Shown here: one piece after another, positions 1-54,601 of the stretch | How the letters are laid out: the number at the start of each line of letters is the position of its first letter | Position numbering within the stretch: the stretch's first letter is position 1 | Virus record (IMG/VR): IMGVR_UViG_3300036715_000254 | Span: 1 to 54,601 of that record | Origin: a virus | Lineage: Duplodnaviria; Caudoviricetes | Length of the DNA: 54,601 nucleotides | Direction: 5' to 3' (one strand) | The notes under the pieces: model-generated | Told to the model about the DNA's origin: nothing | Seen by the model: only the letters and a program-made list of their open reading frames with translations | Databases searched by the model: none | Translations under genes and position numbers: made by a program

Positions 1-16
1 AAATTGTAAACGTTTA

Positions 17-46
17 GTTCACTTTTATTCATTTCCATGTTATAAT
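17..46 (+). promoter_or_regulatory. Early-type sigma70-like promoter (TTCACT-N17-TATAAT, extended -10 TG)
   Basis: TTCACT 18-23, TGtTATAAT 38-46; same motif recurs at 4293, 11287, 51392, 51909. Confidence 0.85.
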
Positions 47-51
47 CACAC

Positions 52-225
52 ATGAACTTAGCAACATCACTAGCAGCCAAGCAAATCCAACGTATGCTCG
101 ACATGGGCTATATTGGATATTATGACGTTATTGAACGGGCAACCAACTTCTTGATGGGTCAAGGTTGGTCTGCAGAGTACAGTCAACAATGCGCAGAAAA
201 GGCATTTGATTTACTAACACCATGA
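52..225 (+). CDS. Small hypothetical protein (57 aa), probably leaderless
   Basis: Hand-translated MNLATSLAAKQIQRMLDMG...; ATG 5 nt after the -10 box; stop overlaps the next ATG. Confidence 0.6.
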   Translation: MNLATSLAAKQIQRMLDMGYIGYYDVIERATNFLMGQGWSAEYSQQCAEKAFDLLTP

Positions 226-440
226 AAAAACAAATCCCCGAACCTCCTGATCTCAATGAATTAGTTGGGCATCAAATTGCTCACTTGAGTCACCGTAACG
301 TCTACGAGTGGGTAAAGCATGGGAAGTGGAGCCGTCCACAATTTGACAAATGGGTTGAAGAACTCATGGTCCAGTCTTACGGCGAAGGTTTTGAAGAAGC
401 AATAGCAGAGGAAGATCTAAGTGACATCAATTATCAGTAG
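222..440 (+). CDS. Hypothetical protein
   Basis: ORF in tightly packed early operon. Confidence 0.6.
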   Translation: MKKQIPEPPDLNELVGHQIAHLSHRNVYEWVKHGKWSRPQFDKWVEELMVQSYGEGFEEAIAEEDLSDINYQ

Positions 441-606
441 TGAGTTTATGGCTTTGCGTACTCTCGACGCAGCAACAACTGAAATCCGCGAACGCAACGC
501 ACAGCGTGTTGCTGAGATGAAAGAACGCATGGGACGTAAGTATGTTCTACATCCAGACAATGCTCCCAAGAAAAGCAAATATCGAAAGGTGTTGAAAGCA
601 GTATGA
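421..606 (+). CDS. Small hypothetical phage protein
   Basis: ATGA overlap with ligase; MGRKYVLHPDN-type motif. Confidence 0.6.
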   Translation: MTSIISSEFMALRTLDAATTEIRERNAQRVAEMKERMGRKYVLHPDNAPKKSKYRKVLKAV

Positions 607-1919
607 GTCTCTACAAAATTATCGAATCAGTCGCCGCTATTGGTTCCACTAAAGAGAAGCAAGCCATTCTCGAAAAGAACAAAGGCAACGAAATGTTGCG
701 GAAGGCGTTCCTGTATGCTGAGAACCCGCGCTTCAACTTCTACATCAAAGTCAAACCCGAAGACCTGTTGGCTGGTCTCGGCGAATACGACATTACAAAC
801 TCCACATTCACTGCGCTAGATAAACTAGTAGCACGCCAGTTTACTGGCAATGCAGCCCGGACTCACGTTGAAGGTATGCTGTCGGATCTGACACACGAAG
901 CTCAAATCATTCTCGCACGTATTATCAACAAAGATTTGCGCTGCAATGCTGGTACAGCTATAGCCAACAAAGTTTGGAAGGATTTGATTCCCGAGTATCC
1001 AATGATGCTCGCTTCCAAGCACGATGAAAAGGCAATCAAGAATCTACAGAAGTACGAAAACAAGGCGGGTTTCATTGTTCAGAAAAAGTGTGACGGCGGT
1101 CGCGTCAACGTTCTAATTGACAATGATGGTAACGTTGTTTATCGCTCTCGCGCTGGTAACATTCTGAACATGTATGGACTGTTTGACCATGTGTTCACAA
1201 AGTACAAGAACCAAGTGTTTGATGGTGAGTTGCTGGTAAAGGGTAAGAACGGTATCGTTGACCGTAAAACTGGCAACGGATTCTACACTAAGTTGGTGCG
1301 CGGAACAGCTACTGAAGCGGAAGTGAAGGCATTCTACTTAGAAGTCTGGGACGTTATTACCACTGAAGAATTCTTGGCGGGTGTTGGTACATTCCCGTAT
1401 AAGGAGCGGCTAGCAGATTTGAACTTCATGATATCCAAAGAGGATGTGCGAATCCAAGTCGTTGAAAGCAAGGAATGTGCAACTCTAGAAGAGTGCTATA
1501 CATTTTACGCTGAGATGCGTGACCGCAAAGAAGAAGGCGCAATCATTAAGGTGGCTGACGCTGTCTGGGAAGATCGCCGATCCAAGAACATGGTTAAGCT
1601 CAAGGCTGAAGAAAGTGCCGACTTGCTTTGTGTTGGTTGGAATCCCGGAAAGGTGGGTTCTCAATTCGATGGAATGATTGGTAGTCTGGTAATGCAGACG
1701 TCATGTGGTTTACTGGAAGTGAACAGCGGATCTGGATTGACTCCTGAAGACCGTGCAAAGAATCCAGAATATTATCTTGGAAAGATCATTGAAATCGCTT
1801 ACAATGAAGTTATTAGTAGCAAGGATCCAAAGAAAACTACCAAGTCTTTGTTCTTGCCGATTTACAAGCAAATCCGTTTCGATAAGACGTTTGCCAACAA
1901 GTTAAGCGAATTGAAATAA
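603..1919 (+). CDS. lig: ATP-dependent DNA ligase (T4 gp30-like)
   Basis: Motif I KCDGGR, FDGE, EGAIIK, KLK, OB-fold ending SLFLP. Confidence 0.95.
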   Translation: MSLYKIIESVAAIGSTKEKQAILEKNKGNEMLRKAFLYAENPRFNFYIKVKPEDLLAGLGEYDITNSTFTALDKLVARQFTGNAARTHVEGMLSDLTHEAQIILARIINKDLRCNAGTAIANKVWKDLIPEYPMMLASKHDEKAIKNLQKYENKAGFIVQKKCDGGRVNVLIDNDGNVVYRSRAGNILNMYGLFDHVFTKYKNQVFDGELLVKGKNGIVDRKTGNGFYTKLVRGTATEAEVKAFYLEVWDVITTEEFLAGVGTFPYKERLADLNFMISKEDVRIQVVESKECATLEECYTFYAEMRDRKEEGAIIKVADAVWEDRRSKNMVKLKAEESADLLCVGWNPGKVGSQFDGMIGSLVMQTSCGLLEVNSGSGLTPEDRAKNPEYYLGKIIEIAYNEVISSKDPKKTTKSLFLPIYKQIRFDKTFANKLSELK

Positions 1920-1924
1920 CATTT

Positions 1925-2113
1925 GTGAAGCCACAAACTCCTGCACAGCAAGTATTTGCTGCTCAATGGAATAATTATGCGCTTTAACAGTTCTTTCATC
2001 ACAATGAAGAAGCAGCTTGGGAAGTTTTTAAAGATGTGTGGAATCTAGCAATAGAGGAAGCAATTAGTGTGTCAAATAGTGCCGAAGTGGCACAGTTAAT
2101 TATTAAGGATTGA
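1925..2113 (+). pseudogene. Small ORF interrupted by in-frame TAA
   Basis: GTG 1925, TAA 1985-1987, frame continues ...WNLAIEEA... to TGA 2113; fills the intergenic gap. Confidence 0.45.
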
Positions 2114-2115
2114 TT

Positions 2116-2388
2116 ATGAACGACGTTAGTGAAGTTGGTTTCGAGAAGAGCGTAGTTGAAGCACAATTAGCAGTTGGTCTGTCTCGCATTCAGTTTTACA
2201 AGACTGATGGAAGTCTCCGTGAAATGGTTGTTACTCGTGATATGAGTATCATTCCAGAAGACAAGCGCCCATCCAATGATGGTAAGACACGTATGCTGTC
2301 CGATACTACAATCCCAGTTTACGACGTTGAATCGAATAGCTGGAAGTCGTTTGTTCTGGAAAACCTCATTGTGATTGATCGCGAATGA
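2116..2388 (+). CDS. SH3/Sm-like small protein (WYL_2/DUF2693-like)
   Basis: FYKTDGSLREM...VYDVESNSWKSF pattern; AAGGA before ATG 2116. Confidence 0.75.
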   Translation: MNDVSEVGFEKSVVEAQLAVGLSRIQFYKTDGSLREMVVTRDMSIIPEDKRPSNDGKTRMLSDTTIPVYDVESNSWKSFVLENLIVIDRE

Positions 2389-2684
2389 GCATTTCTACAT
2401 ACCCAATGATTATTGTTGGGAGACTGTATCAGTTTCTCGATGCTAATATCCATGTTGAAAATTACTTGGATGACATAATTGACAATTCGGATGTTGAAAT
2501 CAGTTCTGTTTATTTCGACAGCGTCCGTGAAGATAACATTGTTGGCTTTTCGTTGTACGGAAACAAAGTAACTGAAGAGATTAATTACTCTCTATTGATT
2601 CCCAAGATTCAAGAAGCGTCTGAGAAGTTTAAAAACTTGTTTGGTTTTGAAGCGAAACTTTACCTAACACAATCCATTACCTAG
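2385..2684 (+). CDS. Hypothetical protein
   Basis: ATGA-coupled ORF. Confidence 0.65.
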   Translation: MSISTYPMIIVGRLYQFLDANIHVENYLDDIIDNSDVEISSVYFDSVREDNIVGFSLYGNKVTEEINYSLLIPKIQEASEKFKNLFGFEAKLYLTQSIT

Positions 2685-2693
2685 GAGATAATT

Positions 2694-2984
2694 ATGAAGA
2701 TTGTTCTAATGCCTGAAGAAAAAGCAGCAAAGAAAGCCGCCAAAAAGGCAGCGTGGTTGGCGACACCAGTTGCTATTGTACAGCGTCCTCTACGCTATCT
2801 ACGTAGCCAACTGAACGCAAAGGATGAGAAGGGTAACACTCTTGTTCATCCAGTATGTACAGTTGCAAAACGCATGGCAAAGCGCGGTGATGGCGGAACT
2901 ATTCAAGCAATGGCTCTGTACATCGCTCATGGTGGCCTCGTTGCACCAATTGTTCAAGAAACTAAAGAACCTGTAGCAGCATAA
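2694..2984 (+). CDS. Hypothetical basic protein
   Basis: AGGAG RBS; phage-like codon usage. Confidence 0.7.
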   Translation: MKIVLMPEEKAAKKAAKKAAWLATPVAIVQRPLRYLRSQLNAKDEKGNTLVHPVCTVAKRMAKRGDGGTIQAMALYIAHGGLVAPIVQETKEPVAA

Positions 2985-2992
2985 GGAATAAC

Positions 2993-3253
2993 ATGGCTAA
3001 CATCAAAGACCCAATCGTAGCAAAAGCAGTTAAAGACTTCTGTGATGAGATGAGCGCATCGTTCTCTCGTGCTGGTGGCGAACGTGACTTCCAGAAAGAA
3101 GCAGTTGCACGCTTGGCTGAAGAACACGAGCTGGATAAGAAGATCCTCCGTAAGCTGGCTAAGACATATCATGCTTCCAACTTTGCTACACAAAAGGCAG
3201 ATCAAGAAGAGTTTGAAGTAACTTACGAAGCACTGTTCGGTGTACAAGAGTAA
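2993..3253 (+). CDS. dsbA: T4 DsbA-like dsDNA-binding protein
   Basis: 86 aa; LDKKILRKLAKTYH...FEVTYEALF resembles T4 DsbA. Confidence 0.75.
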   Translation: MANIKDPIVAKAVKDFCDEMSASFSRAGGERDFQKEAVARLAEEHELDKKILRKLAKTYHASNFATQKADQEEFEVTYEALFGVQE

Positions 3254-3413
3254 AATCATTCTAACAGCGACAGAACGTAATACACCAGGCGTTCCAGCTA
3301 AAGCTATCAACTATGCGTTGATGGAAGAGAATGCTGAGTTACGTGAGCGCATTAAAAATTGTGAAGCGGAAATTAAATGGTGGCGAAAAAGAAACTCGGA
3401 GGATCTTACGTGA
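3240..3413 (+). CDS. Small coiled-coil hypothetical protein
   Basis: Hand-translated from GTG 3240: MYKSKIIL...ENAELRERIKNCEAEIKWWR; stop overlaps next GTG. Confidence 0.5.
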   Translation: MYKSKIILTATERNTPGVPAKAINYALMEENAELRERIKNCEAEIKWWRKRNSEDLT

Positions 3414-3880
3414 AAGTTTACCTAGACGTTGACGGCGTATTTGCCGACTTTGATAAGAAGATTGCTGAGATAGCACCAGGTCATCTACGCATGTCTAATG
3501 AGATTTGGGAACCGATTTCCAAAGTACCTAATTTCTTTGCTACGCTGGAACTAATGCATGAATCCCTAGAGTTAATTAATATATTGAAAGATTATGATCT
3601 CGAATTCTTGACTGCTTTACCGCGACCAACTGGTTTGTTATACACCGCTGACTCCGACAAGCGTCATTGGTTGCGTGAGCATGTATCCAAGACTATCCCA
3701 ATCAACACAGTTGAAGGCGGCGTCAACAAGGTGCGTTGGTTAAAAGAACATCCAGGTTCTATCCTGATTGATGACTATCAACGCAATATTGATTTGTGGG
3801 AAGAACATGGCGGCATTGGAATCTTGTTCACAACTGTTCCAGCTACAATCGACAAACTGATTAAGAGAAAGATTCTATGA
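3410..3880 (+). CDS. HAD-family 5'(3')-deoxyribonucleotidase-like
   Basis: YLDVDGVFADF motif I, LIDD motif; GGAGG before GTG 3410. Confidence 0.85.
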   Translation: MKVYLDVDGVFADFDKKIAEIAPGHLRMSNEIWEPISKVPNFFATLELMHESLELINILKDYDLEFLTALPRPTGLLYTADSDKRHWLREHVSKTIPINTVEGGVNKVRWLKEHPGSILIDDYQRNIDLWEEHGGIGILFTTVPATIDKLIKRKIL

Positions 3881-4050
3881 TTATCAATCCACAACCAAAA
3901 GACACAAGTAAGGGACATTTGCTAGTCTCGCTAGTGAAAAGTATTGTCCGTATCATCGCAGGTATTGCACTGTACAATGGGGCATTAGGAATAGCTGGAG
4001 CTTTAATTGTTGTTGCAGAAGTTCTCGGCATTCTTGAGGAATTAGTCTAA
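3877..4050 (+). CDS. Small membrane protein (57 aa)
   Basis: Hand-translated ...HLLVSLVKSIVRIIAGIAL...AEVLGILEELV; overlaps both neighbours. Confidence 0.7.
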   Translation: MIINPQPKDTSKGHLLVSLVKSIVRIIAGIALYNGALGIAGALIVVAEVLGILEELV

Positions 4051-4244
4051 TGTTTAGGTACTATGGATATACAGTTCGGGAAGTTCCACAACTATTCACG
4101 AACCGCGAAGATGCTAATAAGTTTTGCGAACAGAATCGTATTGATCCATCCAATATTGTTCAACTGTATGATTACAAACTTCCGATTTATGTTGAACTGG
4201 ATGAAACTGGAATCATTGAAGAGCCAGATTGGGTTGAACCCTAA
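4050..4244 (+). CDS. Hypothetical protein
   Basis: TAATG-coupled ORF. Confidence 0.6.
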   Translation: MFRYYGYTVREVPQLFTNREDANKFCEQNRIDPSNIVQLYDYKLPIYVELDETGIIEEPDWVEP

Positions 4245-4291
4245 ATAACGATGATTGATGTATATCTATAGTTGGGTCACAAAGTTGAGTA

Positions 4292-4321
4292 GTTCACTTT
4301 TATTCCTTTCTGTGTTATAAT
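4292..4321 (+). promoter_or_regulatory. Early-type promoter
   Basis: TTCACT 4293-4298, 17 nt spacer, TATAAT 4316-4321. Confidence 0.85.
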
Positions 4322-4347
4322 AAAGACATAGCAACAAAGGATAGAAG

Positions 4348-4560
4348 ATGGCAAAGTTTAAACAAGATCATATTCAGCAATACCTGACGACTCTTGAGTC
4401 TGTAACTTACAACAAATTTGGAAATCACTCTTTTGTGGCCGGTGTTTATGGTAGTATTATCGCTCATCTGTTTGAGCAGTTACCTAAGCATCAGCAAGCA
4501 GAAATGATCGCTAATATCTCGTCATTGACTGCTAAATATGCTCCCGCCATTCAACTTTAA
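4348..4560 (+). CDS. Early hypothetical protein
   Basis: First ORF after promoter; AAGGA RBS. Confidence 0.7.
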   Translation: MAKFKQDHIQQYLTTLESVTYNKFGNHSFVAGVYGSIIAHLFEQLPKHQQAEMIANISSLTAKYAPAIQL

Positions 4561-4561
4561 T

Positions 4562-4741
4562 ATGAGAAATCTTTCGCTTGCATCGCGAAATAAAATTTCT
4601 CATCTCCAGCAAGCTATTTGGAAGACTGAAGAAGTGATCAAGCTGGCCAGCGCAGATGAGTCGAGCTCCACTTTTATTCACGCGCGTGCTATAATTGACA
4701 TCTTGGAAAAACAAATTGAGGAAATTTGGAATGGCAACTAA
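4562..4741 (+). CDS. Hypothetical protein
   Basis: ATG immediately after upstream stop. Confidence 0.55.
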   Translation: MRNLSLASRNKISHLQQAIWKTEEVIKLASADESSSTFIHARAIIDILEKQIEEIWNGN

Positions 4742-5795
4742 AGAAGCAAAACGTATCAAAGCTCACAAGCTACTCCGTAATAATGATCCACGATTGGATC
4801 CGGATAACTATACTGTAAGCATGTTGCACATTACAAACTTCTTCAACGTTACATATGATGCGAAGGAACGCATGTCGTGGCTTCGTAGTCATTATCCCAA
4901 GACTAAGTTCAAGGATCTCCCAGATCTCGACTTTAAGACACTCTCGACTTTGGTCCGTATTGTGGACAACGGTGGCGAACTGTCTGAGAAGCACCAGATT
5001 ATCATGGATAACGAGTTGACTCGTCTGACTGATAACTCCAAGCAAGTTCAAGTAGCGACTAAGACTTTAGTAGCGACTTTAACTAAGCCAACTATCCAAG
5101 AAAAGATGGATGAGAAGGTAGCTGAATTTCTGGGTGAGTTCAACGGCTTGGTTGATCAATACACGATAGACGGAACTATTCCCAAGGTTGAATCTCTGGT
5201 TAATACAATGGGTATCCGTGGTCCGATGGTCAAGAAGGTCATGGACCGAGTCGCCAACATTACCACTGAACTTGATGAAGCGATTGAAGGTACTGACAAG
5301 CAGCTCGTTGAGGGTTACAGTAACTTCAAGAAGGTTGAGTTGAAGCGTCTCCGTGGTATCTATCAATCTCTCGCAGATGCGATGAAACAAGCCAAGGTGA
5401 CTGTTGTACGCAAAGCGCGTAAGGTAAAGGTGAAACCGCCCGCAGTTATCGCGAAAGGTGTGAAGTACGCCGCAGAGAATATTGACTTGAAGATGAAGTC
5501 AATTAACCCAGCAACCATTGTTGGTATGTCCGAACTATACGTGTTCAATGCGAAGTACCGGAAGCTGCAATACTACGAAGCAATTTCTGGTCAGACACTT
5601 ACGTTCAAGGGAACAACCCTGTTGAACTTTGATGTAAACAAATCTATGGGTAAGACTATCCGGAAGCCGGAGCTGATCAATTACTCGGATGGTAAACGTG
5701 TCCTGAATAAGTTCTTCAAGGAGACTAAGTCTACTGAGCAGAAACTGACTGGACGTATTAACGATGAATGTATCTTGTTGGTGGCGTACAAATGA
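4731..5795 (+). CDS. Conserved-type T4-like hypothetical protein
   Basis: GAGGA before ATG 4731; EGYSNF, KTIRKP, LTGRIN motifs recalled from T4-like phage proteins. Confidence 0.75.
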   Translation: MATKEAKRIKAHKLLRNNDPRLDPDNYTVSMLHITNFFNVTYDAKERMSWLRSHYPKTKFKDLPDLDFKTLSTLVRIVDNGGELSEKHQIIMDNELTRLTDNSKQVQVATKTLVATLTKPTIQEKMDEKVAEFLGEFNGLVDQYTIDGTIPKVESLVNTMGIRGPMVKKVMDRVANITTELDEAIEGTDKQLVEGYSNFKKVELKRLRGIYQSLADAMKQAKVTVVRKARKVKVKPPAVIAKGVKYAAENIDLKMKSINPATIVGMSELYVFNAKYRKLQYYEAISGQTLTFKGTTLLNFDVNKSMGKTIRKPELINYSDGKRVLNKFFKETKSTEQKLTGRINDECILLVAYK

Positions 5796-6016
5796 AGTAC
5801 CAGATTATTGAGGTTCGCGACGGCAACAATAAAGTATATTACGAACTTTATTTTTGGGAACAGGTGTGGTTTAAATGGAAGTGGGTTCAGCTGAAACAAT
5901 ATTCTTATAATTATGATTATCTCGAAATAGCTAAATTCTCATCTGTAGATGAGGCAATGCGAGAAGTTAATACACGAGTCTTTAAGTTTACAGTCGTAAA
6001 AGAAGGTAAAGTATGA
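5792..6016 (+). CDS. Hypothetical protein
   Basis: ATGA-coupled ORF. Confidence 0.6.
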   Translation: MKYQIIEVRDGNNKVYYELYFWEQVWFKWKWVQLKQYSYNYDYLEIAKFSSVDEAMREVNTRVFKFTVVKEGKV

Positions 6017-6282
6017 ACCACGAACTGATTAGCCGACTGTACAAGGAATCGGTCGCACATTGCGTTAAACTTGGACCAAATCCAAACGGCACAAATCGAG
6101 CATGGGCATGGGAAGAGAAGTTCGCTGAGCTGATTGTCGAACATTGTGCGAAAATTGCTGAAGATTGTTATGTGTATCATGAGCCATTGAGTAAAGTTCC
6201 AGGACATATTCGTAATTTTGAACGGTTGACTGATGAAAATATGTCAACACCTAAACCCAAAAGGTGCGTGTGCGCGATATGA
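6013..6282 (+). CDS. Hypothetical protein (EKFAELIV family)
   Basis: EKFAELIVEHCAKIA; similar motifs at 45611 and 52804. Confidence 0.65.
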   Translation: MNHELISRLYKESVAHCVKLGPNPNGTNRAWAWEEKFAELIVEHCAKIAEDCYVYHEPLSKVPGHIRNFERLTDENMSTPKPKRCVCAI

Positions 6283-6301
6283 TGAAGGGATTGAGGAAAG
6301 C

Positions 6302-6586
6302 ATGACTGATAAACGAGTAATTAAACTGTTAGAACAAATCGCGCGTGGTACTCACGATCCAACACCAACTCGAATGTTGCCACCTCTAGATAATAAGGCC
6401 GCATAGGAAATAGATTCTTGGTGGCAAGATTATTATGGTTCTAACGATAAATCGCTTAAACTACTAGCAAGGCAGGCAATTGCTATTATTGAAACCCAAT
6501 ATGTTGACCCGTGTCCTGGTTGCAAACCCGGTATCGTATGCCGAACAATGCTATGTGGTAGATTGAAACAAAATGTTACTTATTGA
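6302..6586 (+). pseudogene. ORF interrupted by in-frame TAG, Cys-rich C-terminus
   Basis: GAGGA RBS, ATG 6302, TAG 6404-6406, frame continues to DPCPGCKPGIVCRTMLCGRL and TGA 6586. Confidence 0.55.
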
Positions 6587-7484
6587 TTACAGCCAGCTTA
6601 TTATTGCTGGCGCTCTTACTTTCGGATCCGACTTTGATAAAGGTAAGGATGCGAAGAAACAAATTGACATTCTCCGTCACACTATTTTAAACACTCTGTT
6701 GAGTGATAAGAAAAAACATGGTGCGATGTACGGTAATATTGTTATTGCCGTTGACAGTCGTAATTACTGGCGTCGAGATGTGTTTCCACATTATAAGGGT
6801 GCTCGTAAAAAGAATCGTGAAGATTCTAAAACTGATTGGAAAGCTATTTTCGATATCGGTGCTCAATTGCGCGAGGAATTCAAAGAAGTATTTCCGTATA
6901 ACTTTGTCAACGTAGATGGAGCAGAAGCTGATGATGTTGTTGCTGTATTGACAAAGTACACACAAACGAATGATCTAGCCACTGTTGGACTCGTTGACAA
7001 CGAACCTCAGCATGTTCTAATCAAATCGAATGACGGAGACTTTGGTCAACTACACAAATATCAAAATGTTCGCCAGTGGAATCCAATTCTCAAGAAGTAT
7101 GTTCCAAAGTATGGAAAGTACGATTTGCTAGAGAAGCTTCTAACTGGTGATACTGGTGATGGTATTCCCAATATCAAATCTGCTGATGATCACTTCATGA
7201 ATGAAAACTCCGGACGTCAGTCTTCTATTACAGCTAAAATTAAGAAGCACGCATTTGAGCAGTTTGATCGTGGCGAGCAGATCTACTTTGGCGACAAGAC
7301 AATGGATACAAACTTCCGTCGCAACCGCCAGCTGATTGACTTTGATTACATTCCCGAAAACGTTTCCAACGCAATTGTCGAGGCATATAAATCATATATA
7401 CCCGTAAAAAACAAGGGTGCAATTTTTAATTATTTTGTCAAGAACCGCATGAAGCAGTTAATAGCAAATATCCAGGAGTTTTAA
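6573..7484 (+). CDS. rnh: T4 RNase H (5'-3' exonuclease, FEN family)
   Basis: LIDYSQ, YWRRDVFPHYK, EADD, DGDF, GDTGDGIPN motifs. Confidence 0.95.
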   Translation: MLLIDYSQLIIAGALTFGSDFDKGKDAKKQIDILRHTILNTLLSDKKKHGAMYGNIVIAVDSRNYWRRDVFPHYKGARKKNREDSKTDWKAIFDIGAQLREEFKEVFPYNFVNVDGAEADDVVAVLTKYTQTNDLATVGLVDNEPQHVLIKSNDGDFGQLHKYQNVRQWNPILKKYVPKYGKYDLLEKLLTGDTGDGIPNIKSADDHFMNENSGRQSSITAKIKKHAFEQFDRGEQIYFGDKTMDTNFRRNRQLIDFDYIPENVSNAIVEAYKSYIPVKNKGAIFNYFVKNRMKQLIANIQEF

Positions 7485-7885
7485 TGGCAACTATTGTAGA
7501 AATTTTGAAGGCGGCTGAAGATAACATTCAGTCCATTATGCAACACAAGGATAACACCTACTTGCGTAACTTTATGCGCGCTGCGTATATCTCGAACCGT
7601 AAGCTACAATTACCAGAGACTGACCCTCCATACAAGATTAATGCAATGGAAGAAGCGCAAGTTCCTTCCGGTGTGTTTTGGCAAGTTTGTAAGAAGATTG
7701 AGATCTTCCAAAAGACATATGAAAAGGCAGCAACTGTTCGTGTTGAGAATAGCTTTATCCAAGCACTTGAATCAGTATCCGCAAAGGAAGCAGAAATCAT
7801 TCTTGCAGCTAAGAATCAAACGCTTCACAAGATTTACAAGGGTGTGACTCTAGAAGCTCTAACAAAGGTTGGATATTTTAAATGA
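7484..7885 (+). CDS. Conserved-type T4-like hypothetical protein downstream of rnh
   Basis: LPETDPPY, FIQALE motifs; translational coupling. Confidence 0.75.
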   Translation: MATIVEILKAAEDNIQSIMQHKDNTYLRNFMRAAYISNRKLQLPETDPPYKINAMEEAQVPSGVFWQVCKKIEIFQKTYEKAATVRVENSFIQALESVSAKEAEIILAAKNQTLHKIYKGVTLEALTKVGYFK

Positions 7886-8325
7886 CCAAACAACGTCGTT
7901 ATGATGAGCTATACATGGATATAGCATTGAGATTTGCAGCTATGTCTCATGCCGTTCGCAAAAAGGTTGGTTGCGTGATTGTCCTTGATAACAATATCCT
8001 TTCATTTGGATTCAACGGAATGCCTGCAGGCATGGACAACTGCTGTGAAAACGAAGTAGATGGTAAGCTAGTAACAAAGGGTGAAGTAAGTCACGCAGAA
8101 GAAAATGCTATCGCTAAACTAGCAAAGAGCAATACAAGTTCTGTTGGAGCGACTGCTTATGTTACACTAGAACCTTGTATGCACTGCGCTAAGTTGCTTT
8201 ATAATGCGGGAATTACCCGTGTTGTAATCAAAGAGCCATATTTGAGCCACGAAGGTACGATCTACCTAACTAAGCTACATGTTGATATGGTACAAATAAC
8301 ACACGATGAATATTTCAAGTTATGA
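7882..8325 (+). CDS. cd: dCMP deaminase
   Basis: HAEENA and PCMHC zinc motifs. Confidence 0.92.
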   Translation: MTKQRRYDELYMDIALRFAAMSHAVRKKVGCVIVLDNNILSFGFNGMPAGMDNCCENEVDGKLVTKGEVSHAEENAIAKLAKSNTSSVGATAYVTLEPCMHCAKLLYNAGITRVVIKEPYLSHEGTIYLTKLHVDMVQITHDEYFKL

Positions 8326-8525
8326 AAGCAATGTTCGTTGTCCACAAAATGGATCCTCCAGAGTATTTTGAGATTATGGAAAAGATTATTGCCCGAGTAG
8401 TTAGAGCGGGCGGTGTATATAAGATAGTCAAAGCATTCGGTGAACGCAAAGGAAACCGACGAATCATTCCCCATTACGAATATCACTTTGAGGTCGAGCA
8501 GATGAGAGACCTCATATATGATTGA
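8322..8525 (+). CDS. Hypothetical protein
   Basis: Coupled ORF. Confidence 0.55.
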   Translation: MKAMFVVHKMDPPEYFEIMEKIIARVVRAGGVYKIVKAFGERKGNRRIIPHYEYHFEVEQMRDLIYD

Positions 8526-8727
8526 CATTCAACTTCCTCCAATTAACCTACTAAACCTAAGGCCAGCGTATATGATGACCACTCAAGTTCTAACAGAAAC
8601 AACTCCAGTACAAAAACCACAAGTTCTCGATGAACGAGTAAAACCTTGTGAGCATGAATGTCGTTATCCAGCAAATTGCACATCTCCACATTGTACTCCA
8701 CCAAATGCTAAACCATTAAACGAATAA
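8518..8727 (+). CDS. Hypothetical protein, Cys-rich C-terminus
   Basis: Last ORF before terminator. Confidence 0.55.
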   Translation: MIDIQLPPINLLNLRPAYMMTTQVLTETTPVQKPQVLDERVKPCEHECRYPANCTSPHCTPPNAKPLNE

Positions 8728-8753
8728 TTCTCGTTATTTGTTGCGCAGCTAAT

Positions 8754-8780
8754 AAGGGCTATTTTTAGCCCTTTTTCTTT
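8754..8780 (+). terminator. Rho-independent terminator
   Basis: Stem AAGGGCTA/TAGCCCTT, loop TTTT, T-rich tail. Confidence 0.85.
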
Positions 8781-8793
8781 GACTAGACGATCC

Positions 8794-8801
8794 CTTAAAT
8801 A
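8794..8801 (+). promoter_or_regulatory. T4 late-like promoter (cTTAAATA)
   Basis: TAAATA core just after terminator, before FmdB-PhoH-endolysin. Confidence 0.6.
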
Positions 8802-8825
8802 CAAAAGTATTTGAAAGGATTTACT

Positions 8826-9104
8826 ATGCCGATATACTCTAGACACTGCGATGATTGTGACGAACTGTTTGAAGTGAACTGTCGCATAGCCGATAAAGAT
8901 TCCCCCAAGTCATGCCCATATTGTGGATCCCAATATGGAAGTTATCGTCCAACTTCCTGCGCAACGTCGATCCGATCGGATCGTTTTATGACAGCAAAGA
9001 AAGATGGAGGTTTTAACGAAGTCTTAGACAAAATTAAAGAACGCAATAAGAGATCTAACCTAGCTTCTGGGAGGAATATTACCAGCGATACAGCAATGGG
9101 TTAG
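8826..9104 (+). CDS. FmdB-family zinc-ribbon protein
   Basis: MPIYSRHCDDC...CPYCGS. Confidence 0.85.
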   Translation: MPIYSRHCDDCDELFEVNCRIADKDSPKSCPYCGSQYGSYRPTSCATSIRSDRFMTAKKDGGFNEVLDKIKERNKRSNLASGRNITSDTAMG

Positions 9105-9133
9105 ACAAGGGTTTCAAACGATAAAGGAAAACA

Positions 9134-9952
9134 ATGGTAACAAAGAAAAAAGCTCCAGCACTCTTCGTAGCTGAGGCAATCCAAAATGGTGCTGAAACGA
9201 AATATAGTGGTGCTCAAAAGCGTATAGACCAAGTAGAAAGCGATAACCACAAAAATTATCACCAGCCAGTTAGTAACGGCCTCAAGATTAAGTTAGACCA
9301 TTTAAAGACATTTGACGCGCTGACGCCAAACCAACAAATCTTCTATGACATGTACAATCGTGGTGATTACTGTATGGGAGTATTAGGTTCCGCAGGTACT
9401 GGAAAAACGTTTATTTCCCTGTACAAAGCATTGGAAGAAGTTCTGGATAAGTCGAATCCATTCCGCCAAATGGTTGTTGTTCGCTCTTGCGTCCCAACTC
9501 GTAACGTTGGATTCTTGCCAGGTTCGTTGGAGGAGAAGCAAGAGATTTACGAACTCCCATATAAGGAAATTGCTGCTACATTGTTTGACCGTTCGGATGC
9601 TTGGGACCGTTTAAAAGAGCAAAACTATGCTCGATTCATTAGTACAACCGCTATTCGTGGTATCTCGATTGACGATTCAATTGTTGTAGTTGATGAGTTA
9701 CAAAACATGACGATGCAAGAGCTAGACACGATTATCACCCGTGTTGGTTACCGTTCCAAGATTATCTTTGTTGGTGACATAAAGCAGACAGATTTAGTAA
9801 CGTCTAAATACGATGTATCAGGATTGCCACAGTTCATTAAGATTTTGAACAACATGAATGATTACAGTGAAATTGAATTTACGAGTGACGATATTGTGAG
9901 AAGCAGTTTGGTCCGCAACTATATTATTGCCAAAGAGTGTATGGGGTATTAA
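9134..9952 (+). CDS. phoH: PhoH-family ATPase
   Basis: GSAGTGKT, GFLPG, RGISI, DELQN, GDIKQTD, DIVRS. Confidence 0.95.
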   Translation: MVTKKKAPALFVAEAIQNGAETKYSGAQKRIDQVESDNHKNYHQPVSNGLKIKLDHLKTFDALTPNQQIFYDMYNRGDYCMGVLGSAGTGKTFISLYKALEEVLDKSNPFRQMVVVRSCVPTRNVGFLPGSLEEKQEIYELPYKEIAATLFDRSDAWDRLKEQNYARFISTTAIRGISIDDSIVVVDELQNMTMQELDTIITRVGYRSKIIFVGDIKQTDLVTSKYDVSGLPQFIKILNNMNDYSEIEFTSDDIVRSSLVRNYIIAKECMGY

Positions 9953-9953
9953 A

Positions 9954-10556
9954 ATGATCACTTTAGATCAATTTGTGGCGATTCTGCCACAGTGTAACGA
10001 GCCAGAAGAATGGTGTGAGATTATCGCTAGTGAACTTCCGGAATGGGGTTTCGAAACAAGAGAACAGGTAGCGGGATTTATCGCACAAACTGCTCATGAG
10101 TCGTCATCTTATAATATATTGGCTGAGAATTTGAATTATAGTGGTGACCGGCTTGCTGTTGTATTTCCGAAATATTTTAAGAACGTTGATGTTAAGCCAT
10201 ATCACCGAAATCCTCAAGCTATTGCTAATCGTGTTTATGCTAATCGCATGGGTAACGGCAATGCTGATTCTGGTGACGGTTATCGCTTTAGGGGACGCGG
10301 TGTACTTCAAGTCACAGGAAAAGCGAACTACATGCACTGTAGTCAAGAGCTCTTTGGGCAAGAAGAGGTTCTTCTAGACGACCCGGACTTGCTTCTACAT
10401 AAGCCAAATGCTTTAGGTAGTGCATTATGGTTCTGGAAAGCTAACAATCTATTGTCAGTAACTGACTTCATATTGTTGACTAAGAAGATCAATGGTGGTA
10501 CGATTGGACTAGAACATCGTCAGTCAATCTATAACAAAGCACTTTCTATTCTTTGA
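9954..10556 (+). CDS. Glycoside hydrolase family 19 endolysin
   Basis: AQTAHES, ENLNYS, RFRGRGVLQVTGKANY, INGG motifs. Confidence 0.9.
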   Translation: MITLDQFVAILPQCNEPEEWCEIIASELPEWGFETREQVAGFIAQTAHESSSYNILAENLNYSGDRLAVVFPKYFKNVDVKPYHRNPQAIANRVYANRMGNGNADSGDGYRFRGRGVLQVTGKANYMHCSQELFGQEEVLLDDPDLLLHKPNALGSALWFWKANNLLSVTDFILLTKKINGGTIGLEHRQSIYNKALSIL

Positions 10557-10568
10557 ACTCACAGAGTA

Positions 10569-10601
10569 ATTATAGCAAAACTTTCTCAGACTCCAAATAA
10601 T
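10569..10601 (-). promoter_or_regulatory. Antisense promoter pointing into the endolysin 3' end
   Basis: Minus strand ATTATTTGGA-N17-TATAAT with extended TG; same geometry at 41286-41319. Confidence 0.7.
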
Positions 10602-10607
10602 GTTATG

Positions 10608-10640
10608 TTATTTGGAGTTTTCCTTTGAGTGTGTTATATT
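10608..10640 (+). promoter_or_regulatory. TTATTTGGA-box promoter for the exonuclease
   Basis: TTATTTGGA 10608-10616, TGtTATATT 10632-10640; ATG at 10646. Confidence 0.65.
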
Positions 10641-10645
10641 ACAAT

Positions 10646-11296
10646 ATGGCTCAATTTGTTGTATATGATATTCCTGTCTGCGAACAGATAAACTCTGAAT
10701 CTGGGCGGCGCTACAAGACACCTAACGGTGACATCTACCCAAGCGTCACGACAGTCTTGTCCAGCATACCAATGCCGTTTATAGATAACTGGCGACGTAA
10801 AGTGGGCGAAGAGACAGCTAAGAAGATTAGCGATGCAGCCGCCAAACGAGGAAGTAAGATCCATGGTTGGTGTGAGCAATATCTCATGAAACAAGCGATA
10901 ACACATTCCCCATTTGAACACGAAGCAACGATGATGTTCAAGAACATGAAACCGGAGCTGGACAAGTTTGATGAGGTCCATGCACTGGAAACACGTCTAT
11001 GGAGCGACAAACTCCGGGTTGCTGGTACTGTGGACTGTATCGCTAAGATTGATGGCGTTTTCTACATAGTCGATTTTAAGACGTCAAGACAGCTCAAGAA
11101 CCGGGCTGATATCCCCTCTTATTTCATGCAATGTGCCGCTTATGCTGTTGCTTGGTACGAAAGAACGGGGATTGCTATAGCGAAAATGCGGGTAATAATT
11201 ACTACACAAGATTACGGTGTGCTAGTATTTGATGAGAACGTTAAGGATTGGGTTCCACAGTTTATTGAGCTACGGAAGAAGTTCGATTCACTTTAA
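10646..11296 (+). CDS. PD-(D/E)XK exonuclease (RecB/Cas4-like)
   Basis: YPSVTTVL, RGSKIH, AGTVDC, IVDFKTS, QCAAYA. Confidence 0.9.
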   Translation: MAQFVVYDIPVCEQINSESGRRYKTPNGDIYPSVTTVLSSIPMPFIDNWRRKVGEETAKKISDAAAKRGSKIHGWCEQYLMKQAITHSPFEHEATMMFKNMKPELDKFDEVHALETRLWSDKLRVAGTVDCIAKIDGVFYIVDFKTSRQLKNRADIPSYFMQCAAYAVAWYERTGIAIAKMRVIITTQDYGVLVFDENVKDWVPQFIELRKKFDSL

Positions 11297-11315
11297 TTCC
11301 TTTCTGTGTTATAAT
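11287..11315 (+). promoter_or_regulatory. Early-type promoter
   Basis: TTCACT 11287-11292, 17 nt spacer, TATAAT 11310-11315. Confidence 0.85.
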
Positions 11316-11342
11316 AATGACATGGGTAACACAGGAACACAT

Positions 11343-11579
11343 ATGGTACAAGTAGGCGATATAGTTAAGTGTTTGGATTTCCCAGGCAATCATGATCACT
11401 TTATGATTGGCGAAGTGTTGATCATCAACGAAGATGACTGCATGATGACTATAAAGACTATCGCTTGCTATCGCGACGGTGACTTTGTCTCCAAGTTCTC
11501 TCCAACGTTTACGACCGCTCTCCCTGGTCACAACATGTTTGATACCGCGGTTCCCAGCCGCGTCACATTTGCTTGTTAA
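11343..11579 (+). CDS. Early hypothetical protein (SH3-like)
   Basis: AGGA RBS before ATG 11343; alternative in-frame ATG 11322. Confidence 0.7.
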   Translation: MVQVGDIVKCLDFPGNHDHFMIGEVLIINEDDCMMTIKTIACYRDGDFVSKFSPTFTTALPGHNMFDTAVPSRVTFAC

Positions 11580-11588
11580 AGGAAAAAT

Positions 11589-11876
11589 ATGAAATCAGCA
11601 GTAGATATTCGTCAACAAATTGAACAACTCTCACTTGAGTTGCTGGAAGCCGAACGGCGTGAAAATGAAGACGGACAGCGCAACGCTCTCCGTCTCATCA
11701 CAGAAAAGATGGCTTTGGTAACTAAAGTCATTCAAGAAGTACAGGAGCTCTCATCCGATTATGGGCTGTCATTCTACTGGGAAGGTCCCGGCGGTTTGAG
11801 CGGAGATTTGTACAGCGGCGAATGGACTATGTCCGGCTCAACTGAAAACTGGCAATCTAGCAACCAATCATGTTAA
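11589..11876 (+). CDS. Small protein ending WQSSNQSC
   Basis: AAGGA RBS; C-terminus resembles that of the next gene. Confidence 0.75.
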   Translation: MKSAVDIRQQIEQLSLELLEAERRENEDGQRNALRLITEKMALVTKVIQEVQELSSDYGLSFYWEGPGGLSGDLYSGEWTMSGSTENWQSSNQSC

Positions 11877-11885
11877 GGAAAGAAA

Positions 11886-12104
11886 ATGGTAGCACAAAAG
11901 ACTCCGAAGAAGATTTTAGTTAAAGTAGAACGCACTCAACGCGATGCTTTGTCTAAAATCACATCAAATATGCGAGAGGTTTATCGCCTGTTGCGTGAAA
12001 ACAAAACACTGGCTAAATCGGTTGGTTTAGAATTCTGTCCAGATTACGAACTAGAAAACCTTGGTTTCGATATGGGTAGCTGGGACTCAAGCAACTGTTA
12101 TTGA
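11886..12104 (+). CDS. Small protein ending WDSSNCY
   Basis: AAGGA RBS; shares helical body and WxSSN..C tail with previous gene. Confidence 0.75.
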   Translation: MVAQKTPKKILVKVERTQRDALSKITSNMREVYRLLRENKTLAKSVGLEFCPDYELENLGFDMGSWDSSNCY

Positions 12105-12113
12105 GGAATAATT

Positions 12114-13064
12114 GTGGGTAATATTATATTGGTTGGTGGTTATGCTATGCGTGATTGCGGTTTCAGCCGCCCTCACGCTGCCAGCGTGGACCTTGATATT
12201 ATCGGGAAGTACAATGATGTGATCAGTTTCATTCGTACTCACAAAATCCTATCTTGTGTTCCAGATGATGGTGGTAACAAGATTATCGCAAAGGTCGCAC
12301 CATCTGAATTGAATGGATTTGCATACCGAATCATTGAAGCAGAAATTGCTTGGAGTGGTTCTACAGCCGCTGAGTTTATGGACTTGGTTGGAGATTTACA
12401 CTGGAGTGGTATAACTACTGGTGGAACAAAATTCTTGGTTCCCAACATGTCACAAATGTATGCACTAAAGATGAGCCACCGTTATCTGCGCAACAATCCA
12501 CATTTCGTTAAAACGATGCTAGACATCAAGTTGATGCGTAGTGAAGGTGGATTCTCTGGAATTCCAGAAGATCTGATTCCTTGGTTTATGAAACGCGAAG
12601 CAGCAACTTACACTTACACCCATCCAAAACTGAACGTGAGTAAAGATGCTTTCTTCAAGGACGATGTTCCGTACATTTACGATCACGACACTATCCACGA
12701 AGCAGTTAAGATTGGCGATCGTCCAGCTTACACTTACTTTCTAGAAGGTCAAGTTAAGACTTCCAAGAAACTATTTAACTTGCTACCCGAGCATGTAAAA
12801 TTGCGCGCAGTTTACGAAGAAGTTTGCGTATTGGCGCTGGAACGTAGCATTATTCCATACGGTTTGAATGGCGGCAATGGTGAGATGCAATTCATTATGG
12901 CTTTGCAAAAGGTTTGTACTAGCATCACTAGCGGTTGGTTCCGTGAGTACGCATGGGAAAACTATAACGTAGTTCTGGCAATGTTCAATCCTACTTTTAT
13001 CAGTAGATTTAACATCGCCCTGAATACGGGAGACATTCTCCCGTTCAAGGGTACTAAATACTAA
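12114..13064 (+). CDS. Putative nucleotidyltransferase-fold phage protein (DUF7275-like)
   Basis: LVGG...DLD at N-terminus; KMSHRYL, YDHDTIHE, CTSITSGWFRE motifs. Confidence 0.6.
   Translation: MGNIILVGGYAMRDCGFSRPHAASVDLDIIGKYNDVISFIRTHKILSCVPDDGGNKIIAKVAPSELNGFAYRIIEAEIAWSGSTAAEFMDLVGDLHWSGITTGGTKFLVPNMSQMYALKMSHRYLRNNPHFVKTMLDIKLMRSEGGFSGIPEDLIPWFMKREAATYTYTHPKLNVSKDAFFKDDVPYIYDHDTIHEAVKIGDRPAYTYFLEGQVKTSKKLFNLLPEHVKLRAVYEEVCVLALERSIIPYGLNGGNGEMQFIMALQKVCTSITSGWFREYAWENYNVVLAMFNPTFISRFNIALNTGDILPFKGTKY
13053..13060 (+). promoter_or_regulatory. T4 late-like promoter (ACTAAATA)
   Basis: Same octamer as 14571, 20959, 38640; 26 nt upstream of ATG 13087. Confidence 0.5.
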
Positions 13065-13086
13065 TCCCGTCTTTAAAAGGTAACAT

Positions 13087-13506
13087 ATGCAATCAGTAAT
13101 GCTAAATCCAGGCAAGTATTGGGTCGGAAGTCCTGATCTTGTCTTTAATAGCTTTAAGCCGAATGCGACATTCGCATACAAGTGTGGTGAGTACTCATTT
13201 ATTACATTCAAGTATGGCGAAAAGTACATTGCAGCAATCCCATTTGATGCTCTTGAGTATGGCGATAAAATGCCGGAACTGACATACTCTAATGTCATGA
13301 CATTCACGAATGAAGCTCACTTCTTCTCGGATGGTGTGAATGGCTGTATTAACGGAGTTGAGTTAGGTGTGCTCGGCGGAACTGGAAAATCTAGTTCAGA
13401 AGAACTGACTGAAGAAGTCCTATCTAACCTTCCACACATCACTGGTGGATCCAATCCTATTGACTTCCCGAAGAAAACGAAAGCGGCTAAGCCGCTCACG
13501 GTTTGA
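13087..13506 (+). CDS. Hypothetical protein
   Basis: AAGG RBS. Confidence 0.65.
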   Translation: MQSVMLNPGKYWVGSPDLVFNSFKPNATFAYKCGEYSFITFKYGEKYIAAIPFDALEYGDKMPELTYSNVMTFTNEAHFFSDGVNGCINGVELGVLGGTGKSSSEELTEEVLSNLPHITGGSNPIDFPKKTKAAKPLTV

Positions 13507-13934
13507 AGTGGATTATTGCAGTCATAGGACTGCTAATTCCACTTTCTATCTATAGTCAACCAGTTCCAGATTTTCCGTTTTCCTTGAAAGAGCTCCGATG
13601 TTTGGAGCTCAACATATATTATGAAGCTCGGGGAGAGAGCGATAGGGGTAAGATTGCAGTAGGTTTTGTAACACTTAATCGAGCAAAGAACCCTAATTTT
13701 CCTAAAACCATTTGTGATGTAGTTTACCAGAAGTATCAGTTTTCTTGGGTCCAGCAGTACCCAAAGCATGCTAATACTAAAGTTGATCCAAAGATAACTG
13801 AAATTGCTATAGACTTATTATCCAATAAATACCGCGACTTTACTCGCGGCGCATTGTTCTTTCATAACGCTGAAGTGGAGTCGTTCAACCGAACTGTGGT
13901 AGCACAAATCGGTTCACATACATTTTATCGTTAG
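13503..13934 (+). CDS. Cell-wall hydrolase, SleB/Hydrolase_2 family, with signal peptide
   Basis: CLELNIYYEARGE, VTLNR, ICDVVYQKYQFSW, IGSHTFY. Confidence 0.9.
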   Translation: MKWIIAVIGLLIPLSIYSQPVPDFPFSLKELRCLELNIYYEARGESDRGKIAVGFVTLNRAKNPNFPKTICDVVYQKYQFSWVQQYPKHANTKVDPKITEIAIDLLSNKYRDFTRGALFFHNAEVESFNRTVVAQIGSHTFYR

Positions 13935-13941
13935 GGACACT

Positions 13942-14529
13942 ATGGCACGTAAAAATAACTCTATTGAAGATGAGATTGAACAAGAAAAGTCGCCCGGTCT
14001 AAGTTTGCTATTTGGTGAGATTACAACCGAATTAGTTGCTGAAACTATTGCATGGATCCTTACTGAGAACCTATCCGAAAATCCTCCTGATCAGCTAACG
14101 CTATTGATTAACTCGCCTGGTGGTGATTTGTCAGCAGCATTTGCTCTGATTGAGATTATACAAGGTAGTCGTATTCCAGTCCGTACAGTCGGTCTGGGTG
14201 AGATTTGTTCAGCTGGATTGATTATTTTCATGAGCGGAACAAGGGGTCATCGTATCCTTACACCAACTTGCAGTGTAATGAGTCACCACTTTAGCACTGG
14301 AGTAAGCGGTAACTTCCATGAGATTTTAAACGTACAGAAGGAATTGAACTTTATGAATCGCCGTATCATCAACCAATATGTGCATTGCACCGGATTATCT
14401 GAAGATGAAGTAACATCGAAGCTAATCCCATCGCGAGATGTATTCTTGTCACCACAAGATGCCGTTGAGCTTGGTATTGCTGACGATATTCGGGGAGTTG
14501 GTGCACCACCAAACAAGCTAAAACAGTAA
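13942..14529 (+). CDS. clpP: ClpP-like serine protease
   Basis: LLINSPGG, ICSAG (catalytic Ser), MSHH, FLSPQDAVELGIAD. Confidence 0.88.
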   Translation: MARKNNSIEDEIEQEKSPGLSLLFGEITTELVAETIAWILTENLSENPPDQLTLLINSPGGDLSAAFALIEIIQGSRIPVRTVGLGEICSAGLIIFMSGTRGHRILTPTCSVMSHHFSTGVSGNFHEILNVQKELNFMNRRIINQYVHCTGLSEDEVTSKLIPSRDVFLSPQDAVELGIADDIRGVGAPPNKLKQ

Positions 14530-14534
14530 CAAGC

Positions 14535-14556
14535 AAGGGATTCAAAAGAATCCCTT
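14535..14556. terminator. Hairpin after clpP (terminator-like, lacks U-tract)
   Basis: AAGGGATTC-AAAA-GAATCCCTT perfect 9-bp stem. Confidence 0.55.
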
Positions 14557-14570
14557 CGTCATCTAGAGTC

Positions 14571-14578
14571 ACTAAATA
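14571..14578 (+). promoter_or_regulatory. T4 late-like promoter (ACTAAATA)
   Basis: Intergenic, starts the structural/late region. Confidence 0.65.
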
Positions 14579-14612
14579 ATATGAGTTAAACCCTTTTATT
14601 GATTGAGATTAT

Positions 14613-16160
14613 ATGACCAATTATGCAATATTACTGCAGGAAGCTATTGCTAACGCTGCATTCCCAAAAGCTTCTAAACTTATCCAATCGTACTTGAAAA
14701 AGCACCTAGGTACGACTCGTGTATATCTGTATCCAGAGCCAGAACACTTTAAGAGTGGTGGGCGTGCTGGAGTTGGAATTCGCTATTTCATCAACGCAAT
14801 GGAAAGTGTGCGTTTTAACTGGTTGTCTGATACATCAGTTGATACGTCAAAGAATCTAATGTCTGTGGACTATTGGGATGGGCACGGTCATGGAAATAAG
14901 CCGTCATATCGTATGACATTTGATAAGTCACAAAGCCTAGTTAAGTCACTACCGCTTATTGTAAACTTCATTCAGACTCCGGTCATGGGTGATACATTAT
15001 GGGTTGAAGAATCAAATATTATGGAATCAGCAGTAGCAAACATGAACGCATCGTTCAGTACAATTATTGAAGCTCGTGCAAGCGGTGGAAACATCCTGCC
15101 AACAATCAGCAACGTTATCCGCGCATTTAGTCAAGGTCTAAACTTGAAGGATATGCGTAACGACAGTAGCATTGGAACTGGATATGATAAAGTGGTCATG
15201 GCGGCTCGTGAACTTTATCCACAGTTCTTTGAGAAGCAAGGTGTGTCCGTTGTATTTTCAAACAAGCATAATGCAACAAAACTTGACGCTGGTAAGCTGG
15301 CGGCTAAACTTGGTATCCAGGGTGTATCTGCTAAAGTGAGTGTTGGTGGTGTTGAAACTATTATTGCCCCAGCAGCTATTGAAACAATGGAAGAGAACCT
15401 TCCACGTATATGTTACGAAGAGCAATTAGATGACTTGCGCCGGGCGATGGTATTGTTGATGAGCAATGCTACTCAATCCCTATATTTGGGTGGGCGTGGT
15501 GGTGTTGGTAAGACTGCCGTTGTAGAAGAAGAACTTCACAAACGTGGACTAAGTGATGGGGAAGGTTATTTCAAGATTACTGGATCTGCTTCCACTGCCG
15601 GTATCTACCGTATCCTTTACATTCACCGTAAGGACATTCTGTTGTTTGACGATAGCGATGGAGCACTTGCCGATCAAGACTCCCGTAACCTGTTCAAAGC
15701 AGCTTCCGATACCAAGAAGGTGCGTAAGATTGCTTGGATGAAAGCTGGTAAGAACTACGTTGATCCAGACGACATTGATGAGGATGACGAAGATAGCGAT
15801 CCGGATATACTGCCACGTTACTTTGACTTTACTGGTAAGATTATCTTTATCAGTAACTTGAAGCTAGACAAATTGGATCCGGACGGTGCTTTGCGCACTC
15901 GTGGATATGTTTTGAACATTGATCCAACAGATGAAGAAGTGTATAACTACATGGGTAAGATTGTTGATAAGATTAAACTGGATGTAGACCATGATCTAAC
16001 AAGTAAGCAACGCCAAGAGGTTATTGACATTCTGCGCACTCGTCGTTTGAAGGAAGGCGGAGCAAACCTGCGTCAGCTGGTTCGTGGTCTAAACACAATG
16101 GCAGGTATATTGGCGGGCGGCGGTACTGATTACCATAACATGATTTTACGTTATGCCTGA
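14613..16160 (+). CDS. P-loop (AAA-type) ATPase with unknown N-terminal domain
   Basis: Walker A GRGGVGKT, Walker B LLFDDSD, IIFISN. Confidence 0.8.
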   Translation: MTNYAILLQEAIANAAFPKASKLIQSYLKKHLGTTRVYLYPEPEHFKSGGRAGVGIRYFINAMESVRFNWLSDTSVDTSKNLMSVDYWDGHGHGNKPSYRMTFDKSQSLVKSLPLIVNFIQTPVMGDTLWVEESNIMESAVANMNASFSTIIEARASGGNILPTISNVIRAFSQGLNLKDMRNDSSIGTGYDKVVMAARELYPQFFEKQGVSVVFSNKHNATKLDAGKLAAKLGIQGVSAKVSVGGVETIIAPAAIETMEENLPRICYEEQLDDLRRAMVLLMSNATQSLYLGGRGGVGKTAVVEEELHKRGLSDGEGYFKITGSASTAGIYRILYIHRKDILLFDDSDGALADQDSRNLFKAASDTKKVRKIAWMKAGKNYVDPDDIDEDDEDSDPDILPRYFDFTGKIIFISNLKLDKLDPDGALRTRGYVLNIDPTDEEVYNYMGKIVDKIKLDVDHDLTSKQRQEVIDILRTRRLKEGGANLRQLVRGLNTMAGILAGGGTDYHNMILRYA

Positions 16161-16275
16161 AGAAAGGAAACACTTGCCTTCTTTATCACTATCACCACAA
16201 TTGGATGTTGCTTTAAAAGAACGTTACATATGTCAACTAAGTGAACTACCTAAATCGGAAATGTCATTCAAATGA
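16153..16275 (+). CDS. Possible 40-aa ORF bridging neighbouring genes
   Basis: Hand-translated MPEERKHLPS...; overlaps upstream stop and downstream ATG (ATGA). Confidence 0.35.
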   Translation: MPEERKHLPSLSLSPQLDVALKERYICQLSELPKSEMSFK

Positions 16276-17501
16276 AATCGTTTAAGCATTACATTAATGA
16301 AGCTGAGGTAAATAGCCACATGACTCACTTGAGTGATTTGGTATTTATCAGCGGTGTTGCTGGTACAAAGGAAGCAGTTAACTATCTGCGCGACCTCCGT
16401 AACCTATTTGGTCATGTACAGAAGAATGCGTATAGCGTAAAGTTTGACGGGGCGCCAGCAATCATCTGCGGTATTGATCCAAGCGACAAGCAGTTCTTCG
16501 TCGCTAAGAAGGGTATCTTTAACAAGACTCCAAAGGTGTACAAGACACAAGCAGATATTGATGCTGACTTAAGCGGTGAACTTGCTGATAAGTTTACTGT
16601 ACTATTGAAAGAGCTACCAAGCCTTGGGATTAGATCCGGTATCTACCAAGGCGACCTTATGTACACACACGATGATCTGAAACACGAAACAATCGACGGC
16701 GTGAAGATGGTTGTATTCCATCCTAACACAATCGCATATGCAGTTCCCGAAGATAGCGAACTAGCGCAACAGATTTTAGCATCTAAAATCGGGATGGTGT
16801 TCCACACTACCTATACTGGTAACAGTTTTGCTACACTGAAGGCAAACTTTGGGAAGAACATCGTAAACAAGTTCCAAGCTAGCAAATCAGTCTGGGCTAT
16901 TGATGCGACACTAAACAATCAAACAGCAAACTTTACATTGAACGATGCGGAGTACGCGCAAAGCGAAATCCTGTTAAAGGACATTGGACTACAGTTCCAA
17001 CAGATGCCAAGCGCACTCTTAAACAAAATGGTAAGCGATGAAGAGATTCGTTCGCTAGTCCTGATCTATATTAACTCGTTGGTTCGTAAGAACGTCAAAG
17101 ATATCAATCCTGTCGCAATGTCCAAAGGCTTCTTTGAGTTCATTGATACTCGTTACAATAAAGAAATCACATCTAAGAAAACTGAGAAGTCGCAGAACGC
17201 ACTCCATGAGAAGAAGCTCAAGGCATTAGAACTGTTCAAAGTTTATACACATGAACAGCTAGCAACCGTGTTTGAACTGGCAAAGAGTATTGACTTGCTC
17301 AAGGATATGCTTCTGACCAAGATGCGTAAGATTAACGGATTGAGTCATTTCATCAAGACAAAGGATGGATTTAAGGTAACAAGTCCGGAAGGATTTGTTG
17401 CGATATCCAGTACAAACGGAAGTGCAATTAAGCTAGTTGATCGCTTTGAATTTAGCCGTAACAACTGGGATCCTCTAATAACACGAGGTTGGCAGAAATG
17501 A
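16272..17501 (+). CDS. RNA-ligase-like nucleotidyltransferase (DUF6267-like)
   Basis: Ligase-type motifs SVKFDG, YQGDLM, PEGFV, IKLV; N-terminus MKSFKHYINE. Confidence 0.75.
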   Translation: MKSFKHYINEAEVNSHMTHLSDLVFISGVAGTKEAVNYLRDLRNLFGHVQKNAYSVKFDGAPAIICGIDPSDKQFFVAKKGIFNKTPKVYKTQADIDADLSGELADKFTVLLKELPSLGIRSGIYQGDLMYTHDDLKHETIDGVKMVVFHPNTIAYAVPEDSELAQQILASKIGMVFHTTYTGNSFATLKANFGKNIVNKFQASKSVWAIDATLNNQTANFTLNDAEYAQSEILLKDIGLQFQQMPSALLNKMVSDEEIRSLVLIYINSLVRKNVKDINPVAMSKGFFEFIDTRYNKEITSKKTEKSQNALHEKKLKALELFKVYTHEQLATVFELAKSIDLLKDMLLTKMRKINGLSHFIKTKDGFKVTSPEGFVAISSTNGSAIKLVDRFEFSRNNWDPLITRGWQK

Positions 17502-17524
17502 GTTTAAATGGGGTCAAGCAAACA

Positions 17525-17532
17525 TATAAATA
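17525..17532 (+). promoter_or_regulatory. T4 late promoter TATAAATA
   Basis: Exact consensus before AAGGAG and ATG 17549. Confidence 0.7.
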
Positions 17533-17548
17533 TTTCAAGGAGTATTAT

Positions 17549-17683
17549 ATGAAAAGTGGTTTTATCTATCTTTGGTGTGATACAAAAAGAAACAAATATT
17601 ATCTAGGTTCTCATGTTGGAAATATAGATGATGGTTGTATTGGAATGACAGTTAAAGAAGTAGGCTACTCATATGACATTTAA
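17549..17683 (+). pseudogene. Truncated GIY-YIG homing endonuclease remnant
   Basis: GFIYLW...YYLGSH.G..DDG N-terminus but only 44 aa; AT-rich. Confidence 0.75.
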
Positions 17684-18257
17684 ATCATATTTAAATGAAA
17701 GAGATCAAAAGGCAGCTATTGTTTGTAGTTTTTCGAGATTTCAACCACCAACAATTGGGCATGGTCTTCTGGTTAAGAAGGTAATGGAAACAGCTCGGAG
17801 CAAGCATTGTGATCATGTTATCTACTTGAGTAAGACGCAAGACCCCAAGAAGAATCCATTAGACGTGAACACAAAGGTAAAATGGGCAAAGTTGATGTTC
17901 CCCGGTGCTAATATTAAGGCTGCGGATGCAACATTACAGACTTTCATTGATATGGTCACCGCATTAAATACTGTATATAAAACACTGTATTTGGTAGCTG
18001 GTTCAGATCGTGTTCCTGAGTATCAGAAGCTGCTTGACAAATACAATGGAGTTGAGTATCATTACGATGTTCTACAAGTTGTCTCCGCAGGTGAGCGCGA
18101 CCCGGATGCTGATGGAGCCGCAGGTATGAGTGCTACAAAGATGCGTGAAGCAGCAAGTGCGAACAATTTAAGCAAGTTTAAAAAAGGACTTCCAAGTCAT
18201 GTGCAAAGTAAAGCACAAGCAATGATGGACGATGTTCGAAAGGGAATGGGACTGTAA
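17673..18257 (+). CDS. Cytidylyltransferase-like (HxGH-class) nucleotidyltransferase
   Basis: FSRFQPPTIGH, KNPL, AGSDR, MSATKMR. Confidence 0.85.
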   Translation: MTFKSYLNERDQKAAIVCSFSRFQPPTIGHGLLVKKVMETARSKHCDHVIYLSKTQDPKKNPLDVNTKVKWAKLMFPGANIKAADATLQTFIDMVTALNTVYKTLYLVAGSDRVPEYQKLLDKYNGVEYHYDVLQVVSAGERDPDADGAAGMSATKMREAASANNLSKFKKGLPSHVQSKAQAMMDDVRKGMGL

Positions 18258-19060
18258 TGGCGGCATCCGAAGGCGTTGATCTAGAATGGTGTATCGTTGA
18301 CATGATTAATAGTAACACTAAGCAAAATAGAGTCTATTCTGCTAACATTAAAGCGCAAGCTGAAAAATGTGTCGATCACGTACGCAAATTTGCTGGTTCA
18401 CAAAAGATCCAAGCATGGCATTCTGATGATCCAAAAGGTCCTTTTGGTACAGTAAAAGGTGAACCCGAACCAAAGACTGATGTTATATTCAATATTGGTG
18501 GTAAAGTCTATTGTGCGAGCGTAAAAATGGCTGGTGCAGTACAGCTTGCGTCTGGCCAAGGCGCGAGTACGGCAAAACTTTTTCAAGCCGCTGCAAATGC
18601 ATTGCCAAATAAAACTGAAGGTAAAGTTGTTTCCAGCATCATCAAATCTTTAGAGACGATGCCAACTCGCATGTTGTCTAGTGCCAATTACGACAGAATT
18701 GCTAAAGAAGGTTCTGAGAAAACTATTCAAGAATTCATCAAGAATGGTAAGATCATTACAGACAAGAATTACGAATTGTGGGTACAGAACAATAAGCCAG
18801 CCTTAATGACATCGCTTCTGGATTATGTTGAAAATGATTTAGATTTCTTTGCTGCATTAATTGAAGAGTCAATGACTGGCGCAGAAACACTTAAAGCATA
18901 TAAGGGAGCTGCTGCAGACTCTATTATCAGCCCAAAAGGATTTCACGAAATTGACATTGGTTATGTTTACCAGATACTACCTAAAATTAAGATTGACATT
19001 CGCGGTAAGTCACGATCCGGTATAACTGGTGTTGCATTCAGAATAGACTTTACTCCATAA
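18257..19060 (+). CDS. Putative PD-(D/E)XK restriction-fold protein
   Basis: EGVDLE, EPKTDV...ASVKM pattern. Confidence 0.55.
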   Translation: MAASEGVDLEWCIVDMINSNTKQNRVYSANIKAQAEKCVDHVRKFAGSQKIQAWHSDDPKGPFGTVKGEPEPKTDVIFNIGGKVYCASVKMAGAVQLASGQGASTAKLFQAAANALPNKTEGKVVSSIIKSLETMPTRMLSSANYDRIAKEGSEKTIQEFIKNGKIITDKNYELWVQNNKPALMTSLLDYVENDLDFFAALIEESMTGAETLKAYKGAAADSIISPKGFHEIDIGYVYQILPKIKIDIRGKSRSGITGVAFRIDFTP

Positions 19061-19063
19061 ATA
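19056..19063 (+). promoter_or_regulatory. T4 late-like promoter (CATAAATA)
   Basis: 4 nt upstream of ATG 19068. Confidence 0.6.
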
Positions 19064-19067
19064 CATA

Positions 19068-20483
19068 ATGAAATTCACAGAATTTTGTAACCGTAACAAA
19101 AATGTAATGCAGTCATCGACTGCTAAACGCATCACTGACTCTATTGAAGTAACAGAGGAACGTGACGCATTTTACAATGGCAATCTGTTTAAGAAATTTG
19201 ACATGGTTGAGGAAAAGGGTATCCCATATCGTATCCTGGAACAGTGTAGCAATTACTATCAAGTAGTCGATGAATCAGGCAACTTGTTCCGTAAATTTCC
19301 AAAGCAATTAATCAAAACAGAATCTGTGTTTGTTAGGATTCCTGGATTTTTCCATGGCTACCGAGTTACAAGCGAAACAGGTATGAAACTGTTGGAATCT
19401 ATTGACCATGACAACTGTGACAATGTAGGAACTCTAAAACAACTTAAAGAAGCAGATAAAATGGAATCACAATTCAAGTCTAAGGACAAGCTAACAGTGG
19501 CAAAGATTATTGCTGATGCAATTGGCATTCCGCACGATTCAATCAGTGACCCATCTAACCTTGTTAATGCTGCTATCCGTAAGGCAAAGAAGGATCCGGC
19601 TTTAATGAAGAACAAGGCAATCCTCCAGAATATGCTCCAGATTGCTAAGGAAGTTGGTATCAAGTATAGCGATACAGCGTTTGATGTAAATGAATCTACG
19701 TTAAACGGTGGGAAAGTAACTCATGAGGTAACAGTTGACCATCATGGTAGTAATCAACAAGTACCTTTGTACACAAAAACATACAAAGTGTCAGCCAAAT
19801 CTGATGAAGACGCGTCTAATCAAATTAAAAAGTTAGTTGGCGGCAGAAATCACCGAGTAAAATCATTGCAACAAAAGGTAGCTGAATCTGAAGTTATCCG
19901 AAAGGGTGCTGACGGACGTACAATGATTAGTGCAGCATTGCTAATCGGTAAGGCGCGGGAGTTTGCTAAGAAGGATCACGATCCGAAGAAGCATGGAAAC
20001 AAGCTAATCGTTACCCCAGAACACAAAGCAATGGCGCGTAAGCACTTAATGGGTGAATCTTTTGAAGTTAATGAGTTAAACACCAACACTCTAAAAACAT
20101 ATTCAGCATTAGCAAAAAAACATGCTGTAAAATTGGCTGCTAGCGGTAGTAAAGCAAAAAATCCTGAAACCGCTAATGCAAAGTTAAACAAAGCAGGAAA
20201 GCGCCTTGATGGTGCAGCAAAAGCTGACAAAAAAGCATTTGGGAACGAATGGAAGAAACGTATTGGAATGTCTGAAGAGGTAGCATTTGATACTGCAACC
20301 AATACTAAACAAGAACGTCAAACCGGCGAAAAACCAATTATACTAAAAGACTTGCTGGCAAAGCTGCGAAAAGCTGGTCCGGATAACAGTGATTTGAATA
20401 ACGATGGTATTGATGATCACGTAGAAATGTTACAAAAGCGTTCCGCTAAGAAAATGCAAGTAGCAGGAGTTCAGGACGCATAA
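19068..20483 (+). CDS. Putative internal head protein (multi-module, Lys-rich)
   Basis: Modules separated by VNE/VAE/MGE/MSE sites typical of T4-like processed head proteins. Confidence 0.6.
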   Translation: MKFTEFCNRNKNVMQSSTAKRITDSIEVTEERDAFYNGNLFKKFDMVEEKGIPYRILEQCSNYYQVVDESGNLFRKFPKQLIKTESVFVRIPGFFHGYRVTSETGMKLLESIDHDNCDNVGTLKQLKEADKMESQFKSKDKLTVAKIIADAIGIPHDSISDPSNLVNAAIRKAKKDPALMKNKAILQNMLQIAKEVGIKYSDTAFDVNESTLNGGKVTHEVTVDHHGSNQQVPLYTKTYKVSAKSDEDASNQIKKLVGGRNHRVKSLQQKVAESEVIRKGADGRTMISAALLIGKAREFAKKDHDPKKHGNKLIVTPEHKAMARKHLMGESFEVNELNTNTLKTYSALAKKHAVKLAASGSKAKNPETANAKLNKAGKRLDGAAKADKKAFGNEWKKRIGMSEEVAFDTATNTKQERQTGEKPIILKDLLAKLRKAGPDNSDLNNDGIDDHVEMLQKRSAKKMQVAGVQDA

Positions 20484-20947
20484 TGGATTTTCTGAAAACG
20501 TTAGACATTGAGACTATCGTTCTTGCATTTGGCACATTACTTTTCCTATTATTACTAGTTAAGTGGCATGTAGATAGTAAGAACGATTTAGACATTCGTT
20601 CTGCTTTCATGAAGGATGGGAAACTATCTCTTGCAAAAAGTGGACAAGCACTAGCTTTGATTGTTTCAACATGGGTACTGATTTACCAAACTCGTAACAA
20701 TCGCCTTACAGATTGGTTGTTTACTGGATATATGGTTGCATGGAGCGGTGCTAATATGGCGTCCAAGTACCTGGATACTAAGAATCCGCAGTACACAACT
20801 GGGAGCTCGTATTCCAGTAGCCTAACAGGAACTCGTATATCGGTACAAGTCGATGACGACGAGCCGCCTTTACATGAAAATGAGTTAATAAATACACCGA
20901 GCCCGAAAAACGCGCCTCTCGACTTTAGAAGTCGAAGAAATCGCTGA
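20483..20947 (+). CDS. Membrane protein, holin candidate
   Basis: About three hydrophobic segments, hydrophilic basic C-terminus. Confidence 0.5.
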   Translation: MDFLKTLDIETIVLAFGTLLFLLLLVKWHVDSKNDLDIRSAFMKDGKLSLAKSGQALALIVSTWVLIYQTRNNRLTDWLFTGYMVAWSGANMASKYLDTKNPQYTTGSSYSSSLTGTRISVQVDDDEPPLHENELINTPSPKNAPLDFRSRRNR

Positions 20948-20958
20948 TTTCGGATAAC

Positions 20959-20966
20959 ACTAAATA
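20959..20966 (+). promoter_or_regulatory. T4 late-like promoter (ACTAAATA)
   Basis: Intergenic, followed by GAGGA and ATG 20988. Confidence 0.65.
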
Positions 20967-20987
20967 TAGTTTTAATGAGGAATTATT

Positions 20988-21179
20988 ATGTCACTTATCT
21001 TTACAACAAAAGGTGAAATCGAAGAATCCACGCTAGTGAAAACTGAAGGTGGGTACGAAAATGATGCAGAAATCCAGAAATGGCAAGAATGGCATCTGGA
21101 CGGAGAGTTGGTAAAACGTGAGGTGCAACTGCATCTCAAACAAGGACTTGCAGGTATCCCAATCGCTGCATCAATGTAA
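20988..21179 (+). CDS. Small late hypothetical protein
   Basis: GAGGA RBS. Confidence 0.7.
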   Translation: MSLIFTTKGEIEESTLVKTEGGYENDAEIQKWQEWHLDGELVKREVQLHLKQGLAGIPIAASM

Positions 21180-21198
21180 TTAACAAAAGGAAAAATTC

Positions 21199-21657
21199 AT
21201 GGCTAATACTCAAGCAATGTGCACAACATTCAAGCAAGACCTGTTGAACGGCTTGCACGCATTTGGCACTTCAGTGGTTCGTGGTGCAACAACCCCAGAC
21301 GCTTTCAAAGCAGCTCTGTACTTGACTACAGCAACCATCAATGCAGCAACACCCGTATATACCCCAACTGGTGAAGTTTCGGGTACCAACTATGTGGCTG
21401 GTGGTGTAGCTGTAACGACAGCAACTGCTCCAGCGACTTCCGGTACTACTGCTTTCGTAACTCCAAGTGCATCCATCGTGTTCACTAACGTTACATTAGC
21501 AACATCTTTTGATTGTGTACTATTGTATAACAACACAGCAACCAATAAGAATGCAGTTTCGGCTCACACGTTCACTGCGCAAACTATTACTGCTGGTACA
21601 TTGACACTAACAATGCCAACAAACGATAGCACTAACGCATTGATTCGTTTGGCTTAA
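21199..21657 (+). CDS. Virion structural protein (fibre/tail-associated)
   Basis: Thr/Ala-rich; MANTQAMCTTFK...ALIRLA phage structural family pattern. Confidence 0.75.
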   Translation: MANTQAMCTTFKQDLLNGLHAFGTSVVRGATTPDAFKAALYLTTATINAATPVYTPTGEVSGTNYVAGGVAVTTATAPATSGTTAFVTPSASIVFTNVTLATSFDCVLLYNNTATNKNAVSAHTFTAQTITAGTLTLTMPTNDSTNALIRLA

Positions 21658-21677
21658 TACGTTTTTAAGCGTATAAC

Positions 21678-21703
21678 AATGGCGGTTCACTCCGCCATTT
21701 CTT
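21678..21703 (+). terminator. Terminator-like hairpin
   Basis: AATGGCGG-TTCACT-CCGCCATT followed by TCTT. Confidence 0.6.
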
Positions 21704-21712
21704 GGAGTTTCA

Positions 21713-23053
21713 ATGGCAGATGCATATAGCGCATGGGACGTATGTCGACTAAGTTTCAACGGAACTGACAGTTCCACGACTTTTACTGACGAACTTGGAC
21801 ATACATTTGTACAAAATACTGGTGTTGCAGCGGTACTTTCAACTACAGCACCCAAGTATGGAACTGCTAGTTTATCACTAAACGCTACTGCTAACGGTGG
21901 TATAAAATCAAATAGCCCGGATTGGAATATATCCACAGGGGATTTTTGTTTTGATTTTTACTTCAAGCATAATACATCTTTTGGAAATCGTACACAAAGA
22001 ATCTGTTCAATATATGATATAGTTACCGGTCTTTCTCAGTTTGCAATTGTATGGACATTTGGCTCTGGTGGAACAATAACATGTTATTACACTAGTGGTG
22101 GTGGAAATACTAATTTAGTTTCATTCACTACCACTGCTGGAACTGCTGATACATGGTATCATGTTGCGTGCACCCGAAGCGGAACAAATTTTTATGTGTT
22201 CCTTGATGGTGTATTAATTGCCACACTCGCTCTGACTGCAACACTTGATGGTACTCCAGCTAATTTACAGTTAAACATCGGTCAAAACGAATCGAGCATT
22301 GCCTCTGGGACATTTTGGGGTAATATTGATAACTTCCGTCTATGTAAGGCAGCACGTTATATTACTAACTTCACGCCGCCTGCTGGTAACTTCGATCCTG
22401 GCACATTCCCGGTCTACAAGAATGCGGACCGTGTGCTTGAAACAGTCACCACAGTTGGTACAGGAACCTACACATTAAACGGTGCTGTCAATGGGTATCG
22501 TGCATTTAGTGCTGGATGTGCTGATAGTGATTATGTTGATTACTATGTAGAAGAGTTTACTAACGGTGCAGCGTCGGGAGCGTGGGAAGTAGGTCAAGGA
22601 ATCTACTCAAATAATACTATTGCGCGAAATACAATCTACTCCAGCAGTAATTCTAATGCACCAGTATCTTGGAGTGCTGGGACAAAGCGTATTGCTCTTG
22701 GGTTAACTGCTAATCGTGTTAACTTAGTTTCAGTTCGAACTGCTAAGTATTCTTTTTCAGGTTTAATATCTGCTGGAACTGGTCAATTTCGATGGTATCC
22801 AGATACTAACATTACACTAACTGGTGCATATTTGAGTGTTGGTACAGCACCGACTGGTAGTAATACTCAATTAGTTATTAAGAAAAACGGTACAGAAATT
22901 CTAAATGGTGGTTATGTGACTGTTTTAGCCGGTACTAATTTAGGTGCTAAATTCTCGCTCAATGTAACAATGTTAACAACAGATTACTTGACTGTTGACG
23001 TAAATACTAGTGGCGGTGCCAAAGATGGTTTGCTAACAATTCAATATAGGTAA
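21713..23053 (+). CDS. Fibre protein with LamG/concanavalin-like domain
   Basis: FNGTDSSTTFTD, WYHVACTR, GNIDNFRL..ARY..NFTPP motifs. Confidence 0.8.
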   Translation: MADAYSAWDVCRLSFNGTDSSTTFTDELGHTFVQNTGVAAVLSTTAPKYGTASLSLNATANGGIKSNSPDWNISTGDFCFDFYFKHNTSFGNRTQRICSIYDIVTGLSQFAIVWTFGSGGTITCYYTSGGGNTNLVSFTTTAGTADTWYHVACTRSGTNFYVFLDGVLIATLALTATLDGTPANLQLNIGQNESSIASGTFWGNIDNFRLCKAARYITNFTPPAGNFDPGTFPVYKNADRVLETVTTVGTGTYTLNGAVNGYRAFSAGCADSDYVDYYVEEFTNGAASGAWEVGQGIYSNNTIARNTIYSSSNSNAPVSWSAGTKRIALGLTANRVNLVSVRTAKYSFSGLISAGTGQFRWYPDTNITLTGAYLSVGTAPTGSNTQLVIKKNGTEILNGGYVTVLAGTNLGAKFSLNVTMLTTDYLTVDVNTSGGAKDGLLTIQYR

Positions 23054-23057
23054 GATT

Positions 23058-23963
23058 ATGTACGTTCTCTATAACTCAACGACTAGCTGGACAATGAATC
23101 AGCTAACTTCTGACATAGCTTTATTAGCATCCGGTTCCCCATTATCAGCATTGTCGGCGTCATGTAATATTGGTACCAGTACAAGAACTGCGACTATTGC
23201 TCCGGGCTGGACATTGTTTGATAATAGCATTTCAGCACAAACTTTTGGTGGGCAGATTTTGTCATGTTTGGATCGCGATTCGCTTACCACCAAGTACCTA
23301 AATGTTTACGGAGTATCAGCTACTGGTTTGAACTTCCGTATGTATGAAACATGGACAGCGGGTACTGATACGGGTACAAACGTTAGCACTGTTGTTGTTG
23401 GTCCAACTTTCACATCCGGTACAGCATTTTCATTACATATCTTTGTGACGCCAGAATATATCATAGTTAGCAACACAACTACCACATCTCTATGTTGTCT
23501 AGAAATTCTGCGTGATACACCGTTCCTCACTTCTACTGCAACACAAAATACTGTTGGTGTAGTTTGTACTGGCGCTAACTTGGGAACTGGTGTGAACAGC
23601 ACATTATTCAATACTCGCATAACACACCCAACCACTGCGGCTGCAATTGTTGGAACCGCAGCTAATATGCGACCAATGACAATTGGTCCAACATCGGATG
23701 CAGCCGCAGGACGTAAAAATCCAATCACAACTCAATGCATCGGAACTAATTCCATTGGTTTTCACCCAACGTATCCAATTTTTGCTGGTTACTCAGTAAC
23801 TGATCCAGCAACATATTATTATGGACGGATTGCGGATAACGGTGGTGACTTTGTAATGACAACCACTGGAACGATTACATCAGCATTGACTGGTGATACC
23901 ATGGTAGTCAACGGTGTAAACTACTGGTATTCTACTAGCGGATTTGTAGTGCCAATCAAATGA
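23058..23963 (+). CDS. Thr-rich structural protein
   Basis: Composition and position in fibre cluster. Confidence 0.65.
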   Translation: MYVLYNSTTSWTMNQLTSDIALLASGSPLSALSASCNIGTSTRTATIAPGWTLFDNSISAQTFGGQILSCLDRDSLTTKYLNVYGVSATGLNFRMYETWTAGTDTGTNVSTVVVGPTFTSGTAFSLHIFVTPEYIIVSNTTTTSLCCLEILRDTPFLTSTATQNTVGVVCTGANLGTGVNSTLFNTRITHPTTAAAIVGTAANMRPMTIGPTSDAAAGRKNPITTQCIGTNSIGFHPTYPIFAGYSVTDPATYYYGRIADNGGDFVMTTTGTITSALTGDTMVVNGVNYWYSTSGFVVPIK

Positions 23964-24109
23964 CAATCTCAGTAGCTGGCTATAAAGCCATTGTAAATAC
24001 CGCAGATATTACCAAAGAAGGTAATGTACCAGTAATCCCAACAGCACACGTACTACCAATCAGTGGACTTCCATGTCTACCAGTAACAAGCAATCAAGGC
24101 TGGTCGTGA
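23960..24109 (+). CDS. Small hypothetical protein (49 aa)
   Basis: Hand-translated MTISVAGYKAIV...QGWS; ATGA overlap. Confidence 0.55.
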   Translation: MTISVAGYKAIVNTADITKEGNVPVIPTAHVLPISGLPCLPVTSNQGWS

Positions 24110-24117
24110 CATAAATA
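24110..24117 (+). promoter_or_regulatory. T4 late-like promoter (CATAAATA)
   Basis: 4 nt upstream of ATG 24122. Confidence 0.6.
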
Positions 24118-24121
24118 CTGA

Positions 24122-26176
24122 ATGATCTACGGCGGCTCAATTCTTGGTGGAACAGTTCTAGCAGGTGCTTCACCAGATGCCGCATCAGTTACAAACACGA
24201 ACGTAGCAATCACTGGCAACGAATTAGCCAGCGCAATCGGAACTTTAACCACAAGTTCAACACAATCTCAAATATTAGCAGGAACACAATCAGTAATCAG
24301 TACTGGTGTAGAAGTTCCATCTCAAGCACTTTCCCAACCAATCTATAGTGCTGTTAGTAATGGTGTAATTGGGGCTATTGTAGCAATTACCAGCTATAAT
24401 CAAGCGATAACCGGCACTATCGTAGCAGTTAGTCCTGGTAGTCTAGTTAACTTTTCCGCCGTTACTATTGGACTAACATCTGCTGCAATATCCACAGCTA
24501 TTAATAGTGTTGGTAAAGATTTGTTGTTAGCACTAGTTGGTAATAGTTCAACTGTATCTATTGGCAGCCCAGCTAGCAGTGGCAATGTGAGTATCATGCT
24601 AAGTGGTAATTCTAGTGCTCTGACAGTTAATTCAGTGAATAACAGTGTCGCAGTTAGCGTGGCGATATCCAATGTTGTGGTGACTGTGTCACCTGGTACT
24701 GCCATACCAGCCGGTACGGTATCAGTCGCATTGACTGGAAACAGTTCTGCATTAACAGTGAATTTGCTAATTAACAGTGCTATTGTTAACGTGCAAATTC
24801 CAAGTTATGTAATCACAACTGCACTTGGATCTGTAGCAACTGCTGGTTCAGCAACATTTGCAATAACAGGTAATACAGTAACCTCAGCAGTTAATGGTCT
24901 CGCGCTATCTAGTGTTAAAACATTTGCGATTAGCGGTAATAGCAGTGCAAGCACAATCAACTTAGTTACAAATACCACTCAATACAGTAAGGCTATTACT
25001 GGAAATAGTTCTGCGACTGCGATCAATTCGCTAGCTGTAACAAGTATTGTATCACAATTGCTAAGTGGAACAAGCATTTCCGGAACTATTGGATCGGTTG
25101 GAAACGCATCATCCGTATCAATTGCGCTAGCTGGAAACGCAGCATTTGGTGTGGCTGGAAGTGTTAGCTTTGGTACTAACGTTTCTATAGGTCTTGTTAG
25201 TATAAGTGCTAACGGAAATGTCGGAAATGCCACAAATAGTATGACAGTTTCGTTACCAATCGCTGGTGTGTTGAGTACACTAAGCACCGGTGTAACAGTT
25301 GGCAGCGGTAACTTTAGTCGTTCAATATCCGGAGTTATATCTAATAGTGCAGTTGGTATAATCGGATTTACATCTAATTTAACCCGCGCATTAAATTCAA
25401 CAAGCATATTTATTATTGCGGGTAACGTAGGAACTGCTGGTAACTCGACTATCACCATCACTGGTGTGTCGAATATATTTGACATTGGAACCCTTGATGT
25501 TCGTAGTGACAAGACTATCGCAATCAGTAGTGTTCAATCTAGTGCTGCCATCAACAGCGTAAGCAACTCAAGTAACATAGATATTGGTATTTCCGGTGGT
25601 TTCATTATATCAGTATTGTCTGACGAAATTTCTAGCACAAATTATACCCGCTCAATTAACAGCGTAAACCTTGTCATATCCGTTGGAAATATTGATTTTG
25701 TAACTGATAAGTTTACTTCCATTAGTGGAAATGCTACTGATACGTTTACAAATTCGTTAACTAAAAATACCACCCAGACGCAAGCCTTAATAGGCGTTGC
25801 TACTACTGTGGAACATGGGAACTTAACTGTACAAGATCCAAACGTGACAATCGGATTGACTGGACGTTTTGCTACAATGTGGCAAGGTTATTATGGTGGA
25901 ATAGGTGTCGTTGATGTTCCAAATTCACTATATCCAACATCGGAAGATAAACCAGCACATGTAACAACTCCAGATGCTAACAAGATTGTCGCAAGTGGAA
26001 CCGATAAGCCAACAAGTGCGACACCAAACACAACCACTAAATATAGTGTCAGCGGCTCTAATTCGCCAAGAACTACGGTTACATCTGCTCCAAACAACCG
26101 AGCAAATATTAGCAATAGTCGGGTAAAAATTACAGTAACAACTGATGACATTAAGAAACTCGAACTAATCGACTAA
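24122..26176 (+). CDS. Long fibre/shaft protein with ~22-aa Ser/Gly/Thr repeats
   Basis: Repeating (I/L)(T/S)GNSS...(I/V)NS(V/L) units; few charged residues. Confidence 0.75.
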   Translation: MIYGGSILGGTVLAGASPDAASVTNTNVAITGNELASAIGTLTTSSTQSQILAGTQSVISTGVEVPSQALSQPIYSAVSNGVIGAIVAITSYNQAITGTIVAVSPGSLVNFSAVTIGLTSAAISTAINSVGKDLLLALVGNSSTVSIGSPASSGNVSIMLSGNSSALTVNSVNNSVAVSVAISNVVVTVSPGTAIPAGTVSVALTGNSSALTVNLLINSAIVNVQIPSYVITTALGSVATAGSATFAITGNTVTSAVNGLALSSVKTFAISGNSSASTINLVTNTTQYSKAITGNSSATAINSLAVTSIVSQLLSGTSISGTIGSVGNASSVSIALAGNAAFGVAGSVSFGTNVSIGLVSISANGNVGNATNSMTVSLPIAGVLSTLSTGVTVGSGNFSRSISGVISNSAVGIIGFTSNLTRALNSTSIFIIAGNVGTAGNSTITITGVSNIFDIGTLDVRSDKTIAISSVQSSAAINSVSNSSNIDIGISGGFIISVLSDEISSTNYTRSINSVNLVISVGNIDFVTDKFTSISGNATDTFTNSLTKNTTQTQALIGVATTVEHGNLTVQDPNVTIGLTGRFATMWQGYYGGIGVVDVPNSLYPTSEDKPAHVTTPDANKIVASGTDKPTSATPNTTTKYSVSGSNSPRTTVTSAPNNRANISNSRVKITVTTDDIKKLELID

Positions 26177-26177
26177 C

Positions 26178-26513
26178 ATGCTAAAAGAACTGCTATCCGC
26201 TAATATTGACCTCTACATTGATCAGGGTGATACCTATTATAAGGTATTCACTATCCGTGACAATACGGGTACAGTAATCAATCTAACTGGATTGGAAGTT
26301 ACTGCATCACTAAAGCGTTATTTCAATGTTGGCACTGACTACCCATTAACCGCCGAGATTACTGATGCAGTCGGTGGAAAAGTTACTCTTAGTATGACAG
26401 AAGTTGATACGAGTGACTTGGTTTATGACCGTTATGTATATAACGTGAAGCTAAGTGACGGAACTGATACAACAAAAATTATGAGTGGTCAAGCACTTGT
26501 AACACCGGTATAA
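26178..26513 (+). CDS. BppU-N-like virion adaptor protein
   Basis: LYIDQGDTY...INLTG...RYVYNV...GQALVTP pattern. Confidence 0.7.
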   Translation: MLKELLSANIDLYIDQGDTYYKVFTIRDNTGTVINLTGLEVTASLKRYFNVGTDYPLTAEITDAVGGKVTLSMTEVDTSDLVYDRYVYNVKLSDGTDTTKIMSGQALVTPV

Positions 26514-26516
26514 AAT

Positions 26517-27503
26517 ATGAGTGACGGCGTACCATTACCAAATACAACCCTTGTTGCAGCATCAGATGAAGTTGCTGGGCAACAATATCAACGTGTTAAG
26601 CTGACCCTGGGTGCGGATGGAGTTAACGACGGTGATGTAAGTTCAGCGAATCCAATTCCTATTGCTGGTTCAGTTACCATAACCAATCCAACTGCTCAAG
26701 GACTGACTGATACTCAACTGCGAGCAACTCCTGTTCCAGTTAGCACTGGTTTATCTCAAGCAATTACTGACGCGCAAATGCGCGCAACACCTATTCCAGT
26801 ATCTGGAACATTCTGGCAAGCTACTCAGCCAGTTAGTGGTACCTTCTGGCAAGCAATTCAACCGGTGTCAGGAACTGTTACAGTTTCAAATATGGTTGCT
26901 CAAGGACTCACAGACACTCAATTACGAGCGAGTGCCGTCACAGTTAGCGGAACTGTTACAGTTGCTAACCCCACAGCACAAGGACTAACTGATACTCAGC
27001 TTCGTGCTACAGAAGTACCGGTAAGTTTGGCATCTGCACCTGTTACTCCGGTTACTGGTACTTTCTGGCAAGCGACACAGTCGGTATCTGCTGTCGCGTT
27101 GCCGCTACCAACTGGCGCGGCAACCGAGACAACTCTCGCAGCAATGAATATAAAGTTGCCTGCTTTGAGTGGCGGGCGCATTCCGGTTGAGTTACCCGCG
27201 GGTGGTTCGGGATTGACTGACACTGAGTTACGTGCAATACCAGTCAAGGTGGAAGATATAGGTGTTAGTCTACTTCGTAGAATTTTCCAGCTTCTAAAGC
27301 CATTAAGTATTATTACTGGCGGGGGTTCAAACCGTTTAAGTATGGACGTAAATAATATCGTGGGCGGCACTGTAACGACTGTATCTACAGTTTCATCATC
27401 AACCACAACTAATCAAGTTAACAATGGTGGCGTTAACGCTTTTGATATGATGAAAGCCATATCAAGAACAGCATACAACCAAGGCATTCGCTCAAGACTA
27501 TAG
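26517..27503 (+). CDS. Fibre protein with QGLTDTQLRA and TFWQATQPVSG repeats
   Basis: Repeats visible at both protein and DNA level. Confidence 0.75.
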   Translation: MSDGVPLPNTTLVAASDEVAGQQYQRVKLTLGADGVNDGDVSSANPIPIAGSVTITNPTAQGLTDTQLRATPVPVSTGLSQAITDAQMRATPIPVSGTFWQATQPVSGTFWQAIQPVSGTVTVSNMVAQGLTDTQLRASAVTVSGTVTVANPTAQGLTDTQLRATEVPVSLASAPVTPVTGTFWQATQSVSAVALPLPTGAATETTLAAMNIKLPALSGGRIPVELPAGGSGLTDTELRAIPVKVEDIGVSLLRRIFQLLKPLSIITGGGSNRLSMDVNNIVGGTVTTVSTVSSSTTTNQVNNGGVNAFDMMKAISRTAYNQGIRSRL

Positions 27504-27511
27504 GAAATTAA

Positions 27512-30355
27512 ATGGCAAATACAAATGCAGCAATGGTAGATCTACCATTTTTCGAACTATGCAATCAAGCACCTGTAGCATCTTCTGCGTTAGCATGTAT
27601 GACTACAGTAGAGACTGGTGATGATCGTTTTATCTATTACATTTCAACATCAGCTTTTTACCGTTATGACACGGTAGCCGATACATGGCAGCAATTAGCT
27701 AACCCGTATGTTGCTCCATCAGCAGTCATTAATATGCGCTACTCAGCACGCCGTGGTTATCATGGACGTGTGTTAAGTGCTACATCAACAACTGTACAGA
27801 TTGCTGGTCTACGTGGTCCAACTTTAGATGGAACTTCTCTCGAAGTTCTCAACGGAACTGGATCCGGACAAAAACGTACACTAACCTACACCGGTGAAAC
27901 CATCCACGAAGCTGGTGTTATTACAGGTACTGCAACTAATAACATTTCCGACTCGTTGAAGAAATGGCAAGTTAACCAATGGGCTGGGTACTTGGTTGGT
28001 ATCACATTTGGTACTGATGCAACACAATACAAGAAAGTCTTGTATAACGATGCAACAACTTTGTATATTTCTGATGCAAACTTGATGCCACATGATCCAT
28101 GGAATAATCAACCGTTTGTTGCAGTTGCACCTTATGCGCTCCCAGTAACGACTGCTGGTTCACAAGCTCACTATCAGATTATGTCCCAGACATTCTCAGT
28201 ACCAGCTTGGACAACTATTCCAGATTACACTAGCTTCTACACTACTAACACTGGTGGTATCTATGTTGTAACATCCGCCGCTGCGGCGCCGTTCTTGAAC
28301 TTGATGTATTATGATGTACTGCATGATGCGTGGCAGGTAAAGACAGTTCCACAATCACTTATCCTTGCAGCAATAGGCACTGACATTTCCATAGAACGCA
28401 CTAGTAAAGTTGGAACTGCTTTGTTAACTAAAATAGGAACCACATCAGCAACTGCTCGTACACTAACTGACTCTGGCTTGAGCATGGCAGTTGGTGCATA
28501 TGCGAATTACCGTTTACTAATTACTAGTGGAACTGGTATTGGACAGAGTCGGCGTGTTGTTCATAATACCGCAACTACATTTACAATTCCAAAAAATTGG
28601 GATGTCACTCCTGATGCAACAACTGTTTATGAACTATGGCCCGACTTTGATCGTATCTACGTCGGTGGTGCCGCTGGCGCAGCGATGTACGCATATTCAC
28701 TAGAAAATGACTATTGGATGCAAGGTCAAAATTTTGATGACGGTATCACAAACACAATGTCAGTCACAATGAACGGTTGGGTTCCAGTTGGTGTAACTTC
28801 TGGAACTCGTATCGCCACAGGTATTCAAGCTATTAACTCCGCTCCAACTGCGGGTGGAACTGGTTATACAATTGGTGACGTACTTACATGTGCAATCGGT
28901 GGCGGTGGTGCTCAAGTTCGTGTAACTGCAATTACATCCGGTGGTGTTGTGACTGCACTCGAATTGATTAACTCCGGTACAACCACGGGTTATACTGTTT
29001 CTACAGGTAATGCTACTACTGGCGGTACTGGTACTGCATGCACATTAAACATTACCGTTGTTGGACCAACAGTCAACGTAGTGACAGCAACCGCCGCATG
29101 GTTTAAGAAAGGTGATGTTGTAACCGGAGCTGGATTTAACGATGCGCTGTACAATACAGCATTAACTATCCTTGGTGTATCCGCAGTAACTACATCTACC
29201 TGCACATTCAGTATTGCTACTACAGCAGCGGCCAACATGGCAACAGCTAATGCATTTTCAACTACTACAATTGTTGACTGTAATAAAAACTGGGTTGTCA
29301 ACGAACATGCTGGACGTCTTGTTCACATCATGGTTGCTGGTACTGCACCAACATCACAGATTCGTTGGATTGTTTCTAACACATCTAACACACTGACATT
29401 TGCTGCTATCACTACTGCCGTTAACGGTACATCGAAATATTGTATCTATGATGCAAAAGTATTTGGTATTGACGACCAGCGTAAGGAAACAGTAATGAGC
29501 GCGTACGGTGTTGCTACCGGAGGTTCAACAACCACACTGATTGACTCTACTAAAAATTGGGTTCCAAACTCATGGGTTGGATATACGTTCAAAGTAGAAG
29601 CTGGAACTGGTTATGGATCAGGTCGTATTGCGATCACTGCAAACACAGCTACAACACTAACATACTCAGTGCAGTCATTTACTCCGGATGCAACAACCAA
29701 ATATGAAATTGCTGATGCGTGGGGTATTGCAACTGCTGGTGCACTAAGCTCATTGACTGATACGACAAAGGTTTGGCCTGTTAATATCTGGGCTGGTAAG
29801 CGTATTCGTATTACCGCTGGTACACTATCCGGTACTGAAACCATTACAACTGCAAACACTGCTAACGTGTTAACTCTTACTGGTACACCAGATACAACAT
29901 CAGTATATGCTATTATTAGCATTCCAGCGCGTGGTGCTGGCACGGCCTTAGTATGGACCTTTGGTGCTACACAGTCTTCTAATAAGCGGTCGATTTATTC
30001 CCCACGGGGCGGTGGCTCTAATACATTCGACGTATACGATATTGCAACGGGACGTTGGAGATTCGGTACATTTATCGGTACACAAGCCGAACTATATAAC
30101 GTAGGCTCTAGTTTTTCGTATGACGGCATCGATGGTATTCTTTTATCTCGTTCTGTAGCGTCTAACCCAATTCGTATCTTCAAGTACAATATCAATACCA
30201 ATAAGACAGTTGGTTTGGCTACTACTACATTCACTCAAAATACAGTGCACGTTGGTAACTTCTTGGAGATTGTAAATTCTCCAACAACTCTGTATCCATA
30301 TCTGTATACACTACAGAACACTGGAACATTGTTGGCTAGAGCGGTATTGTTCTAA
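27512..30355 (+). CDS. Large fibre/receptor-binding protein (propeller-like ends, repeated TxxDxxKxW modules)
   Basis: FYRYDTVADTW, FDVYDIATGRW; repeated DSxKNW..N.W.G modules. Confidence 0.7.
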   Translation: MANTNAAMVDLPFFELCNQAPVASSALACMTTVETGDDRFIYYISTSAFYRYDTVADTWQQLANPYVAPSAVINMRYSARRGYHGRVLSATSTTVQIAGLRGPTLDGTSLEVLNGTGSGQKRTLTYTGETIHEAGVITGTATNNISDSLKKWQVNQWAGYLVGITFGTDATQYKKVLYNDATTLYISDANLMPHDPWNNQPFVAVAPYALPVTTAGSQAHYQIMSQTFSVPAWTTIPDYTSFYTTNTGGIYVVTSAAAAPFLNLMYYDVLHDAWQVKTVPQSLILAAIGTDISIERTSKVGTALLTKIGTTSATARTLTDSGLSMAVGAYANYRLLITSGTGIGQSRRVVHNTATTFTIPKNWDVTPDATTVYELWPDFDRIYVGGAAGAAMYAYSLENDYWMQGQNFDDGITNTMSVTMNGWVPVGVTSGTRIATGIQAINSAPTAGGTGYTIGDVLTCAIGGGGAQVRVTAITSGGVVTALELINSGTTTGYTVSTGNATTGGTGTACTLNITVVGPTVNVVTATAAWFKKGDVVTGAGFNDALYNTALTILGVSAVTTSTCTFSIATTAAANMATANAFSTTTIVDCNKNWVVNEHAGRLVHIMVAGTAPTSQIRWIVSNTSNTLTFAAITTAVNGTSKYCIYDAKVFGIDDQRKETVMSAYGVATGGSTTTLIDSTKNWVPNSWVGYTFKVEAGTGYGSGRIAITANTATTLTYSVQSFTPDATTKYEIADAWGIATAGALSSLTDTTKVWPVNIWAGKRIRITAGTLSGTETITTANTANVLTLTGTPDTTSVYAIISIPARGAGTALVWTFGATQSSNKRSIYSPRGGGSNTFDVYDIATGRWRFGTFIGTQAELYNVGSSFSYDGIDGILLSRSVASNPIRIFKYNINTNKTVGLATTTFTQNTVHVGNFLEIVNSPTTLYPYLYTLQNTGTLLARAVLF

Positions 30356-30618
30356 TGTTTCTTAGTACACTTTATTACTATTTCTTTGGAAAGACTACTG
30401 CGGTACTCAAATTAGTATCGTCGAAGTTAAGTTTTCCGAGTGTAATTCGAACTAACAAGTTTGGTGATATTGTTCACTCAAACAAAGCGCCTGCAATTAC
30501 ATATACAAAAAAGTTTGGTGATATTGTTCACTCAAACAAATTTGGAGCAGTCACTTACGCATCTAAGTATGGGACAGTTAGCTATAAAAACACCTTTAGT
30601 ACGGTAACACAAAAATGA
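30355..30618 (+). CDS. Small protein with 9-aa repeats
   Basis: KFGDIVHSN twice plus degenerate copies. Confidence 0.6.
   Translation: MFLSTLYYYFFGKTTAVLKLVSSKLSFPSVIRTNKFGDIVHSNKAPAITYTKKFGDIVHSNKFGAVTYASKYGTVSYKNTFSTVTQK
30457..30540 (+). repeat. 30-bp exact direct repeat (30457-30486, 30511-30540)
   Basis: AAGTTTGGTGATATTGTTCACTCAAACAAA twice, period 54 nt. Confidence 0.9.
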
Positions 30619-30908
30619 GCACTAAAATCGAAACCCGCCTGATTGGCACAACAGTAACAAGCACCGCGACATTCAAGAATGATGCAAATGCCATCTTTGC
30701 TCCTGCTATAGTTAACCTAAAATACAAGAAACCCGATACTCCAGGTACAATTGTTAGCAACGCAATATCTCCAGATGTCAGTAATAAATACATTGCCCAA
30801 GTATTGTTAGATACAGCAGGCACATGGTACTTCCGTTGGGAAGCAGTTGATACAAATGCAGTCGCTGAAGAATTTTCAATTTTAGTGACTGATACTAAGG
30901 TTAAATAA
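30615..30908 (+). CDS. Small beta-sandwich structural protein
   Basis: AGTWYFRWE motif; position in cluster. Confidence 0.65.
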   Translation: MSTKIETRLIGTTVTSTATFKNDANAIFAPAIVNLKYKKPDTPGTIVSNAISPDVSNKYIAQVLLDTAGTWYFRWEAVDTNAVAEEFSILVTDTKVK

Positions 30909-33496
30909 TGACAGCTTTTGTTGCTAATAACGGCACACTTAATTATTTTGATGCGTATTCTGGTGGATCAGTAATTGCGACTCTTGATACATACACGATT
31001 AGTAACAGTTCAACTTTAGTTGTTCGAACAGATAGTAACGCATGTGCTAATCACTCAGTTGCTTTTGGTTCACTTGATACAGTATCTTTTACGGGTACTG
31101 GGGGTGAGTTACGTTTTGACTCAACCTATGTGCGTGTTGTTGCTTATACTGGTGGATCCGGTAACAGCCCAGCTTTTGGTGCTGCTATTTCTCAAGGTGG
31201 TGTGAGTGGTGTATTTCTTGGCGCTTGGACTAACTGGGCATCGGAATGTATTGTTCCTGGCGCTGCTATTGGCGCTACCGGATATATCAAAATTGGTGGT
31301 GTAACTGGTGGTGCGTTTGCAGCAGGTACGCTGACTGGTATTATAGCAACTTGCTCCGGACCTGATGTTCAAGGATGGATTGAAGTTCGCGGCGATACTA
31401 TTGCGACAATTACTGTTCCACGTATTGGTAAAGTAACTTCCGTTGAAGCATGGTATGAATTGGGTACTACAAACGGAGCTCGTGGACAAATTCTAGATTG
31501 TCCAACTTGTGCAACCAACGCGGGTGTATTTCCCGGTGTTTGGATTGAAACTTCCGCTGGATCTGGAGTTTATGAGCAATATGCGGGTGTTGGTTCACAG
31601 GTTGCTTTATCAACAACTGCTACTGACGTTCGTGCAAAGTGGATTTGGTCCACTGTTACTGGTATTCGCATTGGTAATGACGGTACCAATGCGGTTGGTT
31701 TCTTACCTCCTGCAGGCTGCAGGGTACGCATTCCAGCAACTATCTTGACCAACAGTACCCGCACATCATCGGGCACGGGCCCGCGGGTATTACCTAACGC
31801 GACTATTGCTACTCGTCAAGAATTGGTGACGACTGGTGCTGGTTACTTTGATTTGCGTGGTTGCGTCATTCAATGGTACATGAACTTCAGCCAGGCGTTT
31901 TACGCCAAATACAAAAGCTGTGCGATCAATGACTCAATGATCTTGTCAGAAATCGCATCGCCTATAGACGTTGACGATTGCATCGTGTCTCCGACACAGG
32001 CTCAATTGAACCTTGCCGCCAACTTTTCATCCTGCTTTGCCGGTGGAACTATCAGCAATACTCGCTTTGTGCGCTTCTCGCTGGCGGCGGCTTCAGCCTA
32101 CGCGGCGCAGATCAACTACCTGACAGGGCAAACGTTCAGCAATGTGAGTTTTGAAAGTCTGACGCTTCGGGCCAATGCTTCCACAGGCACCATCACTTCT
32201 ACTCAGGCGGTGAACTGCACTTTCACCAATTGTACCCTATTGGGTGCGCGCGGATTGTTTGTAAGCGCACAGCGTTGCACCTTCAACAACACGACCTACT
32301 ACGACCACAGCATCACTACAACCACTACCAGCACCAACCCTATGTCTGGGCTGGACTTCACGACTGGATGTTCTGGTAACACGGTCAACGGCTGGTCGAT
32401 GCCGATGCCAAACTTCGGACCCTACAACGGTCTAGTTTCAGTGAATGCTTGCTACAGCACGCTGGTTAAGAACATTGGCACAGACTCGGTGAGCACGCTG
32501 GCTATGAATGCCGCAGTAACGGGCGCTGGCGTCAATGGTGTGGGTAACAATGATGGAATCACTATCAAGCGCATGTACTTAACCAACACGCGCACAGGTC
32601 CGTATTCCTTTGTCAACTCGGACACAAACGTTCTGATTGAGAACTGCCGAGGTGACTACGCTGATACATCAGTCATGGTGGCGCTGAATGCCACTTACAA
32701 GAACTGCGGTCTGACTGCTTCTGCAACCGGGCAAGTCTCGGTCTATGGAACCCATTGGGGTACACGTTTCACCAGCACAACTGCTGGATTCTTGGACTTG
32801 CTTTGCAACGAGCCTACTGCTAGTAGCGCAGCCCAATGCTCCGTTACTGGAGGAGCACCACAGTTTGACTCAAACGGATCTGTACTACTGACAAAAGCTG
32901 GTGACCAAGTGACTTGGGAAATGTCATTCTACGCTATCGGATACACTGCATTTACTAATGCTCTGACAACAGCAACTGGAACTAACGTTACATGGACATC
33001 TGGCTCAACTTGGGGTAACCATACAATTGAATTTGCAATTAATACTGGTTCTGGATACGGTGCTTGGACTGCACTGAACGCCGTTAACTTGAGTGCTGAT
33101 ACTTTTAATAGTACCACTGGTTTCAAGCTGAAGATTCGTGCCACTACACTAACACCAGCTTCTAGCAATATACTAACTCGTCTATCAATTCCGCTAACAA
33201 CCACAAGTTCTGATCAACAGACAAAATTATACCCACTATCCGTAAACACTATTACATTTACTGGTTTACCTACTGGATGTGATGTGGTTGTATTGACTGC
33301 TGGAACATCAACTATTCTTGATCAAGTTGATGCATTAGCAGCAACAAGTTATTCTTACACCTATTCGGGTGCTCAAAATATTGACATTGGATTTATTCAA
33401 TCAGGATATGTTCCTTACTACATTCGAAATATTCCGCTTGGAACTGCTGACTCGAGCATTCCAGTCGCTTTGACTGTGGACCGTAATTATATATAA
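30908..33496 (+). CDS. Large structural protein with central beta-helix-like region
   Basis: NCTFTNC, CTFNN, CSGNTV repeats; Gly/Thr-rich. Confidence 0.7.
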   Translation: MTAFVANNGTLNYFDAYSGGSVIATLDTYTISNSSTLVVRTDSNACANHSVAFGSLDTVSFTGTGGELRFDSTYVRVVAYTGGSGNSPAFGAAISQGGVSGVFLGAWTNWASECIVPGAAIGATGYIKIGGVTGGAFAAGTLTGIIATCSGPDVQGWIEVRGDTIATITVPRIGKVTSVEAWYELGTTNGARGQILDCPTCATNAGVFPGVWIETSAGSGVYEQYAGVGSQVALSTTATDVRAKWIWSTVTGIRIGNDGTNAVGFLPPAGCRVRIPATILTNSTRTSSGTGPRVLPNATIATRQELVTTGAGYFDLRGCVIQWYMNFSQAFYAKYKSCAINDSMILSEIASPIDVDDCIVSPTQAQLNLAANFSSCFAGGTISNTRFVRFSLAAASAYAAQINYLTGQTFSNVSFESLTLRANASTGTITSTQAVNCTFTNCTLLGARGLFVSAQRCTFNNTTYYDHSITTTTTSTNPMSGLDFTTGCSGNTVNGWSMPMPNFGPYNGLVSVNACYSTLVKNIGTDSVSTLAMNAAVTGAGVNGVGNNDGITIKRMYLTNTRTGPYSFVNSDTNVLIENCRGDYADTSVMVALNATYKNCGLTASATGQVSVYGTHWGTRFTSTTAGFLDLLCNEPTASSAAQCSVTGGAPQFDSNGSVLLTKAGDQVTWEMSFYAIGYTAFTNALTTATGTNVTWTSGSTWGNHTIEFAINTGSGYGAWTALNAVNLSADTFNSTTGFKLKIRATTLTPASSNILTRLSIPLTTTSSDQQTKLYPLSVNTITFTGLPTGCDVVVLTAGTSTILDQVDALAATSYSYTYSGAQNIDIGFIQSGYVPYYIRNIPLGTADSSIPVALTVDRNYI

Positions 33497-33499
33497 ATA
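33492..33499 (+). promoter_or_regulatory. T4 late promoter TATAAATA
   Basis: Exact consensus, then AAGGA and ATG 33524. Confidence 0.75.
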
Positions 33500-33523
33500 A
33501 ACAGATAATCACAAGGATCTAAT

Positions 33524-35161
33524 ATGGCGAAAATTACTAGTAAAGCACTATTAAACGTAGGAACAGAGCTCACTATCGACGAAACGCTAAAGACCATTAC
33601 TCTTAACGTTGCGGGTAATTTGGTTGCTAAAGACGGTGTTACCCTACAAGCACTATACTCTAAATTGGTAGATTTGTGGGCGACTATAACATACCAAGAT
33701 AGTCCATTCCCAATGTACGCGATTGACGCGTTATCCGGACAATTTCAATTCGGTACTGACGGTGCAACATATTCAGGTTGGAAGCCAGCTAATGACACTA
33801 CTCGCGAAATGCTGCGTGACGGTGGTTGGTCGGAATATAACTCAACGGGTGTTTTGGCACGTCAATATACTGGTATTGTAGGTCTGGGTGTTGTATCTGC
33901 AGGTTCTCAATTGTACTGGCAAAAGACTTCTACTGGCGCTCCAACTAACTTCACCTTCACTGACCAATGTAACGAAGGTATCCAAGTTTACGGTAACATT
34001 ACCGCGGATGCGACTACAACAACATTTGATGACCGTACATTCTTCAAGACATTCGTTCGTGAATACCAAAAGAAATACAAAGACTCCGTTCTGGCTGATA
34101 CTGGTAAAACAGCAACTGGCGCGTATTTGGTTAACATGTTGCTATCCAACGAAAATGACTTGGATATTACTGTAGCGGACGCATCTATTGGTACATCACC
34201 ATACTCTGAAATCAACGTAAAGTATTTCAGCCAAGCATTCAGCAAGGCAGTTGATATTACTGGTGGTACAGCACGTGACTTTGGTATTGTTATTGACGTT
34301 GGTACTCACTCTGGTGTTGACGGTGTATCCAATGGTACTACTACATTTACTACAGCAGCAGCAGGTATTACTGGTGCTAACTACACTGGTGGTACACTGA
34401 TTGTTCACGAAGGTGCTGGAAAAGGCACATACACAATTTCTGGTACACCAGCGGCTGATTCTATTACAACCACGGTTGCAGTTTCTGGTTCAGCTTCTGG
34501 ATTGAGCTTTACATTGCAACGTGCAACACCTGTTGCAACTTCTCTACAGCAAATCTATACAAAGATCCAGTATCTGTTGCGTCAAAACAGCAACATTAAT
34601 GCTGTTAGTGGTGGTACATCAGTTACTGGTAAAACTGCATCTATTCTGTTGAACTTTGTTGGTTCTGCTCTGAAGGCTGGTTTCTACGCTCCAACAAACC
34701 CAGCGGGTGGTGGCACTGGTGTTACTATTATGGGTTACGCAACTGCGGACACAAATAGCTTCACTTCATATGATAACACAGCAGCGACACGTGATTATCC
34801 ATATGCTGCGGCTGGTACAATTAGCTTCAACACCCCATTAGTTGGAGCAGGTTCTAGCTACCGTCTGATGTTTACTACACCCCCTGGCGCTGGTAATGAC
34901 TACGGCGAATCTGGAGCAATTACTGTAAACAACGCATCAGGAACTCCAATTACTGGAACTATCAGTTCCGCAAGTATTGCTTTCGATTACGACTATGATG
35001 GTAATGTACAGGGTGGTTTTACCGGCGGTACGGATCGTCCAGTTACTCTAATTGGTATTAAACCCGGTGCTGGTAAGTTTGTGGTAGCTACTGGTTCGTT
35101 AAATCGTAGCAAAACTATTGCACTATCACTTGTTGCAGAACAAGATAGAGTCTATTCTTGA
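33524..35161 (+). CDS. Virion structural protein
   Basis: Late promoter, strongly biased codons, Thr/Gly-rich. Confidence 0.75.
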   Translation: MAKITSKALLNVGTELTIDETLKTITLNVAGNLVAKDGVTLQALYSKLVDLWATITYQDSPFPMYAIDALSGQFQFGTDGATYSGWKPANDTTREMLRDGGWSEYNSTGVLARQYTGIVGLGVVSAGSQLYWQKTSTGAPTNFTFTDQCNEGIQVYGNITADATTTTFDDRTFFKTFVREYQKKYKDSVLADTGKTATGAYLVNMLLSNENDLDITVADASIGTSPYSEINVKYFSQAFSKAVDITGGTARDFGIVIDVGTHSGVDGVSNGTTTFTTAAAGITGANYTGGTLIVHEGAGKGTYTISGTPAADSITTTVAVSGSASGLSFTLQRATPVATSLQQIYTKIQYLLRQNSNINAVSGGTSVTGKTASILLNFVGSALKAGFYAPTNPAGGGTGVTIMGYATADTNSFTSYDNTAATRDYPYAAAGTISFNTPLVGAGSSYRLMFTTPPGAGNDYGESGAITVNNASGTPITGTISSASIAFDYDYDGNVQGGFTGGTDRPVTLIGIKPGAGKFVVATGSLNRSKTIALSLVAEQDRVYS

Positions 35162-35187
35162 GTATTGTTTTAACCGGAATTTGGTAG

Positions 35188-35715
35188 ATGGCATATGTTA
35201 TTGATCCAGCAAATAAACGAATTATCCTCGATGTCGCTGACGCAACAGCACAATCAATTTACAGAGCATGGGTTGATTGGTTAGTACTCGGCGACAATTC
35301 CAAATATTTGCCAGCTTTTAGATCCACTGGTGGGGACGATCTCGGTGGTGGGATCAGTATCCCCGCATACTACTTTCTTACTAATGGCTGGTACGTCCGT
35401 CCGATGGAAAGCGACCATACACTTACCGTCACTGGAAACTTGTTCGTTGACGGTGGTGGTGATCCAATCGTTCATACAATTGGAACTTTTAATGTATTAG
35501 TGAAGTCAGTTGTTCCAGTACAAGCACAAACCGTAACAATATCCGGAAGTGGTGGTTTGACTACTCCACAAGCCACAATGCTACTTGAAATGTATAACCT
35601 TCTTGGTCTTGATCCTGCAACCCCACTAGTGGTAACAAATACAGCAAGAACTGCCGGAACTATCAATCAGACTATTGATACTAATGCATCACAAACAACA
35701 GTCACACGGGTATGA
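35188..35715 (+). CDS. Virion structural protein
   Basis: AFRSTGGD...YFLTNGW..RP pattern; cluster context. Confidence 0.7.
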   Translation: MAYVIDPANKRIILDVADATAQSIYRAWVDWLVLGDNSKYLPAFRSTGGDDLGGGISIPAYYFLTNGWYVRPMESDHTLTVTGNLFVDGGGDPIVHTIGTFNVLVKSVVPVQAQTVTISGSGGLTTPQATMLLEMYNLLGLDPATPLVVTNTARTAGTINQTIDTNASQTTVTRV

Positions 35716-35719
35716 TTGA

Positions 35720-36343
35720 ATGTTTGATCACAAGAATTTAGCAACAGGAGGATTATATCCAGGTCAAGTAACTCATCGTTCCATTGCTAATCTTGGTACA
35801 TTTGAGTTTGATGTTTCTATTACCGAAATTCCAATTAATGGAAATATCAGTAGTTTTGTACCAGGAAACGTTGCGAGTAGTTCTCTTCTAAGTCGTTTAA
35901 TTACTGGTCTATTTGGATCCGGATCTACTGGAAGTATTACTGGTTCCAGTGCCACATCTAGTAATGTTAGCGGTAATCAGACTACTGGTGAAGTTGGTAG
36001 TGTTAGTTACAGCGGAACTGGAAATGTAACACTTCCAATTTCGAGTAACTTAGTACGCGGGTTCGTGGGAACCACTGTAGCTTACGGTGGGGATTTAATT
36101 GAAATCCAAGGTGGTGGTGGCGGATACGGGTTTAACTTCGGATCCGATAGTTATAAATATAAAGTAAAAATACGGATTACCCGTAAAGGTAAGACGTGGG
36201 AATATGAGACAATAGTCGGGCAAACTACCGCAAAAGTGCTTGCCAAAGTAATTAAGAAAAGAGTAGAAGCACCGACTGTTTCATTAGTTAATACATCGAT
36301 GGTTGAGAGCGTAGAACCAATTATTAAGGTCACGAAAAGATGA
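35720..36343 (+). CDS. Hypothetical structural protein
   Basis: Gly/Ser-rich centre resembling the 24122 repeats. Confidence 0.6.
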   Translation: MFDHKNLATGGLYPGQVTHRSIANLGTFEFDVSITEIPINGNISSFVPGNVASSSLLSRLITGLFGSGSTGSITGSSATSSNVSGNQTTGEVGSVSYSGTGNVTLPISSNLVRGFVGTTVAYGGDLIEIQGGGGGYGFNFGSDSYKYKVKIRITRKGKTWEYETIVGQTTAKVLAKVIKKRVEAPTVSLVNTSMVESVEPIIKVTKR

Positions 36344-37461
36344 GTATCGGAAAAATAAAACTAGACGAAAAGTCGATCCTGGAATTCGGAGTATCCATTA
36401 CTGGTGCTGACGGACGTCCGGATGCTCGATTCGTCATCGACGGCGCTGACTTTTCAGTTAGCTTTCCATGTAAGCAAACTAACGAGGGCGTTGAAGTTGA
36501 GATCCAAGGACTAAAGGATATCTTTAAAGCCGGCACATACGATGCTCGTCTAGAGATTGTTCTGGAAAACAAAATATACACTCCGCTTATCGACAAGATT
36601 GAATTTGAACCAAGTATTCAAATCTACACTCAAGCCAAGCCAGCAGTTCAAGTAAAAGAATCAGTAAAAGTAGCGAATATCACCGTTAAAAAGAGTGCTA
36701 TAAACGAAGACCAATTGCGTAAAACGCAGGCAGCTACAATTATTGCTAACGCACTTGGATACAATCCAAACAAAAAAGAAAGTGCAGCAGAGATTGTAAA
36801 CCATGCAATCGCTCAAGCTGGTCCATTGACTACTGAACAAGCAGCAACTGTTAAAGAAATGCTAGCACTTGCTGAGGCATGCGGCATTATGTACAATGGA
36901 GATTTTGAGTTTGAGATTATATCCGAAGAAGTTTTACCAGAACTAGCACCGATAGTAATTGACGATGATGGTTTCAGCGATGAGACTCTTGACGAAATGG
37001 CAAATTGTGTTACTGATTGGGAAGATATTGTTGATACATACGAAGCTGGCGAACTAGCTCTTATTGACGAAGACACTGGCGAAGTAATTGATACTCTGGA
37101 AGAAGAGCTGTCTGAAGAAACACTTAATGAAGTGCTGTCTCGCATCGAACGTATTCGCGCAAAAATACGTTTCCGTAAGAGTGAATCAAAGCGTGAACGT
37201 AAGATAAAAGTTGCGCTACATCAGCATTCCAACTCATCAAAGATTAATAGCCGTGCACGTCACCTAGCTATAAAGACAATGAAAATGAAACTGGCTAAGA
37301 AGCCACTTGATCAGCTAAGCACTGCTGAAAAAGAACGTATTGAAAACATTATGCACAAGCGTAAGAAGGCGGTAGATCGCCTGGCATTGAAGATGACTTC
37401 ACGTGTTCGCAAAATTGAAAAAGACCGTTTATCAACATCTCACACTCAGGAAGCAAAATGA
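36340..37461 (+). CDS. Putative prohead core/internal protein (acidic linker, very basic C-terminal domain)
   Basis: D/E-rich stretch ending TLNE, followed by ~110 aa K/R-rich domain. Confidence 0.6.
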   Translation: MSIGKIKLDEKSILEFGVSITGADGRPDARFVIDGADFSVSFPCKQTNEGVEVEIQGLKDIFKAGTYDARLEIVLENKIYTPLIDKIEFEPSIQIYTQAKPAVQVKESVKVANITVKKSAINEDQLRKTQAATIIANALGYNPNKKESAAEIVNHAIAQAGPLTTEQAATVKEMLALAEACGIMYNGDFEFEIISEEVLPELAPIVIDDDGFSDETLDEMANCVTDWEDIVDTYEAGELALIDEDTGEVIDTLEEELSEETLNEVLSRIERIRAKIRFRKSESKRERKIKVALHQHSNSSKINSRARHLAIKTMKMKLAKKPLDQLSTAEKERIENIMHKRKKAVDRLALKMTSRVRKIEKDRLSTSHTQEAK

Positions 37462-38648
37462 TCAAATTTTCCAAATTAAGCGAAGCATTCAAAGAAGTTC
37501 CAACACACTTGAAGAGTGGTAATCCGAACAACAATCCACCAGCTCATAAGCCAGGTGACAAAGTGTGGGTAAAGAATCCAGCTTCTAAGAACGCAAAAGG
37601 AAAGCCAGGTATTGTTGTGAGTGTTGATAAAGACACTACAAAGGTTGCGCACCCTGATGGATATAGCATGAATTTCCCACACCATTATATCACTAAGCAT
37701 GTAGTTGAATGCGATGATATGGGTTACGCCAATAAGTCAATTGAGCTGGATGAGAATAATCCACCAGCTGCACACGAATTGCGTTCTGGGAGAGTTGATC
37801 CTGTTAAAAAGCATTCATGTTCAGTAACTGTTTCAAAAGACGGTAAAGAAGAAACTCGCAAGTTTAGCACAAGTCATTCTCACGGTAAAGAATTAACTGC
37901 ACGTCGAGCTATTGATTTTTACAAAAATAAAGGGTACAAATTTCATAATCTTGTGCACGAGTCTTTCTACACTGATGGTGAAGAGAACGAAGTAACTAAG
38001 GAACATAAGAAAGTTTATGATGCACAAACCAAATCCTTTAACAAAGACCGCGTGCAAAATGCCGCAGAAAAGAAGAGTCCAATTATGAAAGTATCAGAAT
38101 CGGAAGATGCGTTTAAAGGTGTGACTCCGGGAACTGGAAAAGTTGCAGCAAGAAACGATCATAAGCTAGGAAAAACGTCAACTAATCCTATTAATAAAAA
38201 GTATCATAAAGACCAACATGCGGATTGGGATGTCGATTATACAAAAGAATCTGACAGATTGAAAAAGAAAACAAAAAATGAATCTCTCAGCTTTAAGCAA
38301 TTCATCGATGAATCATCACCATTCGATTGGAAGAACACAAAATCCGAAATTGACTGGAAGAGCGACGATAAGACTTCCGATAAAGGCGGTGTTCACAAAG
38401 GAACTTACGGTTCCGAAGAACACAAAGCAAAGGGTGACGGATCAGTAGCACCAAAGAGAGGTCGCGGACGTCCTGCTGGTTCATATCAGGGTGAGTATAA
38501 GAAACGTGATCCTGCAGGAAAGGCTGCATCCGCACAAAAGACAATGGCTTCAAAAGCTGACGGTTTTGTAGCTCGTGACGAGTACAAACAATACATGCAC
38601 GATGCGATTAAAAAGCGCCAGCTTCAACTTGCTGGTATCACTAAATAA
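37458..38648 (+). CDS. Putative internal head protein with AT-hook
   Basis: MIKFSKLSE N-terminus, internal SFKQFIDE, KRGRGRP motif. Confidence 0.6.
   Translation: MIKFSKLSEAFKEVPTHLKSGNPNNNPPAHKPGDKVWVKNPASKNAKGKPGIVVSVDKDTTKVAHPDGYSMNFPHHYITKHVVECDDMGYANKSIELDENNPPAAHELRSGRVDPVKKHSCSVTVSKDGKEETRKFSTSHSHGKELTARRAIDFYKNKGYKFHNLVHESFYTDGEENEVTKEHKKVYDAQTKSFNKDRVQNAAEKKSPIMKVSESEDAFKGVTPGTGKVAARNDHKLGKTSTNPINKKYHKDQHADWDVDYTKESDRLKKKTKNESLSFKQFIDESSPFDWKNTKSEIDWKSDDKTSDKGGVHKGTYGSEEHKAKGDGSVAPKRGRGRPAGSYQGEYKKRDPAGKAASAQKTMASKADGFVARDEYKQYMHDAIKKRQLQLAGITK
38640..38647 (+). promoter_or_regulatory. T4 late-like promoter (ACTAAATA)
   Basis: Followed by AAGGA and ATG 38673. Confidence 0.65.
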
Positions 38649-38672
38649 TATATCTCTTAAAGGAAAACTAAC

Positions 38673-39521
38673 ATGTCTCTATGGAATAACACAGACTCTG
38701 CAGCAAGCAAGCCAAAATCTCTAGCTGCTGGTCAGGTACTGACAATTAACTGGACTGGTGGAACTGGCTACACTAACGGTGCCGCGCAAGCAATGACACT
38801 TTCCGCTCCTCCAGCGGGTGGTGTTCAAGCTACTGCAACAGCAACAGTCGCTGGTGGTTTAATTACTGCAATCAATATCACTAACCAAGGTTCTGGATAT
38901 ACTGCTGCTCCAACCATTACGGCTGCACCAGCTGGCGGATCTGGCGCTGTGTTTACTCCAGTTATCCAAGCAATTAGTAAAACAACTGCTGGAAGCGCAA
39001 CATACCCAGTATCCATTATTTTCTTGGATAGCACTGAAGCTGCTTTGGCAGTGAACCGTAACAGGGGACTAAAGTTGCCTGGCTGGACTCGCTATCAAGA
39101 GTATGTTGATAACCAAGGTTTACCACGTTACAAAGTCGAAAACCTTGTTGCTATGTCACGTACATCAGCTCAAGCTGGCGACTCTGCAGATGACGTTATC
39201 GCGGGCGACGCAGCGTTCAGTATTACATCTCAACCACCATTAACTGCATCTTCTGTAACAGGCGCAGTAGCTGGTTTGACAGTTGTATCGGCTGGTTCTA
39301 CATTCCAATGGCAAGTACGTCAACCAGCTGGAAGCGCTTATGTTAACGCAACCGGCACAATTGCTGGTGTCACATACGTTGGTGGTGGTACAGCAGCAAC
39401 ATTGGTATTGTCTGGTTTTACAGCTCCAAATGCTGGAACTAAATATCGTTGCCAAGTGTTCAACTCAACAGCGAACGCTGGCGCAACTTCAACCGTAACA
39501 ACAGTGGCATTTGGTAGCTAA
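38673..39521 (+). CDS. Virion decoration/fibre protein with C-terminal Ig-like domain
   Basis: RGLKLPGW..Y.EY.D..G..RYKVENLVA motif; ITSQP...TFQWQ...KYRCQV. Confidence 0.75.
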   Translation: MSLWNNTDSAASKPKSLAAGQVLTINWTGGTGYTNGAAQAMTLSAPPAGGVQATATATVAGGLITAINITNQGSGYTAAPTITAAPAGGSGAVFTPVIQAISKTTAGSATYPVSIIFLDSTEAALAVNRNRGLKLPGWTRYQEYVDNQGLPRYKVENLVAMSRTSAQAGDSADDVIAGDAAFSITSQPPLTASSVTGAVAGLTVVSAGSTFQWQVRQPAGSAYVNATGTIAGVTYVGGGTAATLVLSGFTAPNAGTKYRCQVFNSTANAGATSTVTTVAFGS

Positions 39522-39531
39522 TAACTAGCTT

Positions 39532-39888
39532 TTGTTTATTATGATTCGTAATGATAACGAGTATATAACTCGAGCGATGCATGCTTATGAAAATATTCAA
39601 GCAATATCGCTCGAGGAATTCAAAGAAGATTTGTTTCGTATCGTTACAATCAAAAAATGTATTACCAAGTACCAGCAAGGTGAAGAGTTGAATGTAAGGC
39701 TTTTGTTGAACAATTTCATAGTCCTGTTCAACGTATTTGGTAAAACTACTTTATCTCTTATTAAATATAAGTTAGAGCTAAGTCATTATCCAATAGCATT
39801 TGCGTTCCTAGTAAAGATAAATCAACTACCCAACTCAGAAGCGGTCTTACTAGATCAGTTTGTTGTACAGAAATTAAGAGAGATATGA
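39532..39888 (+). CDS. Conserved-type T4-like hypothetical protein (DUF7207-like)
   Basis: AMHAYEN...EF.ED..R...LNVRLLLN...LFNVFG. Confidence 0.7.
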   Translation: MFIMIRNDNEYITRAMHAYENIQAISLEEFKEDLFRIVTIKKCITKYQQGEELNVRLLLNNFIVLFNVFGKTTLSLIKYKLELSHYPIAFAFLVKINQLPNSEAVLLDQFVVQKLREI

Positions 39889-40634
39889 GAATAGTCGACA
39901 ACATTATTGCGCTTCGTATCCTATGGTTGCTAATTACACCATTTGAGAAGACTGACGCATTCAAGTTAGGACTAATTGATGATCAAGGAACGTTTCTCCG
40001 TAAAGCAAAAACCCCCGCTGAGGTAAACTCGTCCTCAATGTTGCACCGTTTAGTGTGGCGCATTAAGAAGTTTATCAACATGGTTCCGGGCGGCTCAACT
40101 AAAATTGGTTCGCTTGTTGCAGCTTACGCTCTGGTACGTGAGTGTATAGAACGTGATACTTATCTTCCCGAAACAGAACAGTTAAACGAATCCTATATGG
40201 CAACTCCAGTTGAACCTTTCGATATGGATTTGATTAAACATTTCTTTGCTATCATGGAAGATGGTGTCCCGACTAATGTGACTGGAAACGCAGTCGCTAC
40301 AGATACACCAAAGATTAAAGCACGTCGCGCAAAAGGTACGTTTACAGTTAAGCGTGAAACATTTGACAAGTTTAAAAGCGGAAAAGCAAAGTTTCGTCGT
40401 TGGGGTCATTATCTTAACCTAGATGATGACGTGGACCGCGAAGTGTATCACTACGCTAAAAAGAATCCACGCGGTATCCTTGTATTACAAGACGAAGAGG
40501 GTCGAACAAAAGGCGTTCGATACTCTAAACACGGTGGTGGAAACTGGCACGGTATCAAGCGTAAACCAAAGCAGGTTGTTGAGTCATATCTTAATGATTT
40601 AGATACTGAAATGGAAGTGATTGACTTGTGCTAA
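39885..40634 (+). CDS. Conserved-type T4-like hypothetical protein
   Basis: TPFEKTDAFKLGLID..G; HRLVWRIKK. Confidence 0.7.
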   Translation: MRIVDNIIALRILWLLITPFEKTDAFKLGLIDDQGTFLRKAKTPAEVNSSSMLHRLVWRIKKFINMVPGGSTKIGSLVAAYALVRECIERDTYLPETEQLNESYMATPVEPFDMDLIKHFFAIMEDGVPTNVTGNAVATDTPKIKARRAKGTFTVKRETFDKFKSGKAKFRRWGHYLNLDDDVDREVYHYAKKNPRGILVLQDEEGRTKGVRYSKHGGGNWHGIKRKPKQVVESYLNDLDTEMEVIDLC

Positions 40635-41260
40635 ATATATTCAGCTGGTTTACTAACGAACTTATCTACTCGCTAATCGTTCCTGGAATTGGGATTGGAG
40701 TAGTTCTATTGCTAATAGCGGAATTTGTTCCGGATTGGCTAAAACAATATCGTATTCAAGCACAGCTCCTTGGTTTAATAATCTGTATCTTTTTCACATT
40801 CCAATCTGGGCGTGAACATGAGTTTGACAATCAAAAATTAGTACTCGCAGAACAAAAAGCCCTAGTAGAACAATACAAAACAAAATCGGGCGAAGTTACG
40901 ATTGAAGTCCAGACTAAGTATGTGGACAAAATTAAATATGTTGAACGAATTAAAGAGGTACCAGTAAATGTTTATGTTACTAAAGAAGCTGATTCTAAGT
41001 GCGTCATTGATCCTGTCACTTCTGATGGTATCCGGTTGCTGCTCGACAGTTCCATTGCAGGGCAACTTCCCAAAGCCTCCACCGGAACTAATGAAGGTTC
41101 CACCAATGCTGAAACCACTACCGGTATCCAACTAAAGCTATCAACTATTGTAGCATCTGCTAAAGAAAACTATGCTACATCGTATCAAATACGTGAACAG
41201 TTAATCAGTTTACAAGAGTGGATAACAAAGCAAGACAAACTGTACAACAGTACCAAATAG
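40628..41260 (+). CDS. Rz-like inner-membrane spanin
   Basis: N-terminal TM segments, coiled coil, TKYVDK...VYV...ADSKC, C-terminal NY...EQL..LQEW pattern of Rz-like lysis proteins. Confidence 0.7.
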   Translation: MLNIFSWFTNELIYSLIVPGIGIGVVLLLIAEFVPDWLKQYRIQAQLLGLIICIFFTFQSGREHEFDNQKLVLAEQKALVEQYKTKSGEVTIEVQTKYVDKIKYVERIKEVPVNVYVTKEADSKCVIDPVTSDGIRLLLDSSIAGQLPKASTGTNEGSTNAETTTGIQLKLSTIVASAKENYATSYQIREQLISLQEWITKQDKLYNSTK

Positions 41261-41285
41261 TCTATTGCTGAGATCCTACAGAGGA

Positions 41286-41319
41286 ATTATAGCAAATATT
41301 TTCATGTATCCAAAATAAT
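41286..41319 (-). promoter_or_regulatory. Antisense promoter pointing into the spanin 3' end
   Basis: Minus strand ATTATTTTGGA-N17-TATAAT with extended TG. Confidence 0.7.
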
Positions 41320-41327
41320 GTTCTAGA

Positions 41328-41359
41328 TTATTTTGGATAGTGATTTGTTTGTTTATAAT
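41328..41359 (+). promoter_or_regulatory. TTATTTTGGA-box promoter for primase
   Basis: TTATTTTGGA 41328-41337, TATAAT 41354-41359; ATG 41366. Confidence 0.7.
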
Positions 41360-41365
41360 GGGAAC

Positions 41366-42373
41366 ATGATAGACATGTTCAAACTAACCTCGTATGCAAA
41401 TCGCGTAGGAGTATATCTTAAAAACTTCAAGCAAAAGAAAGCACGACTCTGGGAATTTAGCCATTCTTGCGAGGTTCAGCACGGCTTCAAATCTCTCAAG
41501 AAACGTGGCTATATTTACCAAACCACGGATGGAAAATCACTGAATGTTAAGTGTCAACACTGTGGTTACAGTAAAAGTCTGCCTAATTTCATACGAGAAA
41601 TTTCCCCCTCTTTATATGATGAGTTTCGGCTAGAAGCGTACCGAGACACGGATCCAGTTCGTGAGATTGTAAAAGAAGAGCAGATTCCAATTCCGGATGT
41701 AAACTTGGATGGATTAATTCCAGTAATTAGTTTGCCGCCGAGCTCACCCGTGTTAAAATTCCTGGAGAGACGATGTATCCCGAAGGAACATTATGATAAG
41801 CTGTATGTTGCGAAGCAATTTTATGATTGGGCAACGCAATACAAGCCGGAGTTTAAGGATTCGAAAGACAAAAGCCCAAGACTAGTAATTCCATACTTTC
41901 ATGACAATCGCGTCATTGGCTTTACATGTCGAACGTTTAACCCAAGCGTTGAACCTCGATATATACACTTACGGATAGACAAGAGAGTAGAATTTATATA
42001 TGGCACGGATCGAATCAATACTAACAAGAAAATCTATGTTGTTGAGGGAAATATTGATAGTCTTTTTCTTGATAATGCAATTGCTATTGGTGGGGCTCAT
42101 TATCATTTGGGATACCTCCAACAACACAAAAATAATTGCGTTATCATTCCTGATAGCGACTGGCGTCGCAATAAACAAGTGGGTGAGCAGCTACGTAAAG
42201 CAATTGAGTCTGGCTATCACGTCGCTTTCATGCCAGCTAGACTACGAGGCAAAGACATTAACGACTGGGTTAAAAACGGACTCACTAAATATCAACTCCA
42301 GCAAATAATCCAAGAAAACACAAAGCGAGGGCTAACAGCAAAGCTCGAGTTTTCTATTCTTAAAAAATACTAA
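41366..42373 (+). CDS. gp61: DNA primase (T4 gp61-like)
   Basis: CQHCG zinc motif, RLVIPY, YVVEG.IDSLF TOPRIM, KDIND. Confidence 0.92.
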   Translation: MIDMFKLTSYANRVGVYLKNFKQKKARLWEFSHSCEVQHGFKSLKKRGYIYQTTDGKSLNVKCQHCGYSKSLPNFIREISPSLYDEFRLEAYRDTDPVREIVKEEQIPIPDVNLDGLIPVISLPPSSPVLKFLERRCIPKEHYDKLYVAKQFYDWATQYKPEFKDSKDKSPRLVIPYFHDNRVIGFTCRTFNPSVEPRYIHLRIDKRVEFIYGTDRINTNKKIYVVEGNIDSLFLDNAIAIGGAHYHLGYLQQHKNNCVIIPDSDWRRNKQVGEQLRKAIESGYHVAFMPARLRGKDINDWVKNGLTKYQLQQIIQENTKRGLTAKLEFSILKKY

Positions 42374-42386
42374 CAAAAGGAAAACA

Positions 42387-44603
42387 ATGAACATTGGTAC
42401 ACAAATGCTATCAGAATCTAAATTTTACACCGGATATTCACGCTGGATAGATACTGATAACAGATACGAAACATGGAATGAATCAGTTGGTCGTGTGATG
42501 AATATGCACCGTGAAAAGTATAAGGAGAAGCTAACTCCGGAACTTGAAGCACTGATTCAATTTGCTGAAGATGCATATAAAGACAAAGCCGTTCTAGGCG
42601 CCCAGCGCGCATTACAGTTTGGCGGAGAACAATTGAGAAAACATGAAGCTCGCATGTATAATTGTTCAGTATCACACGTAGACCGCCCTGCGTTCTTTAA
42701 TGAAGCAATGTACCTTTTGCTATGTGGTTGTGGTGTTGGATTCTCAGTGCAGAAACGTCACATTGATAAACTTCCAACAATCGCACGCCGTTCGACAAAG
42801 AAGGCTAAGATCTTTCAAGTTCCTGATAGCATTGAAGGATGGGCTGACTCTTTTGCTGTGTTACTTTCCAGTTACTTTACTGAAGGCGCTACGCATCCAG
42901 AGTATAAGGGCTGCCAAGTTCACTTTGACTATTCTAAGATTCGTCTACGTGGTGCGTTGATTAGCGGCGGCTTCAAGGCTCCGGGTCCTGATGGTTTACG
43001 AGCGGCGTTAATCAAGTGTGAAGACTTGCTGGAGAACTTGCTGCGTGATAATCCAATTACAAAGATGAACAGTATCACTGCTTACGACTTTATCATGCAT
43101 ATGAGCGATGCAGTATTGTCGGGTGGTGTTCGTCGTAGCGCTACTATTTGTATTTTCGACAAAGACGATCAGGTTATGCTCAAAGCAAAGACTGGCGATT
43201 GGTTTACTACTAATCCCCAGCGCGGCCGTAGCAACAATTCTGCTATGTTGATTCGCGATCAGCTAACTCGTGAAGAGTGGGCGGAAATTATGAAGTCGGT
43301 TAAGGATTTTGGCGAGCCAGGATTTATTTTTTCTGACGACGCTGACTTTATGTTCAACCCATGCGTTGAAATTGGTATGTTGCCACGTACTGAAGATGGT
43401 GAGAGCGGATTCCAATTCTGTAATCTGACTGAAATTAACGGTGGACAATGTATTACATTAGATGCATTGTTGCGCGCATGTAAGGCTGGTGCAATCCTAG
43501 GTACGCTGCAATCTGGTTACACTAACTTTACCTACGTGTCGGATGCTACTCGCAAGATTACTGAACGTGAGTCTTTGTTAGGTGTTTCGATTACTGGATG
43601 GATGGGCAATCCAAAGGTGTTGTTTGATGAGAACAATATGATCGCTGGCGCAACAATGGTTCGCGATGTTAATAAGCAAGTCGCAAAGATGATTGGTATC
43701 CCACAAGCAGCCCGTACCACTTGTGTTAAGCCTTCTGGTAATGCTTCCATTATATTAGGTACTGATAGCGGAATCCATGGCGCACATGCTTCTAAATATT
43801 TCCGTCACGTACAAATGAATGACGATGATGAAGTCGCTCGTATCATTACTCAAGTTAATCCAAAGATGGTTGAGCGTTCTGTATGGAGTAGCAATGGTAC
43901 TGATGTAGTTGTTGCGTTCCCCGTTGTTTCAAAACCCGGATCGATTTACAAGTCGGAACTTTTGGGTGTAAAGCAATTGGAATATGTGAAGAAGGCGCAA
44001 CAGTTTTGGGTTGAGTATGGTACAAATTACAAACTGAGTGTTGACAAGCGCCTGCGTCATAATGTATCTAACACAATCAGCGTGGACAATTGGGACGAAG
44101 TTGAACAGTACATTTACGATAACCGTGCATTCTTTGCTGGCATTAGCTTGATGAGCGCATCGGGCGACAAGGCTTATGTACAGGCACCGTTCACTGAAGT
44201 TGTTGACCATAAGCAAATCATGAAGCTGTATGGTGAAGGATCTCTGTTTGCATCTGGATTAATTGTTGACGCTAACCACGCATTTAACAATAATCTATGG
44301 CAGGCATGTGATACAGTTATGGGTTATGGACTAAATATGGAAGATGATTCAATTCCAGCAATTGTACTAAAACGTGATTGGGTTCGTCGCGCTATTAAAT
44401 TTGCTGATACATACTTCAAGGGCAATCTGGAGCAAATGACGTTTTGTTTGAAAGATTGTAATAATCTACACAAATGGAACAACATTGTCCAGAGCATTAA
44501 GCCAATTGACTTTGCAACTGATTTGCTTGAAAAGACTTTTGTTGATGCTGACTCTCTAGGAAGCCAAGGTTGCGCTGGTGGCGCTTGTGAAATTACATTC
44601 TAA
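42387..44603 (+). CDS. nrdJ: Class II (adenosylcobalamin) ribonucleotide reductase
   Basis: GGVRRSA, NPCVEI, FCNLTEI, CVKPSG, C-terminal GCAGGAC; no nrdB adjacent. Confidence 0.9.
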   Translation: MNIGTQMLSESKFYTGYSRWIDTDNRYETWNESVGRVMNMHREKYKEKLTPELEALIQFAEDAYKDKAVLGAQRALQFGGEQLRKHEARMYNCSVSHVDRPAFFNEAMYLLLCGCGVGFSVQKRHIDKLPTIARRSTKKAKIFQVPDSIEGWADSFAVLLSSYFTEGATHPEYKGCQVHFDYSKIRLRGALISGGFKAPGPDGLRAALIKCEDLLENLLRDNPITKMNSITAYDFIMHMSDAVLSGGVRRSATICIFDKDDQVMLKAKTGDWFTTNPQRGRSNNSAMLIRDQLTREEWAEIMKSVKDFGEPGFIFSDDADFMFNPCVEIGMLPRTEDGESGFQFCNLTEINGGQCITLDALLRACKAGAILGTLQSGYTNFTYVSDATRKITERESLLGVSITGWMGNPKVLFDENNMIAGATMVRDVNKQVAKMIGIPQAARTTCVKPSGNASIILGTDSGIHGAHASKYFRHVQMNDDDEVARIITQVNPKMVERSVWSSNGTDVVVAFPVVSKPGSIYKSELLGVKQLEYVKKAQQFWVEYGTNYKLSVDKRLRHNVSNTISVDNWDEVEQYIYDNRAFFAGISLMSASGDKAYVQAPFTEVVDHKQIMKLYGEGSLFASGLIVDANHAFNNNLWQACDTVMGYGLNMEDDSIPAIVLKRDWVRRAIKFADTYFKGNLEQMTFCLKDCNNLHKWNNIVQSIKPIDFATDLLEKTFVDADSLGSQGCAGGACEITF

Positions 44604-44608
44604 GAAAT

Positions 44609-44857
44609 ATGAAACTATTAAAATTTTACGCAGACTGGTGCGGACCATGCAAGCAATTATCTGAAACACTTTCCACGATGGATGTGAATATGCTTGTTGA
44701 ACCAGTAAATATTGATGCAAGCAAAGCATTGTGCCTTAAGTACGGTGTGCGTTCAATTCCAGCACTTGTGTTGGTTGATCAAGAAGGTGTTGAAATGGGT
44801 CGCTTGCTGGGTAATCAACCAGCAAGCAAGATTACTGAACTAATGGAAAGAGTTTAA
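44609..44857 (+). CDS. trxA: Thioredoxin
   Basis: WCGPCK active site. Confidence 0.92.
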   Translation: MKLLKFYADWCGPCKQLSETLSTMDVNMLVEPVNIDASKALCLKYGVRSIPALVLVDQEGVEMGRLLGNQPASKITELMERV

Positions 44858-45000
44858 TGGCTAACAAACTAATTTTTACATGTAACGCATGTGGAGCAAC
44901 AGGAACTATCAAGGTTGATGACGACTTCGAGATTACTGTATGTCCATGCTGCGGAAATTGTCTTGATGTCGAGAATGATGATCTCGACGAGTACGAGTGA
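44857..45000 (+). CDS. 47-aa zinc-ribbon protein with acidic tail
   Basis: Hand-translated MANKLIFTCNACG...CPCCGN...DDLDEYE; coupled on both sides. Confidence 0.75.
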   Translation: MANKLIFTCNACGATGTIKVDDDFEITVCPCCGNCLDVENDDLDEYE

Positions 45001-45437
45001 CATGGTATTATAATAATGAAGTAATAGACGATATTGCTCAGTTCCCTCCAAAGGCACTAGGTTTTGTTTACAAAATTGAAAGAATTCACGATGGGAAATT
45101 CTACTATGGTAAGAAACTCGCGTACTTTACGAAGACTGCACTTAAGACGGTTACGCTTAAAAATGGCAGTAAGAAAAAGAAAAAGGTTCGGACACTCATA
45201 CCTTCTGATTGGAAGACCTACTGGAGCTCGTCGCCTGAGCTTATTGCGGATGTACAGGCTCTGGGGGCTGATAGCTTCCGAAGGGAAATCCTCTGCTTTT
45301 GCGAGAACAAAGGATCGTTAAGCTATTACGAGTTGCGCTTTCAGATGGATGATCGCGTTCTAGAAGTTGGGGACATGTCGTATAACGGGATAGTCAACGC
45401 ACGAATTCATCACAGTCACGTTCGACCAATTCTTTGA
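44997..45437 (+). CDS. Short GIY-YIG nuclease
   Basis: GFVYKI...YYGKK, WKTYWSS, FRREIL, YNG. Confidence 0.8.
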   Translation: MTWYYNNEVIDDIAQFPPKALGFVYKIERIHDGKFYYGKKLAYFTKTALKTVTLKNGSKKKKKVRTLIPSDWKTYWSSSPELIADVQALGADSFRREILCFCENKGSLSYYELRFQMDDRVLEVGDMSYNGIVNARIHHSHVRPIL

Positions 45438-45458
45438 ATGTCACATATATGTGACATT
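45437..45458. repeat. Perfect 22-bp palindrome
   Basis: AATGTCACATATATGTGACATT equals its reverse complement. Confidence 0.9.
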
Positions 45459-45560
45459 AACCCGGATAAAGCCACTTTTATGTGGCATGTCTGTAATCGC
45501 ATACACTAACGCGATAAGGTCGGTTATTACGGACATAATTTGATAGTCAAACCCGAAAGA

Positions 45561-45593
45561 TTATTTAAGATTTTCGGATTTGTCGTCTATAAT
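45561..45593 (+). promoter_or_regulatory. TTATTT-box promoter upstream of the deazaguanine operon
   Basis: TTATTTAAGA 45561-45570, 17 nt, TATAAT 45588-45593, then TGGAACA (compare GGGAACA at primase). Confidence 0.6.
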
Positions 45594-45610
45594 TGGAACA
45601 ACAGGAGTAA

Positions 45611-45862
45611 ATGATGGAACAAATTGAGCGGATAAATAACCCTTTACTGAAAAAGTATGCTGAGGAAGCTCAGTACAAGCATATAGGTGATTTTGGGATG
45701 ACAGTTATGGGTGGAGTTGATTTAGAATTTTTTGCACAAATGATTGTTATAAAATGTGCTAGATTGTGTACTGAACCTTATTTTACACCTGATGGTTGGA
45801 GCCATACAAATGCTGATCAACGCTGCTCAGATTTGATTAAAGAACACTTTGGAGTTGAGTAA
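45611..45862 (+). CDS. Hypothetical protein (EFFAQMIV...IKEHFGVE family)
   Basis: AGGAG RBS; common phage small-protein motif. Confidence 0.7.
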   Translation: MMEQIERINNPLLKKYAEEAQYKHIGDFGMTVMGGVDLEFFAQMIVIKCARLCTEPYFTPDGWSHTNADQRCSDLIKEHFGVE

Positions 45863-46737
45863 TGTTTGGAACAAATGAAATCATCGGGAAAAAGTTCTTT
45901 AAGGATGTGCCAGCAAAGTCACTGTTCGTGACTAGCATGTTCTTTACTCTACAGGGTGAAGGACCGTATGCAGGACAACCAGCATTCTTTGTGCGCCTTG
46001 CGAAATGTAATCTAACATGTAGCTTTTGTGACACCTTCTTTGATGACGGTGAATGGATGACGTATGAAGAAATTCTCACAAAAGCTAAGAGTATTATCTT
46101 CTCTTATTGGGCAGATCAAGAAAAAGTAATCCCAATGTGGTTACATTCTCCGAAGCGTATCTTCGATCGTGTTGTTCTAGTAATGACTGGCGGCGAGCCG
46201 TTGCTACAAGAAAACATTAATGACTTCTTGTTAGTAGCTGGCACAACTATGTTTGGTTGTACTCAAATTGAAAGCAATGGTATTCCTGAAACACCTATCC
46301 CAGATTTTGTTACTTTGGTATGTAGCCCAAAATGTGCTGAGAAAGATGGTAAAGCAACTAAGTATTTCAAGCCGAGTAAGACTATTCTAGAACGAGCAGA
46401 TTGTTTAAAGTTTGTTATGAGCGCGGATCCAGATAGTCCATACTACACAGTTCCTGATTGGGCTCACTCGTGGGCATTAGAAACAGGAAATCCAATCTAT
46501 TGCAGTCCAATGAACATCTACAACGACTTCCCGCAGAAGATTAAATTGCTGCGTGCTGAGAAGGGTGTTATTACAATGGCTGAACGTAGCACTGTTGATG
46601 AAGTGATTAACTTTTTTGAACCTGGATTATTGAATATGGAAAAAGTTAGAGCTAATCATGAGTATGTAGGTAAATATTGTATGGAACATGGATTTAAGAT
46701 GAACATGCAGATGCATTTATTTGCTAATCTAGCATGA
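45862..46737 (+). CDS. queE: 7-carboxy-7-deazaguanine synthase (radical SAM)
   Basis: TLQGEG, CNLTCSFCD, TGGEPLLQ, ESNG, CSPK. Confidence 0.92.
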   Translation: MFGTNEIIGKKFFKDVPAKSLFVTSMFFTLQGEGPYAGQPAFFVRLAKCNLTCSFCDTFFDDGEWMTYEEILTKAKSIIFSYWADQEKVIPMWLHSPKRIFDRVVLVMTGGEPLLQENINDFLLVAGTTMFGCTQIESNGIPETPIPDFVTLVCSPKCAEKDGKATKYFKPSKTILERADCLKFVMSADPDSPYYTVPDWAHSWALETGNPIYCSPMNIYNDFPQKIKLLRAEKGVITMAERSTVDEVINFFEPGLLNMEKVRANHEYVGKYCMEHGFKMNMQMHLFANLA

Positions 46738-46928
46738 ATCCAAGCGAAGAAGTGATGCGCCAACGCTGCTATTCTTTAGTTATAGCAATAGTAGGTAGGC
46801 TCATGGCTCCGTCGTGGTGGCATAGTCCTAATAAAGTGTTTGATGAGCACACGCCGGAAGATGTGCTATCAGTTAATCCTGGAATGGTTTACGAATATTT
46901 AATGAAATACTCAGAAGGAGAATGGTAA
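46734..46928 (+). CDS. Stand-alone Xre/MbcA antitoxin C-terminal-like domain
   Basis: WWHSPNKVFDEHTPEDVL resembles the W..PN..F...TP motif. Confidence 0.55.
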   Translation: MNPSEEVMRQRCYSLVIAIVGRLMAPSWWHSPNKVFDEHTPEDVLSVNPGMVYEYLMKYSEGEW

Positions 46929-47235
46929 TGTACGATAGATTTGATTATGAGCAGCAAATTATGACTTGCTGGAATATCACTACAGAATTGCAAACACTGT
47001 CTGAAGTAATTATGGGAAAATAGCTATCAAAGGTAAACGTTGGGTTATTGTTAACAACGAATCAAAATTTTTCAATCAAACTGAGCTAGATAATTTGGAA
47101 GAACCGTATTCGTATGGTAGAATGTTAAAAGACCGTGGTAAACGTGTTGGAACTATATTTCAATATGGATTAAATTGGTCAGAATTAAAACAAACTTATA
47201 AGAAAGTATCACAAAATGTCATTTCAAAAAACTAA
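46928..47235 (+). pseudogene. Deletion scar: truncated small gene joined to homing-endonuclease-like C-terminal fragment
   Basis: MYDRFDYEQQIMTCWN.. stops at 47023; another frame 47005-47235 (KGKRWVIVNNESKF...YGR) lacks a 5' start. Confidence 0.55.
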
Positions 47236-47896
47236 AATCGACCCAGTGCTTGGCGCTGAAATCCACCAACATTTGTTAAAAATGGGTGTAGAAACTCCAA
47301 TGAATTTTGACAAATTAAATGTTGAGGCAGAAACAAAAATTGATATTATCCAGAAACACATGACAGCAGTTTGGGAGACAATGGGGTGTGACTTGAGTGA
47401 CGATAGTCTAGCAGACACACCAAAGAGAATTGCTAAAATGTTAGTGCTTGAATTAAATTGGGGTATGTTGCCTGATAATTTTCCAAAGTGCACTACTGTT
47501 GACAACAAGATGAAATACGACGAAATGGTTGTTGAACGCAATGTTAATGTTATGTCTACATGTGAACATCACGGAGTTGTCATTGATGGTCTTGCAACGG
47601 TCGGTTATATTCCTAAGCAAAAGGTATTGGGCTTGTCAAAGATTAATCGCATTGTGGAATATTTCAGTAAGCGACCACAAATCCAAGAGCGTCTAACAGA
47701 ACAAATTTATTACGCACTTCAGTACATCCTGGAAACAGATGACATTGCAGTCGTGATTAATGCCCAGCACTATTGTGTTAAGAGTCGTGGTGTTGAGGAT
47801 ACTGGATCAAGCACTATCACTTGCAAACTCGGTGGTGGATTTAAAACAGATGCGGCTCTACGTAAAGAGTTCATGGATCTACACAACTCTCATTAA
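47216..47896 (+). CDS. folE: GTP cyclohydrolase I
   Basis: TPKRIAK, CEHH, GLSKINR, RPQIQERL, HYCVKSRG. Confidence 0.95.
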   Translation: MSFQKTKIDPVLGAEIHQHLLKMGVETPMNFDKLNVEAETKIDIIQKHMTAVWETMGCDLSDDSLADTPKRIAKMLVLELNWGMLPDNFPKCTTVDNKMKYDEMVVERNVNVMSTCEHHGVVIDGLATVGYIPKQKVLGLSKINRIVEYFSKRPQIQERLTEQIYYALQYILETDDIAVVINAQHYCVKSRGVEDTGSSTITCKLGGGFKTDAALRKEFMDLHNSH

Positions 47897-47898
47897 TT

Positions 47899-49152
47899 AT
47901 GTTTGAATATGTAGCATCGGGCTGTAGCTCTATTAAACTCTTCTACGCTGAAACTTCCGAAGCAGAGAATGTCGAGTTTTTCAAGAACACTTATGGGTCA
48001 TTGAACGGACCCAATAGTCATAAAATCTCTCTACTGTATAACGCATACACGGAGAAACTAGCGGGTCCAATCTTTAAGAATGCGTTCCGCGATCACGTGC
48101 ACGCAATCCACGCTGACTCGGGTGGACTGCAAATGATTACTCTGGGTAAGACAATCACTGAGAAGTTGAAACAAGACGTGTACAAGAGCCAAAGCGATAA
48201 CAGCGACGTAGCAATGTGCTTTGACGTTATTCCAGTTCGTATTGACGGTGGTAAGTCGGATCGTTTAGATCTAAGTGGTCGGACATTTGACATCAAACAA
48301 TTGGAAGAAACTGCACGTGCTACTGGAAAGAACATCCGCCAGCAGATTGAGTTTTTCTTAAGTGAGAAAACTGTTGCCAAGCCTTATTTGATTGCACAAG
48401 GAAATTGCTATGATTCTTACATGCGTTGGATTGAGTATATTGTTGATGAACTCCCATCTGATTACGTGCAGCATATTGGGGGTATTGCTATGGGTGCAGC
48501 AGCTCTTGGGAAAGGTACACTTGAAGATATAAAGCGAGCATTTTACTTTACTCAATTGCCGATTGATTTGAAAGAGAATCATATGCACTTGCTGGGCGTA
48601 GGTTCGATTGCTCGACTGTTACCAAACCTTGTATTCATTCAGAATGGATTGTATGACGGTGTGAAGATCTCATATGACTCAACTACTCATACTATTGGCA
48701 CTATCATGGGTCGCTATTACATGGGTGAGGGTGCTATTATGATTGGTCGTCACTTTACTAATGAGTACCAGAACATTCTGGATGACATTAATAAGAACTT
48801 CCCGGGTGTGTTGAACATGACTGTTAAAGACTTCCATGAGTCGATGAATACACCAACTCGTGGCTATGCGGAAAAGTATGGTAGCCCAAATAATCCAATC
48901 CAAGCACACTTAGCGTTCAGTGCATCGGGCATTAAGAACTTCATTGTACAATTGGAGTCGATTTACAAGAGTAAAGACAAATTGCTAAAAACAGCAAAGG
49001 GCAACACTAAGAACTATATCTCATCGCTGTACAATGTAAAGAATACTGCTGATTTTGAGAACTGGTTGCGTCATGTTGGACCATATGTTGACAGCGCACC
49101 TGTTGAAGTTTACACTGAAGACCGTAACACACTAGAGGAATTTTTCGCATGA
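47899..49152 (+). CDS. dpdA: TGT-fold DNA deazapurine transglycosylase
   Basis: ADSGGLQ, FDVIP, AQG, HLLGVG, SYDSTT; inside the que cluster. Confidence 0.82.
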   Translation: MFEYVASGCSSIKLFYAETSEAENVEFFKNTYGSLNGPNSHKISLLYNAYTEKLAGPIFKNAFRDHVHAIHADSGGLQMITLGKTITEKLKQDVYKSQSDNSDVAMCFDVIPVRIDGGKSDRLDLSGRTFDIKQLEETARATGKNIRQQIEFFLSEKTVAKPYLIAQGNCYDSYMRWIEYIVDELPSDYVQHIGGIAMGAAALGKGTLEDIKRAFYFTQLPIDLKENHMHLLGVGSIARLLPNLVFIQNGLYDGVKISYDSTTHTIGTIMGRYYMGEGAIMIGRHFTNEYQNILDDINKNFPGVLNMTVKDFHESMNTPTRGYAEKYGSPNNPIQAHLAFSASGIKNFIVQLESIYKSKDKLLKTAKGNTKNYISSLYNVKNTADFENWLRHVGPYVDSAPVEVYTEDRNTLEEFFA

Positions 49153-49511
49153 TTACCCGTCAAATCCAAGTATCCTTCCAACGTGAAGGTATCCATTGCT
49201 ACCCCGCCGCAGCAACTGACTTAGCATTGGCTGATGTTGCTTTTCTAGCAAATCCACATCGTCACATATTCCACTTCTACGTGAATGTCAGCGTAGTGCA
49301 TAATGACCGTGACATTGAATTTATCATGTTAAAGCGTGAACTCGAGAAGCTGTATTCCAATAGCATTATGCAATGTGATAACAAGTCTTGTGAAATGCTT
49401 GCAGAAGATTTGATAAATTATTTGGTATCTCGCTATCCTGGTCGTACAATAGAAGTTAGTGTATTTGAAGATAACGAAAATGGAGCAGTGTTAAATTATG
49501 TCCAAGACTAA
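49149..49511 (+). CDS. dpdL: QueD-paralog T-fold protein, DpdL-like (proposed CDG decarboxylase)
   Basis: LANPHRHIF matches LxxxHRHxF (motif recalled from literature); SCEMLA, EDNENG. Confidence 0.65.
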   Translation: MITRQIQVSFQREGIHCYPAAATDLALADVAFLANPHRHIFHFYVNVSVVHNDRDIEFIMLKRELEKLYSNSIMQCDNKSCEMLAEDLINYLVSRYPGRTIEVSVFEDNENGAVLNYVQD

Positions 49512-49860
49512 CCGCACATGGGGGACTTATGAAGTTCTTCTAGAAGATGATAATATAAAAGTGAAAAAGATTGTACTTTTTCCAAGTCACGCATTGTCGC
49601 TACAACGACACGAAGATCGGGATGAATACTGGACTATTACAAAGGGTACGGGACTTTCTTTCTCTGAATCAAACAAAAAAACAATTGATGAAGGTGGTAA
49701 AAAACATAAATCTTATCTTATTTCTGTTGGTGACATAGTTCTTAACAGAGTTGGTGATTGGCACTCAATTAGCAATATTAGCAACACAGAAAACCTAGAG
49801 TTCATTGAAATTCAAACTGGAGTTTGTAATGAAAATGATATTGAAAGATTTGTAGAATGA
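49498..49860 (+). CDS. Cupin, mannose-6-phosphate isomerase type II C-terminal-like
   Basis: RTWGTYEVL, LSLQRH..R.EYW, WHSI.N, IEIQTG..E.DIER. Confidence 0.85.
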   Translation: MSKTNRTWGTYEVLLEDDNIKVKKIVLFPSHALSLQRHEDRDEYWTITKGTGLSFSESNKKTIDEGGKKHKSYLISVGDIVLNRVGDWHSISNISNTENLEFIEIQTGVCNENDIERFVE

Positions 49861-50885
49861 TTTATATTGTCCCAATTGAACCTATTGATGCCCGTTACAC
49901 AAAGCAGTGGTATGATAACATTCCGAAAATTATAGCAGCGGCAGGTCAACATTGTATCACAATTGACGGTTGTGTGACTGATGGTAGTGTAACCAAAGGT
50001 GCTTTCCTTGATTTTGGTGCGACTAATGCATATAAAGCGTCGCAAGTACAAAATATCGCAAACTTGTTCAGTTCTGGAAATATCAAAGCAGGCGACAAAT
50101 TCCTTGTGACTGATGCATGGAATTTTGCTGTAACTGCTATTCGATACATGAGCGAATTGCTCGATATTCCAGTTGAAATCCATTCTATCTGGCACGCTGG
50201 ACATTATGATCCAACTGACATTCTTGGTATGAAGATGGGTGAGTGGGCTTTTCACCAAGAACGTGCATGGTACATAGCAAGTGATGTGAATTACTTTGCT
50301 ACTGATTTCCACAAAGATATGTTTGTCCGTAACCTTATTGTCACTGATAAGAAAGCGGTACGTTCTGGTCAACCACACAGCCCATTGATTGATTTGTTGA
50401 CTCCATACATTAAAGCACAAAAGCGTGATATTGTATTGTTCCCACATCGTCTGAACTCGGACAAGCAACCCGAAATCATTGACAACATGGCAAGCGACAT
50501 TAAAGCAAACGTAATTATCAATCAGCGTATGGGTTTGACGAAGGAACAATACTACGACATGGTTGGTCATTCCAAGGTATTGTTTAGTTGCTCACTTCAT
50601 GAAAACCTTGGTATCAGTATGATGGAAGGTGTCTTGGCTGGTGCAATTCCTATTGTTCCGGATCGCGCATCGTACAGCGAAATGTACCTGGATTGTTTCA
50701 AATATCCAAGCGAGTGGACTTCGTCTATAGATAACTATAAAAAGAACCGTTACGACATAGTTGCATTTGTGAATGAGAAGACCAAGAACTACGAAGATTA
50801 TTTGGATAAGTTAGAAACACAACGTAAAATATTGATAGACAACTACTTAACTCCAACTGTAATGATTGAGAACTTACTCAAATGA
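49857..50885 (+). CDS. GT-B fold glycosyltransferase (GT4-like)
   Basis: FPHR...KQP, ENLGISMMEG (E-x7-E), PIVPD. Confidence 0.85.
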   Translation: MIYIVPIEPIDARYTKQWYDNIPKIIAAAGQHCITIDGCVTDGSVTKGAFLDFGATNAYKASQVQNIANLFSSGNIKAGDKFLVTDAWNFAVTAIRYMSELLDIPVEIHSIWHAGHYDPTDILGMKMGEWAFHQERAWYIASDVNYFATDFHKDMFVRNLIVTDKKAVRSGQPHSPLIDLLTPYIKAQKRDIVLFPHRLNSDKQPEIIDNMASDIKANVIINQRMGLTKEQYYDMVGHSKVLFSCSLHENLGISMMEGVLAGAIPIVPDRASYSEMYLDCFKYPSEWTSSIDNYKKNRYDIVAFVNEKTKNYEDYLDKLETQRKILIDNYLTPTVMIENLLK

Positions 50886-51370
50886 ACTATAAATTCAATA
50901 GCACAAAAGAATATGTAGATGCATTCCCTTGCGCATACCGTCAACATAAAACTGATAGTCACTGCAATAAAATTCACGGATACTCATTCAGTATGAAGTT
51001 TTATTTTGGTGCTGACGAATTAGATGCTAGAAACTTTGTAGCTGACTATGGCGGATTGAAAGAACTGAAGAGCGTTCTGGAAAGCCAATTTGATCACACA
51101 TTGCTTGTTTCTGCTGATGATCCGGAACTGGAAACATACAAATTGCTTGAAAGCAAGAAGTTGGCTAAGTTGACAATTCTCCCTCGTTTGGGTTGTGAAG
51201 GATTAGCGGATATGCTTTACAAGTATGTCAACGGAGTCTACATCCCAGATTACTTGGGACAAGGCGAAGCTGATCGTCTGTGGTGTTATCGCGTTGAAGT
51301 TCGTGAGACACAGAGCAACATGGCTTTCCGTGAAGGTCATAGATCCGATAGCGAAGATCTATTCGTCTAA
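50882..51370 (+). CDS. queD: 6-carboxy-5,6,7,8-tetrahydropterin synthase
   Basis: HCNKIHGY, DYG.LK, FDH, EVRET. Confidence 0.9.
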   Translation: MNYKFNSTKEYVDAFPCAYRQHKTDSHCNKIHGYSFSMKFYFGADELDARNFVADYGGLKELKSVLESQFDHTLLVSADDPELETYKLLESKKLAKLTILPRLGCEGLADMLYKYVNGVYIPDYLGQGEADRLWCYRVEVRETQSNMAFREGHRSDSEDLFV

Positions 51371-51390
51371 TTATCACAGTTATTAAGGTG

Positions 51391-51420
51391 GTTCACTTTT
51401 AATCGTTATTGTGTTAGACT
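51391..51420 (+). promoter_or_regulatory. Early-type promoter (variant -10 TAGACT)
   Basis: TTCACT 51392-51397, 17 nt spacer, TGtTAGACT. Confidence 0.7.
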
Positions 51421-51444
51421 CGCGACTGTTTAAATGGATTGATT

Positions 51445-51918
51445 ATGTATTACCTCAAACCCTACATTCTTGGTGAAGTCGCCGACGTTAAATTCTCATT
51501 GAGCGATGCCTGGGATATTTTTGAGCAGCTAGGTATTCTTGATCGCGGAGAAATTGGTGAGAAAGCAGTTGTCAACAAAATGAATGCTAAAAAAGCAAAG
51601 ACGGGTCAAAAAGGTTGGGATCTCACTAAGAGAAATAAATTATTTGAAGTTAAAACATTGACAATCGGCACTGTAATGAATAACGGTTATCCGCGACGCC
51701 GTTGCAATGCAATAGTTACTCATAAAATTGGGACATTGTTGGTTATGGCTGAATGCAACAAATCCGGTAATGTAACCTACATACGCATTCCTTATTCCGC
51801 TTATAAAGGAATGCGTGGACTGACGTTTGATTTTGATGGATCCGGAAAGATGAAAACTACCAGCCGTTGGTATCCTTTTCAAGTAGGATCTTTTGAAGAA
51901 CTGTGTGGTTCACTTTAA
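51445..51918 (+). CDS. Putative PD-(D/E)XK endonuclease
   Basis: GEIGE...QKGWDL...FEVKT. Confidence 0.65.
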   Translation: MYYLKPYILGEVADVKFSLSDAWDIFEQLGILDRGEIGEKAVVNKMNAKKAKTGQKGWDLTKRNKLFEVKTLTIGTVMNNGYPRRRCNAIVTHKIGTLLVMAECNKSGNVTYIRIPYSAYKGMRGLTFDFDGSGKMKTTSRWYPFQVGSFEELCGSL

Positions 51919-51937
51919 TTCGTTTCTGTGTTATAAT
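51908..51937 (+). promoter_or_regulatory. Early-type promoter
   Basis: TTCACT 51909-51914, 17 nt spacer, TATAAT 51932-51937. Confidence 0.85.
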
Positions 51938-51964
51938 AATCACATGGACAACAAAGGAAACAAA

Positions 51965-52255
51965 ATGATTAACTTGGATCAAGTGGGATGCAGCATGACT
52001 ACAGAATACATCTTGCAACTGGCGGACGATTACGCCAGAAACGAAAAGGCAGACTACCTGACAGGTGACGGTAGCGAAGAGTATTTCCGTGACGCCCTAC
52101 GTGCAGCAGTCGAAGCGATGGCGGCAGAGAACGAAAACTTACGCCGTGCAAACCTTGTCTGTGTTGACTACTACAACCAAGCAGTGCAGGAACTGGAAGC
52201 TATGAAGGAAAGCGCAGCCCGCGCAGAGCAGGCACAGAAGGAGGAGGGAGCATGA
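51965..52255 (+). CDS. Early hypothetical coiled-coil protein
   Basis: AAGGA RBS; alternative in-frame ATG 51944. Confidence 0.65.
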   Translation: MINLDQVGCSMTTEYILQLADDYARNEKADYLTGDGSEEYFRDALRAAVEAMAAENENLRRANLVCVDYYNQAVQELEAMKESAARAEQAQKEEGA

Positions 52256-52599
52256 CTAACTTGGAGCAGGCCCAGTACCAGTTCTGGGATATGTATAAGG
52301 ACGCTCACGGCTTCCGTCCACGTGGTATTGATACGTCCACGTGGACGTTGGAAGACTTTGACTACGAGTTTGCGGATTTGGGTAAAGCGATTGAGCGTGA
52401 GAACGATCAGCGTCGCGAAGACGAAATCGTGGCTATGACAGCCTTTGAGGCTCGTGTTACAGCCAACATTGCAATTGGCGCTGGTGACCGTGAGACGGCT
52501 ATCCGTTGGATGCATGAGGCTCACTCCACTAACGGCGACGACGAGTACCTGTGCTACTTGCTGGGTCTCCCTTATAGCTTTTTCCGGGAGACTGTATGA
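52252..52599 (+). CDS. Conserved-type phage hypothetical protein
   Basis: DMYKDAHGFRPR...GAGDRETAIRW...LGLPY motif. Confidence 0.8.
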   Translation: MTNLEQAQYQFWDMYKDAHGFRPRGIDTSTWTLEDFDYEFADLGKAIERENDQRREDEIVAMTAFEARVTANIAIGAGDRETAIRWMHEAHSTNGDDEYLCYLLGLPYSFFRETV

Positions 52600-52802
52600 G
52601 ATTTTTTGGAACTACTGTTGTGAAGTATGCGGTTGTTGAAACTGATGTTTATGTATTCCGCGTAGATAACTCTGGTGTTACGAATCGTTGGTGCTCAGAC
52701 ACTTGCGACTGGGTCTGGTTTGAACGAGAAGAGTTTACTGAAGAAGAACTCGCAGAAGTACAATACCAAGGTATGTCAGCGATGGCATTGGAAAGCCATT
52801 AG
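52596..52802 (+). CDS. Hypothetical protein
   Basis: ATGA-coupled. Confidence 0.6.
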   Translation: MRFFGTTVVKYAVVETDVYVFRVDNSGVTNRWCSDTCDWVWFEREEFTEEELAEVQYQGMSAMALESH

Positions 52803-52803
52803 T

Positions 52804-52938
52804 ATGAACCCCAAACTGTTGAAAATTGTTAATTGGGTTGCTAACTTAGATAAGACTCTAGTGAATGAGTCTCTAGAGTTCCACATCTTTTACCAACTGT
52901 TTGCTCACTTGATTGTGGAAGAACTGGAAACAGCATGA
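52804..52938 (+). CDS. Small hypothetical protein
   Basis: ATG right after upstream stop; FAHLIVEE motif. Confidence 0.55.
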   Translation: MNPKLLKIVNWVANLDKTLVNESLEFHIFYQLFAHLIVEELETA

Positions 52939-53120
52939 TTTACGCATTCCTTCTCATCTTACTATCGCCAGTCTTTATGATTATTGCGCGACTGTTTGGT
53001 GCTAACATTAGCTGGAAAGCTATCATCTTCGTGCCGCCAATCTTTTTGTTTGTGGCAGTTGCTATTACAGTTGGTCCATGGATCATCTTGTTCTTTCTCT
53101 TAGAAAGTATCGCTAAATGA
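52935..53120 (+). CDS. Small membrane protein
   Basis: Two hydrophobic segments. Confidence 0.65.
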   Translation: MIYAFLLILLSPVFMIIARLFGANISWKAIIFVPPIFLFVAVAITVGPWIILFFLLESIAK

Positions 53121-53299
53121 CTGCAGAAGTAATTCAACTCTTTAAACCAAAGCCACAAAAGATGCAGAACCGTAAGTGTTCGTTCTGTGGTACTCCGGAA
53201 CGTGATGCGAAGAAGTTTGTTGCTAGTGAAACCTCTAACCACTGTATCTGTGGTGAGTGTATCGTTAAGGCTAAAGAAAAGGTGATGGAAAATGTTTGA
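53117..53299 (+). CDS. Stand-alone ClpX-type C4 zinc-finger protein
   Basis: CSFCG...ICGECI. Confidence 0.8.
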   Translation: MTAEVIQLFKPKPQKMQNRKCSFCGTPERDAKKFVASETSNHCICGECIVKAKEKVMENV

Positions 53300-53325
53300 T
53301 AACTATTATCGCCACCACAATTCTA

Positions 53326-53350
53326 CACAACGAGGAGATAGTAAATGAAC
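53326..53350 (+). repeat. 25-bp direct repeat, copy 1 (RBS plus start codon)
   Basis: CACAACGAGGAGATAGTAAATGAAC; 24/25 identical to 54368-54392. Confidence 0.85.
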
Positions 53351-54058
53351 ACCAAATATGAATTCGTACCGGGAGACGAGAAAGTAATCGCACCGGGCCG
53401 TACCGTAAAGCGCATTCGCGCCCTAGTGACCATTGCGTTTGTATGCTCAACCGGAGACTTGGGCGGATACATTGAGAGCGAGGAGTCTCTTGCCGAGTCC
53501 GGCAATGCTTGGGTGTCCGGCGATGCTTGGGTGTCCAGCAATGCTCGGGTGTACGGCAATGCTTGGGTGTACGGCAATGCTCATGTGTCCGGCGATGCTC
53601 GGGTGTCCAGCAATGCTCAGATATACGGCAATGCTCAGGTGTACGGCAATGCTTGGGTGTCCAGCAATGCTCATGCGTCCGGCAATGCTCAGATATACGG
53701 CAATGCTCGGGTGTCCGGCGATGCTCATGTGTCCGGCAATGCTCATGTGTCCGGCAATGCTCAGATATACGGCAATGCTCGGGTGTCTGGCAATGCTCAT
53801 GTGTCCGGTGATGCTTATGTGTCAAAACTCGGTCTCATTATCTGGTTCTCGCAAGTTGGCTCAGAAAACGGAACACTGACTGTTTATAACACCAAAGACA
53901 ACACACTGGAGGTCACTCGCGGATGCTTCAAAGGCACTGTCGATGAATTCCTAACCGCATCAGAAAAGAAGCACGACGACCAGACGCACTTGGAATACAG
54001 GATGCTAATTGAAGTTGCGCATTCGCGCATTACTCGTGCAAGGAGTCAAACACCATGA
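53345..54058 (+). CDS. Hexapeptide-repeat (left-handed beta-helix) phage protein
   Basis: RIRAL, GDLGGYIE, tandem GNAxVx, C-terminal VTRGCFKGTVDEF. Confidence 0.85.
   Translation: MNTKYEFVPGDEKVIAPGRTVKRIRALVTIAFVCSTGDLGGYIESEESLAESGNAWVSGDAWVSSNARVYGNAWVYGNAHVSGDARVSSNAQIYGNAQVYGNAWVSSNAHASGNAQIYGNARVSGDAHVSGNAHVSGNAQIYGNARVSGNAHVSGDAYVSKLGLIIWFSQVGSENGTLTVYNTKDNTLEVTRGCFKGTVDEFLTASEKKHDDQTHLEYRMLIEVAHSRITRARSQTP
53501..53821 (+). repeat. 18-bp coding tandem repeat (~18 units)
   Basis: GGC(A/G)ATGCT-NNN-GTGT(C/A)C units. Confidence 0.9.
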
Positions 54059-54390
54059 CTAAGACACGCGAAGAACTGCTGGCGCTGTCACGCGAACTAA
54101 CTGGACATGGAAATGTCTGCATGAACCGATTATCTCAAGCAGGTGGAGCAGCCATTTCGCAACTCATTGCCGAACTTGACACACTTAAAGCAAATAGCAT
54201 AGATACTGCGCGTGAGTCCATACTGGAAGAGGCAGCAGAGATTTGCGAAAAGCGTGAAGCGGTCTTGGCACAGCATTTGCCACCCGGTGTTGCCGCCGAC
54301 TACTTTGTTCGCGGTGCAGAGTCAGCATCAAGGCGCAATGCACAACACATCCGCGCAGCAATGTCTGCACAACAAGGAGATAGTAAATGA
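54055..54390 (+). CDS. Hypothetical protein
   Basis: AGGAG RBS; LEEAAEICE motif. Confidence 0.7.
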   Translation: MTKTREELLALSRELTGHGNVCMNRLSQAGGAAISQLIAELDTLKANSIDTARESILEEAAEICEKREAVLAQHLPPGVAADYFVRGAESASRRNAQHIRAAMSAQQGDSK

Positions 54391-54392
54391 AC
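54368..54392 (+). repeat. 25-bp direct repeat, copy 2
   Basis: CACAACAAGGAGATAGTAAATGAAC. Confidence 0.85.
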
Positions 54393-54601
54393 TACGGACA
54401 AGCAAACCACATCTTGCAACAAGCAAAACAATCCGACACAGATTACGGACGCAATGATCGCCTTGGAGCTTCGATAGGAGCCGAATCTATATCTAAACAG
54501 GTATCACCGCTGCATGAAGCTATTAAGCAACTGGAGCAGGACATTGCCGCACTGGGGGAAGTGTATGGAAAACTGCACCGCAGGCTTGAACCTATCACAG
54601 C
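54387..54601 (+). CDS. Hypothetical protein, truncated by window end
   Basis: AGGAG RBS, MNYGQANHIL..., frame open to the end. Confidence 0.6.
   Translation, partial: MNYGQANHILQQAKQSDTDYGRNDRLGASIGAESISKQVSPLHEAIKQLEQDIAALGEVYGKLHRRLEPIT

Follow-up and report, generated by a model that had tools for sequence, protein, structure and literature searches.

The window, i.e., the whole stretch of DNA analyzed here (54,601 nt), is a fragment of a distant T4-like phage. Its closest complete relative is a genome of 164,769 b, designated below as G001, with which it shows synteny and amino acid identities ranging from 30 to 91%. Searches of the GenBank phages yielded no DNA match to the window in the near mode, and only short PhoH and chitinase matches in the distant mode. 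In the window, all the retained ORFs (45 aa or longer) lie on one strand, and G001 has 226 ORFs on the plus strand versus 34 on the minus strand.

The features of the two sites on which the analysis focuses are listed in Table 1. At site 1, the family searches agree with the assignments made in an earlier note on this DNA, namely a GH19 endolysin (PF00182 at 4.7e-08, phrog_181 at 2.9e-65; 83% identity with the G001 homolog) and, after the inverted repeat, an exonuclease (phrog_298). The hairpin at the 5' side of the endolysin unit was found by the terminator scan (-12.0 kcal/mol, z -3.5), and G001 carries a different hairpin at the equivalent position. The cassette (W1, 10560-10648) lies right after the endolysin stop codon and consists of an inverted repeat flanked by outward-pointing -10 sequences, as the note had described; the spacings of 17 and 18 nt which it gave are off by one if taken from the -35-like TTGGAG to the -10 sequences, these distances being 16 and 17 nt. 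The predicted antisense start was placed solely on the basis of its distance from the -10 sequence.

Table 1. Features of the endolysin/exonuclease (site 1) and spanin/primase (site 2) junctions in the window.
Feature	Position	Strand	Remarks
GC-rich terminator-like hairpin	8754..8773	+	Closes the preceding unit, 5' of the Zn-ribbon/PhoH/endolysin unit
TTAAATA, late-type promoter-like motif	8795..8801	+	Before the Zn-ribbon/PhoH/endolysin unit; CTAAATA in G001
CTAAATA	9804..9810	+	In the 3' part of PhoH; 123 nt separate it from the endolysin ORF; position conserved in G001 (159607)
GH19 endolysin ORF	9927..10556	+	Last gene of the Zn-ribbon/PhoH/endolysin unit; stop TGA 10554-10556
CACAG (minus-strand CTGTG)	10560..10564	-	4 nt past the minus -10; contains the predicted antisense start (~10562)
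Predicted antisense extended -10, TGCTATAAT	10569..10577 (complement)	-	TATAAT in 7/7 cassettes, TGn in 4/7
W1 hairpin, 14-pair stem, 5-nt loop, then TTTTCCTTT	10588..10620	+	From folding
Inverted repeat ACTCCAAATAA / TTATTTGGAGT	10590-10600 / 10608-10618		7-nt loop; from the sequence
Predicted antisense upstream element AAATAA (TTATTT on minus)	10595..10600	-	20 nt from its own -10
Predicted sense upstream element TTATTT	10608..10613	+	21 nt from its own -10
Predicted sense extended -10, TGTTATATT	10632..10640	+	From the sequence
PD-(D/E)XK exonuclease	10646..11296	+	phrog_298 at 3.6e-66
i-spanin-like gene	40628..41260	+	Last gene of a long structural/late block; two N-terminal hydrophobic helices; phrog_4952
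Embedded o-spanin-like ORF, +1 frame	40968..41135	+	Lipoprotein signal ending LMVSGC, proline-rich tail
W2 predicted antisense box	41277..41294	-	TACAG, then ATTATA + GCA, i.e., TGCTATAAT-N4-CTGTA on minus
W2 hairpin, 13 pairs	41307..41339	+	Holds AAATAA 41313-41318 and TTATTT 41328-41333
W2 predicted sense -10, TATAAT	41354..41359	+	
gp61-like DNA primase	41366..42373	+	phrog_47 at 3.7e-52; ATG 6 nt past the -10

Site 2 carries a second cassette (W2, 41277-41368). The gene preceding it had been called a spanin, and the hydrophobic helices of its product together with the embedded +1 lipoprotein ORF confirm this call (two-component spanin), no family model beyond phrog_4952 having matched the spanin-like product. 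The primase homologs of P-RSM4 and S-TIM4 (gp61) align from residue 1 of the ATG at 41366. The claim that the layout of site 1 recurs with shared sequence after the spanin gene is substantiated by the 19-mer ACAGAGNAATTATAGCAAA, of which the window has exactly two copies, one at 10561 and the other at 41278, each on the plus strand (shuffle expectation 0.13; two or more copies in 0/100 shuffles). The three exact matches of this 19-mer found in viral contigs were attributed to chance: all of them lie within coding sequence and have no hairpin.

Seven distinct full cassettes, deriving from only four lineages, were identified: two in the window, three in G001, and two in the further fragments G005 and G006. 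Those of G001, which are all intergenic and in the plus orientation, occupy the same two junctions as in the window and a third one, at which the cassettes of G005 and G006 are also located (these two fragments do not include the exonuclease or primase junctions). This third junction follows a UvsW-type helicase gene and a small gene and precedes a gene encoding a gp55-like late sigma factor, which runs counter to the lysis-specific switch envisaged in the earlier note. Conservation after endolysin genes holds in G001 and not in the relatives showing 43-49% identity, where no cassette was found and the exonuclease start lies immediately next to the endolysin stop, or different genes come after the latter. 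Since it is absent from the latter, the cassette is not generally needed for endolysin/exonuclease genes. A pattern scan of metagenomes matched at least 116 stretches; among the 80 loci kept, only L220, which belongs to the same 62,077-b record as L163, was genuine, the rest being unrelated AT-rich sequences.

The same mirror geometry is present in all seven cassettes: the minus-strand TATAAT is followed at 20-21 nt by AAATAA, then by a gap of 5-9 nt, TTATTT, a further 20-21 nt, and the plus-strand TAnnnT. The left spacers measure 20, 21, 21, 21, 21, 21, and 21 nt and the right spacers 21, 20, 20, 20, 20, 20, and 20 nt, the gaps between AAATAA and TTATTT are 5, 7, 7, 8, 8, 9, and 9 nt, and the two -10 hexamers are 58-62 bp apart. 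The plus -10 sequence takes the forms TATATT, TATAAT, TATTAT, TATAAT, TACTAT, TACCAT, and TAAAAT, and the TGn extension is present in 4/7 minus arms (including both of those in the window, as TGC) versus 5/7 plus arms. The sequence yACAG beside the minus box occupies an invariant position throughout. Since the outer 14 nt of both spacers pair no better than shuffles in six of the seven cassettes, a long stem is not what produces the mirror symmetry. A solo left half consisting of the box and AAATAA at 21 nt, without any right half, precedes a UvsY-like gene in G006, which indicates that the antisense arm can stand alone. Cassettes of the same genome have long identical stretches in common, such as the 19-mer of the window and, in G006, a direct repeat of 65 nt, and copying between cassettes, instead of selection, could account for part of the conservation.

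The two-part pattern composed of TTATTT, 20/21 nt, and a -10 sequence with at least 5/6 matches was found 15 times on the plus strand of G001, versus 0.9 expected per strand (Markov model; maximum 3 in 40 simulations), and five times on the plus strand of the window, versus 0.2 expected. Eleven of the 15 matches in G001 are located between genes or at gene edges. These counts suggest that the pattern is the phage clade's own sense promoter type, in which TTATTT at 20-21 nt would take the place of a canonical -35 sequence. The minus-strand matches, three in G001 and two in the window, all correspond to cassettes; since the phage's own promoter type is found on this strand only there, the predicted antisense promoter is credible. 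The back-to-back promoter architecture which had been proposed is conserved, the minus TATAAT being found in 7/7 cassettes with a fixed spacing to the upstream element of the same arm. A simple sigma-70 scan reported neither of the predicted promoters because the -35 match is below the cut-off: both arms are without a canonical -35 sequence, TTGGAG, which lies at 16 nt in the minus arm, matching TTGACA at only 3/6 positions. That the box might be a phage late promoter was ruled out, as it has no gene-sense (plus) matches in the window or G001. The terminator scan detected no minus-strand terminator-like sites between 10560 and 5000, so that no discrete small antisense RNA is predicted; the nearest minus-strand terminator-like site below site 2 is at ~40024.

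On the sense side, the geometry agrees with the leaderless exonuclease mRNA suggested in the earlier note, the start itself being a predicted one: the ATG at 10646 lies 5 nt past the -10 sequence, is not preceded by a Shine-Dalgarno sequence, and is the codon from which many exonuclease homologs align from residue 1. An alternative start is the TTG at 10625, with GGAG 7 nt upstream within the hairpin arm. In five of the seven cassettes, an ATG is located 5-7 nt past the -10 sequence, leaving no leader; other genes in the window have AAGGA/GGAG before their ATG. Thirty -10/ATG pairs of such spacing lie at the start of ORFs of 45 aa or more in the window and G001 together, and about 19 of them, as judged by reading the list, carry TGn and/or a recognized upstream element. 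The exonuclease and primase starts are predicted to be leaderless, and such starts look common in the clade.

The W1 repeat folds into a hairpin with a free energy of -15.2 kcal/mol (z -5.35; 0/200 shuffles as good) and a U-rich tail, UUUUCCUUU. Its counterpart in G001, G11, reaches -18.7 kcal/mol with compensatory changes in the arms, and the two polymorphisms of the variant L171 both keep G-U pairing on the plus-strand RNA. The W1 hairpin, which the terminator scan of the window did not report, is probably the intrinsic terminator of the endolysin unit. The W2 hairpin (-13.1 kcal/mol, z -4.54) has a tail, AGTGATTTGTTT, which is a poor U-tract, and those of the cassettes G12, G13, X167, and X170 range from -3.5 to -8.2 kcal/mol and have no U-tract. 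Strong hairpins (-13 to -18 kcal/mol) are therefore found in 3/7 cassettes, and a convincing terminator hairpin is present in only three of the seven copies, W1 among them. As four of the seven hairpins are weak and lack U-tracts, termination cannot be what conserves the cassette.

The hairpins are of direct relevance to the idea that the cassette may be a PeSL-type terminator coupled with a sense promoter, where the minus TATAAT box would not be a working promoter but a 3'-UTR or processing element, a protein site, or a sequence carried along by cassette copying. According to the accessible parts of two reports, an early promoter is joined in the PeSLs of T4-type phages to an upstream region rich in A and T and to a terminating stem-loop, and these elements are spread by recombination (PMC2839356, PMC4122927). 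The terminator-like hairpins of W1 and G11 and the long identical stretches common to cassettes are consistent with this picture, and so is the conserved yACAG, for which the promoter model gives no explanation and which could mark a different function of the box. However, the TATAAT of all seven cassettes obeys the two-part rule of the sense promoters, lying 20-21 nt from TTATTT, the solo left half in G006 has no sense arm, and only three of the hairpins are strong, the other four having no U-tracts. We take this explanation to be unlikely.

The inverted repeat is composed of two facing promoter upstream elements. The earlier note invoked one regulator for both arms; in the form considered here, the repeat would be the operator of a single dedicated dimeric phage protein activating both promoters together. 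The center of the repeat lies ~30-32 nt upstream of each -10 hexamer, as in class II-like arrangements, W1, W2, and G11 have perfectly complementary arms in spite of sequence changes, and a Zn-ribbon protein of a "transcriptional regulator" family (phrog_385) is encoded at 8811-9104. The gap of 5-9 nt between the half-sites would not be tolerated by a rigid dimer, however, whereas each half-site holds the distance to its own -10 sequence; the half-sites are the ordinary sense-promoter element TTATTT, which serves 12 solo sense promoters in G001 without any inverted partner; and the complementarity of the arms beyond the hexamers is weak in 4/7 cassettes. No dedicated regulator is needed, and a common operator is improbable.

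A T4-like late promoter motif (TATAAATA or CTAAATA) was sought on the coding strand, shortly before late genes, and the early and late labels used here are based on motifs only. CTAAATA, to which the accessible part of a previous report assigns the proposed role of late promoter motif in phage Aeh1 (PMC1524935), occurs 13 times on the plus strand and 0 times on the minus strand of the window, and 19 and 2 times, respectively, in G001, often 22-41 nt before starts. In G001, a cassette stands at the end of each of the three long late-type motif runs (106-21461, 41930-96819, and 158616-159607) and is followed by early-type promoters, and the late-type run likewise ends at the cassette at both sites in the window; the isolated late-type motifs inside the early region of G001 have no cassette after them. 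A cassette closing late-type units and opening early-type ones is a more general reading, and fits better than a lysis-specific switch. The fact that the cassettes close long late-type runs suggests that early antisense transcription may proceed into late genes, and the antisense arm would then be directed against late genes as a whole. In T4, expression of uvsW is driven by a late promoter, according to the part of the source available (PMC3016281).

Based on the architecture, conservation, and placement of the cassette, all observed in silico, we infer that it may function as a conserved boundary element with back-to-back host-type promoters, the antisense arm of which would be directed into the late unit, with a terminator at W1; we put the probability of this reading at roughly 0.55. 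The two promoters would be sigma-70-like with extended -10 sequences, and their A/T-rich TTATTT elements, facing each other, would form the inverted repeat. The plus promoter would start the next early/middle replication gene (here that of the exonuclease) as a leaderless mRNA, and the minus promoter would fire past the stop codon into the late-type unit which lies before it (here Zn-ribbon/PhoH/endolysin), the W1 repeat probably doubling as the intrinsic terminator for this unit. At the early stage of infection, both arms would be used by the host polymerase, and the antisense arm would oppose read-through or premature expression of the endolysin, the spanin, and the UvsW-type helicase by collision and RNA pairing. 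Upon takeover by the late sigma factor, late sense transcription would overrun the antisense promoter and the block would lapse, so that the antisense promoter of the cassette may delay lysis and other late functions. A programmed "anti-late" system, in which each cassette closing a long late block of this largely one-stranded lineage would contain a dedicated early antisense promoter, backward transcription by the arriving host polymerase into the endolysin, spanin, and UvsW-helicase units would accompany forward transcription of leaderless replication genes, and the antisense arm would later be silenced by the late sense transcription overrunning it, is a tentative proposal with the odds against it. 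If true, it would amount to a timing gate that resets itself and governs both lysis and the move away from replication dependent on origins.

Two other functions might be assigned to the same elements. The cassette could be a replication origin of the T4 oriF/oriG type, where the transcript of one arm would form an R-loop priming DNA synthesis. The accessible part of the relevant report describes T4 origins as ~100 bp in length, with a sigma-70-type -10 promoter and an A+T-rich unwinding element, and states that UvsW removes R-loops (PMC3016281); the cassettes are few in number (3 per 165 kb), A/T-rich, and located beside replication genes, one of them by uvsY/uvsW. However, the A/T-rich element is upstream of both promoters here, whereas it is downstream in T4, the cumulative GC skew in the window shows no turn at either site, and nothing links the cassette to initiation, which makes an origin very improbable. 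Alternatively, the region from the box to the sense -10 might form one long imperfect RNA hairpin, serving as a processing site between units like the RNase III-type sites of the T7 early mRNA. Whole-region folds do pair both -10 regions around the central stem, but in 6/7 cassettes the pairing of the spacers outside this stem does not exceed that of shuffles, the plus -10 variants keep TAnnnT and not their pairing with the invariant box, and no Rfam match was found in the window at gathering scores; a processing site of this kind seems extremely improbable.

The boundary cassette proposed here resembles the PeSLs described in RB49/phi1, T4/PST, and KVP40/nt-1 in that it is a repeated intergenic cassette of ~100 bp in T4-like phages with a host-type early promoter, an AT-rich region, and a stem-loop which may terminate transcription coming from upstream, the copies of which share sequence and appear to recombine (cf. 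the 65-nt repeat in G006). In the accessible part of PMC2839356, the PeSL stem-loop is mostly located between the -35 and -10 sequences or over the -10, the element ends in a Shine-Dalgarno sequence, and the copies cluster in hyperplastic regions beside ORFans, whereas here the stem-loop is upstream of both promoters, the sense gene is mostly leaderless by prediction, and the cassettes occupy core-gene junctions at the ends of late blocks. The word "antisense" does not occur in the available text of PMC2839356 and PMC4122927, supplements aside, nor does "bidirectional" in that of PMC4122927. Unlike PeSLs, the present stem-loop is built from two facing promoter elements, and a predicted antisense promoter is part of the cassette.

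The phage cis-antisense RNAs OOP and paQ of lambda and sar of P22, which act against late or lysis-related functions, are short and have their own terminators. The predicted antisense arm is similarly host-type, lies downstream of a gene and is aimed back over its 3' end or regulatory region, and is proposed to lower expression by pairing or interference, whereas no minus-strand terminator is predicted here and the arm is part of a cassette which is repeated in a virulent T4-like genome and also carries a divergent sense promoter. In T4, most late genes are on the other strand, and "anti-late" RNA consists of early transcripts complementary to late messages; this phrase ("anti-late RNA") did not occur among the best matches of the literature search. 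Early-phase transcription antisense to late genes is also predicted here, but in T4 it is a by-product of gene orientation, whereas here the antisense RNA would come from dedicated promoters located where the blocks end. Early synthesis of the T4 endolysin (lysozyme, gene e) is blocked by a hairpin sequestering the ribosome-binding site in the early sense transcript; the endolysin would likewise be kept from early synthesis here although early transcription is possible, by an antisense promoter instead of a sense-RNA hairpin. In the bidirectional promoters of Warman et al., the starts are reportedly ~18 bp apart. Such bacterial promoters arise from -10 symmetry and also show divergent transcription from a pseudo-symmetrical region, but according to the accessible parts of the sources their key elements coincide on opposite strands, whereas here the -10 sequences are 58-62 bp apart and have separate upstream elements (bioRxiv 10.1101/2020.01.31.928960, PMC12825309).

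Timed gene expression has its textbook example in the T4-type phages, but little is known about how this ordering is achieved in the many marine and freshwater relatives without MotA/AsiA. Together, a terminator, a leaderless sense promoter, and a mirror antisense promoter at the ends of late blocks would constitute a simple, portable timing and insulation device, and would explain how lysis and UvsW functions are prevented from acting early in a nearly one-stranded genome. For this uncultured clade, promoters and leaderless starts can be annotated by means of the rule TTATTT-N20/21-TAnnnT, combined with an ATG located 5-7 nt past the -10, which may also guide the choice of 100-bp fragments for direct reporter tests.

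As regards the content of the antisense leader, the earlier note was right that the minus strand offers no credible gene: the ORFs which follow the predicted antisense start have 6-18 codons and are not conserved. A leaderless micro-ORF was rejected as a candidate, as GTG is located 6 nt past the minus -10 in only 4/7 cassettes, the others having GTA, and the corresponding peptides (6-18 aa) are unrelated except for those of G12 and G13. A hammerhead-like CUGAUGA, absent from the other cassettes, is present in the antisense leader of these same two.

Cassettes of predicted back-to-back promoters were identified at two sites in the window: W1 (10560-10648), between the endolysin and exonuclease genes, and W2 (41277-41368), between the spanin and primase genes. 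The earlier note's description of W1 is accurate except for its spacings, which are off by one. The box, i.e., the conserved left element holding the minus-strand -10, reads TGCTATAAT-TACT-CTGTG on the minus strand of W1. A 19-mer of this box with one free position has two matches in the window and no others (chance expectation 0.13; two matches in 0 of 100 shuffles). The second match lies 3' of a gene whose product has two membrane helices at its N-terminus; an ORF embedded in the +1 frame encodes a lipoprotein (LMVSGC, proline-rich). The gene is a two-component spanin, in agreement with the earlier note's spanin call. A box-like stretch, 25 nt inside the gene starting at 35720, has neither TTATTT at 20-21 nt nor a hairpin and is probably a chance match.

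Positions of the features in the window, in the closest complete relative (G001) and in a fragment of a further relative (G006)
Feature	Record	Position	Strand	Remarks
GH19 endolysin stop	window	10554-10556	+	then ACTC, then box CACAGAGTAATTATAGCAAA
Box 19-mer	window	10561; 41278
W1 inverted repeat	window			ACTCCAAATAA / TTATTTGGAGT; 12 nt past box CACAGAGTAATTATAGCAAA; 7-nt loop
W1, 3' of inverted repeat	window			TTTTCCTTT, then TGTTATATT, then, 5 nt on, ATG of PD-(D/E)XK exonuclease
W2 downstream gene	window			gp61-like primase; ATG 6 nt past TATAAT
Box-like stretch	window	35745-35757		CAGGAGGATTATA (TATAATCCTCCTG on minus strand)
Leaderless -10/ATG pairs	window	41-54; 11310-11324; 51932-51946
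Leaderless -10/ATG pairs (examples)	G001	29770; 30014; 34234; 37329; 40548; 123554; 125072; 144895; 152220; 161273
ATAAATA-N4-ATG	window	19057-19070; 24111-24124
ATAAATA-N4-ATG	G001	7648; 48060; 93659; 120799; 133697
30-nt promoter copies	window	18-46; 4293-4321; 11287-11315; 51392-51420; 51909-51937		(G)TTCACTTTwATTCsTTTCTGTGTTATAAT
CTAAATA inside PhoH 3' part	window	9804-9810
CTAAATA inside PhoH 3' part	G001	159607-159613
Second cell-wall hydrolase gene	window	13503-13934		PF07486 Hydrolase_2, 1.4e-24
Prohead-protease-like gene	window	13942-14529		adjoins second hydrolase gene
Spanin region	G001	23420-24056		L095 3420-4056
Small hairpin	G001	24057-24075; 97351-97369		minus-strand reading
Long late-type motif runs	G001	106-21461; 41930-96819; 158616-159607
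65-nt direct repeat	G006	5680-5745; 8047-8112		locus L170

The window, a 54.6-kb fragment, belongs to a virus record whose completeness is estimated at about 30%; all ORFs of 45 aa or more that were retained in its tiling are on the plus strand. Its proteins are distantly related (32-43% identity) to those of T4-like myoviruses of marine and freshwater bacteria, namely Methylophilales phage Melnitz, cyanomyoviruses, Pelagibacter phage HTVC008M, and Stenotrophomonas phage DLP_6. G001 (164,769 b), the closest relative with a complete genome in the collections, shows synteny with the window and 30-91% protein identity, and encodes UvsY-, UvsW-, gp55-, and gp47-like proteins in T4 order. It carries the cassette at both window junctions (endolysin/exonuclease and spanin/primase) and at a third, where a UvsW-type helicase gene and a small gene are followed by that of a gp55-like late sigma factor. 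Searching the viral collection with a gapped pattern brought in two lineages that have it at this third junction (G005 with locus L167, G006 with locus L170), and also L171, a polymorphic version of the endolysin site of G001. In all, there are seven distinct full cassettes. None was found in more distant relatives (43-49% identity), in many of which the exonuclease start codon directly adjoins the endolysin stop. The i-spanin reading frame of G001 ends at 23935, and the stretch matching the C-terminus of the window i-spanin (…DIREQLKALQDWIKIQQSK) is read as far as 24056 in the frame that encodes the embedded o-spanin-like ORF. Compared with the window, this amounts to a frameshift, either genuine or introduced by misassembly.

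The order of the elements is the same in all seven cassettes: yACAG, 4 nt, ATTATA, 20-21 nt, AAATAA, 5-9 nt, TTATTT, 20-21 nt, and a plus-strand TAnnnT. The left spacers measure 20, 21, 21, 21, 21, 21, and 21 nt and the right ones 21, 20, 20, 20, 20, 20, and 20 nt: the distance from each half-site (AAATAA or TTATTT) to its own -10 is kept, and that between the half-sites floats. The minus-strand -10 is always TATAAT. The plus-strand one reads TATATT, TATAAT, TATTAT, TATAAT, TACTAT, TACCAT, or TAAAAT, a variation typical of -10 elements, and its pairing with the box is not preserved. Since the spacers outside the central stem pair no better than shuffles in six of the seven cassettes, the symmetry is not the shadow of a long hairpin. 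The two-part pattern consisting of TTATTT, 20-21 nt, and a -10 with at least 5 of 6 matches occurs 15 times on the G001 plus strand (0.9 expected per strand), 11 of these matches being intergenic or at gene edges, and five times on that of the window (0.2 expected); the only minus-strand matches are those of the cassettes (three in G001, two in the window). This pattern is a predicted ordinary sense promoter type of the clade, and the minus-strand element, on good in-silico evidence, genuinely belongs to this class. Immediately after the predicted antisense start, two of the G001 cassettes (G12 and G13) have in common a small hairpin that has a CUGAUGA loop and shows a compensatory change (GTTCC…GGAAC vs. 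ATTCC…GGAAT); it is absent from both window cassettes. The same stretch would encode similar short peptides, MVPDEWN and MIPDEYWN.

The inverted repeat consists of two facing upstream elements. The half-site spacing ranges from 5 to 9 nt, which makes a rigid dimeric regulator unlikely; a common UP-like A/T element contacted by the polymerase itself would be the simpler reading. Complementarity extends beyond the hexamers in W1, W2, and the G001 endolysin cassette (folds of -15.2, -13.1, and -18.7 kcal/mol), the remaining four folding at -3.5 to -8.2 kcal/mol. Both endolysin sites show U-rich tails and compensatory arm changes, and the two polymorphisms of L171 both retain G-U pairs on the plus-strand RNA. 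The W1 repeat very probably serves as terminator of the endolysin unit as well; what the family as a whole conserves is not termination.

The ATG is located 5-7 nt past the plus-strand -10 in five of the seven cassettes, the other two having an AAGGAG leader, and the exonuclease and primase homologues start at the same residue. Taken together, the window and G001 contain 30 -10-like hexamers with an ATG 5-7 nt further on that opens an ORF of at least 45 aa, and about 19 of them, as judged by eye from the list, carry TGn and/or an upstream element (TTATTT, or the T4-early-like TTTAC/TTCAC). This putative leaderless geometry is general in both, which would be unusual for a T4-like phage. In 7 of the 38 places where the late-type ATAAATA occurs, an ATG stands exactly 4 nt beyond it (roughly 0.7 expected, estimated from base composition), which suggests that late mRNAs might be leaderless as well. 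On read-through RNA, the exonuclease might instead start from the TTG at position 10625, which is preceded at 7 nt by a GGAG lying in the hairpin arm. The five near-identical copies of a 30-nt promoter in the window, two of which also have a downstream leader in common, carry TTCAC where G001 has TTTAC, which resembles the T4 early -35.

CTAAATA, which the available text of PMC1524935 gives as the proposed late promoter of the T4-like phage Aeh1, occurs 13 times on the plus strand and never on the minus strand of the window (19 and 2 times in G001), often 22-41 nt ahead of gene starts. When early-type promoters, late-type motifs, and cassettes were mapped along G001, a cassette was found to end each of the three long late-type runs, with early-type promoters thereafter; the same succession occurs at both window sites, and isolated late-type motifs in the G001 early region have no cassette after them. 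The blocks are labeled early or late on the basis of their motifs only. In both genomes a terminator and then (C)TTAAATA or CTAAATA stand at the head of the Zn-ribbon/PhoH/endolysin unit. The CTAAATA kept inside the PhoH gene, 123-150 nt ahead of the endolysin ORF, could be an internal late promoter for endolysin or may merely reflect the 91% protein identity. The presence of a second hydrolase gene in the window means that the GH19 enzyme is not the sole muralytic protein there. It is plausible that the genes facing the antisense arm (endolysin, spanin, and the UvsW region) are all late ones whose early expression would do harm; T4 uvsW is driven by a late promoter, according to the available part of PMC3016281.

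From this arrangement we infer the synthesis, timing, and effect of an antisense RNA. Early in infection, the host polymerase would recognize both arms, the plus arm starting the replication gene with no leader and the minus arm driving transcription through the stop codon and on into the late unit, where collision and pairing would counteract sense transcripts that are premature or result from read-through. Sense transcription directed by gp55 would afterwards cross the antisense promoter before halting at the hairpin, thus shutting the antisense arm. No minus-strand terminator is predicted for kilobases, so any antisense RNA would be heterogeneous rather than a discrete small RNA. The analysis establishes the anatomy of the cassette, its conservation, its membership in the promoter class, and its placement. 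The lysis-timing switch put forward in the earlier note, whereby one regulator turns on replication genes and silences lysis genes by antisense RNA or transcriptional collision, is supported in part. The cassette would resemble lambda OOP/paQ, P22 sar, T4 anti-late RNA, and T4 gene e control in function only.

Warman-type bidirectional promoters, as far as the available text describes them, have coinciding -10 elements, whereas the two promoters here are 58-62 bp apart. Among described systems, the PeSL promoter/stem-loop cassettes of T4-type phages (PMC2839356, PMC4122927) come closest; in the available text they are likewise composite with signs of copying. Unlike these, the present cassettes have an upstream stem built from two promoter elements, predicted leaderless starts, core-gene and block-end locations, and a predicted antisense promoter, a feature of which the available text of these papers makes no mention. 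They may be regarded as a new form within a known type of phage regulatory cassette, the functional claims being proposals. In G006, a 65-nt direct repeat with the box and a GTTAC-CGAA-GTAAC hairpin copies the left flank of the full cassette; its first copy holds a solo left (antisense) half before a UvsY-like gene, with the box and AAATAA at 21 nt and no right half. This repeat suggests that PeSL-like recombination has occurred between cassettes.

Follow-up and report, generated by a model that had tools for sequence, protein, structure and literature searches.

A repeated intergenic cassette with mirrored promoter-like faces at gene boundaries of a one-strand T4-like phage

Introduction

T4-like phages normally separate their early and late genes by strand. 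The closest described kind of element to the one considered here is the promoter-early stem-loop, or PeSL (Arbiol et al. 2010, PMC2839356; Comeau et al. 2014, PMC4122927), which these papers present as tested terminator-plus-promoter units, with reporter fusions in PMC2839356. A conserved promoter in antisense orientation has been mapped by ONT-cappable-seq in LUZ19/phiKMV-like phages (PMC10914365), and in T4 the read-through mRNAs of genes e, soc, 49 and I-TevI are described as silenced by structure (reviewed in PMC3014915).

The DNA analysed here (IMG/VR record IMGVR_UViG_3300036715_000254; the whole stretch of 54.6 kb is referred to as the window) derives from a T4-like phage, distantly related to Melnitz and to the cyanophage-type myoviruses, in which a single strand carries every gene. 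An original prediction had recognized the second copy of a promoter-like pair in front of the primase gene, and this locus is compared below with its counterpart in the window and with a complete relative. The reading we favour, with a probability of about one half on the evidence of sequence comparison, is that the cassette is a variant of the PeSL, that is, a boundary unit with a sense promoter, a hairpin, and a probably functional antisense face.

Copies of the cassette and their neighbours

The window holds two copies of the cassette (Table 1) and the complete genome of the relative G001 (164.8 kb) holds three, as counted with a profile built from all five. Searched over both genomes, this profile recovers exactly those five copies (E 6.6e-12 to 5.5e-9), the next-best match having an E-value of 0.52. 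A scan of the window that permitted up to three mismatches to a shared 19-nt box (one position free) returned two occurrences, each with 0 mismatches, against an expected count of 0.13, and two or more occurrences arose in none of 100 shuffles. A BLAST search of the copy B locus against its own record likewise returned copy A (83% identity over 44 nt, E 6.7e-5). The recurrence of the cassette, which has an A+T content of 0.69-0.77, thus exceeds chance, as the original prediction had argued from two loci. The coordinates that it gave were confirmed throughout, as were the 7-nt arm spacing common to the two loci and the 8-nt stretch T(A/C)CTCTGT that follows both minus-strand -10 hexamers; the inverted repeat of copy B stood with its spacing, and its arms proved to be one nucleotide longer than the 12 nt that had been given.

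Table 1. Cassette features and flanking genes in the window
Feature	Position	Strand	Details
Copy A, cassette	10558-10648		endolysin/exonuclease junction
Copy A, left box	10561..10578	-	-10 at 10574-10569 with TG extension; predicted start 10562
Copy A, palindrome	10590..10618	.	arms 10590-10600 and 10608-10618, 11 nt; loop 7 nt
Copy A, sense -10	10635..10640	+	5/6 to consensus; TG extension; 5 nt before ATG
GH19 endolysin, left of copy A	9927..10556	+	PHROG 181, E 2.9e-65; Pfam Glyco_hydro_19
PD-(D/E)XK exonuclease, right of copy A	10646..11296	+	PHROG 298, E 5e-66; Pfam PDDEXK_1
Copy B, cassette	41277-41368		spanin/primase junction; ~90 nt
Copy B, left box, putative minus-face promoter core	41278..41295	-	box scan and five-copy comparison
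Copy B, invariant 4-nt start region	41278-41281	-	predicted start 41279
Copy B, minus-strand -10	41291-41286	-	perfect hexamer; TG extension 41294-41293
Copy B, minus-face -35-like hexamer	41314-41309	-	17-nt spacer
Copy B, palindrome (perfect)	41307..41339	.	arms 41307-41319 and 41327-41339, 13 nt; loop 7 nt
Copy B, plus-face -35-like hexamer	41332-41337	+	outer part of palindrome arm
Copy B, T-rich tail after hairpin	41340..41353	+	also sense-promoter spacer; broken, weak as terminator tail
Copy B, sense -10	41354..41359	+	perfect consensus; 6 nt before ATG at 41366
i-spanin candidate, left of copy B	40628..41260	+	PHROG 4952, E 1e-20
Embedded o-spanin candidate	40968..41135	+	55 aa, other frame; Rz-like spanin PHROG 3198, E 4e-4
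gp61-type DNA primase	41366..42373	+	without Shine-Dalgarno; PHROG 47, E 6e-52

The product encoded immediately to the left of copy B has an N-terminal hydrophobic or transmembrane segment (about residues 10-40), and its orthologue in G001 gives a weak Rz-like match (E 0.019). The frame embedded in this gene is kept in G001 and has weak Rz-like PHROG matches in both phages (4e-4 in the window phage, 2e-5 in G001); its product is lipoprotein-like, with a hydrophobic N-terminus followed by a Cys and with nine Pro among its 55 residues. With a transmembrane segment in one product and a conserved, proline-rich, lipoprotein-like frame inside its gene, the two are plausibly a spanin pair, in line with the earlier naming of the left neighbour as a spanin. 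To the right, the primase is about 33% identical to the primases of Melnitz and of cyanophages, and its first four residues are conserved in G001 through synonymous changes, which indicates that the first ATG is the real start.

Between the window phage and G001 the primases are 61% and the exonucleases 55% identical, and two of the copies in G001 lie at the orthologous junctions, endolysin/exonuclease and spanin/primase. At these junctions the boxes alone survive and the spacers have diverged. The third copy in G001 follows uvsY-uvsW-uvsW.1 and stands between uvsW.1 and the gene for the late sigma factor gp55; in the other phage the gp55 gene falls outside the window, which is a 30% fragment of the genome.

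This distribution bears on the notion of a lysis timer, in which antisense RNAs would keep the endolysin and spanin genes off until the late phase of infection. Both copies in the window and two of the three in G001 do follow lysis genes, and T4 is described as blocking early lysozyme translation by another route (PMC3014915). Against this stands the third copy in G001, whose position means that a link to lysis genes or late operons is not general; moreover, the predicted antisense RNAs share nothing beyond their first few bases. The scan of the complete relative that placed a copy at uvsW.1/gp55 therefore does not support the pairing with lysis genes that the original prediction had proposed, a result which it had itself named as telling against the idea. 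We do not read the predicted antisense transcript as a lysis-specific timer, and regard a timing role of this kind as unlikely.

The cassette is known from two phage species alone, and its copies are few and related. In IMG/VR the exact box occurs in three stretches, none of which has the hairpin, so that they are taken as chance matches, and the pattern of box plus hairpin occurs in five, all from G001-type phage. A search for relatives through the primase gave three loci, with the G001 type alone being close; alignment of the primase against metagenome contigs gave 587 pattern stretches and 0 relatives. The cassette was found at two of 57 endolysin loci examined, both of the G001 type, and a looser DNA pattern had at least 115 stretches among metagenome contigs, where, among the matches listed, two fit the profile, again both of the G001 type. 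A nucleotide search of cultured phages gave no match. The DNA occurs in microbial-mat and sediment habitats. Four sequencing runs were listed as containing the locus, none of them an RNA run, and their contigs showed no differences over positions 40600-42000, and thus offered no population variation that could be used.

The two promoter-like faces

On the minus strand the -10 hexamer is a perfect match to the sigma-70 consensus (which may not be the consensus of the host) in all five copies, and a G occupies the seventh nucleotide after it, also in all five. The TG extension is present in three copies, including both in the window, and the distance from the A/T-only core of the palindrome to the -10 is 19-20 nt on each face of every copy. 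The minus faces of both window copies have the hexamer, the TG, and a G at the seventh nucleotide, which agrees in sequence with an extended -10 promoter of the sigma-70 type (TG one base upstream of the hexamer and a purine start 6-8 nt downstream). The window phage also has an early promoter family of its own, in four copies, in which the -10 is perfect and carries the TG extension and a conserved start region begins 5 nt after it, and by sequence the putative minus face of the cassette follows the same rules. The minus-strand promoter geometry that had been noted as common to the two loci is thus kept in five of five copies across two phages, and the predicted leftward promoter is the best conserved part of the cassette. 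A sigma-70 consensus scan, with a consensus that may not be the host's, lists neither face of either window copy because the -35-like hexamers match at only three of six positions. The T4 late-promoter octamer is absent from the cassette and has three plus-strand copies elsewhere in the window.

On the plus strand, the A of the ATG is the sixth to eighth nucleotide after the -10 in four of the five copies (the seventh in copy B, where the predicted TATAAT in front of the primase was confirmed), and the TG extension is likewise found in four, with the hexamer itself matching at four to six positions. Since only 5-7 nt separate the -10 from the ATG in these four copies, there is no room for a ribosome-binding site, and the leaderless position that had been proposed for the sense -10 holds for them as a matter of geometry. 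The fifth copy, in front of gp55, differs from the other four in having a 13-nt leader with a Shine-Dalgarno sequence. The sense geometry of copy B matches that of the phage's own four-copy early promoter family, and in Melnitz a -10-like hexamer lies directly before the annotated ATG of the primase.

The mirrored -10 regions are complementary by construction, and the minus-strand -10 could accordingly be a by-product of a long hairpin. In an ordinary terminator-plus-promoter unit of this kind, the left box would be kept by its pairing with the sense -10, only the sense promoter and the plus-sense structure would be functional, and the long hairpin would terminate read-through transcription or silence it translationally. 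In three copies the left box and the sense -10 region do come together in an extended helix, and a fourth folds strongly but differently; the minimum free energies of these four whole cassettes range from -17.5 to -31.4 kcal/mol (z -3.7 to -6.9), and G.U pairs fit the plus sense only. The same logic is described for the T4 genes e, soc, 49 and I-TevI (PMC3014915). Shuffling of the spacers gives a borderline result when summed over the five copies (38 of 1000 shuffles as good or better) and is not significant copy by copy (171, 70, 110, 700 and 101 of 1000). However, the left hexamer stays perfect in every copy, whereas the sense -10 varies (two copies at 6/6, two at 5/6 and one at 4/6), without covariation, which argues that the left box is not merely tracking a pairing partner. 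Moreover, the invariant four nucleotides that include the G at the seventh position have no consistent partner, and the left box is retained in the gp55 copy although its fold does not surpass those of shuffled sequences (z -1.79). A unit in which only the sense half works seems somewhat unlikely, and the antisense face is predicted to be probably functional.

Over about 1.2 kb leftward of each window copy, the scan lists no terminator-like site on the minus strand, and no antisense product emerged as conserved, there being no ORF common to all copies. A small protein encoded on the antisense RNA was considered and set aside: the ORF in question is shared by the two endolysin copies alone, has no ribosome-binding site, and lies opposite a gene that is 83% identical, so that it is probably a by-product.

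A strong predicted promoter without a gene, present in about three copies per genome, also recalls the origins oriF and oriG of T4, where replication is primed through an R-loop. Origins of T4 are described as a promoter with a downstream unwinding element, one of them needing an early-type promoter (PMC3016281). The first 50 nt after the predicted minus-strand starts have an A+T content of 0.58-0.66, against genome means of 0.58-0.60 (sd 0.07), and thus no A+T-rich unwinding element lies downstream of these starts; nor does the cumulative GC skew turn at either window copy. A role of the minus face in priming replication is accordingly very improbable.

Palindrome, hairpin and the question of termination

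The outer parts of the copy B arms supply the -35-like hexamer to each face, while in copy A the pairing continues beyond the perfect arms to about 13 pairs, with a T-rich run behind it. Both window copies fold better in the plus sense than in the minus sense (-15.8 versus -12.5 kcal/mol in copy B, plus-sense z -4.8; -16.4 versus -11.5 kcal/mol in copy A, plus-sense z -5.1). Pairs were counted in a register set by hand, as the MAFFT alignment was out of structural register: copy B has six outer pairs and copy A seven, including one plus-sense G.U, and the G.U pairs of the hairpin fit plus-sense RNA only. In three of the five copies 6-8 contiguous outer pairs are kept through compensatory, double-sided changes, and in two the stem is lost; the A/T-only core of each arm (6-7 nt) is invariant in all five, even where the outer stem is gone.

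Three to five G-C pairs are present in copy A and in the exonuclease copy of G001, which have a T-rich tail, and two in copy B; in the primase and gp55 copies of G001 the hairpin has about -5 kcal/mol or is absent from the minimum-energy fold. A terminator scan lists no copy of the cassette. Given the weak hairpin of two G001 copies and the poor U-tract of copy B, terminator action is not general, and since those two copies keep the promoter-like boxes despite a degenerate hairpin, the element is, as originally held, not merely a terminator hairpin.

A search of Rfam 15 with five loci that include all five copies (15,923 bases, both strands) gave 0 matches at E-values up to 1. The extra hairpin loop in two G001 copies, with its hammerhead or box C/D look, has no Rfam support and is absent from the window. 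A plus-strand mini-ORF running from the left box to the hairpin arm was rejected by eye, as it lacks a canonical start codon and the purine-rich stretch lies too near to its start.

The invariance of the A/T-only core, together with its fixed distance from both -10 hexamers, is what would be expected if the core of the palindrome were an operator for a dimeric regulator, of phage or host origin, acting on one or both of the promoters. The loop between the arms nevertheless varies from 5 to 7 nt, the outer stem covaries rather than keeping its sequence, and A/T-rich sequence upstream of the -35 is described as ordinary in PeSLs and T4 early promoters (PMC2839356). Nor did a candidate for such a regulator emerge: profiles for the MotA C-terminal domain and AsiA are silent in G001 and the window, and as they are likewise silent in control genomes this is no evidence of absence. 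An operator seems an improbable account of the core.

A proposed mechanism

As a PeSL variant, the cassette would be built around an A/T-rich palindrome, with extended -10 promoters of the sigma-70 type on either side, each 19-20 nt from the core. The rightward promoter would start at the A of the start codon or within 1-2 bases of it, so that the downstream gene for replication, recombination or the late sigma factor would be read from a leaderless mRNA, while the leftward promoter would most likely send antisense transcription into the 3' end of the gene before it. The plus-sense hairpin would end or attenuate the upstream transcription unit in those copies that have kept the outer stem, and hairpin and mirrored -10 regions together may build a long helix that lies immediately 5' of the start codon. 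By analogy with the T4 genes e, soc, 49 and I-TevI, translation of read-through RNA would be poor, as the gene has no Shine-Dalgarno sequence, and the RNA in use would be only that which the cassette's promoter has begun. The likeliest role of the antisense transcript would be to insulate the boundary, whether through collision with polymerases that read through or through base pairing with the upstream mRNA at its 3' end.

A more ambitious version of this scheme would have the two-faced cassette mark the starts of new temporal classes in one-strand T4-like phages; its antisense face would make, from the host polymerase and early in infection, an ‘anti-late’ RNA that silences or insulates the preceding genes, endolysin and spanin included; and its sense mRNAs would be leaderless, with translation of the replication and late-sigma genes confined to transcripts initiated at the cassette itself. 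‘Anti-late RNA’ is a concept linked with T4, and a literature search for the term together with T4 gave no match. Taken jointly, these propositions are unlikely. If true, they would amount to a combined reset of transcription and translation, which is not described for T4-type phages.

In this lineage the genes are one-stranded and MotA and AsiA are not recognizable (as in the control genomes, where the profiles are silent too), which raises the question of how temporal classes are kept apart. A conserved unit that joins a stop signal to a mirror antisense promoter and to a sense promoter merging with the start codon would be a compact answer, and leaderless translation would join the regulatory toolkit of T4-type phages. 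If the sense half alone works, the element would be an ordinary terminator/promoter cassette, useful chiefly for annotating transcription units in uncultured relatives of Melnitz and the cyanophage group.

Comparison with known systems

Like the PeSLs described in PMC2839356 and PMC4122927, the cassette is a repeated intergenic element of a T4-type genome, with A/T-rich sequence and a stem-loop that directly precede, or overlap, the -35 element of a putative early promoter of the sigma-70-like type, and with the start codon of the next gene at its 3' end; the stem-loop of PeSLs is thought to stop upstream transcription. It departs from them in that a second and better conserved -10 faces the other way, and the words ‘bidirectional’, ‘antisense’ and ‘opposite strand’, as well as any form beginning ‘palindrom-’, are absent from the main text of PMC2839356. 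Where PeSLs are described as having a Shine-Dalgarno sequence at the 3' end and a G/C-rich stem, the present stem is A/T-rich and four of five copies have no such sequence, the gp55 copy being the only one that does. PeSLs are also reported to be numerous and to cluster in hyperplastic regions, where indels and small variable ORFs are their neighbours, whereas the cassette has three copies per complete genome, at conserved junctions of core genes, two of them orthologous, with no signs of indels or shuffling. The PeSL promoter is given as a -35, about 17 nt, and a -10; here the -10 matches at 4-6 of six positions and the -35-like hexamer at three.

The silenced mRNAs of T4, as the review PMC3014915 presents them, offer a parallel for the sense half: transcripts that arrive from upstream carry a helix at the translation start, and those from a promoter inside or after the helix are without it and are translated. 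The T4 genes have late internal promoters and mRNAs with ribosome-binding sites, whereas the promoter here is of the early type and its mRNA would be leaderless; furthermore, the T4 helix covers the AUG, and the present one ends 5-7 nt before it.

For the antisense half, the CfrI RNA of cyanophage S-PM2 is likewise an antisense transcript in a T4-like lineage lacking motA and asiA (PMC2984593). It is described as one mapped RNA, about 225 nt long, which lies opposite psbA and the gene of a homing endonuclease. Unlike the cassette, it has neither a repeated element nor a paired sense promoter. The LUZ19 promoter shares with the cassette a genome with genes on one strand and an opposite orientation conserved across relatives, and it has been proposed to halt transcription that runs into the wrong temporal class (PMC10914365). 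That promoter is single-copy, served by the phage's single-subunit polymerase, and has a mapped start, whereas the one considered here, known from sequence alone, would be of the host sigma-70 type, recurs in several copies, and is paired with a putative sense promoter.

Conservation of the cassette

The cassette of about 90 nt that joins a palindrome to a predicted sense promoter and a mirrored, putative minus-strand promoter is a real and non-random feature of this genome, conserved in a diverged relative. Every coordinate that the original prediction gave for copy B, at the spanin/primase junction, was correct on re-reading, and its sequence reading was accurate (see table). Copies A and B have in common a 19-nt box with 18 identical positions, for which the expected count was 0.13 and which none of 100 shuffles yielded twice, and their similarity was also recovered by BLAST (83% over 44 nt). 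The claim that copy B is the second, beyond-chance occurrence of a promoter-like pair is thus borne out by the box count, by BLAST and by copies in the relative. The exact 10-nt TG-extended -10 string occurs a third time on the minus strand at 31340-31349, inside a large gene and without other cassette features, probably by chance.

Features of the cassette copies and early promoters in the window
Feature	Position	Strand	Description
Copy B, palindrome	arms 41307-41319 and 41327-41339		perfect 13-nt arms, 7 nt between
Copy B, minus -10	41291-41286	minus	perfect hexamer with TG extension
Copy B, minus -35-like hexamer		minus	17 nt upstream of the -10, within a palindrome arm
Copy B, sense -10	41354-41359	plus	perfect hexamer, 6 nt 5' of the primase ATG at 41366
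Copy A	10558-10648		between GH19 endolysin and PD-(D/E)XK exonuclease
Early promoter family, four copies	18-46, 4293-4321, 11287-11315, 51909-51937	plus	highly conserved

The window is a complete IMG/VR virus record (54,601 bases, estimated completeness 30%) whose long ORFs all lie on the plus strand. Its primase is of the T4 gp61 type, reaches a top identity of about 33% among cultured phages (Methylophilales phage Melnitz and cyanomyoviruses), and is followed by a B12-dependent ribonucleotide reductase, as in Melnitz; judged by these genes, the virus is a distant, uncultured T4-like phage. Its DNA is present in sequencing runs from microbial mat and sediment. The one related phage type found is represented by a complete IMG/VR record of 164,769 nt (G001) and by a few near-identical fragments, with identities to the window of 61% for primase, 55% for exonuclease and 83% for endolysin. 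Both junctions bear the cassette in G001 as well, which has one further copy elsewhere. A five-copy profile retrieved exactly these five copies in the window and G001 (E 6.6e-12 to 5.5e-9), the next match having an E of 0.52, and scans of IMG/VR and metagenome collections gave, among the matches listed, no cassette-bearing lineage beyond these two; the carriers found are two phage species only. In two of its three copies G001 has a further small hairpin, located after the stop codon of the upstream gene and ahead of the left box (G001-type loci L008, ~3898-3921, and L012, ~1478-1499). The two hairpins agree in their stem core and have a conserved loop; neither window copy has such a hairpin.

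Predicted promoter grammar

The anatomy, conservation and spacing rules of the cassette are direct observations. Comparison of orthologous copies reveals fully diverged spacers and four surviving blocks, namely the left box, the A/T-only cores, the sense -10 and the start codon. The left box, read on the minus strand, holds a perfect -10 hexamer in all five copies, with a TG extension in three, and an invariant 4-nt block 4 nt after the hexamer that places a G at the seventh nucleotide in every copy. The two A/T-only cores of the palindrome are likewise invariant (5/5), and on either face the distance to the -10 is 19-20 nt. The sense -10 matches the consensus at 6, 6, 5, 5 and 4 of six positions, has a TG extension in four of five copies, and is followed after 5-7 nt by the start codon in four; the gp55 copy has instead a 13-nt leader with a Shine-Dalgarno sequence. 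Since the first four primase residues are preserved between window and G001 through synonymous changes, the first ATG is the true start.

The same grammar of TG-extended -10 and start block recurs in the four-copy plus-strand family, which probably comprises the main early promoters of the phage: a -35-like hexamer separated by a 17-nt spacer from a perfect, TG-extended -10, a conserved start block 5 nt after the latter, and then a short leader with a ribosome-binding site. The sense face of copy B fits the start block of this family exactly, and the predicted start is the A of the ATG.

Similar arrangements occur elsewhere. The annotated primase start of Melnitz (locus L087 ~4975-5017; MZ577097.1 ~25975-26016) likewise follows directly on a -10-like hexamer, itself separated by a 17-nt spacer from a consensus -35, and has no ribosome-binding site; leaderless primase mRNAs may extend more widely across this phage group. 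At several early-family promoters (G001 34234, 37329, 40548, 125072, 144895 and 161273, plus strand; window 51932) the -10 is followed after 5-7 nt by an ATG that opens an ORF of 73-174 aa, so these phages may commonly use leaderless starts beyond the cassette. Exact T4-type late-promoter octamers at window 17525 and 33492 (plus strand), each with a ribosome-binding site and ATG about 20 nt downstream, are probably late promoters within the block between copies A and B; the third octamer, at 36152, is intragenic.

RNA pairing and a possible long helix

The window hairpins are stable in the plus sense (-15.8 and -16.4 kcal/mol, z -4.8 and -5.1) and weaker in the minus sense (-12.5 and -11.5 kcal/mol). 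Outside the invariant core, 6-8 contiguous pairs are held through double-sided changes in three copies, and the G001 primase and gp55 copies have one pair only. Copy A, the gp55 copy and the G001 exonuclease copy, together with a near-identical strain variant of the last, contain G.U pairs, which in minus-sense RNA would turn into mismatches. The double-sided changes and plus-only G.U pairs indicate that some copies are under selection for plus-sense RNA pairing, as would suit a terminator or attenuator. The original prediction had set itself against an element acting only as a terminator hairpin; the cassette is not only that, because its invariant parts are independent of hairpin pairing and are kept where the outer stem is lost.

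Because the oppositely facing -10 regions are mutually complementary, the whole cassette can form one long helix, a plus-sense hairpin of which the promoter appearance on the minus strand could partly be a by-product. Such a helix, joining the left box to the sense -10 region, is predicted for three copies, A, B and the one at the G001 primase; the G001 exonuclease copy has a strong fold of a different kind. Whole-cassette folds of the five copies have minimum free energies of -17.5 to -31.4 kcal/mol (z -3.7, -4.7, -4.2, -6.9 and -1.8). When the spacers alone were shuffled 1000 times, asking for pairing beyond chance, 171, 70, 110, 700 and 101 shuffles per copy matched or exceeded the folding of the native sequence, and for the five-copy sum 38 of 1000 did so, a borderline result. 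The left hexamer, however, stays perfect where its sense partner has drifted, so that there is no covariation, and the invariant start block of the left box is without a regular pairing partner; both points argue for a constraint on the left box that is independent of pairing.

Neighbouring genes

The gene left of copy B has an N-terminal hydrophobic segment and is a plausible i-spanin; embedded in it is a 55-aa frame with a lipoprotein-like N-terminus, nine prolines and weak Rz-like PHROG matches. This frame is kept in G001. On these grounds the predicted gene calls hold with moderate strength. In the G001-type locus L008 (3258-3894) the i-spanin frame ends after 171 aa and the embedded lipoprotein frame continues for 92 aa, carrying a C-terminal part that in the window is encoded by the i-spanin frame (PHROG 4952 match at residues 52-91); this frame difference is due either to a genuine fusion or to a mistake in assembly.

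The pairing with lysis genes that the original prediction read from copies A and B is not borne out as a general rule. The third G001 copy lies 3' of uvsY, uvsW and a uvsW.1-like gene and 5' of the late sigma factor gene gp55, which a gp47-like nuclease follows; lysis genes are therefore no fixed neighbours of the cassette. The three genes 3' of the cassettes have in common a function in replication, recombination or late transcription; genes of this sort fall into the early and middle classes of T4. G001 also has a 489-aa HNH or homing-endonuclease-like gene (91655-93124, plus strand), situated a few kb upstream of uvsY-uvsW. Facing the 3' end of the endolysin gene, both phages share an antisense ORF of roughly 40 aa (leftwards on the minus strand from window 10471 and G001 160274); it lacks a ribosome-binding site and probably is a side effect of the 83% endolysin identity.

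Proposed mechanism and known systems

We propose that the sense promoter would start at or beside the AUG and yield a leaderless mRNA. RNA arriving from upstream would either stop at the hairpin or bear a helix beside an AUG without a ribosome-binding site, and so be poorly translated. The antisense promoter would fire into the preceding gene from its 3' end, helping to insulate the boundary. The same logic of silencing read-through has been described for the T4 genes e, soc, 49 and I-TevI (PMC3014915), and LUZ19 and its relatives, also one-strand phages, have a mapped and conserved antisense promoter for which a similar role was proposed (PMC10914365). T4 relatives of the cyanophage type are described as being without motA and asiA and as having one known antisense RNA, CfrI (PMC2984593).

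No Rfam family matches the cassette, and a reading as an origin of replication fails, as the A+T-rich unwinding element (criterion from PMC3016281) was not found. Among described kinds, the PeSL cassette of T4-like phages comes closest; it is built from an A/T-rich region and a stem-loop together with a sigma-70-like early promoter, a ribosome-binding site and a start codon, and has measured promoter and terminator activity (PMC2839356; PMC4122927). Stem-loop and A/T-rich region are common to both, and the present cassette has a promoter-like sequence in the corresponding place. PeSLs, however, have a ribosome-binding site, which four of the five present copies lack, and are found in variable regions, whereas the present cassette has few copies, placed at conserved junctions between core genes. 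A putative antisense face comes in addition, and a word search of the main text of PMC2839356 gave no antisense, bidirectional, opposite-strand or palindromic wording. With three PeSL features failing and the putative antisense face added, the cassette is a variant rather than a member of the PeSL kind.
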